Of a DNA stretch of 64,000 nucleotides, positions 1-64,000 are shown piece after piece. The translations under genes and the position numbers were made by a program. The notes below the pieces were generated by a model. The model had not been told where the DNA came from, did not search any database, and was given only the letters and a program-made list of their open reading frames with translations. Location of the stretch: assembly GCF_006345805.1 (NCBI RefSeq), contig NC_042997.1, forward strand, positions 76,570,001 through 76,634,000, given 5' to 3'. Numbering within the stretch: position 1 is the stretch's first letter; every line of letters begins with the position of its first letter. The stretch is from Octopus sinensis (Eukaryota).

Positions 1-1111
1 TCTCTCTGTTCTGCCTACATCCCATGAATTATTACCCATTTGGCAGACATCAGCACAAATTAGTTAATAGTTTGTTTGCTGATTCCTATAAGCAAGAGTT
101 CATGTTCTTGTGAGATTCATTAGTTTGAAATAATTTCAACTGAAGACATTATTTACATTATTTACAATTGATGGATATTTGTCCTCATCTTGTTTGTTGT
201 TAACACGTTTCACCTGATATACCCTCCAGCTTTCTCAGGTGTCTTGGGGAAATTTTGAATCTTGGTTCTCATTCCTAAGGTATTTTTCTATGTTGTTGTT
301 GTTGCTGTTGTTCCTAGAATCGAACTTGGAATCTTGGGGTTAGTAGCCCATGCTCTTAACCACTACATCATATGCCTGTGGGCAATTATGGAGTGAATTT
401 TAGGGCTTATAAATCTAATATTCTCCTATCCTTCCTTAATACTGGTTCCCATATGCTGTTCATATCTGCATTCGGTCTGCTTAGGAGGTTGTTGTGTCCT
501 AGCAATGTGCTGCTTCTTTTAGTTTCCGTATTTTCCAGTGCTGTTCTCTGTCTGACCAGCTATACCTGATTTATCAATGTCTTCCCGTGTCACAGCTTCG
601 CAATGTTCCTCGACCCTTATTTTGAGGGGTCGGCATATTTTGCCTTTGTATAACCTACCACAGCAGCGTGGGATGGAGTACATGCATATGACATCAGGAC
701 AGTATTCAAATGTAATACAACACTTCGCAAATATTTCCTTCAAGTAAAACCACCAATAGAAGAGACTATGACCAAAGACTGCGTGTACTCCAACCCATGC
801 AGCTGTGGTAGGTTATACAAAGGTGAAACAAACTGCCCCCCCAAAATAAGGGTAGTGGATATTGATAAATTGTGTATAGCTGAACATGTATGGAAAAATG
901 GAGACCACCTCCCCTAGTGGGATGAAGTTAAAATAATAGACAGAGAACACCTGGAAAATATGAAAACTAAAAGAAGCAGCACATATGCTAGGACTTAACA
1001 ACCTCCTAAGCAGACTGAGTGCAGATATGAACAGCATATGGGAACCGGTATTAAGGAAGGATAGGAGAATATTAGACTTATAAGCCCTAAAATTCACTTC
1101 ATAATTGCCCA

Positions 1112-1183
1112 CGAGGATATGTCATAGTGGTTGAGAGCACAGGCTCCTAACTCCAAGATTCCGAGTTCGATTCCAGGCAGCGA

Positions 1184-1185
<2 letters not shown>
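1112..1185 (+). other. tRNA-derived cassette (A box, B box, anticodon-like loop) in the Penelope 3' terminus; mirror copy on the minus strand at ~305-377
   Basis: TGTCATAGTGG (A-box-like), 7-nt loop CTCCTAA (CTACTAA in the mirror copy), GAGTTCGATTCC (B box). No convincing acceptor stem. Confidence 0.6.
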
Positions 1186-1218
<33 letters not shown>

Positions 1219-1266
1219 TCAAAAAAATACCTTAGGAACGAGAACCAAAGTTCGAAATTTCCCCAA

Positions 1267-1310
1267 GACACCTGATGAAGGCTGGAGGGTATATCAGCCG
1301 AAACGTATTA
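1267..1310 (+). ncRNA. Hammerhead ribozyme-like motif (degenerate) in Penelope pLTR; more decayed mirror copy at 200-245 minus
   Basis: CTGATGA (1272-1278), helix II GGCTG/CAGCC, then GAAACGT. Helix I partner appears deleted. Confidence 0.6.
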
Positions 1311-1674
1311 ACAACAAACAAGATAAGGACAAATATCCGTCAAATGTAAATAATGTTAATAATCTACATAATTCTTCATTTCTTAAATATAGAACTGTAT
1401 TATTCAACTGAAGAGATGCACAATGTGGGGGCTCAAAGTCCTCTTCCACAGATTAATCAGGTGTGTTATTAGAACACATTTAAAGCAGATGTCCTCTGAT
1501 GGCAAATAACTGCAGTTATCAGATAGTCAAGTTTGAATCTGCCAGAACATGTTAAGAATGAATATAAATGTTAATATTGTAATAAATTTATTACAAATTA
1601 TTACTGTAAATTTTAAATGTATTTTAATTTTTAAAAAAATTTTATCTATTTCTTATTTTCTCTGAACATCTTAG

Positions 1675-1841
1675 GCATTTATGGACACAGTGCAGTATAT
1701 CACCTTGCTGTTGCTACAATTTACATTTATGGAGGAATGCTTTTTACAAAATATTACAAGTTTCATCCTTCAAAAGAATTATATACATTTGACGTTGACA
1801 AATTGCAATGGAACATTCTGCAGGCATCAGATGAGAGAATG
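1675..1841 (+). CDS. MEGF8: MEGF8-like internal exon A (kelch repeat; (G)IYGHSAVYHLAVATIYIYGGMLFTKYYKFHPSKELYTFDVDKLQWNILQASDERM)
   Basis: Pyrimidine tract plus AG at 1673-1674; GTAAAT donor at 1842; phase 1 in, phase 0 out. Peptide matches the recalled MEGF8 segment GLYGHSAVYH..YVFGG..PSPELYSL..W. Confidence 0.9.
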
Positions 1842-2321
1842 GTAAATATTTTCCATTTGAAAGAAATGTTTTTCTTTTTTTTTTTCAGTTTTGGAAGAGG
1901 ACATGTTTCTTTTCATTTTCCATTTGTTTTTCCAAACTTGCATTTATTTCAATGATTTGCAAATTTGGAAAGTTATATGTTGGTATTTCATTTATTTGTG
2001 AAGTTGTAAAAATATCTAGTAATTACAAATTCAGTATGCTGCATTGATTATATACACACATACTAGTATACACATATATGTATTTGTGTATACACATCTA
2101 TAAATGTATACAAATCTACATGTATAAAGAAATAGCAACATATGCACAGAAACACATTTTTAAAAATATATTTTCATATATGCATATATATATTTATACA
2201 CACACACACAATAGTTATTAGCAATGGAAGTAATTAATACTGAATAACAATCTTTATATCCTTCTTAATGAGGATATGTTTTAACAATACCATAATACTC
2301 TGAAAAAGATTACTTAATATA

Positions 2322-2489
2322 GGCGCAGGAGTGGCTGTGTGGTAAGTAGCTTGTTTACCAACCACATGGTTCCTGGTTCAGTCCCCACTATGTGGCACCT
2401 TAGGCAAGTGTCTTCTACTATAGCCTCGGGCCGACCAAAGCATTGTGAGTGGATTTGGTAGATGGAAACTGAAAGAAGCCTGTCGTACG

Positions 2490-2546
<57 letters not shown>

Positions 2547-2770
2547 TTGTGTGTCTGTGTTTGTCCCCCTAGCATTGCTTGACAACCGATGCTGGTGTGT
2601 TTATGTCTCCGTCACTTAGCGGTTCCGCAAAAGAGACCGATAGAATAAGTACTGGGCTTACAAAGAATAAGTGCCGGGGTCAAGTTGCTCGATTAAAGAC
2701 GGTGCTCCAGCATGGCCACAGTCAAATGACTGAAACAAGTAAAAGAGTAAAAGAGAGAGTAAAGAGTAAT
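2322..2770 (+). mobile_element. tRNA-derived SINE, full length with internal (TA)n/(TG)n
   Basis: tRNA-like head, conserved GGCACCTT.GGCAAGTGTCTTCTACTATAGCC core, GTAAAAGA tail. Repeated at 14401, 15145, 25590 and 35358. Confidence 0.85.
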
Positions 2771-3240
2771 CTCTCAATGAGCTGCCATTGTCATAAATTG
2801 TTAAAGGAACAATCAATATCTGAAGCTGCCTATGTGCAGATTTGTAATTACATACTTCCTGTTGGTTAAGTAGGATATAAAAATTGCTGTTTGGTATTGA
2901 TACTGCTTCCATCACTAATAATTTTTTTTTCAGCTTGCTAACTGTTTGTGACACCAGTAACTCAGTGTCTTATTAGGCCCTATTTTTCTATATAGCAATA
3001 TGGATCAAGTTTGGCTAGCATGCAGTGATTGGAGATACCTGCTGCTAATGACATGCAAACATATAGAAATCATGTGATCTAGCAATTCCACTGATGGTGC
3101 TGGAAATTTATTGTCTGCTACTAGTGCTTTTAAGCACTAAATATCTACATGACATGCTTTCTTAAGAGGAATATGGCATTTTGAACTATATCCATGTTAA
3201 GTAGGTTATAAAGAATAGTCTGTGTGTGTGTGTCTATCTG

Positions 3241-3278
<38 letters not shown>

Positions 3279-3614
3279 GCTGAGTTAATATGTTAAATTT
3301 TTCTTTGCTCATTTGCTTGATTTCTGTTGGTCTGTTATGATTTTTCATTGAGTTTGGTGGCTTGTTTGAGTATTGTAACTCTTATTTCTAGTAAGCTGGT
3401 ACTTCGTGTACCCTGTGTTATAATTAGTTATTAATTATAAAATTTTATATAATTATATATATATATATAGTCAACAGGTGAGATCCAGAGGTGTTCAATA
3501 TAGAAAACATATGATAGTGCTCACACGATTTAAACTTATACTCCAACGTCTTTATCAAGAACTAAGTCCATGGGGTAAAGAGTGGTTATAAAAGGAATCC
3601 AGGTGAGATGATAT

Positions 3615-4134
3615 GGAGATAGTGATGCAAATAAACACACTTGGGCTTGATATATAAAATATATGTACATACATATACACATGTAAATATATATAGGGAT
3701 ATACATAGAGAGAGAAACAATAACTGAAAATATTCAAATGAATGCTTGTGTTTAAGCATATAGATATATATAAATTTACAGAACAAATTTACATGGAGTA
3801 CAAAAATATAGAAAACAAAGGAGAGAGGGCATGTTATTCCTGGTCTGACAACACATTCCACATATTAACAATTAAACTATTATGTAATTGTGTGACCCCA
3901 GAAACAGCTGTTGGACCTGAAATATCATGCCCTCTCTTGTTTTCTGTATTTTTTGTACTCCCTGTAAATTTGTTCTGTAGATATATGAATATTTATATGC
4001 TTATACATGAGTGTTCATCTGAATATTTTCAGTTTTTGTTTTTCTATATATCTATATATATTTACATGTGTATATGCATGTATGTATATTTATGTAGATT
4101 TCATATATCAACCCCAAGTGTGTCACTATATCTC
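3615..4134. repeat. Long inverted repeat (arms ~3615-3852 and ~3905-4134, ~50-nt spacer)
   Basis: Arms read as reverse complements with scattered mismatches and indels. ORF-track peptides 3586- and 3742+ mirror each other. Confidence 0.85.
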
Positions 4135-4169
4135 TCTTTCTCTTTGTCTCTCTCTCTATCTGTGTATGT

Positions 4170-4580
4170 GTATACAGATTGGCAGAAAGGCAGATTGTAT
4201 GATGCTTGTGTCACTGCTACATGGCTGTAAAACTGAGGCCATTAATGCAGAAAACATGTAAAGACTTAAAAGAAATGAAACATGTATGCAATATGAGTGT
4301 GCAATATCTATGTGCTTGTACAATAATGTATAGATATGCTTAAAGGAAAACTGGGCATAAGAGGCATCAGATGTTGTGTTCAGGAGAAAAAATTGCGTTG
4401 GTATGGTCATGTGATGTAGATGGGTGAAGACAGATGTATAAAAAAGTGCTGATTGTTAAACTTGAACAAAACAGATGGAAGAGGAAAACCTAGGAAGATT
4501 TGAGACAAAGTAATGAAGACTGACTTCAAGATGTTGAGCCACTCAGAGGAGATGACAGGAGACCTAAAGTAATGGTCTTA
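4170..4580 (+). mobile_element. RTE LINE 3' RT fragment, degenerate
   Basis: Similar to the RTE copies at 8750-9000 and 37480-37870. Confidence 0.6.
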
Positions 4581-5160
4581 TACTGTCCTTGAGAGAATCC
4601 ATCCATCTCAGCAGAATTGAGGTTCTGTCAAGCCTTCTCCCACAACTCATCTATTTTTTTTACTTCCTGCTATACTGAACTTATATCTTGTGCATCAAAC
4701 TTATTCCCTATCTCTAATCATCAATCACACTATTTTCACTCAGTGCACTTCCTATTCTGCCTCATATTCATGTTGTACCTGGATCTCATATCTCTTTCTT
4801 TCTCTCTCTCTTTTTCTTTCTCACTTTCCAGGTGGGTAAGCCATATATTCACCTCTTCAGCAAGCGATCTGCTTCTCTCCTTCTTTAATTTCTTTCTCTA
4901 GTCTGTAGCCCTCTAACTTGAGGGGTTTTATTATGTGGGTACTTGGCAGCCTCAATGGCGTTAATGTCATGCCAAGATCACCCAGTATACTTTAAGTGGT
5001 TGGCATTAAGAAGAGCATCCAACTGTAGAAACCATGCCAAGGCAGACATAAAACTCAGTGGAACCCTCTGTTCTTATCAAACCATTCAGTTCATGCCAGC
5101 ATGAAAAAAGGGATGTTATATGATGATGATTCCACTGCTTCTGCCAATGCTGATGACGGC

Positions 5161-6046
5161 ATAGGGTGTCCAGGCTAAATTTGACAGCTTACATAAAAGG
5201 AAAAGAAAACACAGTATTCCATCCAAAAATAAAAGTATTTTTTAAAAATTCAAAAAATATCCAGGTTATAGCTAGAAGATAACACTTTACTCAAAGTTGC
5301 TGCCCTCAGCTTCCACCATGACCTCAGTATTGCTCCAGAACCTGTCACATGTGTTCCTGACTGTTTACCTGGGAAGGTCTTCAAACACCTTGATCTTGGC
5401 CTGGTGTTGCAAGTAGAACAATTTGTGCTTTCTCAAGCAAGCCCCACACAACAGTAATCCACTAGATTACAATCATGAGAACTAGGAGGGCAGAAATTGA
5501 AGCTGGTGCAGTTGTAGAAATTCTTTGGTAACCACTACTGGCTCTTTCTGGAGAAATGGCAAGGGGTTAGATTCTGCTGGCATGCATATGGTCTTCCAGT
5601 TGCAACCCTCCCCAGCCAGAGATTAACCAGTCTCCAGCAGCTTCATGTAGCTACCTGCATTGAGCCTAAAGCTATGTTCAAAGATGTGGATATATATATT
5701 CTGGCATGCAGATGCAGTTAGAATGCCTGCTGTATCCTTTCCTGCTGAACATGGCTCTGTAGTCTCCACTGCAGCTGTCCATGTCACATCTTACAGCCTT
5801 TACTGTGTTCACTGAGCATTGAGCAGCTATCATGATGACACCTATGTCAAATCCTCACAATACAAGTAACTCTTTTCCAATATTCAGATGGTTTCCTGTC
5901 CTCCATGTCAGCTGACTTTGTCTCAACTACAGCGTTAATTTTTATGCTCTCCAATGCCATTGACTGTTCAGCAATACATCAAGCTGTTTCTTGATAAAGA
6001 TAAAAAGAGACCAAAACACCCATCAAATTTAGTCCCAACATCCTGT
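5161..6046 (-). mobile_element. Internally deleted Tc1/mariner-superfamily (maT/DD37D-like) element
   Basis: Degenerate TIRs TAGGGTGTCCAGGCTAAATTTGA and TCAAATTTAGTCCCAACATCCTGTA. Minus-strand remnants resemble QQD.APCH.SRK and NFWPPSSPDCNPLDY.VWG. Confidence 0.6.
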
Positions 6047-6559
6047 ATACCAGTATATACAACTCCGGTATATACAACATACATCTGAGTATGACCACTT
6101 TTTGGAAAGTTGTAAATTCCTTGAATGTTAACAGTACAGAACAGTGGAGTTGCTGGTCAATTTCAGAACTAGCCGAGATTTGTGTTGACCGCTTTTTCTA
6201 GGTCCTTCCTGGTTAATAGGTGAGTGGTATTATCCTGCTGAAAGGCTACTTAGTTACTCAAGGTGTTGCCAAGTCTCTATATTACCATAGTTTGTTAGGA
6301 AATGACCACTATCTGAAGCTGCCTATGTTTGCTATTACATATTTCTTGTTACTACAGGACTTAGCGAGAAATTCATAATGTATTTTTCAAGAAGTTTCTG
6401 TGCATGAAATTAATTATAACGAATGAAGCCTGGAAAGAACTATGCACATGTATATGCATGTATGTATAGAGAAGTGCTGTTAGCAAGGTGACAGAAATAA
6501 GTAATGAATTTAGTGCATCAGCAAGTGTCTGAAGAGCTTGTTTTTTTAATCTCTTATAT

Positions 6560-7600
6560 ATTTTAGTTTTCCAGGCCAGGGTAGAGGAGTTGAAAACAAT
6601 TTCTTTAAGATCACTTGTTTGCCGATAATGTAATTCTCATAGCTGAATCTGTCAAAGAATTAGAGAAGAAATTCTAAATATGGAGGCAAAGTCTAGATTG
6701 AAGAGATCTTAAAGTAAACTTAGCAAAGTTTAGTTAGCTGGAAAGAAGACCAGACTCTGCTGCCTTTAGGGAGGTAGTCAAAGTCAATAAACAAAGAAGG
6801 AGCAGACTTTAGGGAGGTAGTATAACTCAATACACAAAGAAGGAGCCGGAAAGGACTCTGAACAGTGTATCAAATGAAAACTATGATTACTTGAATGATG
6901 AGATGGGTTAAAAAGCAAGCTGACTGAGAAATACTTTGTATGCAGCAAATGCACAGTAATTGTAACCAGTGTAAGTATCTATGAAATGAATTGTTTTTAA
7001 CATCTGGAAAGTTCCATTGATAGTTTCTGATGCCTCTATGACTCAATTATCAGTGGAGGTGGGTGTTTCAAAAGTAGAGTAACCAAAGTAAGAATGGTGT
7101 AAAAAAATGCTCAAGGAATTATTATCTCTGTTGGCAACAAAAGAATTTCTCTGCAAGTGAAGAGTAGATTGCATTATGTTCATATACTAAGTACACTGTT
7201 GTATAGTGGTAAAACATGGGTCTAAATGTGGTGAACTAGAAAGAAATTCAGCAAGTGTACTCTGCAGGTTGTGTGATGTTAGTGTGCATGAACGACAGCA
7301 GAAACGATCTAAGAGAAAAACTGAGTCTAAGAGGAATCAGATGTAGTTTGCTAGAGAGAAGACTATATCAGTCCAGATATGTGTTATGTATGGAGGATGA
7401 CAGTTGGGTAAAGAACTGCCAAGCAGTTCAAGTGGAAAGAACCTGTGAAAGAAGAAGACTGAAGAAGTTGTGAAAAGTGTTCTGAAGCAGTTAAACTTTA
7501 TAAACTTGACAAAGTGCTGCAATGAATGGTGAGTTATTATGCTGTGGATGACTAGCCCAGTCTGTGTATGCATGAAAATGTAAATGTAAAAATGATGATG
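6560..7600 (+). mobile_element. Degenerate RTE LINE RT fragments
   Basis: LFADNVILIAESVKELEKKF at ~6615; downstream LREKLSLRGIRC..RRL region. Confidence 0.55.
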
Positions 7601-7854
7601 GCAGTGTTAATAATAATCATGACATATCCTTTTGTGAAAACCAGTTTTACACCTTCACATTGAATTTTCTTCATGCTTATGCTAGCTGAGCATTATATTA
7701 AACCCTGTCGTAGTAGAACACTGTATTCATAAAACACTACTTGTAATTCAAGAACATTACATTTTTTCTGTCTTACATGATGTTTCTGGCCAGAATAGAC
7801 ACCTTATTGCAGTAATAATTACTGTTATCATACAAATAATTTCAGAGGTATCAA

Positions 7855-9235
7855 GTTGTTGGATCAGGTAATTAAAGTCACGGAGAGAGTCATAGCCTAA
7901 CTAATTAGGGAGAGAATTAATTTAGACAAGATGCAGTTTGGGTTTGTGCCAGGGAAAAGCACCACTGGTAAGACAGCTGCAGGAGAAATACCTAGACAAA
8001 GATAAACCTCTGTACTTGGCTTTTGTTGACATGGAGAAAGCCTTTGACAGAGTTCCCTGATCCCTTATCTGGTGGTCAATGAGGAAACTAGGGATAGATG
8101 AATGGTTAATGAGAGCCGTGCAAGCCATGTACAGGGATGCTGTCAGTAAGGTGAAGGTTGACAACAAGTATAGTGAAGAATTCTGGGTAGGGGTAGGGGT
8201 CCAACAGAGGAATTCAAGACAGGATGCCCCTGGGAGCTACTCTATTATTCTAATAGCTGAGTCACTATCAGAACTAGTTTCAAGTGTGAAAGCAAGGTCT
8301 AGAATCAAAGGGCCTTAGAGTCAATCTAGCTAAAACCAAAGTCCTAATAAGTAGGAAGGCAGGCAAACCACAAATCCCTTCAGGTAGTTGGCCCTGCTCG
8401 ACATGTAGAAAAGGCATATGTAGAAACTCCATAAGATGTATCTGGTGTAAGCTATGGACACATAAGAGGTGCAGCAATATCAATGGAAGGCTTACTGGGA
8501 AGATAGTTTTTGTGTGTGGCAAATGCTCAGGAATAATAAACCCTGAAAATGTGTAGAAAACAGCTTCTGTCACATGCCAGGGGAAAAAAACTAGAAGTAG
8601 TTGATAGCTTCCATTACCTAGGTGACCAAGTCAGTAGCGGGAGTGGATGATCTGAGTGTGTAGCTACTAGAATAAGAATTACCTGGGCAAAGGTCAGAGA
8701 GCTCCAACCTCTGCTGGTGACAAAGGGCCTCTCACTCAGACTAAAAGGTAGACTGTATGATGCATATGTGTGAACAGCCATGCTACACAGCAGTGAAACA
8801 TGGGCTGTGACTGCTGAGGACATGTGTAAGCTTGCAAGAAATGAAGCTAGTATGCTCTGCTGGATGTGTAATGTCAGTGTGCATACACATCAGAGTGTAA
8901 GTGCCCTGAGAGAAATGTTGGACATAAGAAGCATCAGATGTAGTGTGCAAGAGAGATGACTACACTGGTATGGTCATGTGTTGCATATGGATGAGCACCA
9001 TTCAAGCATGGTCGATGCCAGTACTGCCTGACTGGCCTTTCTGCTGGTGGCACGTAAAAAGCACCCACTACACTCTTGAGTGATTGGTGTTAGGAAGAGT
9101 ATCCAGCTGTAGAGACCTTGTCAGATCTGATTGAAGCCTGGTACAGCTTTCTGGCTTGCCAGTCCTCAGTCAAACTGTCCAACCTAAGCCAGCATGGAAA
9201 GCAGACATTAAACAATGACGATGATGATGATGATT
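7855..9235 (+). mobile_element. RTE LINE, 5'-truncated with internal deletions and (GAT)n tail
   Basis: MQFGFVPGKST, LYLAFVDMEKAFDRVP, RKLGIDEWLMRAVQAMY, the Cys-rich insert GRWPCSTCRKG, and the shared RTE 3' tail ending in (GAT)n. Confidence 0.85.
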
Positions 9236-9289
9236 ACTACTCAGTTAGATCATCGTGCCAGCCAGTCGATAATGAGGCTTTGGAGGGAT

Positions 9290-11185
9290 ATTTGATTCCT
9301 GATCAGCAAGGATATGGTTAAAAATTTGGTTCACTTCCTCCAGAAACTCAAATTACTGGCAAAAAGTTGTGGTTACAAAGCTATTTCGGCTGCTCAACAT
9401 CTCAATGAAGCTATAAGAGATGCCTTTATCAATGGTATGCATTCCAGTAACATATACCAACGGTTATTGGAACACGATAACTTAGACCACAATTGGGTCT
9501 TTATCCAAGCATTGACACTGGAGATGGCAGATGCTCAATCCATAAGTTACACATGCTCAATCCATAAGTTACACATGCTCAGTTGTTCTCCATGATGAAT
9601 CCTGTGCTATGCAACCTGCATGTCCCCCCAGCCCAAAACAAGAGACTGTAGATGACTTCAATTTAGCGGCCACTACACTTAAATGGTTTTTCTGTAGTTA
9701 TAACAAACAACCACATTCCAAGTGCCCAACCATGGAAACGACATCTAAAGCCTGCAACAAAATCGGTCATTTCCAGCAGGCATGTCAGTCATCTCACACA
9801 AACAAATGCTTTGTTTCATATACAAATCCCATATTGTCTGCCATATTCTTGGCAGCTCTTCCACTGTCATTGTCTTCTGCTGTTGTTAAAGTGTACATAA
9901 ATAGTGTGGAACACAATACTCTTCTTGATACTAGAACCTCAATAGTTACATATCATCTGATATTGTACATTTACATGTTTGGTGCATCCATCCATCAGAC
10001 ACTCCTATTTTGATGGCTCCTACCTTGTCAAGCATTACACAAGTTCACTGTTTCACCAAGTTGGTCTATCATGACAATGATTATCCCAATGTGTAACTTA
10101 GATGTCCTACTTGAGCATGATGTTTTGAAACAACACTAACATGTAAATACAGCTTTCAGGGGCACAGGCTGGGAAGTGTCTCAGACCTCCATTTTCACTT
10201 TGTGGCTTGGTTGCGGCTCATGTTGACACTCCTGCATTATTCGGGTTGCTTTCACCACAGTGCAAACCTATTGCTACTAAATCCAGGCACCTGTTATTGC
10301 AGGATCAGAAATTTGTCAAAGCGAAGTCACTCATCTTTTATAGGAACAAATCATCGAACCATCTCATTCTCCATGGAGGGTACAAGTTTTAGCCACCAGT
10401 GATGAATCACACAAAAGACAAAAGGTAATTGATTATAGCCAGACAATCAATCAATATACATAACTCAACACTTACCCTGTGCTTACCCATTGATGAACTG
10501 GTTGAGAAAATATCTCACTACAAGATATTCACTACTTTCGATCTTAAGAGTGCTTATCATCAGATTCCTATATGTGAAGATGAGAAAAAATTTACAGTTT
10601 TCAAAACATGTAGAAATCTGTATTAGTTCTGGTGTATACTGCTCAGAATCACAAATAGTATAACTTGTTTTCAACGTACCATTGATAGCAAACAAAATAA
10701 CTAGACGATACCTTCACCTACATTGACAACATCACAATATGCAGTCGCAACAGAAGAGAGCATGATGGGAACTGTGAAAGATTCCTACAATTCATGAAGA
10801 CATGTGGACTCACCTTCAACAATAAGAAAACAGTTGTTGCTGTCAGGACTATCGCACTCCTGGATTACAAAGTGTAATCAGACTGGATCCAGAATGATTC
10901 TGCAGCTTACACAAGTTCCCATCTCTTCAAGATACCAAAGCACAAGAGAAGATCATTTGGATGATTTTTATTATTCTCACTGGATCTCCCATTTTTCAGA
11001 CAAAATCACACTCTTGGTACTCAATAAAAATTTTCCCCTCCCTGATGTTATCGAACAGTCATTCTGAAAGCTCAAGTCAGAGTTCAAAGGTGTTGCTTTG
11101 GTCACCATTGATCATCAAGTACCCTTGGTTGAGGAGACAGATGCTTCAGATATTGCTATTGCCACCACCTTGAACCAGGATGGAC
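9290..11185 (+). mobile_element. Degenerate Ty3/gypsy gag-pol remnant
   Basis: gag AIRDAFINGM, Cys knuckle CNKIGHFQQAC, protease LLDT, RT LPIDELVEKI..FTTFDLKSAYHQIPI and YIDNITI, RNase H ETDASDIAI. Many stops and frameshifts; no LTRs or integrase seen. Confidence 0.85.
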
Positions 11186-12359
11186 AACATGTAACCTTCT
11201 TGGTTTTTATGGCTGGATGCCTTTCATAGTATTGACCACCTTACTGTCTGTGCTGAGTGTTTTTAACATGGCACCAGGTTGTTAAGTGATACTGGCATGA
11301 GTGCTTTTTATGCAGCACCAGCACAGGAATCTTGCAGGCCAATCCTCTTCATCAGGGGATGCAGCCTTAACACTTTTGCTGTGGAGGATGGGTCTTCTTG
11401 AGTACAGGAAGGTCCTTTGTCATCTTGTCTGAATTTTTTGGATAATTCTTATTTATTTCTTCACTAATACAAACTTTAAAATCTTTGTATAGGAAGGGTA
11501 CAGTTGTGTGATTGGACTCAGTATATGACTTGCACTTCTTTCATCAATCTGAAAAGATGAACATTAATCCCTGTACAATTTGGGTACTGAATTTGCAGAG
11601 ATTGAACTTAGTAATGATTGTTAATGGCACAAGGCTACAGAGTTTTGGGGAGGGTATAGTTTTAAAGCATTCCCAGTACTTAACGGGTACTTTATTTTAA
11701 CAATTCAGGAAGGATGGAAAGCAAAATTGACCTTGAAGGATTTGAACTCAGAATGCAGAGGGCTGTAACTAAATATTGTAATGCAATTTGTTCTATCAGT
11801 TGTTAACCCACTGCTATTTATAGAAGTTAATATTCGAAAGCATTTCTCTACTTTTATTATTTATCACATCTCTAAAATTACCACATTCACTTTATCCATT
11901 TTTTTATGCTGACCTCTATCGTTCAGATCTTCCATTCATCATATTGCTGGTTGTCATCATCTTTTGTTGTTGTTTTTTGCAAGGCCTGGTTCTCAGTGCT
12001 CTTTTCCATGTCTTTATTACTCTTCTTCTCCCACATGTATCTTCCATTGACTTTACATGCACCTTTTCATCCAGTACTCATTGTCATGTTCATTCCCGCA
12101 CAGTTATCACTCCCTGAAATTTTGATGTTTTTCTTTTCTTTTCATGCGAGCCATTCTTTCTGTTCAGTTGGACTCCACTTTTTGTCTAAGTTAATATTTC
12201 AGTGGATGACAGTATATGTTATTTCTGTATAGCATTCATAGGTCTTCATTTAGAACCCATGTCTCACTGTCATTTTTAATCACATGAACATATGCTTTAT
12301 ACAATCAGCCTTTTGTGTGAAAAGAGAAGCCCATTGTTATTAACAAAAGTAACAACTTC

Positions 12360-12720
12360 TTAACCCTTTTGTTACCAAACCGTCCAAAGCTGCCTGAAAA
12401 AATGTTGGTTCATGTGACCAAGCCGCCCAAAACCGCCCATTCATATTTAAATGAGAATATCAGAGCAAATCTCATTGGTACATTCGTGAAAGCACGTGAT
12501 TATACTTCGTAAACAGTTCATCTACAGTTTTGTACAATGATCGATGTGTAATTTTCATTCTCTGAATTTTGGGAGATTTTTTTCCAAATTTGTTCCTGTT
12601 GTGTTTTCAAAATTTGTAATTCTGACAAAAAATGGATGTGAATTTCATTCTGTCAAGCAGCGAGTCAGAATTCGAAGGATTTTCCACTGAAGACCTTGAT
12701 AAATTTAACTTTATGCTGGG
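12360..12720 (+). mobile_element. Putative piggyBac-type non-autonomous element, left end only
   Basis: TTAA followed by CCCTTTTGTTACC terminus. The other end was not found. Confidence 0.35.
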
Positions 12721-12960
12721 TATACAATATTATATAAGCATGCTGGTGGGGGGGGGGGGAACAAACACAGACACAAATACGCACGCACACACACACATAC
12801 ATAAATATATATATATATATATATATATTAATAAAAAGAATTCCAACCTTGTCTGATTTTCACGTTTTATTTACAATCTTATAATGATATATTATAAGAT
12901 AATATATTATAATTGAATAAAATAAAATGAAATACTAGAATGTTAAATGTTCATTCTGAT

Positions 12961-13005
12961 TGAACTAGTACTTTCATGCATTGAATTCTGCAATCTTCGG
13001 GTTCA
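12961..13005 (-). ncRNA. Minimal type I hammerhead motif with palindromic helix III
   Basis: Minus strand: TGAAC, CCGAAGA, tTGCA gaattcaa TGCAt, GAAA, GTAC, TA, GTTCA. Helix I is a perfect 5 bp; core has U4C. Confidence 0.75.
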
Positions 13006-13068
13006 TGTAGTAGTGTTGACAGTCATGCTTCACAATTTTTGACTGTAGCAAGACGATTGATTCTGTGC

Positions 13069-13182
13069 TATAAATACAGCTGGGTAGGCTCCAGAGTGCT
13101 AGGTTTTGCAAACTGTATTCTGACCAATCAGTGTGTAGTATCACTCAATTACTTAAGCTGATTGGTTGGTTGAGCTGATTGG
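13069..13182. promoter_or_regulatory. TATA plus CCAAT cluster in the Penelope pLTR
   Basis: TATAAATA at 13069-13076; CCAATCAG at 13124 (+); CTGATTGG at 13158 and 13175. Confidence 0.4.
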
Positions 13183-14366
13183 TTTAGGCATCACGCTTTG
13201 TTGGACATGTCAAGAGTCCTGTATCTTGACCCTGGCCGAAGCAGCAATTGTTGGGTTATTTTTAGAAATGTTGTAAATATCCTTTGTCAGATATTTTTAT
13301 ATTTTTATATTTCAATTGTCATCATCATCATTGTCAGCACCTTAATTATTGTTGCTAGTGGTGATTGTGGTGGCAATAGAACTTTTAACCCTAAATAAGA
13401 TAATTTTCCTGCTATCTTCATCTTGATCACCTTTAGTATTGTTGTTGTTGTTAGTGGTCATGGTCGTAGCAGTGGAAGTAATACCTCTAAGTATTATTAT
13501 TATTGCTTATTTAGCTTGGGTTCGAATTTATCAATAAAATTCTTTTCTCTGATTCTCCTCTCGATTTCACTTGGGCTGTGTAATTTGTAGAACGGAAATA
13601 TTATATACATTTTCCGGCCACATGTTGCTAGGTGGTTACTCAAAGGTATCTGACGGACCTCTGGGTCTCTAATCTGTTGCCGGTGTACACGTGAGCGTTC
13701 TAATAGTGCGTTTCCCATCTGACCTACATATATTTCTTCACAATTTGGGCATTTGATGCAGTAAATTAAATTTCTGCTTTTGCAGTTCATATTCGCGTTT
13801 GTGAATATTTCCCGGTTTTTGTGTTTATATATTGACCGGTATGTATGAATTGGCATGTGCCACATCGGCTATCATTGCATTTAGATACCGTGAATGTTTG
13901 GTCTTTGTTGCTGAGGTCAAATTTTGCCTTTGTTAGTAATGTTTTCAAGTTTTTAGGCTGTCTTTTACTAAGCACCATAGCTTGATCCGAGATTATGTCT
14001 TTTAATTCATTACTTTGGGCAATGATTGGTAGGTTTGCTTTGGCAATGTTGAAGATATTCTGGTGACATGGGTTGTGTGTCACTATGAATGGTATGACTT
14101 GTTCTTGTTTTCCTCTTCCTTGGGTTGTCCTAAGTTGTTGTATGGGTATTTTTATAGCCCGCTGTATGCCATTTTCTATAAGTAGAGATGGGTATTTTTG
14201 TTTGAGCAAAAATTCTCTTAGTTCTATTAGGCGTTTGTTCCTGATATTTGCATCTTCTACAATGGTACAAATTCTTCTGGCTAGGCAGTATGGGATGTTA
14301 CGTTTTGTATGTGGTGGATGGCACGACTTAAAATTTAGGTATTGGTGTGTGTCTGTGTGTTTATAG

Positions 14367-14397
<31 letters not shown>

Positions 14398-14400
14398 TGG

Positions 14401-14560
14401 GGAGACTTCTTTCAGTTTCCATCAACCAAATCCACTGATGTGGCTTTGGTCAGCCCAAGGGTATAGCAGAAGACACGTGCTGAATGTGCCAAGGAATGGG
14501 ATTGAACCCAAAACCATGTGGTTGGGAACGAAGCTTCGTAGCACACAGCCACGCCCGTGA
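14401..14560 (-). mobile_element. tRNA-derived SINE, 5' half
   Basis: Reverse complement of the SINE head and core at 2322. Confidence 0.75.
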
Positions 14561-14676
14561 CTATATTTGTGTGTGTGTGTGTGTGTGCATATATATATAT
14601 ATATATGCATATAAGAATTTTTTGTGTAATGAGATAAAAAACAAGGCTGTGTAGATATTAGAACATTTATAGATAG

Positions 14677-14734
14677 ACGGTCTTACAGCTGTTTCCAGGA
14701 TATTTATTAATTATATCCCTTCATCGGAGATGGT
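14677..14734 (-). ncRNA. Minimal hammerhead motif in a solo pLTR fragment (~14620-14880)
   Basis: Minus strand: ACCATCT, CCGATGA, aGGGATA..TATCCTg, GAAA, CAGCTG, TA, AGACCGT. Confidence 0.65.
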
Positions 14735-15144
14735 GTGTGAGGATGGTTAAGTAATAGTTAATTTAGATAGGATACAAAATAGAGAGTGAGGTGGAGAAAA
14801 GAAAATAGATGTGAGATATGTAGGGATATTGAATTTGCAGATCCATTTTTTAGGCAGAATGGTATATATGTAAGATTCTAATCTATCTATCTATCTATAT
14901 ATATATATATATATATACATGCATATATATATATATGTATACACACACATATATATATGCATATACACACATATATATGTATGAATATACACATATATAT
15001 ACATTAGCATTTACATATATACACATATAGATAAAAAAAAATATATATATATACATGCATATATATACACACCCACACTTATATATACACACATAAATAT
15101 ACACAAATATATATATATATACACATATACATATATATATATAT

Positions 15145-15530
15145 TCTTTTACTTGTTTCAGTCATTTGACTGCGACCATGCTGGAGCACTGCCTTTAGTT
15201 GAGCAAATTGACCCCAAGACTTATTCTTTGTAAGCCTGGTACTTATTGTGTCTCTTTTGCCGAACCGCTAAGTTATGGGGATGTAAACACACCAGCATCA
15301 GTTGTCAAGCGATGTTGGGGGAGAGAAACACAGACGCACAAACATACTCTCACACACACACACGCATATAAAATGGGGTCTTTCAGATTCCATCTACCAA
15401 ATCCACTCACAAGGCTTTGGTTGGCCCAAGGCTATAGTAGAAGACACTTGACCAAGGTGCCTTGCAGTAGGACTGAACCAGGAACCATATGGTTGGTAAG
15501 AAAGCTACTTACCACACATTCCTGCACCTA
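15145..15530 (-). mobile_element. tRNA-derived SINE, full length
   Basis: Reverse complement of the SINE at 2322-2770. Confidence 0.85.
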
Positions 15531-15719
15531 TATATATATATTTCATTTTTGGATTTGGTTTGCAAGGTTCTTTATATGAGTTTGTGTGTTGAAGCATATA
15601 CTCTTGTGTCTGGGGAGAGTCATTTTCTTTTTGTGCCTTATAATGGCAAAATTTCCACTTATTTCTTATTTTTATTTTCCTAAATTTTTTTGTTGTGTCT
15701 TGCAACCTTTACAATGAAT

Positions 15720-16450
15720 AATGAACAATGTGTCTCCACTATGCGAACCCTATGAAATGAAAAAACATATACAGAACTTCATGCACTGCATGCAGTCTCT
15801 GGATATGATCAGAAAGATAGGGTTCGAGTATACATTGGAGCTAGAAAGAAATTAGACAACATTATACATAATGATATCAGTGGTACCTGCCCTAGATATA
15901 GAAACAAAGAATGGAATAGAATACAAAGAACTTGTGACAAAGCAAACAGGGCGAACACATGGTATAAAACCGACAAATATCTAGGAGTGATGTTTGTAGA
16001 GGCCACAGCCCATGGAGAACTAGCCTGTAGATATAGAAAAGCTCTGAAGGAGACTAAACTCAACATTAAAATTGTTGAAAAACCAAGGAGCTCTGTCAGA
16101 ACACAACTATGTAGGACCTGCATAGTATGTAGGATTAGCCCTGCATTAACTGTAGAACTCGAAATGTAGTTTACAGCATAAGATGCATAGAAGGTGCTTA
16201 TAAGGACATGAACATGATGTACATAGGGGAAACATTTAGGAGCATTGCGGAATGAATAAATGAACATCTGAGACAATATGACAACAAAAAACAGTCCTCC
16301 ATACTCTACCAGCATGCCAAAGACCACCATGGAAGCAACTTGGGTCAACTTGACATCTGCATCTTATTTAAGCATCCAAAAGTCAAATACAGGAGTACCT
16401 TCTTATAAATGAAACCTCCCCAATACTAAATAGGAAATATACATAGTAGA
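15720..16450 (+). mobile_element. Penelope-like remnant of a different lineage (RT thumb plus GIY-YIG)
   Basis: SGYDQKDRVRVY, MFVEATAHGELACRY..IKIVEKP, YSIRC..MYIGETFRSIAE*INEH. Confidence 0.7.
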
Positions 16451-16499
16451 TATCATACTGCCATACCCACAGTTTAAATAGATAGAGTAGAATAGTTAG

Positions 16500-16790
16500 T
16501 GGACTGTTATGTAGATAGATGTATGTATGTGTGTGGGAGTGAGTGTGTGTGTATGCACATGTATGTTTTTATTTGTCTGTAAGCATATGGATATGAAAAT
16601 AAACAGATCAACATACAGACGGATAGGTACATAGGTTATAAGAACAGACATGCACACATACACAAATGGAGACTGAAATACATGACCATATATACACACG
16701 CACTTTACTCCACACAAGGAGACATATGGAGACAGGGATCTACACATATAGAGATGCACAGCCATACATACAAACATGGTACATAGTTGC

Positions 16791-16834
<44 letters not shown>

Positions 16835-17239
16835 GACATGCACACACAAGGAGGCAGAGGTGCACACATATACAAACACACGCTCAAACACACACATACA
16901 TAGAAAATACACAAACACAGGCATGCAAGCACATGAATATGCAGGATACATACAGATGCACACATATGCATATATACATGCATATATACATATGCATACA
17001 CACTCATTTATACATTCATACACATGCATACATACATACACACATACATACATGTATGTGCAGAAACAAACAAAAAGGAACACAGTGTAAATAACAGACA
17101 GAGTCAAGACTATTGAAAAGGTTGAAAGGCGCAATGAAAATTTTAGGAAAATAAAAATAAGAAATAAGTGGAAATTTTACCGGTAAGTGTGCTACATTAT
17201 AAGGCACAAGAAGAAAATTACTCTCCTCAGACACAACAG

Positions 17240-17274
<35 letters not shown>

Positions 17275-17310
17275 ATATATATATATGTATATATATATAT
17301 GTATATATAT
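16500..17310. repeat. Compound degenerate (CA)/(TA)/(TG) microsatellite block
   Basis: Low-complexity sequence; source of the H/T/C/V/Y-rich spurious ORFs. Confidence 0.9.
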
Positions 17311-17595
17311 CATCATCATCATCGATTAACATCTGCATTCCATGCTAGCATGAGTTGGACGATTTGACTGAGGTCTGGCGAACCAGATGGCTGCACCAAG
17401 CTCCAATCTGATCTGGCAGAGTTTCTACAGCTGGATGCCCTTCTTAACGTCAACTACTCTGACAGTGTAGTGGGTGCTTTTATGTGCCACCAGCACGAGA
17501 GCCAGTCAGGCGGTACTGGCAACGACCATGCTCAAATAGTGCTTTTTATGTGTCACCTGCACAGGAGCCAGTCCAGCGGTACTGGCAATGACCTC
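17310..17595 (-). mobile_element. RTE-type 3' tail
   Basis: (CAT)n, then the same tail seen at 9000-9235 and 38200-38433, reversed. Ends abruptly at the GC-rich array. Confidence 0.8.
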
Positions 17596-20060
17596 ATTAA
17601 GGGGTAGTAGCCGGCAGGGGCATGTCTCCGGTATTGGTCGGCATGATGCCGGAGACGTCAGCCTAAGACGCCGTCAGCCTGGCAGGTGGCTGTCGCCTTC
17701 ACGCCACCTTTCTTTCCCCATTTGTTGATGCTCCGCGGGGCCGCCAGTGGCTGGCCTCTGCCAGTTGCCCAGTGCTCTGCCACGCTACCATGCCCGATAT
17801 CGTAAGAACGAACCAAAGCTCGCAGTGTCACCCACGTACACGTGGACGGATCTGCGACTGATGCCGGAAGGCTGTCACGAAATATACGCAGTAAATACAG
17901 CGACGTGGTCCGTCCCGTAATTCCCTTAAGACAACTACTGTGTCTGCCGCGCTACCTTGTCTGATATCATAAGAAACGAACTGAAGCTTGCGGTATCGCC
18001 CAGACTATATTAAGGGGTAGCAGCCGGCAGGTGCATGTCTCCGGTATCGGACGGCACGATGCCGGAGACATCAGCCAAAGACGCCGTCAGCCCAGCGGGT
18101 GGCTGCCGCCTTCACGCCACCTTGTTTTCCCCATTCATCTACACGCTGCGGGGCCGCCAGTGGCAGGTCTGTGCCGGTCGCCCGGTGCTCCGCCACGCTA
18201 CTGTGCCTGATATCGAAAAAACAGGAACCGAAGCTTGCGGTATCGCCCACGTACACATGGACGTACCCGTGACCGATGCCGGAAGGCTGTCATGAGATAC
18301 AAGCGGTCGATACAGTGACGTGGTCCGTCCCGTAAATTCCCTTAAGACAACTACGGTGTCTGCCGTGCTACTGTGCCCGATATCGTAAAAAACGAACCGA
18401 AGCTCTCGGTGTCGCCCACGTACACGTGGATGTAGCTGCGAGGCTGTCATGAAGTCAATACAGCGACTTGGTCCGACCCGTCAATTCACGCATAAACTTA
18501 TGAGTGAACTTATGGGTCGGACCACGCTGGATAGTCACGCTCTAGGTGACTGTCGCACCCCAAGTGGGCCCAGACTATATTAAGGGGTAGCAGCTGGCAG
18601 GTGCATGTCTCCGGTATCGGTCGGCATGATGCCGGAAACGTCAGCCCGGCGGGTGGCCGCCGCCTTCACGCCACCATGCTTTCCCAGTTTGTCTACACGC
18701 CGTGGGGCCACCCGGTGCTCCGCCGTGCTACCGTGCCCGATATCGTACGAATGATCCGAAGCTCGCAGTGTCGCCGACGTACACGTGAATGTACCCGCAA
18801 CCGATGCCAGAACGCTGTCATGGTCCGTTTCGTAAATTCCCTTAACACAACTACGGTGTCCACCGTGCTACCGTGCCTGATATCGTAAGAATGAACCGAA
18901 GCTCTCGGTGTGGCCCACTATACTAAGGGGTAGCAGCTGGCAGGTGCATGTCTCTGGTATCGGTCGGTACGATGCCGGAGACGTCAGCCAAAGATGCCAT
19001 CAGCTCGGCAGGTGGCCACCGCCTTCATGCCAACTTGCTTTCCCTGTTTGGCTGCGCACCACAGGGCCGCCAGTGGCAGGCCTGCGCTGGTCGCCCAGTG
19101 CTACGCCATGCTACTGTGCCCGATATCAAAAGAATGAACCCCCATGTACATGTGGACATACCCGCGACCGATGCCGGAAGGCTGTCACAAGATACAAGCA
19201 GTCAATACAGCAACATGGTCTGTCCCGTAAATTCCCTTAAGACAACTATGGTGTCCGCCGCGCTACCATGCCCGATATCATAAAAAATGAACTGAAGCTC
19301 GAGGTGTCACCCATGTACACGTGGACTACCCGTGACCGATGCTGGAAGGCTGTCACGAGATACATGCAGTCGATACAGCAAAGTGGTCTGTCCCGTAAAT
19401 CCCCTTAAGACAACTGCGGTGTCCGCCGCCTTCCGTTTCCGGCTAGCATAAGCACCGGGGCACCAGTGGCAGTCGCCCATAGCTCTGCCATGCTACCGTG
19501 CCGAATATCTTAAGAACGAACCGAAGCTCGCGGTCTCACCCAAGTACACGTGAACGTAGCCGCGACCGATGCCATCAGTCGCTGGAAGGCTGTGGCGATA
19601 TGCACTGGGTAAATACAGCGACGTGGTCGACCCGTAAATTTACGCAAACATACCCATGAACTTACAGGTTGGACCAGGCTGGATAGTCATGCTCTAGGTG
19701 ACCATCGCACCCCAAGGGGTTCCAGACTACTATGTAGGGTTGTGGTTGATCAGCATAGGTGACCGTCTGGAAGGGATGTTCTTGTCGTTCCTTTCTGCTA
19801 ATGGTTAGCTCTCTGTTTGCCGGTGCACGGCTGGCGCATCCCCGAATCTCCGCCGTCACACCGCCCGCCTTTCAGATGCTGTGTTCGCTCACCTTTTGAC
19901 CCCTGCATTTGCCCGCGTTCACCCGCCTTTTGACGCCCGCCTTCGCCTGCCTCTTGACGTCTGCCTTCGCTCGCTCGTATGTAGGGTTGTTGCTGATCGG
20001 TATAGGGATGTTCTTGTCGCTCCTTTCTGCCAACGGTTAGCTCCCCGCTTGCCGGTGCAA
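17596..20060 (+). repeat. GC/CpG-rich hierarchical tandem array of unknown origin
   Basis: Four units start at (A)T/CTAAGGGGTAG (17596, 18009, 18579, 18922). Nine copies of a GATATC-centred submodule. Two copies of a second unit start at TATGTAGGGTTG (19731, 19978). Confidence 0.9.
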
Positions 20061-20069
20061 GATCGACTC

Positions 20070-22150
20070 TACACAGCTGGCAACACCTGCCCCTTCATCA
20101 TCAACACCACTTCTATCACTGGTTCTAACCAACAAACTGTGTTTATCAGAAATTCCTTCACTTGCACTTCTAGCCTCATCTACTGCATTAAATGCAACCT
20201 TTGTGGGAAGCTTTATGTAAGTCAGATGGGCTGCCGACTGGCTGACCGGTTCACCAAACATCTAAGTGATGTTTGTCTACGTTCCAACACTCCTGTCGCC
20301 CATCACTTCCACTTGGCCAACCATTCCTCGTCTAACATCTCCGTCTTTGGCCTTGCTCTACACTATGGATCCCCACAATCAAAACTCCACTTGGAACAGC
20401 GCTATATCTTCAATTTACAGACTACTATCCCCCACGGACTTAACACAATCCCCTCCTCCTAGTGACTGCCACTACACCTCCCACAACAAGCAACTTTATT
20501 TCTTTTCTCATTTTTCATTTCTTACTTGTAATTGCGTCTTTTATATTGGATTAACTTCCTTATATTTTATTGTTTTTATAATTTTTTGTTTTTTTATTGT
20601 TTATAATTTAGCGTTTTTAGAAATTATTGGTTTTATTTCTATATACATGCACACATACACACATTCTTACGTATCCATGAATGCACATATACCTCCCACA
20701 CACCACAGACATACAACATACATACATGCATATATACACACATACTTCCACACGAATGCACATATACCTCCCACACACAACACACATACAACATACATAC
20801 ATGCATGCACATATACACACATGCACACACCCACATATACCCACGCGCACACACATGCATGTACACACACACATACACATGCACGGGAATGCACAGATAC
20901 CTATCCCACACAACCACATGCACACAGACACACACATACAATTGTACACAGAACCACATACAGACATACTCAAGCACAGACGCATACACACAAGAAAATG
21001 CACACATAACCTGACACATCTCCACATTCAAACACACATATACACATGTACATACGCACACACACACTAGCACAGGTTCACACATATACCTCCAACAAAC
21101 AATACACATACAGACATGCACACAATTATACATACATGGGCACAAACACATACGCACATACATGCACGTAAGCACACACACACAAGCACATGCACGCACA
21201 TACGAACAGGTACACACATTACGCCTACACAAACCCCTCACACACAACTTGCGCACACACACAAATTCATATACACACCTATACATATACATACACACAC
21301 AAACATGCGCACACATATGCATGCACACACGCACATGAATGCACACACCTAACACTCACAACACCATGCATACATGTATATTCACCCACATATGCATACA
21401 CGCACACACATACACATGCACACATACATGCACACACAACTACACGCACATACGACATGCATACACACGCATGCACAAACAAATGAACCCACACATTCCT
21501 CCCATACACACAGCACATACTCATACACACACACAATTATACATACATGTATACACACATACGCATATACAAGCACACACAAACACACACATGCATGCAT
21601 ATGCAAACAAAGCACACAAGCAATATATATACATACATGCACACACACATACTTCAAACTACTAGTACCTTCCACTGACCATTGTCCTATGCACATGGGT
21701 AGGTAGAGACACAACAAGAGCCACTCCTACTATCATTCTTCCTATGACCTTAAACAATACTAAGCCCAACCACACACATAGATTGACAGCCACACACACG
21801 TGCTATCATTATACACACACACACACACACAGACCTGTGCGCATGCACATATCCACACATACACACATACCTCCTTTTTTTGTACTCTCCTGTCTTTGAA
21901 AGAACATTTTCTTCACCCATTTCCTTCCGGTCATTCAATATGTGACCACGTGTGTATTGTTGGCAATTTTTTTTCCTCCCTCTTCCCTTCCTTGGATCTT
22001 TCCTTTTCCTATGTTTCTGACAAAGAGCTCTGCTCAAAATGTTAAATCCTCCTTCTTTCTTTCCTTTCCTGAGCGTCCAATAACATTATACTTGTTCCAT
22101 GTCCCCATGTTATTGTCTTTTCTCTTTGTGTTTCATGTTTGGATTAACTA
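20070..22150 (+). mobile_element. Penelope-like element, 5'-truncated at the linker: GIY-YIG, ~1-kb CA-rich low-complexity 3' region, hammerhead-bearing terminus
   Basis: NSFTCTSSLIYCIKCNLCGKLYVSQMGCRLADRF.KH...EQRYIFNL..PHGLN, stop at 20462. Related to the 62695 copy. The link between the ORF and the terminus at ~21930-22150 is inferred. Confidence 0.75.
22013..22047 (+). ncRNA. Decayed minimal hammerhead motif
   Basis: GTTT, CTGACAA, aGAGC tct GCTC, AAAA, TG, TT, AAAT. Three CpG-type transitions restore CTGACGA..GAAACGTT. Confidence 0.6.
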
Positions 22151-22280
22151 CACACACACGCACACACACACACACACACATATATACATATATTGATAAA
22201 AATAGTAAGACAACAAAAGAATGAAAGAAACCTCGATATTATGTAAATAGAGGTATTTATCTGTAAATGAAATATGTGAC

Positions 22281-22337
<57 letters not shown>

Positions 22338-22367
22338 TATATGCATGTATATATATATATATATATG

Positions 22368-23474
22368 ATTTGATTGATTTTGATTTTGATTTTTCCAGTT
22401 TCAGCTTATGAGCTGTGGCCATGCTGGGGCACCGCCATTTGGTGTTGCTACTTGGTTTCACTTCATGAAGGCTTTCTAGCAGCTGCTATTTGGTGCATGA
22501 GAGAGTTCGATGCAGCTGCCCTCATCTGCCCCTCCTGCCGAGAAGTTGGTTCATCTGGGACACCTGACAGGAAGAGATCCAGCTTCATTTTAAAGACATC
22601 TGTATCCACCCCATGCAGGTCTCTCAGGTTCTTCGGGAGGATATTGAAGAGCTGTGGGCCTCGGAAGCCCAGGCTATCACAGAATCTTGTCCTACATCTT
22701 GATGGCAAGTTTGGAGTCCTAGGCACCACGCAGTGGCGCCCAGTTCTGGCATTTGCGTAACTCTCGATGCCAAAGTTCAGGACACTTCCCTCCAGGATCT
22801 TCCAGATGTATATTATGGCATATCTTTCCCGCCTACGCTCCAGGGAATATAATTTTAATTTCCTGAGTCTTTCCCAGTAGCTTACATTCTGCATAGAGGC
22901 TATCTTCTTCGTGTAGCTACGTTGGATCGCCTCGAGCTCTGTGATCAACTTGACACTGGATGGTGACCATAACTGAGAGCAGTAGTCAAAGTGGCTTAGG
23001 ACAAGTGTCCTCCAGAGGACCATCATGGTTTCTTGTTCTCTTGTTCTAAAGGTTCTGAGGATCCATCCGGCCAGTCGTCTACATTTCATTGCCAATTTAG
23101 CAACATGTACACGAAAGGTCGCGTCATCACTCATGTAAATACCTAGGTCAGGCACTGATTGTGCCTCTGGGATTGCTATTCCTCCGGGTCCAGTGTATTC
23201 ATTGGGTATTGCATTTAGTTTTGCATGCTGATAGTATAGAGCTTGAAACATTTCAGCATTGAACTGCATGCTATTCTTTTCGGCCCACTTGTATATTTTG
23301 TCTAGCTCACATTGCAGGTGTTTAGTGTCCTCAGGGTTCTGTATTGCCTGTGAAACTTTTGTATCATCTGCATAACTTGTGATCGTGGCTCTCTGCGTGG
23401 CTGAGGGCATGTCTGAGAGGGCCATTATGAACAGTAGTGGTCCCAGAACAGTGCCCTGCGGAACACCGCTCACT
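22368..23474 (-). mobile_element. CR1-group LINE, 5'-truncated, with an open RT C-terminal frame and (AATCA)n tail
   Basis: SGVPQGTVLGPLLFI..SYADDTK..LRKLKLYSLERRRERY; no stops from 23474 to 22463. Confidence 0.92.
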
Positions 23475-23562
23475 ATATACATACACATACATATATGTAT
23501 ATGTGTGTGTGTGCGTGTGTGTGTGTGTAGTTAATCCAAACATGAAAACACAAAGAGAAAAG

Positions 23563-23610
<48 letters not shown>

Positions 23611-23627
23611 CATACATATATACAAAT

Positions 23628-23701
<74 letters not shown>

Positions 23702-24215
23702 ATATACACACACATACAAAAATGTATATAAATGCATAGTGAATGTAATTGAAATTGAAACCATGTAATAGTGAAACTATTATATCATATTACAATAGAG
23801 ATGTTATTGTTTCACTTTTGACACAATACTGAAACAGTGTAAGAGGTAAGAGATTGTTCTGGTCTCACATTAGGCAAGGAGTTGAAAATTTTTTTTTTGG
23901 GGGGGGGGGCATGACACTCCATGGACCCTAAGTAAACACATGTGTAAAATTTGAATGACATTGCTTAGGTAGTTCTCGAGTTTTAGTGATGCACACACAC
24001 ACACACACATTCTTAGTTTTATATACATAGATATACTAATGTATACATATACACAATAAGTCCCCATGCATAAGTTTATGTGAATACACACACAACATTT
24101 ACTGTTTGCATTTACATTTACACACACAACATTTACTATTGTGTTTATTATTGACTTTAATTTGTATTTTTGAACTTTTGTGTTGAACATTTTACATTTT
24201 ATTTAGTTTTTCAAT

Positions 24216-25480
24216 ATGGCAACAAAATATACTGTTTTGGAGTGGCAAATAGTGGTCCCCCAAACAGTGGTTGCAAAGTTTTTCTGAGAGAACGGTGGTG
24301 TTAAGAACCTATTCTAAGGTTCTTGACACCATCACTGTGTTCTCACAGACTGATATTGAAAAAGAGTTGGTGGAGTACCTGCCAACAATTGGAAGGGGAG
24401 AAAATTTTTGTTTCTCCCCAGTTATGAAGGGAGGAGACTGGGTGTGTGGGCTGCCATCTGGTATAGAGCCCAAATGGATAGAAGACACTATCAGTCGGGG
24501 TCTGAGTGGCAGCACTGCCAGGCTCTTGAATGTCTCCCTGCGGCTGATTGGGTGGGATCAAAAACAATTTTGATCCTATTGACCCAATCAGCCGATGATC
24601 TGGTTTTGCCAAATTTTCTAACAATGGTACCTGGTGATCCTTGAGGGACGCCCCCCCCCCCAAGTGTCACCTGTGCCTGGAATTGGGTCACATATAGTAA
24701 AACTGCCACTGGGACCAAGCAAAGGTCCCAGAACAGTTAATAGAAGAGTCCCTGTTCTCCCATTGGAGGGGGGGGGAGAAGGAAGAAGTCGAGGAGAAGG
24801 CAACCCCATCGAAAAAGAAAGAAGGTGGGCAACAATGGTTGCCCATCAATGGATCCTGAGGTGGCGGGAGGAATGGAAGGACTTCCAGACAAGACGGAGG
24901 ACTCCACCCTTCTGTTGTAAAGGAAAAGCGGAAACGAAAAAAGAAGAATGGGACATTGTCGGCAGTTGATGGTGAACTGCTGGCATGCCCGGAAACTTTG
25001 TTGGTGGGATGTGTGCCACTGACAGAGGAAACATGATTTTGTCATTTTCTTCCAGAAGGGAGGGGCAGTACAGAGCTTTGTAAAGAAGCTGGATGACTGG
25101 ACAGTGGATGAGCTGGATGCCCTGGACAGTGGATGAGGATTGGCCTTTGCAGGTGACTATGAAGGTCATATTGGATGTCAGTATGTTCAGAGTGATGGGC
25201 ACCTTCTCGAATGTTCAGATTTGTATTCTGGGGACCTGGACCTGGAGCAGTGCCTAAGGGTAGCGTACAGCCTGGTTGGGGAGGAGGATGATTGAGCTTT
25301 GTGTATAATATTTATATATATTATATGTAATTATTGAACTATATTGTCGTTTGTAATGGACTGCTAAGTCCAAAAATTGAAAAGTTGTAAATGTTGTAAG
25401 AGGTTTAATACCTCATTTTGTGTTTGGTTTTAAAAAACAATGTTTTAGAGAAGCAAAAGTCAGCGGGTGCTTTTTGTCGT
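24216..25480 (+). mobile_element. ORF1-only (gag-like, CCHC) L1/Tx1-related element, HAL1-like, degenerate
   Basis: ATG at 24216; LPSYEGRR..VCGLPSGIEPKWI; ILEGRPP followed by KCHLCLELGHI..NC (24662-24707). No EN or RT follows. Confidence 0.6.
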
Positions 25481-25589
25481 TTCCCATCCTTATCATTTTT
25501 GCTTTGTTAGCATTCATTTCATTAATGTCCTTGTTCAGCCTGCAAATTTACTACTCTATATACTGCCTTTATGGCAAATATAATGAAAT

Positions 25590-25835
25590 AAAGTAGCTTG
25601 CTTACCAACCACATGGTTCTGGGTTCAGTCCCACTGTATGGCACCTTGGGCAAGTGTCTTCTACTGTAGCCTCAGGCCAACCAAAGCCTTGTGAGTGGAT
25701 TTGGTAGATGCAAAACAGACTGATAAAATAAGTACTAGGCTTACAAAGAATATGTCCTGGGGTCGATTTGCTTGACTAAAGGCAGTGCTCCAGCATAGCC
25801 ACAGTCAAATGACTGAAACAAATAAAGAACATAAA
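25590..25835 (+). mobile_element. tRNA-derived SINE, internally deleted
   Basis: Same head, core and tail as the 2322 copy. Confidence 0.8.
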
Positions 25836-26379
25836 AGAATGAGTAATCTATATACGGAAGAAAGGCAAAGCCAACTTTGGTGGAATTTAAATCGGAATTT
25901 AGGGATGGGCGAAATATCACTAAACATTTTGCCCAGCTCACTAAAGGTTCTGCCAGCATTGCTGCTGTATTAACAATAATAGCAATGATAAATAAATATA
26001 ATGATAGTAATAATTATAAAAAAACATAAGATAACTAAAAAATTCATTTGGACATTCGATATCTTTAAAACTCCTTTTGGGTAATGAAAGATGTTCGTTT
26101 TTGGGTGTGCATTTAAAATCAATGTTGAAAGGTTCTGTAGGCAAATTGCAATATAAAAAAAGCTTTCATATGGTATATAAAGGGGGTGCATTTAAGAGAA
26201 AAACTTAAAATGTAATAAAAATTAAAATATAGTTTGTATCCAGTAGAAGGTTTCCTTGAAAGGTGAAAATGTAAAATGAATGTTATACAAAGTGATGCTG
26301 GTTTAAGTGAAATAATCAAATTCAAATTGTAATTCATAGTTTTCACTGGGCACACTGAATGGAGCTTCTGCCTACACCT

Positions 26380-26870
26380 TTCCTACAAATCATACAGGGC
26401 TACCTACCTACCTACCTTAGTCTTTCCTCAGTTAACCTTAAGGTCCTTAGATTCCAGGTTTTGCTTCCACACCTGGTATTTCTTGTCTGTCTCTGATATG
26501 GAACTGCTATGAGGGCAAGATCATCAGTATATAGTAGTTCCCAGGGACTTGCCTGTCTTGAACTCCACTGTTATGTCCTGGAGGACAATATCAAAAGGAG
26601 GGGGCTAAGGACTGAGCCTTGATGAAGCTCTACTTGTACTGGTGTGCTTGTGGCTAAGTCTCACCTTACAGACAGTGTCTTTGTACATGGCCTGTACAGC
26701 TTTCATCAGCCAATTGTCTATCCCTAGCCTCCTCAGAGCCCACCATATCACACAGTGGGATTTTCTGTAGATCAATGAATGCCAAGTATAATGGTTTATT
26801 CTTAGCTACGTACTTCTCTTCTAGCATATTGAGTAACTACATAGATTTGCTATCATTGGTTTGAGTTCTA
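26380..26870 (-). mobile_element. RTE LINE RT fragment
   Basis: Reverse complement of the 7960-8420 region. Confidence 0.75.
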
Positions 26871-27718
26871 TTTTGGCTTGAGAAGTGTAGAGATTGAATG
26901 AAATTGTCTGATTCTATGGTGTAAATAATTAAATGGACTATATTGGATGTGGAGTATCCGGGCTAAGTATTTCTAATGTTAGAGTGCATTGCTCTTTCAT
27001 TGGAACCTATGATAAGTTTCAAAACTGTTATTGTTAGGCTCATTTTCAAAATTTTGGGAATTTGACACTGTTAGTTAGAGAGGTTTATTGTTGGTGAAGT
27101 AAAGGATTCCTTCATGTCTTTCTTTATAAGTGTAAGTTGGTGTAAGCTTTGATTTTGTTAGTACTATGTCTTTTAAACATTTGGATTTCTCAGTTACTCT
27201 CTTAGTTTTCGAAAAAGTTATCAGCATATCTGTATATAAATAAGATATGCTCTTTCATTTACTCCTTGTTTTTTGGGGTTTTTTTTCAAGAACGTGTGCA
27301 TTTTTTTAGTCTATTTTTTACCTTTAATTATTATGCTATTATATTTTTGTGCTAAAAGTATTATGATATTTTTGTTGTTCTGAAGAATATTGATGGAATT
27401 ATTTTGCTCTGAGATGTTTTGTGATATCTGTGGAGGAGATCCACTAAATATTTTAATAACAAACCAAATTCAGGACTGAGTGCAAGATGAAATAAATATT
27501 TATGCATCATTAAAATTGGCACATTCTTATCATATGATGATCACTTATGTGATACAATTATGTATGTAAGTTCAAACTGAAAGAAATGTATATATGTAAA
27601 ATATTGCATCTGATGATGATCACAGAATCTATATCACATATATAAAACAAAATAGTGATATGAATAGTTTTCCCAATATCTATTATTATAATATATTTTA
27701 TATTTTCTTTTCATTCAG

Positions 27719-27863
27719 TTGCAGCCTCGAATGTTTCATGTAGCTGTTAATACTCGGAATTATATGCTGTTGATAGGAGGCCGGACTATAGATAGATCAC
27801 CAATTAAAGATATTCTTTTGTATCATTTTAAATGCAATACATGGCAGAACATTTCCTTCAAAG
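27719..27863 (+). CDS. MEGF8: MEGF8-like exon B (kelch; LQPRMFHVAVNTRNYMLLIGGRTIDRSPIKDILLYHFKCNTWQNISFK)
   Basis: TTTTCATTCAG acceptor; AAAG/GTAATC donor; phase 0 in, 1 out, compatible with exons A and C. Matches MEGF8 PRPRLFHA..MVVLGGR..DVLLYQVNCNAW. Confidence 0.9.
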
Positions 27864-28379
27864 GTAATCATGTTATTTGTCAAACATATTATTTAAATTA
27901 TTTGAAATTGACTTAATCTGAAATTATCTATTTATATAACATTGAAAATATCAGAGAGAAAAGAGATTATGTTAAAAAGAGAAAAGAGATCAATGCTGAA
28001 ATGACTGGAAATAAGAGGTCCAGGATTTGAATATTAATTTAAAAATATGAAATGCTATTAGCATCAAATATATTTTATCATAATATATAAAAAAAATTCC
28101 AATTCCAAGTATCTCTTAGTTGTCATAAGAATTAAATATGAGATAGCAAAGAAATAATTAAAATTTCTTCATTCATTCATATGGATGTGAGTATGACACC
28201 ACTCATGGATGTATCTGGGTGTGGCTTTCCATTTTCCAAGTATAGTATCTGTAAATATTCTCACTGTAGACGGAAAAGTGTAAACACACCAGGTCATTTT
28301 AGAGTGCCCTCTATCCAGATCAATGGATGCATGCATTTTGTTGTGGTTATCCTATCACATTGAACACTGGAGATATGTA

Positions 28380-29400
28380 GAACAGTATCATTATCTTTAT
28401 CAGTCACCTGTCTTCTGTGCTGGCATGGATTTGATGGTTTGACAGGATCCAACAGGTCAGAAGATTGCATTGTACTGAGCTCCAAGTCAGTTTTGGCATG
28501 GTTTCCACAGCTGGATGCCTTTCCTAATACCAACAACAGAGTGTACTGGGTGCCTTTTTGTGTTACCAACTAGGTAACTTGCAAGATAAGATCCTCTCAA
28601 CTTAGTGAGGGTGTAGTATTGAGGGAGGTGGCTTAATGCCAAGTGTTGAGAGGTAAAAGTATGATAGGAAGATAGGAACAGGCGACTTGCTGTCGAAGAG
28701 ATACATAGCTACCCCAGCTGGATAGGGGAAGTGAAAGTTGCTGGTGTCAGGATATGCACTCAAAACATAAAAAGGTGATTATATACAGAAGAACAGGAGT
28801 GGTAGGCAGATAAGTTTGCAAGAGTGTGAGGAGAATGATAGATGGTTAGATGTGGAGACATAGGTGAATGCAGTGAATGGCAAACAGTGGAGGATGGTCA
28901 ATGATAAATATCAGTTTAGGAGGGAAGATGATGGAAATAAGAGGGGGTCAAGGAGGAGGAGGAGAAGGCAGGTGGCAGTACAGAATAAGGTAGGTGGAGA
29001 GCAACATTATAACAGAATTGTGTAGGTGAAAATTAGGGGGATGATGTGAAGTGTGGATGGGAAAGGAGAATACACACTAACAGGGGTGAAGATCAGAGAT
29101 AGATTTGAGAGAGCAACAAACAATAGGGGGGGTGATGGCTGATATGAGGTGTTTAATGGAAAATACAGTAGTTAGGGATAATATTGAGAATGCAGGGTGG
29201 GTGACAAGGGGAGGTGGCTCCAAAAAGTGGGGAAAATGGTTGTATTAATGAGGGATGAAATATGTGTCTCTGTTTTCATATGATTACAGTAGCTGGGTAA
29301 ATAATGCTGTAGTTAGAAGAGTGGTGGGTATTGGGAGGATGAATTACGAAGAAGGCTTGACAGGCTTTGGACAAAATTATGGAAATCCAACTTTTTATTT
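28380..29400 (-). mobile_element. LINE-type 3' tail with a long purine-rich (plus strand) extension; related block at ~61190-61860
   Basis: Shared GAGGGAGGTGGCTT..ATACATAGCTAC segment next to an RTE-like tail. Confidence 0.5.
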
Positions 29401-29559
29401 AACTATTTTTTTCTTTTGGTAAATATAACAAATTCAAAACTGTTCTTGTTTAAGTATGTGTTCATATGCAATATGTATACCTTGTACTTTATGATATAAC
29501 CCTTTGTTTTCTTTTCCTTTTCTTTTCTCTCTCTTTTTTTTTTTGAGGTATTTATATTT

Positions 29560-30545
29560 AAATAAGTTAAAATGCATGACCAATCTGATTTCCAAAGAAG
29601 ACAAATAGTTGGAGTGTGGATGGTTGGAGTTTCATTCACTAATATTTCAAGAAGTGCTGTCTCTTAAACCATGTTGGCATTTCAAAACCAAGGTATAACT
29701 TGCTCTGACATGCATAATTCTGAGCAGAGGCAAATTTCACTGAGAGGGACCAAAGAATAATGAAATGTATTGTGTTTAAAAATCATTAACTACTGCAGCA
29801 AAAGTGAAAGCAGAGCTTAACCCCCACTTGCCAACCATTTGTCAACCAGAACCATTTGCTGTGAGCTCTATAAAGCTGATACCATAAGTGAGCTACAACT
29901 GATAAATCTCTCCTGTCTCTCATTGATATTGGTAAGTGGAAAAAATGGTATCCACACAAACAGCAAGTGGCCATTTTGGAGCAAGTTTTTGTTTGGAGAC
30001 AGCACAAAGAAACTCTCAACTCAGTTTGGCTCCCTACCATGAAGCATAGCAGTGGCTCTGTGATTTCGGTACTAATATCACAGAATATTCTTGGCCTTTT
30101 TAATGTTCTACATGGTGGAGTTAACACCAGTATTTTGGCTGATCATATCCAATATATAGTACAGATTTTGTTCTTGATGGTAGTGCAATCTTCCAGGACA
30201 ATGATGAACATGATAAATATTATTCAAAGCTGGTGTGACAATCTCAAAAGTGAAGTTGACTACTTGGGCTGCCTCTTCTTCCCACAGTCTCTAGATCTGG
30301 ATATAATCAAACATATATAGTGCATTTTCAAGCTGCAAGGAAAGAGCCACTTCCCTCTGCCATCATTGCTGAAAGAGCTAAAACATGTTTTACTTGAAGA
30401 ATAGATCAAAATTTTCCTAACAACCATTCAGAATCTGTATGAGTTAATTCTAAAATGTATCAAAGCTGTGATTGATGTCCAAGATGAGTCAACTCTGTGT
30501 TAAATAATAAAACTTCCATTTAACAAGTTGTTTCCATTATTTTGT
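29560..30545 (+). mobile_element. Degenerate Tc1-like transposase
   Basis: DQSDFQRRQIVG, TTAAKVKAELN..STRTICCEL, AIFQDN, PQSLDLDIIKHI. Confidence 0.75.
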
Positions 30546-30589
30546 CTTACCTTCAGACATGGAGCAAGAGTGAAACCTTGTTTTATCCT

Positions 30590-31230
30590 TTGTGTACTAA
30601 AAGGGTGCCCCTTCAACATCTCCTTAGCAACTGTCCTGGAGTCTTAGCCAATGGCCAGTACTGTTGATGACATGACCAAGTGCTCAGGGTAGTTATGAAA
30701 GTGATATTGACAGCCATTCAGTTAATACCACCCCAGGAAAGAGGCTATCATCACTTTTCTCTGAGCTGGAGAGAAATCCAGTTCACTGAAACTTCAACCC
30801 CACAGCCTTAGATTGGCATCTGAACGTAGATCTTGTAGAAAGTTTCCAGGTCATATCATAGCAACAACACTCTTCCCAAATATAGTGATCTCAAATTCCA
30901 CCAAACAAGTGATCGTGTGGGAACTGACTTTGCACTGAGAGGAACACATGGAAGAAGTTCATGTGAGGAAGCTTGCCAGATTGGTAGAGACGTGCAGAAA
31001 TTGGAGCTGGCAGGCATGCTGCAAGGCAGTAGAAATGGGCTATTGAGGTTTTGTGGAACCTATATTCTGAAAACCTCTGGCAGGCCTTGGAGTTACTGGT
31101 GCAGTAAAAAGGAGTACTATAAATTCTGTCTGTGAAACTGCAAAGAAAGTTACTATGGGGCTTTGGAATAGGGGTCAGACCAATAGTTTGGTACTACTAG
31201 GACGTATGCTGATTCTTGATCAATCCTGGC
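30590..31230 (+). mobile_element. REL-endonuclease non-LTR element 3' fragment (HERO-like)
   Basis: LQHLLSNCP..HDQVL, then TTLFPNIVISNSTKQVIVWELT..EEHMEE..RK..LVETCR..W.A.CKAVEMG..GF. Confidence 0.65.
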
Positions 31231-31529
31231 TGGGTTAACTGGGCCAGGGGGTCTGATGGTGAAACCCATAAGATCCTAGAAACATTACTGACAATACGTT
31301 CCAGAGATTCTATGAGATGTATTTTAAACAATATGTATATAGTCTATACATCTATATTTGTGTATGTTTGTGTGCTTGTGTGTGTATATATATATATATA
31401 TATGAATGTATGCATATCAGTTCTGTTTTTAATTATTTAAATTCTTCCTCTGAGGAAGGAGCTGGTTTCTACAAAGACACAAAGCTCCATCTTTGTAATG
31501 TAGATAACGAAAGCAATGTCACATATTAA

Positions 31530-32650
31530 ACCTGAGAAAAGTCATGTATAGTTTTACTGTTCCATTTACAGATTGTATTTGTAATGTGCAAATCAGTTGG
31601 TTGATTTCTTTTTCTGAAAATCCAACCCTGTCCAGATTGATAGTTAAGCATTTACTTACTAACTCAATTGCTTCAGTTATTGTTGGTGTTAATATAAGTT
31701 TGTAATCCGGATATAGAAGCTGGAGGTTTCAGAGCAGTTGTCGATATTTGTCTTTTTTTATTTGATTTTCAAAGAGATATTCATATCAGCAGGACAACTT
31801 TATGATGGTACATACTTATCTGTCCCAAACAATAATATCCAGCCTGTTATTGCTTACACTTGACAGATGTTTTGATGGGAATGTTCCACCAGATTTCCTT
31901 GTGCTGGTGTTTGTGTACGTATTCAATAACAGGAGGATTCTCTATATTTATTCCAGGATAGTCTTTCTTCCAAATAGAATTGTATATTGTTTTCGTGATA
32001 TCATGTCATATAGGGAGGTAATACCTTGATGACATTTTTGGGCTGCTAATCACTTGTGTGATGTCATCCACAGAAATTTAAAATAATCTACATTTTCAGT
32101 TATCTTAGTTGATTAGGTATTTAGTAGCAATCTGCTGTTCTTGGATTGCAAATGTACAGCCTTCAAAGTGTGATGTGATGTAGTGGTCCAAGAAAGGCCT
32201 TACTTCATGCCAATGTCATTATCTTCTTCAACTCTTCAGGAAACATACTAATGCATGGTCTCTTTTGGTATGCTGAGCGTTTCCCCTCCAGGTCTTCTTT
32301 GAGGTATGCTAGTCTGGCTGATTTGGGGTTGTATGGAAGGTTGTCAGGAACAGAACACTTTCTGAGAAGCTCACTTCCAACATGTAAGATATTGTTTTTT
32401 TTACTTTTCAGCACTAAGTTAATGTATATATTTCTGCTGCTGTTGTTTAGTAAGTGCTGTCTGAGAGAGACTTCTGACATTTGAAGACTGTCTGCGGTGA
32501 TCTCAAGCCTCTACCTCCTTATCTCTTCATTGGTAGAACCTCATGATATCGCTATTTTTGTGGAGAATTTCAGTTGATATTAGAATCTTGCAGGTTTGAT
32601 GTCTTTGGGGTGAACTTCTTTGACAGACTACTCAAGTATCCCAAATGTTT
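31530..32650 (-). mobile_element. REL non-LTR element 3' part (R4-like), degenerate
   Basis: FAIQEQQIATKYL, PKMSSRYYLPI*HD, KEIWWNIPIKT..NRLDIIVWD, SCPADMNIS, LQIQSVNGTVK. Confidence 0.65.
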
Positions 32651-33178
32651 GAATCAGCACTAATACTGCAAATGTGTGTGTGTGTGTGCGTGTGTGTGTG
32701 TGCATGTGCATGTGTGTGTGTGTGTGCATTATGTAATTGGGGTAAAACTTAAGCTGTATCCTCTTGAAGCATATCTGCTTATCCGAGTATTACAGTTCAG
32801 CATGTACATGAGGTACATATTAAAGTTGAAAATTCTGAAAATATTGTTAGCAGAGTTATTATATAACAAAACAGGAACTTGGAGAATTTTTTTGGCATTA
32901 TAATGCTCATAAACAATTATTTATTCACCATTACACATGTTTCATTTGCTAACAGGCATCACAAAATTATATAGGTTCGATCCAACATGTAAGAAATTTC
33001 CTATTAGAAATTCTTCAGACAGATATTCAAATAATAGAAAATTTACATTTGGATAAAGCATTTATAAATAGTTAATAATTAAGAGTAGTAGAGATAGTTG
33101 GAAAAGAGAATAAAGAACAAATCAAATGATAAAGATAATGTGTGTGTATATGTGTATATGTGCATATATATATATGTG

Positions 33179-33288
<110 letters not shown>

Positions 33289-33589
33289 GTGTGTGCTGTT
33301 CCATTATGGTAAGATCAACAAAAAAGTACTCTGGTGAGACACAAATATCATTTAATAAATGCAATATACATTTTTATGTGCTACTATTAGTTTCATGTGC
33401 TGAAAGCTTGCTAGAACATATTTTTTAACATGTCTTGTGTCCTAACACAATCATCAGGCACTGCCCTGTACTAGGACATCAGATATGTTAAAAAATATTG
33501 TCTGGCATGCTCTCAATACATGAAACTAATAGTAGCACATAAAACCATATAGTGTTTATTAAATGATTTCTCTCTCTCTCTCTCTCTCT

Positions 33590-33637
<48 letters not shown>

Positions 33638-35357
33638 ACAGGAAGGATATAATATCCAGGCAGATACCAAATTTCTCTGAGTAGAATGCCAAGACTGGTT
33701 CCTTCTGATGGTGCATTTTTTGGTAATCTTCCTTTAGCTCCCATTTGATAGTTTATTTCTTGGCTACATAGAGTGTAAAGTACAATATTTATAAGGAGAA
33801 TGAATGGAATGAGGAATTTGAACATTCAAACTTTATGGTTATTTCCAGTTAGTTCATTCGTAATAATAGTCCAACACATATTTCAGTCACACCAATTGCA
33901 TATTGTTGCATATTGAAATGCAGCGATTTATGTATTATTAGTGTGATCTCTCCAGGACATAAAAACATGACATTTTTCAAAGAGGAATTTTCCTCTGCTA
34001 TTAGTTTAAATTAAGCTTGATAGTAGTTGTAAACCATGACATTCTTCTGTGAGATGTTTTTCTCAATTGTTTGTTTAAGTTAGCAAATGTTCTTGGCTGG
34101 GCAGGAAATGGTTCCTTATAAAATACTTATTTTTTATTGATTCTTCATAATTCATAGTCACAAGGTATATTGATGGATTTCAGAGTTGATTGTATTATTT
34201 GAAATTTGTGAAAGTTATTAATAGTAGTAATGGGTAATTACGTAGCAGTAAGAAGCATGTGGTTATTAAAATGAAGTAGTCAGTTGTATTTTAAATTCTT
34301 CTAACTTATTATTATTGTGTTTAAATGTTTTTAGGTTATTTATAATCTTAAATTGAATTCTATTCTTATCGTCTTTATATGCATCTTTATTATTATAGTT
34401 ATTGTATTTATGTTTAGAGAAAAATATTTTATTGAAATTATATAAATTAATGCATTCTATTATTTAATTTTTTAAAAAAGAAAACTTTGTTTGTGTAAGC
34501 AATTAAAACTTCTTTTCTGTTTAGTGTTAACTAAATTATTTTTTGAAATAGATATTTGGTATAATTCCTCCAGGTATAAATTGTATCTCTCATCTCCTAT
34601 TTTATAAAGTTTCATAGTACTAATAAAATTAAATATTCATTAAAATAGGAAATTATTAGTACTGCAAAACCTTATAAAATAGAAACAAAAGATGCAATTT
34701 TGCCTGGAGGTATAGTACCAAATATTTATTTGTTAAAATAGGTTAGTTAACACTAGACAAGAAAGAAGTTTTAATTGCTTACACAACATTTTCTATTTAA
34801 ATAATACAATACATTAATTTATATAATTTCAATAAACTTTTTCCTCTGAGCATAACTATAATATCAAAGACATATAAAGAATATAGAATAGAGTTAAATT
34901 TACGATGATATATAATATAACCTAAAAACACTTTAAAACAATAGTAATAACTAACTGGACCCATGAAGAATTCACGGAAAACATAAAAAGTGTAAGCATC
35001 TGCAAACAGTGTTCTGGTGCCATGAGAAATGTTTGTATATTATGACTGTCTGTCTTTATTTTCTGAGTTCAAATTCTGCCGAGGTCAACTATGCCTTTCA
35101 TCTTTTTGGGGTTGATAAATTAAGTGCCAGTTGCATACTGATCTAATCAACTGGCCTCTCCCCATAAAAATTTCAGGCCTAGAAAAGTATATTGTGACAG
35201 TTACAGAATATAGAATGTAATGTAACACCAATGACTATATAATTCAACTAAAATATCTCAGTCACACAAACATAAACGGAATTACTATTTAACCTTAAAA
35301 ACCATCGTACATATTCAAAGAACCTTCTTGCAGAACGTTTTTCTTGTATTCTTTTAT

Positions 35358-35530
35358 TCTTTTACTCGTTTTAGTCATTTGACGGTGGCCATGCTGGAGC
35401 ACCACCCTTTAGTTGAAGAAATTGACCCCTGGACTTAGTCCCTGTAAGCCTGGTGCTTATTCTATCAGTCTCTTCTGCTGAACAGCTAAATTACGGGGCC
35501 ACAAATGTATTAATATCGATTGTCAAGCAA
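35358..35530 (-). mobile_element. SINE 3' half
   Basis: Reverse complement of the SINE tail. Confidence 0.7.
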
Positions 35531-36269
35531 TGGTGGTGGTGGTGGGACAAGCACAGACACAAACACACACACAAACACACACACATACATATATGCATAT
35601 GTATATATGACGAGCTTGGAGGTAGTGGTGATGCTGGCTGGTGTGATTTTTGTGGTTTGCTGGTATGCCGAGAGATCCAGCAGGCCCCTAACTGGTTCCC
35701 CAATCTTAAAGGTGTAATGCGGATGTGTAATGATGACACATCAACGGATGAGCCAGAAATTCTAACTTAAAAAATAAAGAAAGATAAAGACAACGTATTC
35801 CAAAGCCAGCTGAAGTGTATTTTTATAATGAAAACAAATTCAGACTTTAAATTTTAGAGCAAAACACCACGTCTTTTGGTGTATGGCTGTAGTTGAAATG
35901 GGTTAAAACAAATGTGTGTGCATGTGTGTGGTTGGGCCTTTAATAGCAGTTTATGGTCAGACTCAGAAAGGAATTCAAAAGAGCAACACGTACAATTGTA
36001 TATATACAAACATACCCATGCATGCACACACATACACAAACATATCTAGAGAGAGTGGCAGTCAGACAGACAAACAGACAGTGTCAGATAGTCCACAACG
36101 AAGTCTTCACCTCTCTCCTTTTCTCTCTCTGTCTCTTTCTCTCTTCCTACATGTTGCTTTACCACAGACTGGAATTGTATTTCGGTCATGTTATTCTTTG
36201 CTCCACTGTGAAAGATTGTTTTTGTACTGAAGTTTGTGAAAATTTACTGTTTTGGTCGTCGAGACCACT

Positions 36270-39200
36270 TCTTTTCTGCTGTTACAGCAGAATTTTGCTG
36301 TCCTTTCCCCCTTGTTTTAAGGAGAAAACTGCTAGAAACATGAATACGTCACCAATTTCTTCATGTTCGAGGAAAACTTTGAAATTTTGTATCAAGGCAT
36401 AGAGAGGAGTATTAGGGAGGAGAGCGGTAAAGATATAGAGGCGTTGCACATGCTCGCTACAAAGGCAGACAATAAAATGTCTAGTGAGGCTACACAAGCA
36501 GAAAAGTCTAGAGTTAATTTTGCGCGTGCAGCAACTTGCTCCAGTGAAAATATTGAAATAAGCAAGGATGATTAAAAAAAATATCAAAGTTTACTACAAA
36601 AGGAAGGTGAAAATGTAAACTTGCTCCCTCCCAGTGAATTAATCAACATGATGGAGAGAAAAACACTAATATAACCATGTCAAAAATAGAAAAAGTGATG
36701 AGGGAAGCCATAGAGAAATGCTTGAGGCCGATATGGCAACAAACAAGGAGTAGTCGCTTCAGCACTGTAGAGGTACGTTACCCTAGCGAAGAAAAAGCCA
36801 GGGAACATTCGACAATGACATTGAAGTCGGAAGAGGTCTCCTGCCTACTTACTTAGGAAGGAGAACTTCAAAAGTCAGGGTCAGTGATATACCACCTGAA
36901 ATAGATGTGGCCTGGCTGGTAGCCACTAACCTCATGGGCAGAGAGGAAAAAAATTACCATTCTACAGACGAAGAGATACCACCACATGAACTGGGTCAGA
37001 CAAGCCTTAGAGCTTGTTCAAGCAAACCCCATCGATTTAGAAGAAATGCTCAGCTCAAAACCAAAGTCCTAATAAGTAGGAAGGCAGGCAAACCACAAAT
37101 CCCTTCAGGTAGATGGCCCTGCTTGATCTGAAGTAGAGGCGTAGGTAGAAACTCTATAAGATGTACCCAGTGTAAGCTATGGATAAATAAGAGGTGCAGC
37201 AATGTCAAAGGAAGGCTAACTAGGAAGATAGTTTTTGTATGTGGCAGATGCTCGGGAGCAATAAACACTGAAAATGCGCAGAGACCAACTTCCGCCACAT
37301 TCCAGGGAGAAAAACTAGAAGTGGTTGATAGCTTCTGTTGCCTAGGTGACCAAGTCAGTAGCGGAGGAGGGTGCACTGAAAATGTAGCTGCTAGAATAAG
37401 AATAGCTTGGGCAAAGTTCAGAGAGCTCTTACCTCTGCTGGTGACAAGGGGTCTCTCGCTTAGAGTAAAAGGTAAACTGTATGACGCTTGTGTATGAACA
37501 GCCATGCTACATAGCAGTGAAACGTGGGCTGTGACTGCTGAGGACATGCGTAAGCTCACAAGGAATGAAACCAGTATGATCTGATGGATGTGTAATGTCA
37601 GTGTTCATACTCGACAGAGTGTAAGTACCTTGAGAGAAAAGTTGGACCTAAGAAGCATTAGATGTGGTGTGCAAGTAAGACGACTGCGCTGGTATGGTCA
37701 TGTGGCGAGAATGGATGAGGTTAGCTGTTTGAAAAAGTGCCACACCCTGGCAGTTGAGGGAACTTGTGGAAGAGGTAGACCCAGGAAGATCTGGGATGAA
37801 GTGGTGAAGCGCGACCTTTGAACATTAGGCTTCACCAAGGAAATGACTAGCGATTGAGCCTTTTGGAAATATTCTGTGGTTGAGAAGACCTGGCAAGCCA
37901 AGTGAGACCATAGCCTGTGACCTATGCCAGGAGCATAACTAGCCCACTTATGCGTACCTTTTCCTTCTTTGGTCACTAAACTCTGCTTGCGAAGACCTGT
38001 TAAGGCAAGTGAAACCAAAATCAAATTCGACGACTGGCATCTGTGCTAGCGGAGTGCAAAGAGTACCATACGAGGGTGATCGTTGACAGAGTGGCTAACC
38101 GGCTTCCGTGCCAGTAGCACATAAAAGGGCACCGTTCGAGTGTGATCGTTACCAGCGTCACCTTACTGGCACCTGTGCTGGTGGCATGTGTAAAAAAATT
38201 TGAGCAAGGTCATTGCCAGTACTGCCTGACTGGCCCTGTGCCGGTGGCACATAAAAAGCACCCACTACACTCTCGGAGTGGTTGGCGTTAGGAAGGGCAT
38301 CCAGCTGTAGAAACTCTGTCAGATCAAGATTGGAGCCTGGTGCAGATGTCTGGTTCGCCAGCCCTCAGTCAAAATTGTCCAACCCATGCTAGCATGGAAG
38401 GCGGACGTGAAACGATGATGATGATGATGATGAATTATAATTGGGGAAGATACCAGCCTGATGGTGGTGGTTGGGGGGCAAAAGCCGAAGTGCTGTAAAT
38501 GTGGCGAGAAAGGCCACATAAGGTCAAACTGTAAGAAGAAAGACACAGTCAAAGGAAACACAGCGGAAAAGGCAAGCATGCCACTGAAGGCAACGACCAC
38601 ACTGCTAGAAATACCAGCCACATCACGTGCACAAAGTACCAAAGTATAGCTGACAGCGCGAGAAAACAACAACCAGGAGTGGGTCACCATGATACCTTCA
38701 AAAATAAGATGGAAATGAAAAGACTCCCAGCTTCGGATATACAGGACTATGCTCCGAGAGTTACAAGCACACCCACAGCTGCAAACACACACATAGCCAA
38801 AAAACACACACACTGGAAAAAGCACACACAAACACACAGACACCTACCACAAGCACACACACACACACACCTACAAACACCCATGCATCTACAAACACAC
38901 CCACAAGCACACACACACACACCCTTCCACAATCACCTAATAAAAAAAAGAGAAACAACTTCACGGTAATAAACAAAAATAACAAACTCTTAAGAGACCA
39001 AATCCTTTTAATGAAGTCAGCAAACAATATATCGCAACAGATTTACATAGTACAATTCTTGCAAATGTTGAATTTTATACCAACGACAACACAGACTATT
39101 TTGAACTAAAAGAATCTTTTGTAGAGGACATCGGCCTGATACAGATGAACTTTTTGAGCCATCTGTACAGGCAATTCTCTAAAAAAATGACCTCGCAAAC

Positions 39201-41630
39201 CTTACAGACTGAAAAGAGGAGGGATGTAGTTGTAATTACTGAATCGAGACTGAGTGGGCTTCAGCCTTTTTCACCCCTTCTAAATGGCTACGGGAAATAC
39301 GTCTCTCCCTACCGACTGGGAGGGGGCAGAGGAGTGGCAGTGCTAGTCAGGAAAAACCTGGATTTAGAGATTAGAACTGCCTTTATAGATCCAGAAGGTA
39401 GGTTGGTCGTTTTGGATGTGATGCACAGCAGTGATAAAGTTTAGGCTGGATGCTGTCTATGCTCCCTGCAAAGGAAAAGTCGGACAGAACGATTACTTCA
39501 AAAGCCTAGAAAATTTTCTAGGCACGTTGAACACGTTAATATTGCTAGGCGACTTCAACACAATTTGCGATGCACACGTAGATTATGTTGGCTTGAGAAA
39601 GAATAGGAGGGGATACCCTTACCTCAACGATCTGCTAAGTTGTTTCGAGTTGGCAGATCGATTCAGACTGGACCACCTAGACATTCCAGCATGGACCTGG
39701 GCAAGAAACGATGAGTCGTCCAGATCTTACATAGATAGAATCATTACTAGAAGGAAAGATAAGAAAATACTTAGCTGTCCACAACACCATATCGTCAGCT
39801 AGAGTGACCACAAATTAGTGACCTGTACCTAGATAGCATGTGTAGACTAGGTACCGGTTACTGGAAGCTAAACAAGTCGCTATTGGACTGTGAAGCCTAC
39901 AGGAAGCGGATTAGACAGTAATGAGGGCGTTATCTGGATCCATTATCTACAACAAATGGTGGTATGCCCTGAAAGGAGCCATCAAATTTTAGTCGATTAG
40001 GTTTAGCAAAGAATTAGCTAGTGCTAGAAACAAAGTAGAAAAGGAACTAGTTAAGGCATTAGATGAGGCGATGAGGTCAGGCGGTGCATCGAAAGTGTTA
40101 GTGGCGAGGTTGGCACTTGACCAACATCTCAAAGCTAAACACGAAGGGTGCATTGTCAGGGTTAAGATCTGTGCAATGACACAGGAAAGGATCAACGTGG
40201 CCGAATGGGCCCGGGTGGTAGAAGGCCAGCGTGGCAACAGCTCAGCCATTCGATCTTTGATGGACCACATGGTCGATCAGTAAACGAACCCGAGGAGATG
40301 TGGAAGATGTTTCACGATCATTTTGTCCAGCTATTCAGGAGGAGTGGTGGACTGGTGCACGGGGAGAAGCTCGCAGACGTCCTGGCCAGTTCGCCGCATC
40401 TCTCGGGGCTGGATGCAGAATCTTGTGAAGCGCCAATCACAGCCAAGGAGGTCGAGGATGTGTTGGCAAACTGCGACAGGGACAAATTGCCAGGACTCAA
40501 TGGTTTTCCTTACAAACTCTATAGTAGCATACCAGACTTGTTTGGGCACCTACTTGCATGCATGTACATCAATTGGCAGCAGAATGGAAGAATTCCCAAG
40601 TCTGTGAGCCGAGGGGTGGTAGCGCTGTTAAGAAAGGACCCAAACAAGAGGGATTTAATTGATAATTTTTGGCCCATCACTCTGCTTAATGCAAAGTTGA
40701 AGATTTTGGCCAAGGTTTTAGCAAAAAGGTTGGTGCGGGTCATGGGTGAACTTGTTGGCAAGGTGCAAACTTGCACCATCCCTGGCAGGACCATGCGCAA
40801 CAATATCCACTTTCTACACAATGCCTTAGAAAGGGTAAATAGGATTCCTAGCAAGGGTGGGGCTATGGTCCATTTAGACCAATTGAAAGCATTCAATAGG
40901 GTAGACCATTAGTATCTGGCGGCGGTTGGCTTCAGCCTGACCTTTCGTGGATGGATCAATACTTTATGCAGCAACATCGAGTCGGTAGTTCGGGTGAACA
41001 GTTACTTTTCGGAGCTGTTCTGCATTGAACGTTCGGTATGTCAAGGGTGCCCTCTCTTCCCGCTTCTCTACATTTTGGCCCTCGAACCATTGCTGAGGAG
41101 GTTGGAAGCTATAAAGGGCGCTCTGCAAGATCTAGAGTGCGGAATGTCAACTTGGCATATGTGGATGACATCACTCTCATCGTATCCTGGGTCAAGCACC
41201 TACAATGGGTAGGTGAAGCCTTAAGGGATTACGAAGCAGTGGCAGGAGCGAAAATCAACCGGGATAAATCGGTCAGCTTGCAACTTGGCACCTGGAGGGG
41301 CAAGTTGATGCCTTCCGACAGCATGGTGGGACGTTGGACGGAAGGGCTGGTGAAAATGCTTGGAGTCTGGTTAGGTCCAGATCTCCAGATAGAGAAGAAT
41401 TGGAGCAAGGTGGCAAGCAAGGTAGCTCTCCTAACTCAGACCTGGTCTGAGGAGAGGCTGTCCTTGAAAGGGATGGCGGATGTTGCAGAGGTGTTTATTG
41501 CCTTTGTAAACACTTACTGCCTGACCATTTTGCCTTGCCCTGATTCGTGGCTGAACAAGCTGGAATGCATGCTCTTTCGCTTTCTATCTGCTGCCAAAAA
41601 CCGCTGAAGGGTGGGCTAGGGATGTCGTGG
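36270..41630 (+). mobile_element. Tx1/L1-clade LINE, degenerate; ORF1 split by a nested RTE, ORF2 with APE and RT, 3'-truncated
   Basis: ORF1 LPTYLGRRTSKVRVSDIPPEIDVAWL (36841) resumes after the insert as VVVGGQKPKCCKCGEKGHIRSNC. ORF2: ITESRL, GRGVAVL, AVYAP, LLGDFN, SYIDRI, PITLLNAKLKILAKVLA.RL, DQLKAFNRVDH, QGCPL, AYVDDIT. Confidence 0.88.
37052..38433 (+). mobile_element. RTE LINE, 5'-truncated, nested in Tx1 ORF1
   Basis: Collinear with 8326-9235, with a complete 3' UTR and (GAT)n tail. Confidence 0.88.
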
Positions 41631-41639
41631 CTAAAAATG

Positions 41640-42100
41640 CACAGACTCTACTGTTCTGCCACTTGGAAAAAGTAGAACTTTGTATACTTTTATCTGTCCA
41701 GTAATACTTATAACCTTTGGGGCCATCCAACTTCCATCTTTTCTCATCAGGTGGAAATCATGATTCAAAATCATTCTTCTTACAGTGGATGTTGAGGTTC
41801 TTACTCCTGCTGATGTCTTGATTTTAGAAACAGAAGAACAGTGTGACTTCTTCACAATTCTGACAATGGCTCTTTTTGATGTAGCCTTGGGATGTCCACT
41901 AACATAAACCCTGTTGTAGCTGTTAGGATCTTTCAGAAAATTGTCCATTGGTGTTTTGCTTTGGTGAATCTTCTCAGCAATCTTCCAGTTACTCATTCCT
42001 TCCACTTTCAGTGCAAGAATCTTCCCTTGTTCAATTTTGGAAAACTTTGCAGCTTTAGGCATACTGGAAATTTATCTGGATCACAAAGAATACTACTGAA
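41640..42100 (-). mobile_element. Tc3/Tc1-like transposase N-terminal (paired HTH) remnant
   Basis: MPKAAKFSKIEQGKILALKVEGMSNWKIAEKIHQSKT..SGHPKATS..STSTVRR. Confidence 0.7.
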
Positions 42101-42347
42101 TTGAATATTTTCCGAAACAATGAAAGAAATGAAAATGTATTAGTGGCTTTATGGTTTTGAAGTGTTGATATGCTAGGAAAAATTGGAAAATCAGGTGTTG
42201 TAATGTGATAATAAAGGTACAGGTTTTACATTTCAAAGTATTCATGAAATACCCATTTACAATATATTATGCCGCTTAGTCCACTTAAATACAGAGCTAG
42301 ATTTCTAAATAACTTAAAAAGACATGTGGATTTATAGTTTTGAATAG

Positions 42348-42397
<50 letters not shown>

Positions 42398-42419
42398 AGA
42401 GACAGAGAGAGATCTGTAT

Positions 42420-42900
42420 TTTCTGTCTTTCTTTACTTTTCAGTGATTGCATGGGTTGGGCATGTCCTCCCTAATACAGTATCTTGCCATTCTTGTGCTC
42501 CTTTATCATTTTTTTTAATATGGGCATCCTGAGATTAGCTTTCACTACTTTTGCCTGTCTTCCTTGATATTTCTCTTCCACTTTGATCTCCTAGCACTTC
42601 ATTAGCCATCTGTTATCATCCATTCATATTTCATGTTTACCAACACAGCTGTTATCTAATTTCCCTTTTACCCATTCTATTTTCAGTCATCTGTACCATA
42701 ATGCATGTGCATACTATTACATATCTGGCATTATATGCTGGTTTCAATTTTTTTGCAATTTTTGTGCATCTTCTGTATTCAGTGCCCACATCTCACTACC
42801 ATGAAACATTGCATATCGTATATGAACAACATTCAGTCTACCATTTGTTCGAAGAGAGAATTCTCTTTTTATCAACAAAGATAATCTTATCCTGAGTGTT
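42420..42900 (-). mobile_element. Old RTE 3' fragment
   Basis: Minus-strand MFHGSEMWALN-type RTE motif. Confidence 0.5.
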
Positions 42901-43180
42901 TTTGTGTTGTGTACGTTTTCTGGCTACTATACTTTTGATATATCTTCCTTCCCAACTCATTAGATTGCCTTGGTGGAAGAAGCTATCTATTATTTCTATG
43001 GATCCATCCGTGAATTGAAAAAGAATTTATTGTACCAGTGCTCTGATTACTAGCTACTCTTGTACACCAGCCACATATTTATATTAAACAATTTAAAAAA
43101 TTGAATTATAATCTTTTTTAATATATTTCTCAAAATATGCCAAGTTCCTTGATATCTGGTTATATACTTATATTTTCTAG

Positions 43181-43436
43181 ATCCTGAAATGAATGATTAC
43201 CTTCGTAACTACTTTGGTGCTGCAGCCACTACAGTTGACAAAGATTTTTATATAATGGGTGGCTATAATGGTGTGGAAAGTGGGAAATTAATGAGAATAA
43301 ATCTTCCTGATGATACGTGCACCCTTATATATGACTATGAGACTTGTAAGAGTACTGATGGCTGTTCTGCATGTAAGTTAGAAACTGTATACAACTTGAC
43401 ATACTGTGTTTCTACTGAAGGTAGATTTCCTGATAT
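43181..43436 (+). CDS. MEGF8: MEGF8-like exon C (last kelch plus start of PSI; DPEMNDYLRNYFGAAATTVDKDFYIMGGYNGVESGKLMRINLPDDTCTLIY...GRFPD)
   Basis: TATTTTCTAG acceptor; AT/GTAAGT donor at 43437; phase 1 in, 2 out. Matches MEGF8 LYISGGFGGVALGRLLALTLPPDPC. Confidence 0.9.
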
Positions 43437-44739
43437 GTAAGTATAAATTTTTATTTTTTCATAACAAAATAATTTTGAAGATTGCTTTTTTATGTATATA
43501 TATTTCTAATTTCGATGCTCTAAACCCTAAGCATATTTAGCAGGATACTAGCATGACATTACATCAAACTCAGTGGTGTGAAGATGGCTATGTAATATTC
43601 ATCTAAATCTAAGTTGTATGATAGTATTCTGTCATAAAAAGAAGATTAGACTCCATACAATAATAAATAGAATTTATTTGGGAAAGTTGATGCAAACACA
43701 GCTTTTCATAAAATGTAAGAAATTAACATGTTGTGGATCCTTTTTGAATAACAAGTAAACACTAACTAGTTGTGAGACAAAATTGCAAGGGTATCAGAAA
43801 CATATGTGTGGTGTCGTGTGTGAGGCTTAGACAGAAAACATATTCAGTTCATAGCTTGGACTTACAAGTTTATAGCAGGTGTCAATGAAATTGGTAACAT
43901 GACAGGCCAATGATGAGTAAGCTGTGACGGTAGAGTTAGCTGCTGAACAATTTGCCATGATAATGCAAGATATAATGATAGCTGTTGAATATTCGTTGTG
44001 GAAATGAAGGTGGTCTCCAATCTGCTAGGCAAGCATCATTAGAACAATGGTAGCCACATATGTCTATGGCCCAAAACAAAAGAGTCCAGACAGCTGAAAA
44101 AACTGCTATTTATGTGTGGCCTGGTGCTTGATTTTCCCACCAGGGAGTGGGGAAATGATTTGTTGTAGGGACATGACTGGATAGTTGTACTTGACCAACC
44201 AGCTCACTCAATCACCAGATCATATGATAGCTGAATGAGGAGGTTTTGTATAATCTAATTGAAAACATTTAATATTAAATAACTGAGGCTCTGGTAACTG
44301 CTTCTGGTAATGCCTCTAGTAACTACTTCTGCTACACATTCTGCTAAATGTGTTTATTTTACTTGGTTTTGCCTTTTTGTAACCTTATATTGTTGCATAT
44401 CTTAAACATTTTCAAAGTTCACTCACAACAAAAAGTAAATCGGCTAGGCCTTCATCTCCACATACTGAATAAATATTGAAAAGATGCATTTAAGAAATTA
44501 TTATGATTAGTTATTTAAAAATATACAAATATAAATTACTGAAGCTGATTTTTTTGTTATTAAAATGGAACATTTCTTGACAGTTATTTCTAAGAGAAAT
44601 TTCTGATCTCTGAAATAAAAATACATTTTGAAATTTTCAATGTATATATATAAAAAAAAGATAATAAAAGCCACTTGAAAATTGTACTTAGTTGACAAAC
44701 TGGCTTTAGAAAACACGATAAAAATTTTGAAATCAGAAG

Positions 44740-45850
44740 TAAACAGTATACATAAATGTGTGTTGAAACATTAAATTAACAGTAAATAATCGTACAACTT
44801 TAGAAGTTCATCTACATGTCACTCCTTCACATTTCCACTAATTTTCATTTCAAAATTTGTAACCTTGAGCTTTCATCAAGCATTCATTAGCTTCAAAATT
44901 CTCCATAAGGACAAGATCTTTCATTTTAAATTCGTATGGATGATGTGTATCTTGTTTCAGTAGGTAAATTCTGTTTGCATATATAACCTCATTCAATCAG
45001 GCTCCATTGCTTCAGTTATTGCTTTCACAGCTTGATTTCCAATTCTTATGTGTTTTTTGTTCTGGTCATTGTTTGCCAATTTTTGTAATGACTCTCTTTC
45101 AGTCATACTAAGGATTTTTACTTTTCCAAGTTCATCGAGAATTTCTTGCTTTGTTTGTTCTATCTGATCATTATGCATATAAGTAAAAGTATTCTCATCC
45201 ATATTGTTAATTTTGTCTTTCAGTTTGGACCTTCTCTCTTGTATTTCTGATACAATATTTTTGTGAAATTTCTTCCAATGACACTTTAGATACTAAGTTT
45301 TGTGGTTTCTCTTTTGTCACGTATTTATTTTCATCCCTATTTGATACTAATAACCACAAACCTTTTTCTGTTTTCTTCATCATTTCATTTAACTCTGCAT
45401 TTGTTTGTTACTTGTTTCTGGGAATCTCTCTTCTTACATTTGCAAGTTTGTTTTCATCCATGTTTGGTCTCATTTCTGGATTTCTTTCCATCCATGCCCT
45501 AACAGAATTTACTGTGTGCTTTGATTATGGTTTGCCCAATGAGTGTTAGAATCTGTATATCACTTCTTTATACTCTGATCCATTTGTTATATTGAGATTT
45601 TTGTCTTCCTTGTTCTGCTGTACTTGGGGACTTGGGTTGAGATTAATCTTGTTGAAGTCTGTATTTAAGTTTGTATTTGGAGAAGAGCTTGTTTTAGTTG
45701 CTAACCTTTCACTCTTCAGCTGATTTCTCTGAGGGATTGGCTCTTCTTGAACTGGGTGACAACCAATCCAGTACACGTTTTCCTCTGTAGACATTGCATT
45801 TTTTTTTTTGTTATGCATTTATTTAAATCCTTTACTATCAAGGGATAATT
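44740..45850 (-). mobile_element. R4/Dong-like 5' ORF fragment
   Basis: EYKEVIY (Myb-like) and MDENKLANVRREI resemble the 50600-50820 segment of the near-intact copy. Confidence 0.6.
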
Positions 45851-46519
45851 TTGTCCACGATACTGTAGCAAAAGCTTGATAACTCATGACCTTTAGCTAC
45901 CCACATTGTGGCATTTTACTTTTAGCTACCTATTTTTGGTTCATCATGTGATGGTCCAGTCCATTTAGCTTTACTTGAACTGTTCACCCCTTAACGTGAT
46001 GGACTAGCCTAGTGTCCCTATGTCAGCTTTTTAACGGATGAATTTTCAAGCTAATTCCTTATGGGGATGAGTTTGCTATGAGCGAGTTTTGGATCTTCAA
46101 TAGTGGGAGCAGTGTATTCACTTTGCAGTTTCAGCAATAACAGAATTATAACTAGAATCCTTGATGCTATCCAACATTTTGAACAGAATTGTAACCAGAA
46201 TCCTTGATGCTATTCTTAATGTTTTTCTAACCTTTCATCTTCAACTTCTGTAGATATTTGAATCTATGTAATATATTGACAATTATTAATGTCCTACTAG
46301 TTTGATGTATTTCATTTTAGCTATGGTAATAAATGTTTCAGTGTGGTGAACTCCACCTTTGCATTTTCTTATTAATATCCATCCTAGCTTATTTTAATCA
46401 AAAGGCATTATATTATCAGGCCTTAAGCCACATTCCATACAATAACAACACTCATTGCTAAAATACTAACTCTAAGGCAAGATTAGTGAGCTCGTCCTGG
46501 CCATGAGATATGGTTGCTT

Positions 46520-46800
46520 TCCATATTGTTATTTTATTGTCTTTGCACAGCTTCTAATGCTGGAGATGTACTACGGTGTTAGTTGTTCACTACCAGTGAA
46601 CTAAGGAAACACCCCTTATTTTTTGAGCACCATCCGGAGTATTCGAGTGGTTCCAAGCAGTGCTGTTGTCTGCAAGTGCTCCACCCTTATTGTAGCCCCT
46701 ATTTGTTCCTTGTACTTCTCAAGATTTTTACTCACTTTTCCCAGGGCTCTGACAATTATTGGTACTACTACCACCTTTTTCAGTGACCACAACTGCTTTA
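46520..46800 (-). mobile_element. R4/Dong-like 3' end, abutting (TAA)n
   Basis: VVVPIIVRALGKV..LQTTALLGTTRILRMVL*. Confidence 0.7.
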
Positions 46801-47058
46801 TTATTATTATTATTGATTTGCACCTTTACAGGTGCCAGTGCCATGAAAATACACTTGTATTGGTGCTATGTATATGCACTTGTGCCAGTGGCACATAAAA
46901 AAGTACCCAGCATACTCTGTAAAGTGGTTGGCATTAGGAAGGGCATCCAACCATAGAAACCATGCCACAACAGACAATTGGAGTCTGGACAGCTCCTGTC
47001 AAACAGTCTAACCCATACCAGCATGGAAAACAGTGATGATGATGATGATGACAACGAC

Positions 47059-47103
<45 letters not shown>

Positions 47104-47336
47104 GGCAGTGAACTGGCAGAACCATTAGCACACCGGGCAAAATGCTTAGCAGCATTTTGTCCATCTTTAAACTCTGAGTTCAAGTTCTTTTGAGGTCGAC
47201 TTAGCCTTTTATCCTTTCAGGGTTGATGAATTAAGTACCAGTGAAACACTGAGGTTGATAAAATCAACTAGTCCCTTGCCCCTAAATTTCAGGCCTTGTA
47301 CCTTTAGTAGAAAGGATTTTTATTATTATTATTATT

Positions 47337-50300
47337 CAGTAGTTTTATTTTTATAGCGTGCTTTCACTTCACTACCGAGCGCAGCTCTGTGTGCCTTGGG
47401 TATGTGCTGTGATTTGTTGTGATGCTCTGATGGTTATTGTATGGAAAGTGTTCTGCGTAGGATGTGTGCAGTGCCTAGTAGTGCAATTTTCTGTATTTTA
47501 TATGTGTTTGTAAGTCCTGGTGTTTTTGTTATGTATTTGTCTGAATGTTTTTTTATCATGCCTAATGCACCTACTATGATAGGAATTGTTTCTGTTTTCA
47601 GGTTCCTCATTCTAGTTACCTCTATTTCCAGGTCTTTGTATTTTGAGAGTTTCTCCATTTCTTTTAGAGACACGTTGTCATCTGCCGGTATTGATACATC
47701 AATTAGAAAGCATTTTTTTCCTTCATGATCTCTGACAACTATATCTGGTCTGTTGGCCTTAATTTCTCTATCTGTGTGTATCGGCATATCCCAGAGTATG
47801 GTTGCTTTCTCGTTTTCTGTGACCTTTTCTGGTGTGTGCCTATACCATCTTTTTTCTGTTGTTATTCCATAATGTTGGCATAGCTTCCAATGTATGTAGG
47901 TTCCAACTCTGTCACGTCTGTGAATATATTCCTTCTTAGCCAGGACTGGGCAGCTAGAGATAATATGATTTATTGTTTCTTGTCCATCTCCACATATTCT
48001 GCAGTTACTTGTAATATTTCTTTTCATTACAGGTTTTTGGTAATTTCTGGTGGGGAGGCTTTGGTCTTGTGCTGCAATTAAAAATCCCTCTGTTTCTGCT
48101 TTGAGTCCTGAGCTTCTCAACCATTGCTGGGATTTTTCTTTGTCTATTTCTTTTGCGTTTAGTTTAGTGCAGTATTTACCATGAAGGGGCTTTTCTTGCC
48201 ATCGTTTTATCATGGCTCGTTGCTGTTCTATTTTTAGTTTGGATTTCATTTGTTTTATAGCTTTTGTTGTTTCTTCATCATCTTCTTCTTCTTCTTTGTG
48301 TTTATTAGGTGGTATGATTTCTTGTTTGTATTTGTCAGCTTCCTTAAATACTGAGAACAGTTTTTTGTTTTGCTCGTGTTTTGCTGCTATCTGGATCAGT
48401 TTTCCTTCCTTCTGAAGTAGGTATTTTTGCAGTCCTATGGTGGTTATTTTATAGTAGTTTTCCAGCTGTATAAGGCCTCTACCACCTTCTATACGTTGTA
48501 TATATAGTCTTTCTATGTCAGATTTTGGGTGATGCATCCTAGATCCTGTCAGTATTTTTCTTGTTTTCCTATCTATTTTGGACAGTTCATTTCGTGTCCA
48601 GTTAAGGATATTGTAGCTGTAACTTATAACTGGGACAGCTAAAGTGTTGATACCTATTATCTTGTTTTTAGCATTGAGCTCTGTTTTTAGTATTGATCTA
48701 ACTCGTCTATAATATTCTTTTTTTATTTTCTCTTTCATTTGTGTGTGTTGTGTCTTATCTAGTTCATGGATTCCTAAGTATTTGTAAGTTTGGCTTTGGT
48801 CTAATTCTTTTATTTCATTGGTTTTATCTAGTGTGATGTTGTTACTCTTAACTAGTTTTCCTCTTTTCATGGTTACTTTGGCGCATTTTTCTAATCCAAA
48901 TTTCATATCTATTTCTTTGGTAAATCCACGAACTGTCTTTAATAGTGTTTCCAGCTGTTTGTCATTTGCAGCGTATAGTTTTAGGTCATCCATATATAAA
49001 AGGTGGCTGATCGTTTTGCCGTAACATTTATATCCACATCCAGTTCTATTTAGCATATCAGATAGAGGTGACAGTGCCAAGCAGAAAAGGAGTGGAGAGA
49101 GCGTGTCTCCCTGGAATATTCCTCTTCTAATGGGGATGTCTTTGGTTTTCACGAGTCCCTCTTTTGTTTGGAGGTGTAGGACTGTTTGCCATTTATTCAT
49201 AGAGTGCTCTATGAATTTTATGATTGTTGGTGCTACTTTGTTAATGGCTAGTGTTTCGAGGATCCATGTGTGGGGGATGCTGTCAAACGCCTTTTTGTAG
49301 TCAATCCAGGCCATACTGAGGCCTTTCTTCTTTCTGTGGCTGTCTTCAGTTACGGCTTTATTAATCATTAGTTGATCTTTACAGCCATATGAGCCCTTGC
49401 GGCATCCTTTCTGCTCTTCTGGGAACAGTTTGTTTTCGTCCAGGTGCTTGTTCAGCCTTTGCGTTATCACTGCAGTAAATGCCTTGAACATAGTAGGGAG
49501 GCAGGTTATTGGTATGTAGTTTTTCTGGTTTTGTTGTTTCATTTGATTTGGGAATTAAGATGGTTTTCCCCTTCGTGAGCCATTCAGGCATTGTCTCTGG
49601 CTCTGCTAGTATGCTGTTAAAGTTTTCAGCCAGCTTTTTGTGCATTCCTGTTAGATATTTCAACCAGAAGTTGGGGATCTTGTCATGCCCAGGTGCCTTC
49701 CAGTTGCTTAGTCTTTGCAGTGCCTGGGTGACCTCTTCAGTTGTTATGGGGGTCCAAAGTTGTTCAGATGCCGAGTTTGTTATTTTCATACTCCTTTTTT
49801 TTGGCTGTTCGTTCGCCGACCATATTTCTTTCCAGAATTCTTCCAATTCTTCTGCCGTTGGTGCTGCAGTGACTTCTATTTTATTTTTGCCCAGTTCTTG
49901 GTAGAACTTTTTGGGGTCGGAGTTGAACTTTTTGTTCTGTTCAAAGAAGCGTTGGCGTTTCTCGTACCGGCGGATCCTTTGAGCTTTGGCAAGGATATCT
50001 TGCTTCAGCTTTTCTTTTATCTCCGGCAAATCTTTTTCCGTGATGTTATATTTGCGGAGCATTTTTGTTCTCTTTTTGTTGCTCAGTAGCGTTGCTTGTT
50101 TGCTGATTTCATTAAGAATCGACAGGTCTTTTCTAATTTTTTTTATTTTGTTTTGGATGTTATTTATCCACAGGGTTTGTTTGGGTGGTGGTACTCCTGT
50201 TTGGGCGGGTTTGGGTGAGTATCCAGCTTCTTTTGTGGCTGCAGTGGCTGCTGCGTATATCAAGTCATTTAGTTCAGTGATATCACTTTTTTTTGTTTCA

Positions 50301-51300
50301 GTGGCTAGTTCAGTGACGGCTAGGTTTATGTTGTTTATAATTGGTGTTGTTATTGCGTTTATTTTTATTCTTGGGAGGTATGGTCGGTGGTCCATTTTGA
50401 GCTCTGTGGTTTTTAGTTCTTTGATTATTTTATTTTTTATATTATCATAATCATTAGGCTCCCCTTCGTTGTTTACATCGTGTTTGTTGGGAATGTTGCG
50501 TTTGTCTTCGTGTTTTACAGTTTCAGTGTTTATATTATTGGGCATTGTTGTGTGGCTTCTATCTACATTTTCCTGGTGTATTTTTTCTTTTAAATGTTCT
50601 ATTTCTATTTCTGATATTTTTTTGGCTTTGAGAATGTATCTTCGTACGTTAGCTAATTTATTAGGGTTCATTGCTGTATCCAAGTCTATACCTCTATTAT
50701 TTTCCTTCCATATTTTATATGTATGTGTTGTTGTATTTTCATTTTGTGGGTAGAGCATTGCTGTGAAGTATGCGTGTAAGATAGAAATGTATTCCTCACG
50801 TGTCCATTTACGTCTTTTGGGTTTTAATTGCGGGACATGAGGTACAACGTCCGGCCCATTATTTTGACGGTCGTCATTTTCGTAGGGTACCGGTCCGTTT
50901 ATTTCTGTTGTCACATTATTTCGCACGTGTAGTTTTTCGTACATTTTTTGTTGTAGGTTTAATGTACGTACCGCTCGATTGTTATTCTTGGGTTGAATAG
51001 TATCGGTGGCATTTAATTTCTTCGTAGTTCCTTTGTACATGGTGTTTGAGGTCGGGGATGATCGTGTTGTTCCACGCATGTTTACATGTGTTGTGTTAGA
51101 GGTGGAGATAATATCGAGTCAAAATACGTCATTTCGTTTCGAAAATAGTAATAAATTTCAATTCGTATTACTTACTCGGATATAGTCCAATTCTTTGTTA
51201 GTAAATCTTTGGCTCCATAGGGTGTCCTTGTTTTCGATGTTTGTGGATAGATTTCGGAGCTCTGTATTTTCCTTCTTACATCTTAAACGTCCCCGGTGTC
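47337..51300 (-). mobile_element. Near full-length R4/Dong-clade non-LTR retrotransposon in a (TAA)n microsatellite
   Basis: Myb-like RRKWTREEY, RT (QGDTLSPLLF, YMDDLKLY), CCHC CRICG..ETINHIISSC, REL NRPDIVV..IDVSIP..EKLSKY. (TAA)n at both flanks. Confidence 0.95.
47434..51079 (-). pseudogene. R4/Dong single ORF broken by a +1 frameshift at the T5 run 49520-49524
   Basis: ORFs 49379-51079 and 47434-49542 overlap. Deleting one base restores KPENY.PITCLPT. Confidence 0.85.
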
Positions 51301-51324
51301 TTCTTCTTCTTCTTCTTCTTCTTC

Positions 51325-51364
<40 letters not shown>

Positions 51365-51584
51365 ATAGTCTTATTTATATCACAAGCTTTCACTGCACTA
51401 GCGGTCGTGTTGTTATTTTCACTGTATTCAAAGTGTTTTACATAAAATGTATGTGGTGCTTAGCATTGCTATTTTCTGTATGTTATATATATTCATAAGT
51501 CCTGGTGTTTTGGTTATGCATGTTTTTTAAAGATACCTAGTATATTTATTATTATAGAGATTGTTGTTTTTTATTGTATGAGTT

Positions 51585-54215
51585 AGGTTATCTTATGCCT
51601 AACTTCTCTCTCAGTACACCAATACTCTGTTGAACAGGTATACATATATAACACACCCAACAGAGCATATTAACCTCATTCCTCTTTAACCTTTGCATGT
51701 CTTTTGCATTCAGGGCTCATGTCTCACTACCATGTAGAATTGCTGTCCGTATACATGCATCATACAATCTTTCTTTCACTTAGAGAGAAAGACCTTTTGT
51801 AGCCAACAGAGATAACAGCTCTCTGAATTTCCTCCATCCTTTTCTTATTCTAGCTATCACACTCTTCATGCATTGTCTCCAACTACTTACTACCTCTAAT
51901 GAGCCACCAGGGCATTTGAGAGAATCAATTTCCTCAAGTCTCTGAAGTTTTTATGGATCCTGTGCATCTTCCACATACCTTCTCTGATAACCTTCCTATT
52001 AATCCACTGCACCTCTTATGTGTCCATTGCTTGCACTGGGTACATCATATGGAGTTCCTACCTACACCTTTCTTACAGATCAAACAGAGCCACCTACCTG
52101 GTGGTAGTGTCCTGTCTGTTTTCTTGCTTACTAAGACCTTAGTCTTTGCTAAGTTAACCTTAAGGCACTTAGATTCTAGGTTTTGCTTCCACACCTGTAA
52201 TTTCTCTTTTAGCTCTGATATGGAATCTGCTATGAGGGCAAGATCATCAGTATTTAGTAGTTCCCAGGGGCTGCTGGTCTTGAATTCATCTAGAAGACAG
52301 TGTTGAAAAGGAGGGGACTGAGGACTAAGCCTTGATGAACCCCTACCTGTACACCAAATTCTTTGCTGTACTTGTGGTTAACTCTCACCTTACTGACAGC
52401 ATGTCTGTACATGGGCTGTACAGCCACTTGTCTATCCTTAGCCTCCTCAAAGCCCACCATATCACACAACAAGGTGTACTATCAAAAGCTTTCTTTAGAT
52501 CAATGAATGCCAAGTATAATGGTTTATTTTTAGGTAAATACTTCTCTTACTATTAAAATAGCATCAGTAGTGCTTCTTCTCCCAGACAAAGCCGATCTGC
52601 ATTTTGTCTAGCCTAATTCAGCTCCTAATTAATTGGTGATGAAAATTATGGAGAGAGAGATCTCTCCATAATTTTCATCACCTGGTCCAGGAGCTTGATT
52701 CCTCTATAATTACTTCTATCTAAAGCTTCACCCTTACCTTTGTAGAAGCTAATAATGCTGCTATGCCAGTCTTTGGGTATTACGCCTTCCTGAATGACCT
52801 GATTAACTAATTGCATGACTAGCCTGTATCCTCTCTTACCAGATATTTTGAGCATCTCAACTGTGATTCTAGATTCTGTGATTCCCGTTTTCATGTCTTT
52901 AATTGCCTTATCTACCATATTGCTCTTCCTAGGATAGCTGGTCCCTCTGTTGGGTTCACATGAGGGAGATTCCCTTTATCCCATTCATTCTCTACAGTCA
53001 CATTGTTACTTTTCCATGCCTCTTTCTTGTCCACATTTCTAAGTGCAAGCATACCATTATCCATCCATACACACTTCTCTCGATTCTTACTGATACTGTC
53101 TAGCAACTGGCACACTTCAAGTCTCTGATCTTCACATTGTAGGACATTGACAAATCTCTTCTTTTCAGTTTCTGCTCTAGCTTGATAAACCTGATGTCCC
53201 TTCCTTTTAGTTTTCTGATATGATTCTTTGCTACCCCCTCTTTTCTATTCTTTCCAGATCTATCTCTTCTCTTTTATGGCCCTGTGAACATCAATGTTCC
53301 ACCACCATGCCACTCTTGGTCTGGCAGAGGCTTTTTTGCCCTTAGTAGATTGTCCCATAGGAACTTGCAGTTATCCTCCATGTTATATGTCTCTATCTTT
53401 TCCTCCTTCACATCAAAGGGCATCTCTAAATCTCTGCCTGTTTGAAGTGTCCTTGAGCTTTCACAAACTACTTTTCTATATTGGTTTGTGCCTCTGGATC
53501 TTTGTGGACCTAAGCCTGAAGTCATAACCACTAACTTATGTTGAGTTGTACATTCTTCACTTGGAAAAGATTTTGCATTTACAAGTATATATCTGTACCT
53601 GTGTCTGGTGAATCTGGCTGGTGTGCCCCCCAGATTGATAAGTAATCAGATAGGTTTTCTGAAGTTGGTGTTACAGACCAGTAAGTCATGAGCATCACAA
53701 AACTCCAGCAGCCTTCTCCCCTCCTCATTTCTGGAGTCAAAGCTGTAGTGTCCATGCATACTCTGAAATCCATTGGAGTGTTTTCTATCATGTCCATTAA
53801 AGCTCCCTGCCATGATGAGAATGTAGTCAACTTCCATTGTTAATCCTCAAAAGGGATTCATAGAAATGGTCCTTCTGAGTATCTGTGAGTCTGGTGTATG
53901 GAGCATGTGCAGAGATAACTGACGTAGTTACATCAAACAAGGCTATTCTTAGCTTAATAATCCTATCATGTACACTAACTACGTCAATCACCTTATCTCT
54001 GCTAGTAGAATACCCATGCCACATAGGCTATCATTGTTGCTTACCCAGAAAAATTTGTATCTCTACCTTTTGCCCCTAAGCAGTCTAGCTGAGGCTCCTC
54101 TCTATCATACCTCTTTGACACAACATACATCTACATGTCTCCACTCAAGCAGCTCAACTATCTCACCAGACCTATCTTTCATTGTGCCAACGTTGATTGT
54201 GGAAGCTGTGAGCTT
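51585..54215 (-). mobile_element. RTE LINE with APE endonuclease and RT, degenerate
   Basis: STINVGTMKDRSGEIVELLE.RHVDVCC, SAHAPYT, AGSFNGH, EVDYIL, NYRGIKLLDQVMKI, GVHQGLVLSPLLF. Confidence 0.88.
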
Positions 54216-54239
54216 GTAGAAGGTTATTATTATTATTAA

Positions 54240-56450
54240 TATTTTCTCTTTATCACAGATTTTCTTGTAACTCCTGGAGTCTTGCATGCATAGCAGGTTT
54301 ACTACCTGCAGCCTACAGTACCATGCTATCTTTCTTTTCAGCTATCTAATACTTTCCTGATTATTCTAGCCATGGCAAGGAGGCAAACCTTTTGTAACAG
54401 TTCTACTGAGCACTCTGTTCCCATTTTCTTTATATTTCTCTTGATGCCTTCTGATATTGTTCCCAAGGAACCAACAATAATTGGCACTATCTTCACCTTC
54501 TTCATTTTCCATAGCCGGGCTATTTTGTACTTTAGAGGGTTGTATCTATTTATCTTTTTACCTTCCTTCTTGACTATTCATGGATCAAAGGGACATGCAA
54601 CATCAACTATATAGCATATGTGGCACACCTTGTCCACCACCACTATGCTCTAGCACCTGATCTGTTTAGATTGGAAATCCCAGAGGATTTTGCTAGTCTC
54701 TGACTCCACCACTCTCTGTGGTTTGTGCTCATACCACATTTTGCCTCTCTCTCTAGCCTCCACTTTTCGCACAGTTTCCAATGTAACACTTTCACTATCT
54801 GGTTGTGATGCCACAACTTGTAGTGGTTTTTAGGTAAGTCTAGGGCATTTGTTTGTGATATGGGCAATAGTTTCATCCACTCTTTTGCAAATGTGACACA
54901 GCGGAGACACCTGCTAAGGTTGACCCTCCAGTTCGTGGCCAAAGCTTGGTCTTGTGCTGCCAGTATAGTGCTCTTGGTCTCTTTTTTTAGGGTTTCTTTC
55001 ATCAGTTAATCCCACCTATTTTTTCCAGCAATTTCTGTTGTGGCTACATGGAATTGATTGTGTAGTCCCTTTTTGCATAATTCTTTTTCATGTCCTTTGT
55101 ATACTTCTTCCTTTGTTTTCCCTTTTTCCTCTACTCTCAATACTCACTCATTCCTGTCACTAGCAAGATTTCCTTACTTTGGGTTCGGTATCTCATTAAG
55201 CTATCGAGTTCGATACACACACAGTCTTCTACACTTATCAGTCCCCTTCCTCCATTTGCTGTCTTCATGTATAAGCAATCAGTATCTGCTTGTGGATGAT
55301 GGGCTTCATGCATTGTTAGGAACATTCTTGACCTTCTGTCTATCTCCTTTAGCTCCTCCTCTGTCCACTTCAGGATTCCAATGCCATACTGAACTACTGT
55401 GACTATGTGCAAGTTTATTGCTTTGAAGCCAATATTTTTCTCACTTGCCACAGGTACTCCTTTTTTGTCTTTTCCTTCATATTGTGGTGTTTGATTCCAT
55501 CTACCTCAAGTATTCTCAGGTATTTATAGCTGGATAGAGGTTGAATTGCCTTCGTCATTTCACCACTTGGCAACCATATGCCTTCTGTCCTGGCAAACTC
55601 TCCTCATCTCATCACCATCGTTGCACATTCTCAGAGTCTAAACTCTATCTTAATATCATCGAAGAAAATCTGCACAGACTGAACTAGGCTGTCCAGTTCT
55701 GCCTCAGTTTTCATAAATAGCTTCAGTTCATCCATGAATAGCAAGATCATACCCCAACTTTGATACTCCAGTATCCCCAGTGTTTTTCTTCCAGTTCTTA
55801 AGAGTATCTGGGAAATGATCCAAATGGCTGTGGAGGTAATACACTTTGATGCTCATCTTACAGCCAAGTTTATGGAAAGAAGAATGCTTGTTCTCCACTA
55901 ATTCCAATTATCTATGTGCTTTATGGCTCTCAAGAAAATTTCTTACTGTTAGTCAACAAAGATCATGCATCTGGCTTGGCATTGTTCATTGAATCTTGGA
56001 AATATGAGTCTTTCATGAGTTCCCTGATTTATGGCCTGTTGAAAATACCTGCATTCAGCTTCCCCATGCCCAACGTTGGAAATTTCCTGCATATGTTGTC
56101 AAAGCTGTCCCCTTCTTTGTTTGAAGCCTTCACAAACTATTTCATTAAATCTAATTTGAAGTGCAGTGGTGATAAAATGATCTTGTCTCTGACAACCAAG
56201 GTTTCTGAAATCACATTCTTTTCTCTAACGGCTAGGTTTTCTCTCAGAGACCATTGTTATCTTACACAATGCTCATCCTTAGATCCAGAGACAGAGAAAA
56301 CAGGAGTACTTAATGTATACACTCTGCTGATCTAGGAGAAAATTCGCCTGCTTAAGATCCACACAAGATTAGCCATTGGTGATCATGATATGATATCCCC
56401 TTTAAGACCAGAGCAATTGCTTCCTGCTGCTTTGTCATTTTAGTTGAGTG
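54240..56450 (-). mobile_element. Old R4/Dong-like copy (RT to REL end)
   Basis: FMDELKLF, KWTEEELKEIDRRSR..HHP..GGRGLISVEDC, ILAAQDQAL, LHWKLC. (TAA)n at ~54225-54238. Confidence 0.75.
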
Positions 56451-56559
56451 ATCAATTGGGATTGATCTGTATTTGTTGCATATATTTTGATTGATCTGTA
56501 TTTGTTGCATATATTTTAAGCTTTGTTTAAAACCATCTATAAATAAGTACCATTCACTT

Positions 56560-57300
56560 GGTACTTATTTTTATATACCCACTTCCATCAGCAACCTTTG
56601 AACATCATTGCAAAGATGAAATGATTTTCTTCCAGTCTAATTTCTCTATTGTGATAGTATGCAATTTGAGTTCCCAATCTTTTCTGCTAGCCTGGACTCC
56701 AACAATTTTGTTGATTTCATCAAGATATTTATCTCCCTAATGAGGTCATTGAGTTTTGGTTGACTGAAAACTTCTGCTGTTGATGAGGTTCCTTCAAAAT
56801 CAGTCACATTGCTCATAAGTACTGTCTACAGCATAAATAGAAAATTCATCTTCTTTAGAGAACGTTTTCAGCTGAGTGAATAATAAACAGGTATTTCATC
56901 TGAATGTGCAACAGGTCATTCTGCCAAGTCCAGGTCAGGATTTGTCCATTAACATCAATTAATACTCAGTTACATCAATTAATACTCTTTATGTTAACTA
57001 GACAGAAGTAGCAGTTATCATTTGATTTCTCTGTTCTCGCCAGACCATTGATATGCCAAACTTCAGGCATTTCCTCTTGTCATTAATCCACTGCTGCAGG
57101 TGCTCAACACAAGTTTTAGGAACAGTGTGTGGAGCCCATGTCTTATCCCCAGTTGTAATTTGAAATAGCTTAAGTATGCCTTTTTCACAAAATCAGAAAT
57201 GGATTTTCTATTGCTTACTGCTTTCATACTAAACAATAAGCCATGTTATGGAGATTTTTGTATCCTAATTGAAGATGAAGGCTACATTTATTTTATTGAC
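56560..57300 (-). mobile_element. DNA transposon transposase N-terminal remnant (WAPH..KTC / WREQ..DNCYFC family; superfamily uncertain, possibly Sola)
   Basis: DFVKKAYLSYF..DKTWAPH..KTCVEHLQQW..KFGISMVWREQ..CYFCLVN..PVAHSDEIPV..LNDLIRE. Confidence 0.55.
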
Positions 57301-58149
57301 TGACATACATCAACTTGAATTTGAGGATCTACTAAAACTAATGGGAGACAGATTTGAAACTTACTTCTTTAATCACTGCCCTACAGAATTATTGCATACA
57401 TAATGCAGAGCCTGTGTTTTATAACAATAATCAACAACAGGTCTCTTAACTTCTTTAACCTTGTTCTTATCCTCGTTGTTTTGGGACCTGCACCATGTGC
57501 TAATTTTGTATATTTACGAAAGTATATCCATGATTGAGCTGATCAATCCATGGTCATCATTCCAAGAATGCTGGTGCTATGGATTCTCTATGAAAATGAA
57601 ATGAGCCCAGAATTTGATCTCAGAATATATAGAAATACTCAGGATTGTAGGTTATCTTATTGTTTTTGTTTGTGATCTCACCACCATTTACAATGGTTTT
57701 AACATGTTAGAGAAAAACTTATTTACAATTACATTGTTGGCATAAAATAATGAAACAGTTTACTGGAGAGATATAAATTTTCTTAATGCTGCATATTTTC
57801 TAGAAATTAAAGATTAAAACATTACTAATAGTATCTTTTCGTTTTCATTGATACTTACTGAAAGTATGGAGCTGTATATTTTCTGTGAAGAAATAGCTTA
57901 AAGGATTTTGAAGAAACTGAAATTGTACATAGATCAAAGTCATGTTTTGGAAAGCAATCAGAAGTTTCAAGCAGATTTAATATTTGTGAGATTAAGATAT
58001 CTGTGATTACATTCTCTGAACTATTTTTTTTCATGACTTTCACTATATTTTTCATTCATATAAAGCATTACTAAGACTTGACCATATTTTATTTAGTTTT
58101 AAGTAAAAATGTTTTATTAAATTGTTTCTTTTTCATATGTGTGTTATAG

Positions 58150-58279
58150 ATGTTTTGGTGGAAATGTAAGTGAAGGGAAAATGTGTGATCACAAGTGGTT
58201 TGAGGCAAGAAGCTGTAACAAATACAAAACATGTGATCAATGCCTGGCTATTTATCCAGAATTCAAGAAAATATCTCAG
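58150..58279 (+). CDS. MEGF8: MEGF8-like exon D (CFGGNVSEGKMCDHKWFEARSCNKYKTCDQCLAIYPEFKKISQ)
   Basis: TTATAG acceptor (phase 2, completes ATA with exon C); CAG/GTTAGT donor at 58280. Matches MEGF8 C..LRTCSECLA.HP. Confidence 0.85.
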
Positions 58280-58884
58280 GTTAGTGTGACATTTCTAATA
58301 TTTATTTCTGTTTGCTTGAAAGTAAATAATGACTTTAATTGTCTATTTTGTTTATCTGCCACTCAAACTCCATCCCCTTCATACCACTTCTTCATTCTGC
58401 TCAAAATAATGACCTTCATAAAGTACATAAAATAAGGTAAATGAAGATTGATTTTGAAGCTATAAAAATGAAATTTAAAAAGAAGAATCCTCCGATTTCT
58501 GTCATGTAGTTTAGTTGTAAGTTCATCTGTTCTGTGTAGTATAAATAATTAATTCAGTTTCAGCATATAATGAGAATGTTATTTTTATTAATTTACTGAG
58601 TGGTGAATGGAAAGTTCTGGAAGAATGCATGTAGATTTACTGGAGAAGGTGTGAATTAAGGCTGAAATTTATTATGTGAAAATTTAATATAGCAAAAAGT
58701 CTATCTTTTCTACTTTTTAATGTATATATTTAAAGTTGTATGAATTAAATGTTTACCCCTTATATGTTAATTACATTTAAGTTTTTAGTTGAATTTATTC
58801 TTTAAAGTATATATGTGTGTGTTTGTGAGTAATGAATTATTTTTGTCGTATTGGAGAATTAATTATTTGGAATTTTTTCTTCAG

Positions 58885-59086
58885 GTTTGCAAATGGTGCA
58901 AGCATTGTAAAGTTGGTAAATGTATTCACCAAAAACAGGAATGTGGTGCCCAAAATCCCTGTAATCGATCACAGGCTGAATTTCTTGATATGTCTGACTG
59001 TGATGGTATTGTGTGCAAAGCTGTAAATTGCCGTTCATGCCACAGCTCAAAGAATTGCATGTGGACAAGACAAGTGACACGCACTG
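58885..59086 (+). CDS. MEGF8: MEGF8-like exon E (PSI; VCKWCKHCKVGKCIHQKQECGAQNPC...CKAVNCRSCHSSKNCMWTRQVTRTG)
   Basis: TTTTTTCTTCAG acceptor; ACTG/GTAAGT donor at 59087. Strong match to MEGF8 CKWCTNC..G.CI...CMWTRQFKRTG. The five exons total 900 nt with consistent phases. Confidence 0.92.
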
Positions 59087-60376
59087 GTAAGTTGAATTTT
59101 AATGTTATTGATTTTCTGAACAAGAAATAGGAAGGATTAATTTGAATACATAATGTATAAAAAAAAGATGAAAGATTAATTCAATACAAAATGCACAAAA
59201 CCACTTAAGCACATAGGTTTATCAATTCTTTGGTTAAGAGAGGGAGAAACAGGGTTGTTATGTTCAAAACTTTACACACATGAAAATGCAAGTACCAATT
59301 TCTGAAAAAAAAAAAAACAAAGTCTTTTTATCAATTAACAATATACAGTTAGCACAAATCATACAGTATGCATCATGAAAGAAATATTGTTTGCTTCCTT
59401 TCAGTTATTTTGTTTATATCTTTGCCAGCAAGGTGTTAGCTCAGTATTTAGTATTGCCACCCTGTTTAGGTGTGTTTGACTTTAGGTTGTACTCCTCATA
59501 TATGTCTTTATACATTTGAGAACACTGAAGAGGATTCTGTAGAATATGATGTAGTAGGAATGGTTGTCAATATACCATCAAAACATTGTTCTAATATCTT
59601 GTCATGGTTTATCTCTTAGAAGATAAAATCCAAGGAAAGACTTCCTGATTTCCCCTTTAGTTATGAATCTGAGGCATTGCAACTTACTCAACTTTGCTGA
59701 TGCCTAACATATTGTCGACAATAATGGAATATTCTGAACACTTTTTCATATAATTTGTTGTGCTGTCTATTATGAATTTCATATTAGACAATAGGTGTAC
59801 TTGGTTGATTTTTCACTTTTGTCTTAGGAAGGACTATCCTGGGAGTAAAGATGTGTAAGTTCTAAAAAGTTACTATGGTTAATATTTGAAATTTCTCAGT
59901 TGCTGTGCATGAATATTTGGCAGGGGTAACAATGAAGTTTGATACTTGATAATGTTGTAGTTAAGTGAAGGATAAAGTTAATGCTTTTGAAATTTCTAAA
60001 ATTCAACTTCTTACCATCCAATTTCAGTGATGTTGTCCTATAGATTCCTGGGTTACATTCACTTCTTTGTTATTTTTATCAGTTTTCATCAGTTGTCATT
60101 TTCATCACATATTTCCAGATCCAGAGGAGCCTGGTTATGTATAGATTTAATTTTTACTGTGAACATAACAGTTCTTGGCAATAGTTTGGAAAACCCTGCT
60201 CTTATAATTATTATTCTTTTTTTTTATCTTAAGATAAAAGCTATGGATGACCTGATAGCTGCAGAAGACACTTGTCTAAGGTGCCATGCAGTGGTACCAA
60301 ACTGAAGATCACTTGGTTGGGGAGCAAGTTTCTTAACCACACAGCTATGTTTACATCTATGTACATTTATATATAT

Positions 60377-61143
60377 ATCGTCTTCTAAATGTTTTGCGTT
60401 CTTGTCCCAGTTTGTATTTTTTTACATATATATATATAGCGGCGTACGTACCCTTTGTCTTATATGTAAGTACATATTTCTTTAAACTTGGTACGACTCT
60501 ATAACACTGTCTCTCCCCCCTCTCCTACATTTCTCTGCTTTTCTCGCTTTGCACTTCACTTTCATCTGTCTCTTTCTCGCTCTCTCTCTCTTCTCCTCCT
60601 CCTTGGTTCCTTGTTCCCCTTTTTTCTCTCTCTTCTCCCCCTCCTTAATTCCTCTGTCCCTCTTTTCCTCTCTCTTCTCCTCACACGTGACTGACTGACC
60701 AACTGCCGGCCTTTCGTGTTTAGCAGTCGTCGCGGCAAGACACATTTTTTCTCTCTGCCCTAAGGCATTTTCTAACACGGCAGCTCAAAGTTTACTCATC
60801 CTGTCGAAAGATGCCTGTTTATGACGTCCTGTTTTTGTTATTATTATTATCATTATTGTTTTTACGTATTATTATTATTGTTTTTACGTATTTTTGTATT
60901 CATATTCGTGTAACATCATCTGTTTTTCTGTCTTTGTTTTGTATACATTCAAGGCGTTCTTCCAAGGAATCTAATGCGCTTAGCTTAGATTATCCTTGGG
61001 GCTGGCCAGATTAAGATTAATCAGCCAAAATTGCAAGGATGATCCGGTTCTTGACTGAAGATTGAAGGCTTCGAATGTCCCGTCCATGTTTTTTGTATCG
61101 TCTTCTAAATGTTTTGCGTTCTTGTCCCAGTTTGTATTTTTTT

Positions 61144-61146
<3 letters not shown>
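60377..61146. mobile_element. 770-bp non-coding element with identical 50-bp terminal direct repeats (720-bp period)
   Basis: ATCGTCTTCTAAATGTTTTGCGTTCTTGTCCCAGTTTGTATTTTTTTACA at 60377-60426 and 61097-61146. Confidence 0.75.
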
Positions 61147-61193
<47 letters not shown>

Positions 61194-61869
61194 TCATCAT
61201 CATCATCATTTAACATCCATTTTCCATGCTGGCATGAGTTTGATAGTTTGACAGGAGCTGGCAAGCCAGAGAACTGTGTCAAGCTCTACTGTCAACTTTA
61301 GCAAGATTTCTGTGATTGGATGCTCTTCCTAATGCCAACCACTTTACAGATTGTACAAATTGCTTTTTATGTGGCACCAGCACCATCAAGTTCACCAAGT
61401 AATTTGCAAAGGCCTATTAACTGAGAGGGTGAGTGATATTGAGGGAGGTGGCTTTGTGCCAGATGATGTGAAGTTAAACTAGGATAGAGGAAATACATAG
61501 CTACTCCTGTTGGAAAGAGTGAGAGAGAGGTGGTGGTGGTGATATACCTGGCCATACCCTCAAGGTACAAGGAAGTGAATGTAAGTGGTACTGAGAATTG
61601 GACAGGGTGAGTGAACAGGGAGTTCAGAAGAGTGCAAAAAGAGAGTGGGAGAGAGGGGAGGAGAAGGAATATTGTGAGTGGTGAACACAGATATATAGGA
61701 GACCAGCAGATCAAAAATGATACAGTTGGCAGAAACAGGACAGGAGAAATAGATAACAAAGTAGTGTTGGGTTGCAGAAGCATTGGGTGTAGAAACAAGC
61801 ATAGTGCATAAGGAAATGTAGTTTGGGTACGAGTGTGAATTAATATTACATGTAAGCGGAGAGCACATA

Positions 61870-62330
61870 ATACTCAGTGCTTCCAGAATTCAGTTTCACT
61901 GAGGTGAGCAAAGTTTTTCAAGAATCTCATATTGCCAGACATCCCGATCCATTATCATCTCCTTTGTGAGACTCATCATGCTAAGTTAGCCCTCACTACT
62001 TCGTCACATGTCTTCTGCAGGTTCCATCCACTGTGAGTGATTGGCATTTCTTTATGCAGCTGGCCTTCATTCATAAGCATAACATATCCAAACCATTGTA
62101 GTCTTAGCTCTTGCATGCATCACTTGATTTCTCTTATGCCTAACTTTTCTTACAACATATTTGCATTTTGTTATACATGCATTCTGATATTGCACATTCA
62201 TCAGAGCATACCAATTTCATTCTTCTCCAGTCTTCAGATATGCTCTGCATTCAAAGCTGACATCTCATTACCATGGAGCAGAACTATGTAACAAAAACTC
62301 TGTACTGCATCTAGGAAGCTTCCTGAGTAT
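61870..62330 (-). mobile_element. Old RTE 3' fragment
   Basis: Similar to other RTE 3' RT segments in the window. Confidence 0.5.
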
Positions 62331-62339
62331 TTGAGAAAA

Positions 62340-62695
62340 TCTAATTCCTGTGTGATCTTAGTGTTTATTGCTCCTGAACATCTGTGACATACAAAGACAC
62401 CCTTACATCTCTTATGTGTCCATAGTATTTACTGGGTGCATGAAATTTCATTGAAATTCCACTACACGTCTTTGTATATATGAAGGATTGCTGCAAAGTT
62501 TCTGGCTTTAAAAGTATCATGAAAGGCCTGGCTGGAGGTCCAACATTTCGAGTTCTATTACAGGGCTTGGAAAAACTGAAGGACCACTGCAATAAGTGTG
62601 TGAATCTGAGAGGGGAATATGTTGAATAAAATCATAATTAACTGATCCTCCTGTATTTTCTGTTACCCAAATCCAGATATTTTTCAGCACCCCAC
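62340..62695 (+). mobile_element. mariner 3' remnant
   Basis: DHCNKCVNLRGEYVE* C-terminus followed by a TIR-like end. Confidence 0.55.
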
Positions 62696-63760
62696 GAGAA
62701 TGGGCCCCAACTATGCAAACCTATTTGTTGGCTATGTTGAGGCCCAAATATTCTCAAGTTTCACTGATCCCACTCCTGATCTATAAGGTCATTATATTGA
62801 TGATTCTATCGGTGCGACCTCACTCTTCTTCAAACATCTAGACTCTTTCCCCTCTTTTGTCAAATCTTTCCATCCTGCCCTCCACTTCTGCACTATTTCC
62901 GACACCTGAGTTACCTTTCTCGACATTTTGGTTAGCATTCATCACACCACTCTCACCACCTCAATCTACTACAAACACACAAACTCACACTTATACCTTA
63001 ACTTCTCCTCCTCGCCCTAAAAACACCAAGCTCTCCATCCCATATTCCCAATTCTTCTGTCTACGCAAGCTCTGCAGTGACAACCATGACTTTTAGACTC
63101 AGTCTCAACTCATGGCTCACCACTTCATCCTACGTGGATGTCCCCTCACCAATATCCACACTGCCCTTGCCGGAGCATGTTCCGTGGACTGTGCATCTGC
63201 TCTCTCCCCCCGCACCCACCCCACCGTCTCCTGTTTCCCCTAACCTACCACCCCACCACCCTACCTCTCCAATGCACCATACTCCGAGCCTTCTGGCGAC
63301 TCCAGTCCGACTCTTCCACTTCGCACATCTTCCCTAACCCAACCTTCCAACCCGGCTCATTCTCCTGCTCCCACCCATACTGCTGCACTTGTCCTTACCT
63401 CTCCAACACCACCTTCACAGGCACCCATCATCGGCACTATCATACTGACTCCTTCACCTGCACTTCTAGCAATGTCATCTACTGCATCGCCTGCTCTCTC
63501 TGTCCTCTATACATCAGTCAAACGGGATGCTGCTTGGCTGACCAGTTCGCAGAACACCTCCAAGACATCCAACTCGGCAACAACACCCTGGTCTTGCACC
63601 ATTTCCACTTTACTGGTCACTCTTTACAACACCTCTCTGTGTTCATATTGTCCTTGCACAGGGGCCATCTGGACACCCGTCTTCGCTGTGAGCAGGGATT
63701 AATCTTCTCTCTTCGCTCCTTTGCACCACATGGGCTCAACTCTCCTCCCCTCTTCATCTA
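62695..63760 (+). mobile_element. Penelope-like element (RT C-terminal half plus GIY-YIG), degenerate, followed by a C/T-rich tail to the window end
   Basis: TRMGPNYANLFVGYVE, YIDD, SFTCTSSNVIYCIAC..YISQTG..LADQFAEH..EQGLIFSL..PHGLN. Confidence 0.88.
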
Positions 63761-64000
63761 ACCCTCCTCCTCTCTTCCTCCCACCCACCTCTCCTCTCTT
63801 GCTCTGGCACCTACTTCCTCTCTTCACTCCTACTCACCTCCCTTCCACCCTCTCCCTTCATCATCACTCCTCCCTTTTTACTCCATCCTACACATTCCAA
63901 CCCCACCATCCCTATACATCCCATCCCACTCCACCCCATCCCTTAGACCCCACTCTTGCTTCGCCAACTCTCGCCTCCCCCACACCCCAACACCACCACA

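What the first reader, a model, noticed from the sequence alone, without database searches (positions are those of the whole stretch)
17596..20060. Unexplained 2.5-kb GC-rich hierarchical array in a MEGF8 intron
Seen: units start at 17596, 18009, 18579 and 18922 (413, 570, 343 and ~810 bp). They are built from a head module A, a ~140-170-bp submodule B (GATATC at 17796, 17963, 18209, 18379, 18739, 18879, 19122, 19274; variant at 19503; often followed by the palindrome CCACGTACACGTGG), and a closing module C (~18490-18578, ~19645-19730). Two copies of a different unit D follow (19731, 19978). Layout: A-B-B / A-B-B-C / A-b-b / A-B-B-B-C / D / D(truncated). There is no recognisable ORF, and composition differs sharply from the host. 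Inference: an imported regulatory or structured-RNA array rather than a simple satellite. This is the strongest candidate here for an undescribed element.
Basis: partly seen in the sequence, partly recalled or inferred. Interest (0 to 1): 0.8.

Follow-up and report, generated by a model that had tools for sequence, protein, structure and literature searches.

The report
CpG-rich tandem array with Penelope tail
A 2.5-kb GC- and CpG-rich block of nested tandem repeats in an intron of an attractin/MEGF8-type gene is real, but it shows no RNA structure, coding capacity or foreign origin; it is most simply a transposon-borne repeat array fused to the tail of a Penelope-like retroelement, which is an ordinary kind of thing from a family I could not match to anything.

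Summary
Positions 17596-20059 are a hierarchical repeat with the stated unit starts, GATATC sites and C and D modules. GC is 0.57 against 0.38 for the window.

New findings:
1. The array is a 2.46-kb CpG island (CpG o/e 1.0 against 0.36) and holds 24% of the window's CpGs.
2. The likely base unit is about 570 bp (A-B-B'-C). B is a roughly 168-bp sub-repeat. Three of the five units are deletion variants.
3. The truncated second D unit is joined directly at 20059/20060 to a 5'-truncated Penelope-like element (endonuclease ORF plus 3' UTR, 20060 to about 20555).
4. The left edge abuts a truncated SINE-like retroposon and a (TA)n microsatellite. No array sequence lies beyond either neighbour.
5. 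The structured-RNA reading is not supported: no Rfam hit, no hammerhead core, no compensatory pairs, and only one of two C copies folds unusually.
6. There is no coding signal, and no viral, bacterial, plasmid or metagenomic relative. The host lineage is absent from the searchable collections, so other copies could not be examined.

Best reading (about 0.45): a promoter-like monomer array carried in as one composite insertion with the Penelope tail. Main rival: an independent satDNA-like or rolling-circle-type array with later insertions at its edges. Interest is low to moderate.

The parts
17596..18008 (.). Unit 1: A head, one B sub-repeat, and a partial B ending at GCCCA
   Evidence: A1 aligned with A2-A4. 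One search shows the unit end. It is 83.7% identical to unit 2 over 410 bp.
18009..18578 (.). Unit 2: the only undeleted A-B-B'-C unit (about 570 bp) and the likely base unit
18579..18921 (.). Unit 3: A with two internal deletions, a shortened B, and a partial B
   Evidence: One search shows the gaps in A3. Searches show the B parts.
18922..19424 (.). Unit 4: A-B-B. The two B copies are 90% identical and are the youngest duplication in the array.
   Evidence: (19141-19261 against 19310-19429, 90%).
19425..19730 (.). Unit 5: the 3' half of A, then B, then C
   Evidence: One search aligns the partial A to the 3' halves of A1, A2 and A4. family D12, gives the C copy at 19646-19729.
19731..19977 (.). 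D1: a full 247-bp D unit, with a 24-bp minisatellite at 19911-19974
   Evidence: families D13 and D15; Tandem Repeats Finder: period 24, 2.7 copies.
19978..20059 (.). D2: a D unit truncated at 20059 and joined directly to the retroelement fragment
   Evidence: After the shared string ...gccggtgca, D1 continues with D sequence. D2 continues into the endonuclease reading frame.
20060..20555 (+). 5'-truncated Penelope-like element. It keeps the C-terminal GIY-YIG/CCHH endonuclease reading frame (to the stop at 20460-20462) and the 3' UTR. The 3' end at about 20555 is approximate.
   Evidence: - One search gives the translation. The frame has only its terminal stop.
- It is 52% identical over 124 aa to the endonuclease of a second copy at 63138-63758 (E 2e-36).
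- It is 32% identical to a third copy.
- There is a weak hit to TIGR01453, the GIY-YIG homing endonucleases (E 0.037).
- The motif definition comes from PMC8557442.
18037..18069 (.). Hairpin-forming palindrome in the A head (12-13 bp stem). It is present in all four full A copies.
   Evidence: inverted repeat I2; columns 40-72. Changes are one-sided only, with no compensatory change.
18469..18524 (.). Inverted repeat of C1 (27-nt arms, 85% complementary). The 3' arm is an inverted copy of the B tail.
   Evidence: inverted repeat I6. One search gives z = -6.4 and -6.2 on the two strands. The second C copy does not keep the fold.
17309..17595 (-). Neighbour: a SINE-like retroposon copy with an (ATC)n end and 66-bp tandem units. 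It is cut off where the array starts.
   Evidence: Other copies in the window share the (ATC)n end and differ in length at the other end.

Best explanation
The array is the non-coding 5' part of one composite insertion. The 3' part of that insertion is the tail of a Penelope-like retroelement (PLE).

Shown:
- There are five copies of a roughly 570-bp unit A-B-B'-C, two with C and three deleted, followed by 1.3 copies of a 247-bp unit D.
- The truncated D2 is joined at 20059/20060 to a 5'-truncated PLE endonuclease ORF and its 3' UTR.
- No array sequence reappears beyond the PLE fragment or beyond the SINE-like copy on the left.
- The block sits between microsatellites.
- It is a CpG island in a CpG-depleted intron.

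Inferred:
- In its source, the array was tandem promoter-type 'monomer' DNA that was kept largely unmethylated.
- An RNA started in or upstream of an A head and ended at the PLE 3' end. This could have been a read-through or chimeric transcript, or the transcript of an internally deleted, non-autonomous PLE derivative.
- PLE reverse transcriptase/endonuclease copied this RNA into a microsatellite-rich site by target-primed reverse transcription.
- The 5' end of the copy therefore falls at a unit boundary.
- A SINE-like retroposon later landed at the left junction.
- In its present place the array is a passenger. It is slowly losing CpGs and need have no function for the host gene.
For: - The junction of D2 with the endonuclease frame is seen directly.
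- The PLE identity of 20060-20462 rests, and on the CCHH-within-GIY-YIG definition in PMC8557442.
- No copy of any array module lies outside 17596-20059 in the window, and in particular none lies beyond the PLE piece or the SINE. So neither neighbour is a simple insertion into a larger array.
- The edges are sharp, from 200-bp windows.
- CpG o/e is 1.02 in the array and 0.98 in D, against 0.36 for the window.
- CpG columns differ only about 2-2.5 times more than other columns among copies: 33% against 13%, and 30% against 16%. This points to a largely unmethylated history or a recent arrival.
- The endonuclease frame is still open over 134 codons, while the other two frames carry 2 and 7 stops. 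This fits a fairly young insertion.
- The array starts within a few bases of a unit boundary. In mouse L1 monomer arrays such an end marks the parent's transcription start (PMC6454616).
- PLE copies are usually 5'-truncated, form complex arrangements and favour microsatellite targets (PMC8557442).
Against: - There is only one copy, so a recurrent D/endonuclease junction (a family) is not shown.
- No target-site duplication was found.
- The PLE piece has CpG o/e 0.49, unlike the array. This could mean separate histories, or only that the coding part was CpG-poor from the start.
- The SINE-like copy at the left edge is about 14% different from its best match in the window. If it landed after the array, the array is not very young, and its kept CpGs would then need protection rather than youth.
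- Promoter activity is pure inference. There is no canonical TATA box and there are no expression data.
- This genome is so rich in microsatellites that lying between them means little.
Confidence: 0.45

Rival explanations
1. This is an independent satDNA-like array, or a tandem array of a small non-autonomous element of the rolling-circle (Helitron/Helentron, HINE) type. Each roughly 570-bp unit would be one element: a 5' module with a hairpin (A), central repeats of about 168 bp (B), and a 3' module with a palindrome (C). Inner copies would be truncated at their 3' ends. The PLE and the SINE-like element would have landed at its edges later, with deletions.
For: - B is about 168 bp, inside the 140-180-bp range that dominates HINE-borne arrays in oyster (PMC7492417).
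- A has a 12-nt stem with a 9-nt loop, which resembles the 5' subTIR-plus-IR arrangement.
- C1 carries a strong palindrome.
- Units 1 and 3 lack C, like the 3'-truncated inner copies the same paper describes for tandem Helitrons.
- No target-site duplication was found.
Against: - No inverted match of 11 nt with at most one mismatch exists between unit 5' and 3' regions, so there are no subTIRs.
- There is no microsatellite in the left module.
- GC is 57%, against 31-39% in the oyster arrays.
- D units have no place in that plan.
- Two independent insertions exactly at the two edges, each with loss of whatever lay beyond, is less economical than one composite insertion.
Confidence: 0.25
2. This is a functional intronic CpG island. 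It would be an alternative promoter or enhancer cluster of the attractin/MEGF8-type gene, or of a nested non-coding transcript, kept unmethylated by selection whatever its origin.
For: - It is the only extended stretch in 64 kb that meets CpG-island criteria.
- CpG o/e is 1.0 in an intron at 0.36.
- CpG decay among copies is only about twice the background.
- CACGTG and ACGTCA cores recur in each unit.
Against: - Units differ by 13-16% at non-CpG sites, with frequent deletions. This looks like neutral drift.
- There is no GC skew.
- The motif counts are inflated by the repeat copies themselves.
- There are no expression or conservation data.
Confidence: 0.12
3. This is a displaced piece of an rDNA intergenic spacer, made of spacer-promoter copies (A) with enhancer sub-repeats (B). 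It would have been moved here by retrotransposition or recombination.
For: - The hierarchical plan of a head followed by two or three sub-repeats, the high GC and the undepleted CpG resemble spacer super-repeats. This rests on my own knowledge of Xenopus-type spacers.
Against: - There is no rRNA gene or fragment in the window.
- Nothing ties modules A-D to rDNA.
- The host rDNA could not be examined.
Confidence: 0.07
4. This is an array of structured RNAs or self-cleaving ribozyme units (a retrozyme-like circular RNA template).
For: - The A hairpin is kept in all four copies.
- C1 folds with z = -6.
- The array lies next to a PLE, the partner of animal retrozymes (10.64898/2026.07.22.740005).
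Against: - There is no Rfam match at gathering score or at E<=10.
- There is no hammerhead core string in 17596-20560.
- None of 51 predicted pairs in A is compensatory, and the covariation term is +0.19.
- The B consensus fold is only -11.5 kcal/mol.
- A, B and D have z between -3.0 and +0.8.
- The C1 fold is equally strong on both strands and is lost in C2. That marks a DNA inverted repeat, not a conserved RNA.
Confidence: 0.03
5. This is foreign DNA (viral, bacterial or symbiont) or an assembly chimera.
For: - GC and CpG are bacterial-like, and the edges are sharp.
Against: - No match in IMG/VR, JGI metagenomes or GTDB genomes by pattern or by back-translated search.
- No blastn match in phages or plasmids.
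- No protein-level relative among 1.84 billion representatives.
- Both edges are joined to host-type retroelements without gaps.
Confidence: 0.05

Closest known systems
Mouse L1Md 5'-UTR monomer arrays (PMC6454616, PMC9022269, PMC2894050)
   Same: - CpG-rich tandem units of a few hundred bp lie at the 5' side of a retroelement body that is itself CpG-poor.
- Unit number varies, and some units are truncated or deleted.
- The 5' end of a copy can mark the parent's transcription start.
   Different: - Here the units are about 570 bp with an internal 168-bp sub-repeat.
- The partner is a Penelope-like element, not L1.
- The array is joined to a truncated endonuclease domain, not to a tether and ORF1.
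- Promoter activity is untested.
SVA-type composite non-autonomous retrotransposons (my own knowledge of hominid SVA)
   Same: - A GC-rich variable tandem-repeat region is fused to a 3' piece of another retroelement.
- Such elements are mobilised in trans through that 3' end.
   Different: - Only one copy was seen.
- There is no poly(A) and no target-site duplication.
- The 3' piece is a PLE tail.
Animal non-LTR retrozymes, non-autonomous derivatives of PLE pLTRs (10.64898/2026.07.22.740005)
   Same: - They are tandem non-coding units associated with Penelope-like elements.
   Different: - No hammerhead ribozyme motif is present.
- The units are larger and heterogeneous.
- This array lies in an intron, whereas that preprint reports retrozymes excluded from introns in vertebrates.
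HINE/Helentron-borne satDNA-like arrays of oyster (PMC7492417)
   Same: - Short dispersed arrays with monomers of about 160-180 bp.
- A 5' module with a small hairpin and a 3' palindrome.
- No target-site duplication.
- Inner copies of tandem elements are 3'-truncated.
   Different: - There are no subterminal inverted repeats.
- There is no left-module microsatellite.
- GC is 57% against 31-39%.
- There is an extra D unit and a fused PLE tail.
rDNA intergenic-spacer super-repeats (spacer promoters plus enhancer repeats; my own knowledge)
   Same: - A hierarchical head-plus-sub-repeat layout.
- GC- and CpG-rich composition.
   Different: - There is no rRNA gene nearby.
- No sequence link to rDNA could be tested.

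Membership tests
Non-LTR retrozyme | Each tandem monomer carries a hammerhead ribozyme | tested here: not met
   - No hammerhead family in Rfam at E<=10 over 17000-21000.
- No core string CTGANGA...GAAA inside 17596-20560.
Non-LTR retrozyme | Sequence relationship to the pLTR of a PLE | not testable with these tools
   No full-length PLE of this family and no host genome were available.
Penelope-like element (applies to 20060-20555 only) | [quoted passage not shown] | tested here: met
   - The translation shows ...LIYCIKCNLCGKLYV... followed by the histidine pair.
- The definition is in PMC8557442.
- It is 52% identical to a second copy.
- There is a weak TIGR01453 hit.
- Pfam gave no hit, and the structure model was too poor to use (pLDDT 44).
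Penelope-like element (applies to 20060-20555 only) | Reverse transcriptase domain upstream of the endonuclease | tested here: not met
   The copy is 5'-truncated just upstream of the endonuclease. D2 sequence lies where the RT would be. It is a fragment, not a whole element.
HINE / Helentron-borne tandem-repeat element | 11-12-bp subterminal inverted repeats at the two ends of the element | tested here: not met
   No inverted 11-mer with at most one mismatch between unit 5' and 3' regions, or between the array ends.
HINE / Helentron-borne tandem-repeat element | Central array of monomers of about 140-180 bp, and a 3' palindrome | tested here: met
   B is about 168 bp. The C1 palindrome has z = -6, but it has decayed in C2.
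L1-type promoter monomer array | Tandem CpG-rich monomers directly upstream of the coding body of a full-length element, with promoter activity | tested here: inconclusive
   The CpG-rich tandem units are met. The downstream body is only a truncated endonuclease. Promoter activity cannot be tested here.
SVA-like composite retrotransposon | Many dispersed copies sharing the same internal junctions, each with its own flanks and target-site duplication | not testable with these tools
   There is one copy in the window. The host genome is not in any searchable collection. No target-site duplication was found here.
Structured RNA family | Conserved secondary structure supported by covariation or by a curated model | tested here: not met
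   Rfam; z-scores; 0/51 compensatory pairs in A; weak consensus in B.
CpG island (descriptive class) | More than 200 bp, GC at least 0.5, CpG o/e at least 0.6 | tested here: met
   Over 17596-20059, GC is 0.57 and o/e is 1.0. All 500-bp windows across it qualify.
rDNA intergenic spacer | Contiguity with, or sequence identity to, the host rDNA unit | not testable with these tools
   No rRNA in the window. The host rDNA is unavailable.

The most novel reading that the evidence does not exclude
The block is one copy of an undescribed family of composite non-autonomous retroposons. These would be driven by Penelope-like elements but lack a ribozyme. A CpG-island array of promoter monomers (A-B-B'-C units plus D) would be fused to a PLE 3' tail. 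That would be the PLE counterpart of SVA elements or of L1Md monomer promoters, and distinct from hammerhead-bearing retrozymes.
Probability: 0.2. Interest if true: 0.55.

Novelty: new member of a known kind. Interest (0 to 1): 0.25.

Why it matters
If the composite reading holds across many copies, it would show a second route, besides retrozymes, by which Penelope-like elements move non-coding passengers. It would also show that such passengers can seed CpG islands inside methylated gene bodies of an invertebrate. As a single locus, it is mainly a caution for annotation: a GC-rich 'island' in an intron here is transposon cargo, not evidence of a gene, an RNA or foreign DNA.

Tried and rejected
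RNA and structure:
- Rfam at gathering score on the whole window, and at E<=10 on 17-21 kb. Only microsatellite 'miRNA' look-alikes and a sub-threshold SECIS_2 hit appeared.
- tRNA scan: none.
- Hammerhead core pattern: none in the block.
- MFE z-scores and RNAalifold: no conserved structure.

Coding:
- Pfam on 12 array ORFs: nothing.
- phmmer of an array translation against 1.84 billion representatives: two spurious hits to repeat-containing proteins.

Search for relatives:
- Exact-pattern scans of IMG/VR, JGI metagenomes and GTDB genomes with A, B, C and D strings: nothing, apart from one chance 18-mer.
- Back-translated scans: none.
- blastn against phages and plasmids: none.
- Exact look-ups of window ORFs in the contig index: not on record.

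Host identity:
- The endonuclease ORF gave no protein hits.
- A LINE ORF gave at best 57% identity.
- Five joined host exons gave one 30% hit.
- So the host lineage is not in the collections, and its name remains unknown. My guess of a mollusc or cephalopod is untested.
- A literature search for strings of the SINE-like repeat found nothing.

Insertion features:
- Target-site duplication search: none.
- SubTIR search: none.

Endonuclease identity:
- AlphaFold model of the endonuclease piece: pLDDT 44, too poor for a fold search, so none was run.
- PDB profile search: nothing meaningful.

These were the hammerhead core (used as the pattern, with a short example hammerhead sequence in my working notes), transcription-factor site cores, and transposon terminal motifs and other short site and box consensus strings (in my working notes only).
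- The script printed stop-free pieces of a degenerate PLE copy with their coordinates, which in effect shows where its stops lie.
Full report
1. THE OBSERVATION

- The repeat finder places the A heads in register with spacings of 413, 570 and 343 bp and 85-94% identity (family D6).
- It also finds seven or eight copies of B segments, C at 18494-18577 and 19646-19729 (82%), and D at 19731 and 19978 (86-89%).
- A self-BLAST gives the same picture. Unit 1 against unit 2 is 83.7% over 410 bp, and the two B copies of unit 4 are 90% alike.
- GATATC is at exactly the eight listed positions. The exact palindrome is at 17832 and 18416, with four degenerate copies by pattern.
- GC is 0.56-0.58 against about 0.37 around it.
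- Tandem Repeats Finder reports only the 24-bp minisatellite in D1. TRF did not report the large units. They have long periods and differ by 16-31% with indels.

2. ANATOMY, REFINED

- The last 25-45 nt of A are the same sequence as the tail of B.
- The stretch between the second and third B of 'unit 4' is the 3' half of an A head. So there are five units, not four.
- Units 1 and 3 end in a partial B that stops at GCCCA. B and the end of C share this pentamer, and the next unit follows it. The simplest base unit is therefore the 570-bp A-B-B'-C of unit 2, with deletion derivatives.
- C is a B tail followed by its own inverted copy (inverted repeat I6).
- D1 is complete. D2 lacks 15 bp internally and is cut at 20059.

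3. COMPOSITION

- The array has 176 CpGs in 2135 bp (o/e 1.02), and D has o/e 0.98.
- The whole window is at 0.36, the SINE-like neighbour at 0.40 and the PLE piece at 0.49.
- The block holds 202 of the window's 851 CpGs.
- It is the only extended stretch that meets CpG-island criteria, and its edges are sharp at 200-bp resolution.
- Among copies, most variable columns are transitions, and most of those lie in CpG context.
- At sites that are CpG in some copy, 58-59% of cells are still CG.
- Pairwise difference is 13-16% at other columns and 30-33% at CpG columns. That ratio is only about two. It argues for a lineage that was mostly unmethylated, or for copies that diverged elsewhere and arrived here recently.

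4. WHAT IT IS NOT

- Not a known RNA. Rfam finds nothing at gathering score in 64 kb, and nothing credible at E<=10 in 17-21 kb. There are no tRNAs and no hammerhead core string in the block.
- Not a conserved structure. A, B and D have z-scores between -3.0 and +0.8. Only C1 is exceptional (z about -6). It is so on both strands, and C2 has lost the fold.
- RNAalifold finds 0 of 51 compensatory pairs in A with a positive covariation term. B has a consensus of only -11.5 kcal/mol.
- Not coding. Twelve ORFs have no Pfam hit. A translation has no true relative among 1.84 billion representatives.
- Not demonstrably foreign. There are no matches in viral, metagenomic, prokaryotic, phage or plasmid collections.

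5. SURROUNDINGS

Right side:
- Positions 20060-20462 are an open frame with only its terminal stop.
- It has the GIY...YIG core with two cysteines between the motifs and a histidine pair after it. This is the signature of Penelope-like endonucleases (PMC8557442).
- It is 52% identical over 124 residues to the endonuclease of a second copy at the window's end. That copy is degenerate, with at least three in-frame stops, and is 5'-truncated. A YIDD-containing piece precedes its endonuclease.
- It is 32% identical to a third copy.
- Two of these pieces weakly hit the GIY-YIG homing-endonuclease model TIGR01453.
- Homology starts at the last residues of the zinc-finger-like motif upstream of the core. 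So the copy is 5'-truncated, and D2 is joined where the reverse transcriptase would be.
- An AT-rich 3' UTR follows, and then microsatellites.

Left side:
- Positions 17309-17595 are a copy of a dispersed SINE-like repeat.
- All copies share the (ATC)n end and vary in length at the end made of 66-bp units.
- The element therefore probably reads on the minus strand here and is 5'-truncated at the array.
- To its left lies a (TA)n/(TG)n microsatellite.

Other context:
- No array module occurs anywhere else in the window.
- The host gene is on the plus strand. Three exons hit the Attractin/LZTR1 propeller profile at consecutive positions.
- Five exons have mutually consistent splice phases.
- The array lies in the roughly 26-kb intron between the first two of these exons.

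6. MECHANISM

- The block has a composition alien to the intron, so it was inserted and did not grow in place.
- The PLE fragment forms its right end, with nothing of the array beyond it. One composite insertion is therefore more economical than two insertions that each hit an edge and deleted the rest.
- I propose an RNA that began in or before an A head and ended at the PLE 3' end. PLE machinery would have copied it into a microsatellite-rich site.
- The 5' end falling at a unit boundary would then mark a transcription start, as in L1Md monomer arrays (PMC6454616).
- The joined structure, the truncations, the composition and the lack of outside copies are shown. Transcription from the array, trans-mobilisation and the order of events are inferred.
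- Confidence is about 0.45.
- Rivals, in order: an independent satDNA-like or HINE-like tandem element with later edge insertions; a selected intronic CpG island; a displaced rDNA spacer; foreign DNA or an assembly chimera; a structured RNA array.

7. COMPARISON AND NOVELTY

- It works most like L1Md monomer promoters or an SVA-type composite, but with a Penelope partner.
- It fails the defining test for retrozymes (no ribozyme) and for HINEs (no subTIRs).
- Dfam and Repbase were not available, and the host lineage is absent from the collections. The best LINE hit is 57% and the best host-exon hit is 30%.
- I therefore cannot say whether the family is already catalogued.
- I rate it a new member of a known kind (transposon-associated complex tandem repeat), of low to moderate interest.

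8. SLIPS

- I used short motif consensus strings from memory. These were the hammerhead core as the pattern, with a short example hammerhead sequence in my working notes, and transcription-factor cores. Transposon terminal motifs and other short site and box consensus strings appeared in my working notes only.
- One search printed stop-free pieces of a degenerate PLE copy with their coordinates.

Noticed in passing
17309-17595; 38098-38420(-); 8994-9230(-); 46876-47040(-); 28479-28568(+); weaker at 4979-5039 and 61317-61383: A dispersed SINE-like repeat family. One end is (ATC)n. The other end is made of 66-bp tandem units and varies in length between copies. It is probably a retroposon whose true 3' end is the simple repeat.
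   Followed up: partly
62646-63761(+), running towards the window end: A second Penelope-like copy. A YIDD-containing piece is followed by the endonuclease and then a CT-rich 3' region. It is 5'-truncated, and the reverse-transcriptase part has at least three in-frame stops. GC is 0.54 with strong C-over-G skew.
   Followed up: partly
13503-14449(-) and 522-914 (overlapping pieces on opposite strands): Two further Penelope-like remnants. The pair at 522-914 consists of endonuclease pieces in inverted orientation, the arrangement described for PLE insertions.
   Followed up: no
1272-1303(+): A hammerhead-core-like string with a possible 5-bp helix II lies about 350 bp downstream of the inverted PLE pieces. 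Rfam at E<=1 finds nothing there.
   Followed up: partly
47437-51118(-): A LINE with long open frames (706 and 579 aa). Its best database relatives are only 57% identical. The few hits that carry a name come from a coral, a shrimp and a louse. The family is therefore widespread, and the host lineage is unsampled.
   Followed up: partly
~1675-1842, ~27719-27863, ~43217-43435, ~58150-58279, ~58885-59087 (+): Five exons of an attractin/MEGF8-type gene with mutually consistent splice phases. The introns are 14-26 kb long and filled with retroelements and microsatellites.
   Followed up: partly
20646-20822: A 75-bp tandem repeat (2.2 copies) built of ACAT-rich microsatellite lies just downstream of the PLE 3' UTR. 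It leads into about 1.3 kb of AC-rich, strongly skewed simple sequence.
   Followed up: no
19054-19106(+): A sub-threshold Rfam SECIS_2 match (25.6 bits against a gathering score of 70; E 0.07) inside the A head of unit 4. It is not present in the other A copies' hit list and is treated as chance.
   Followed up: no
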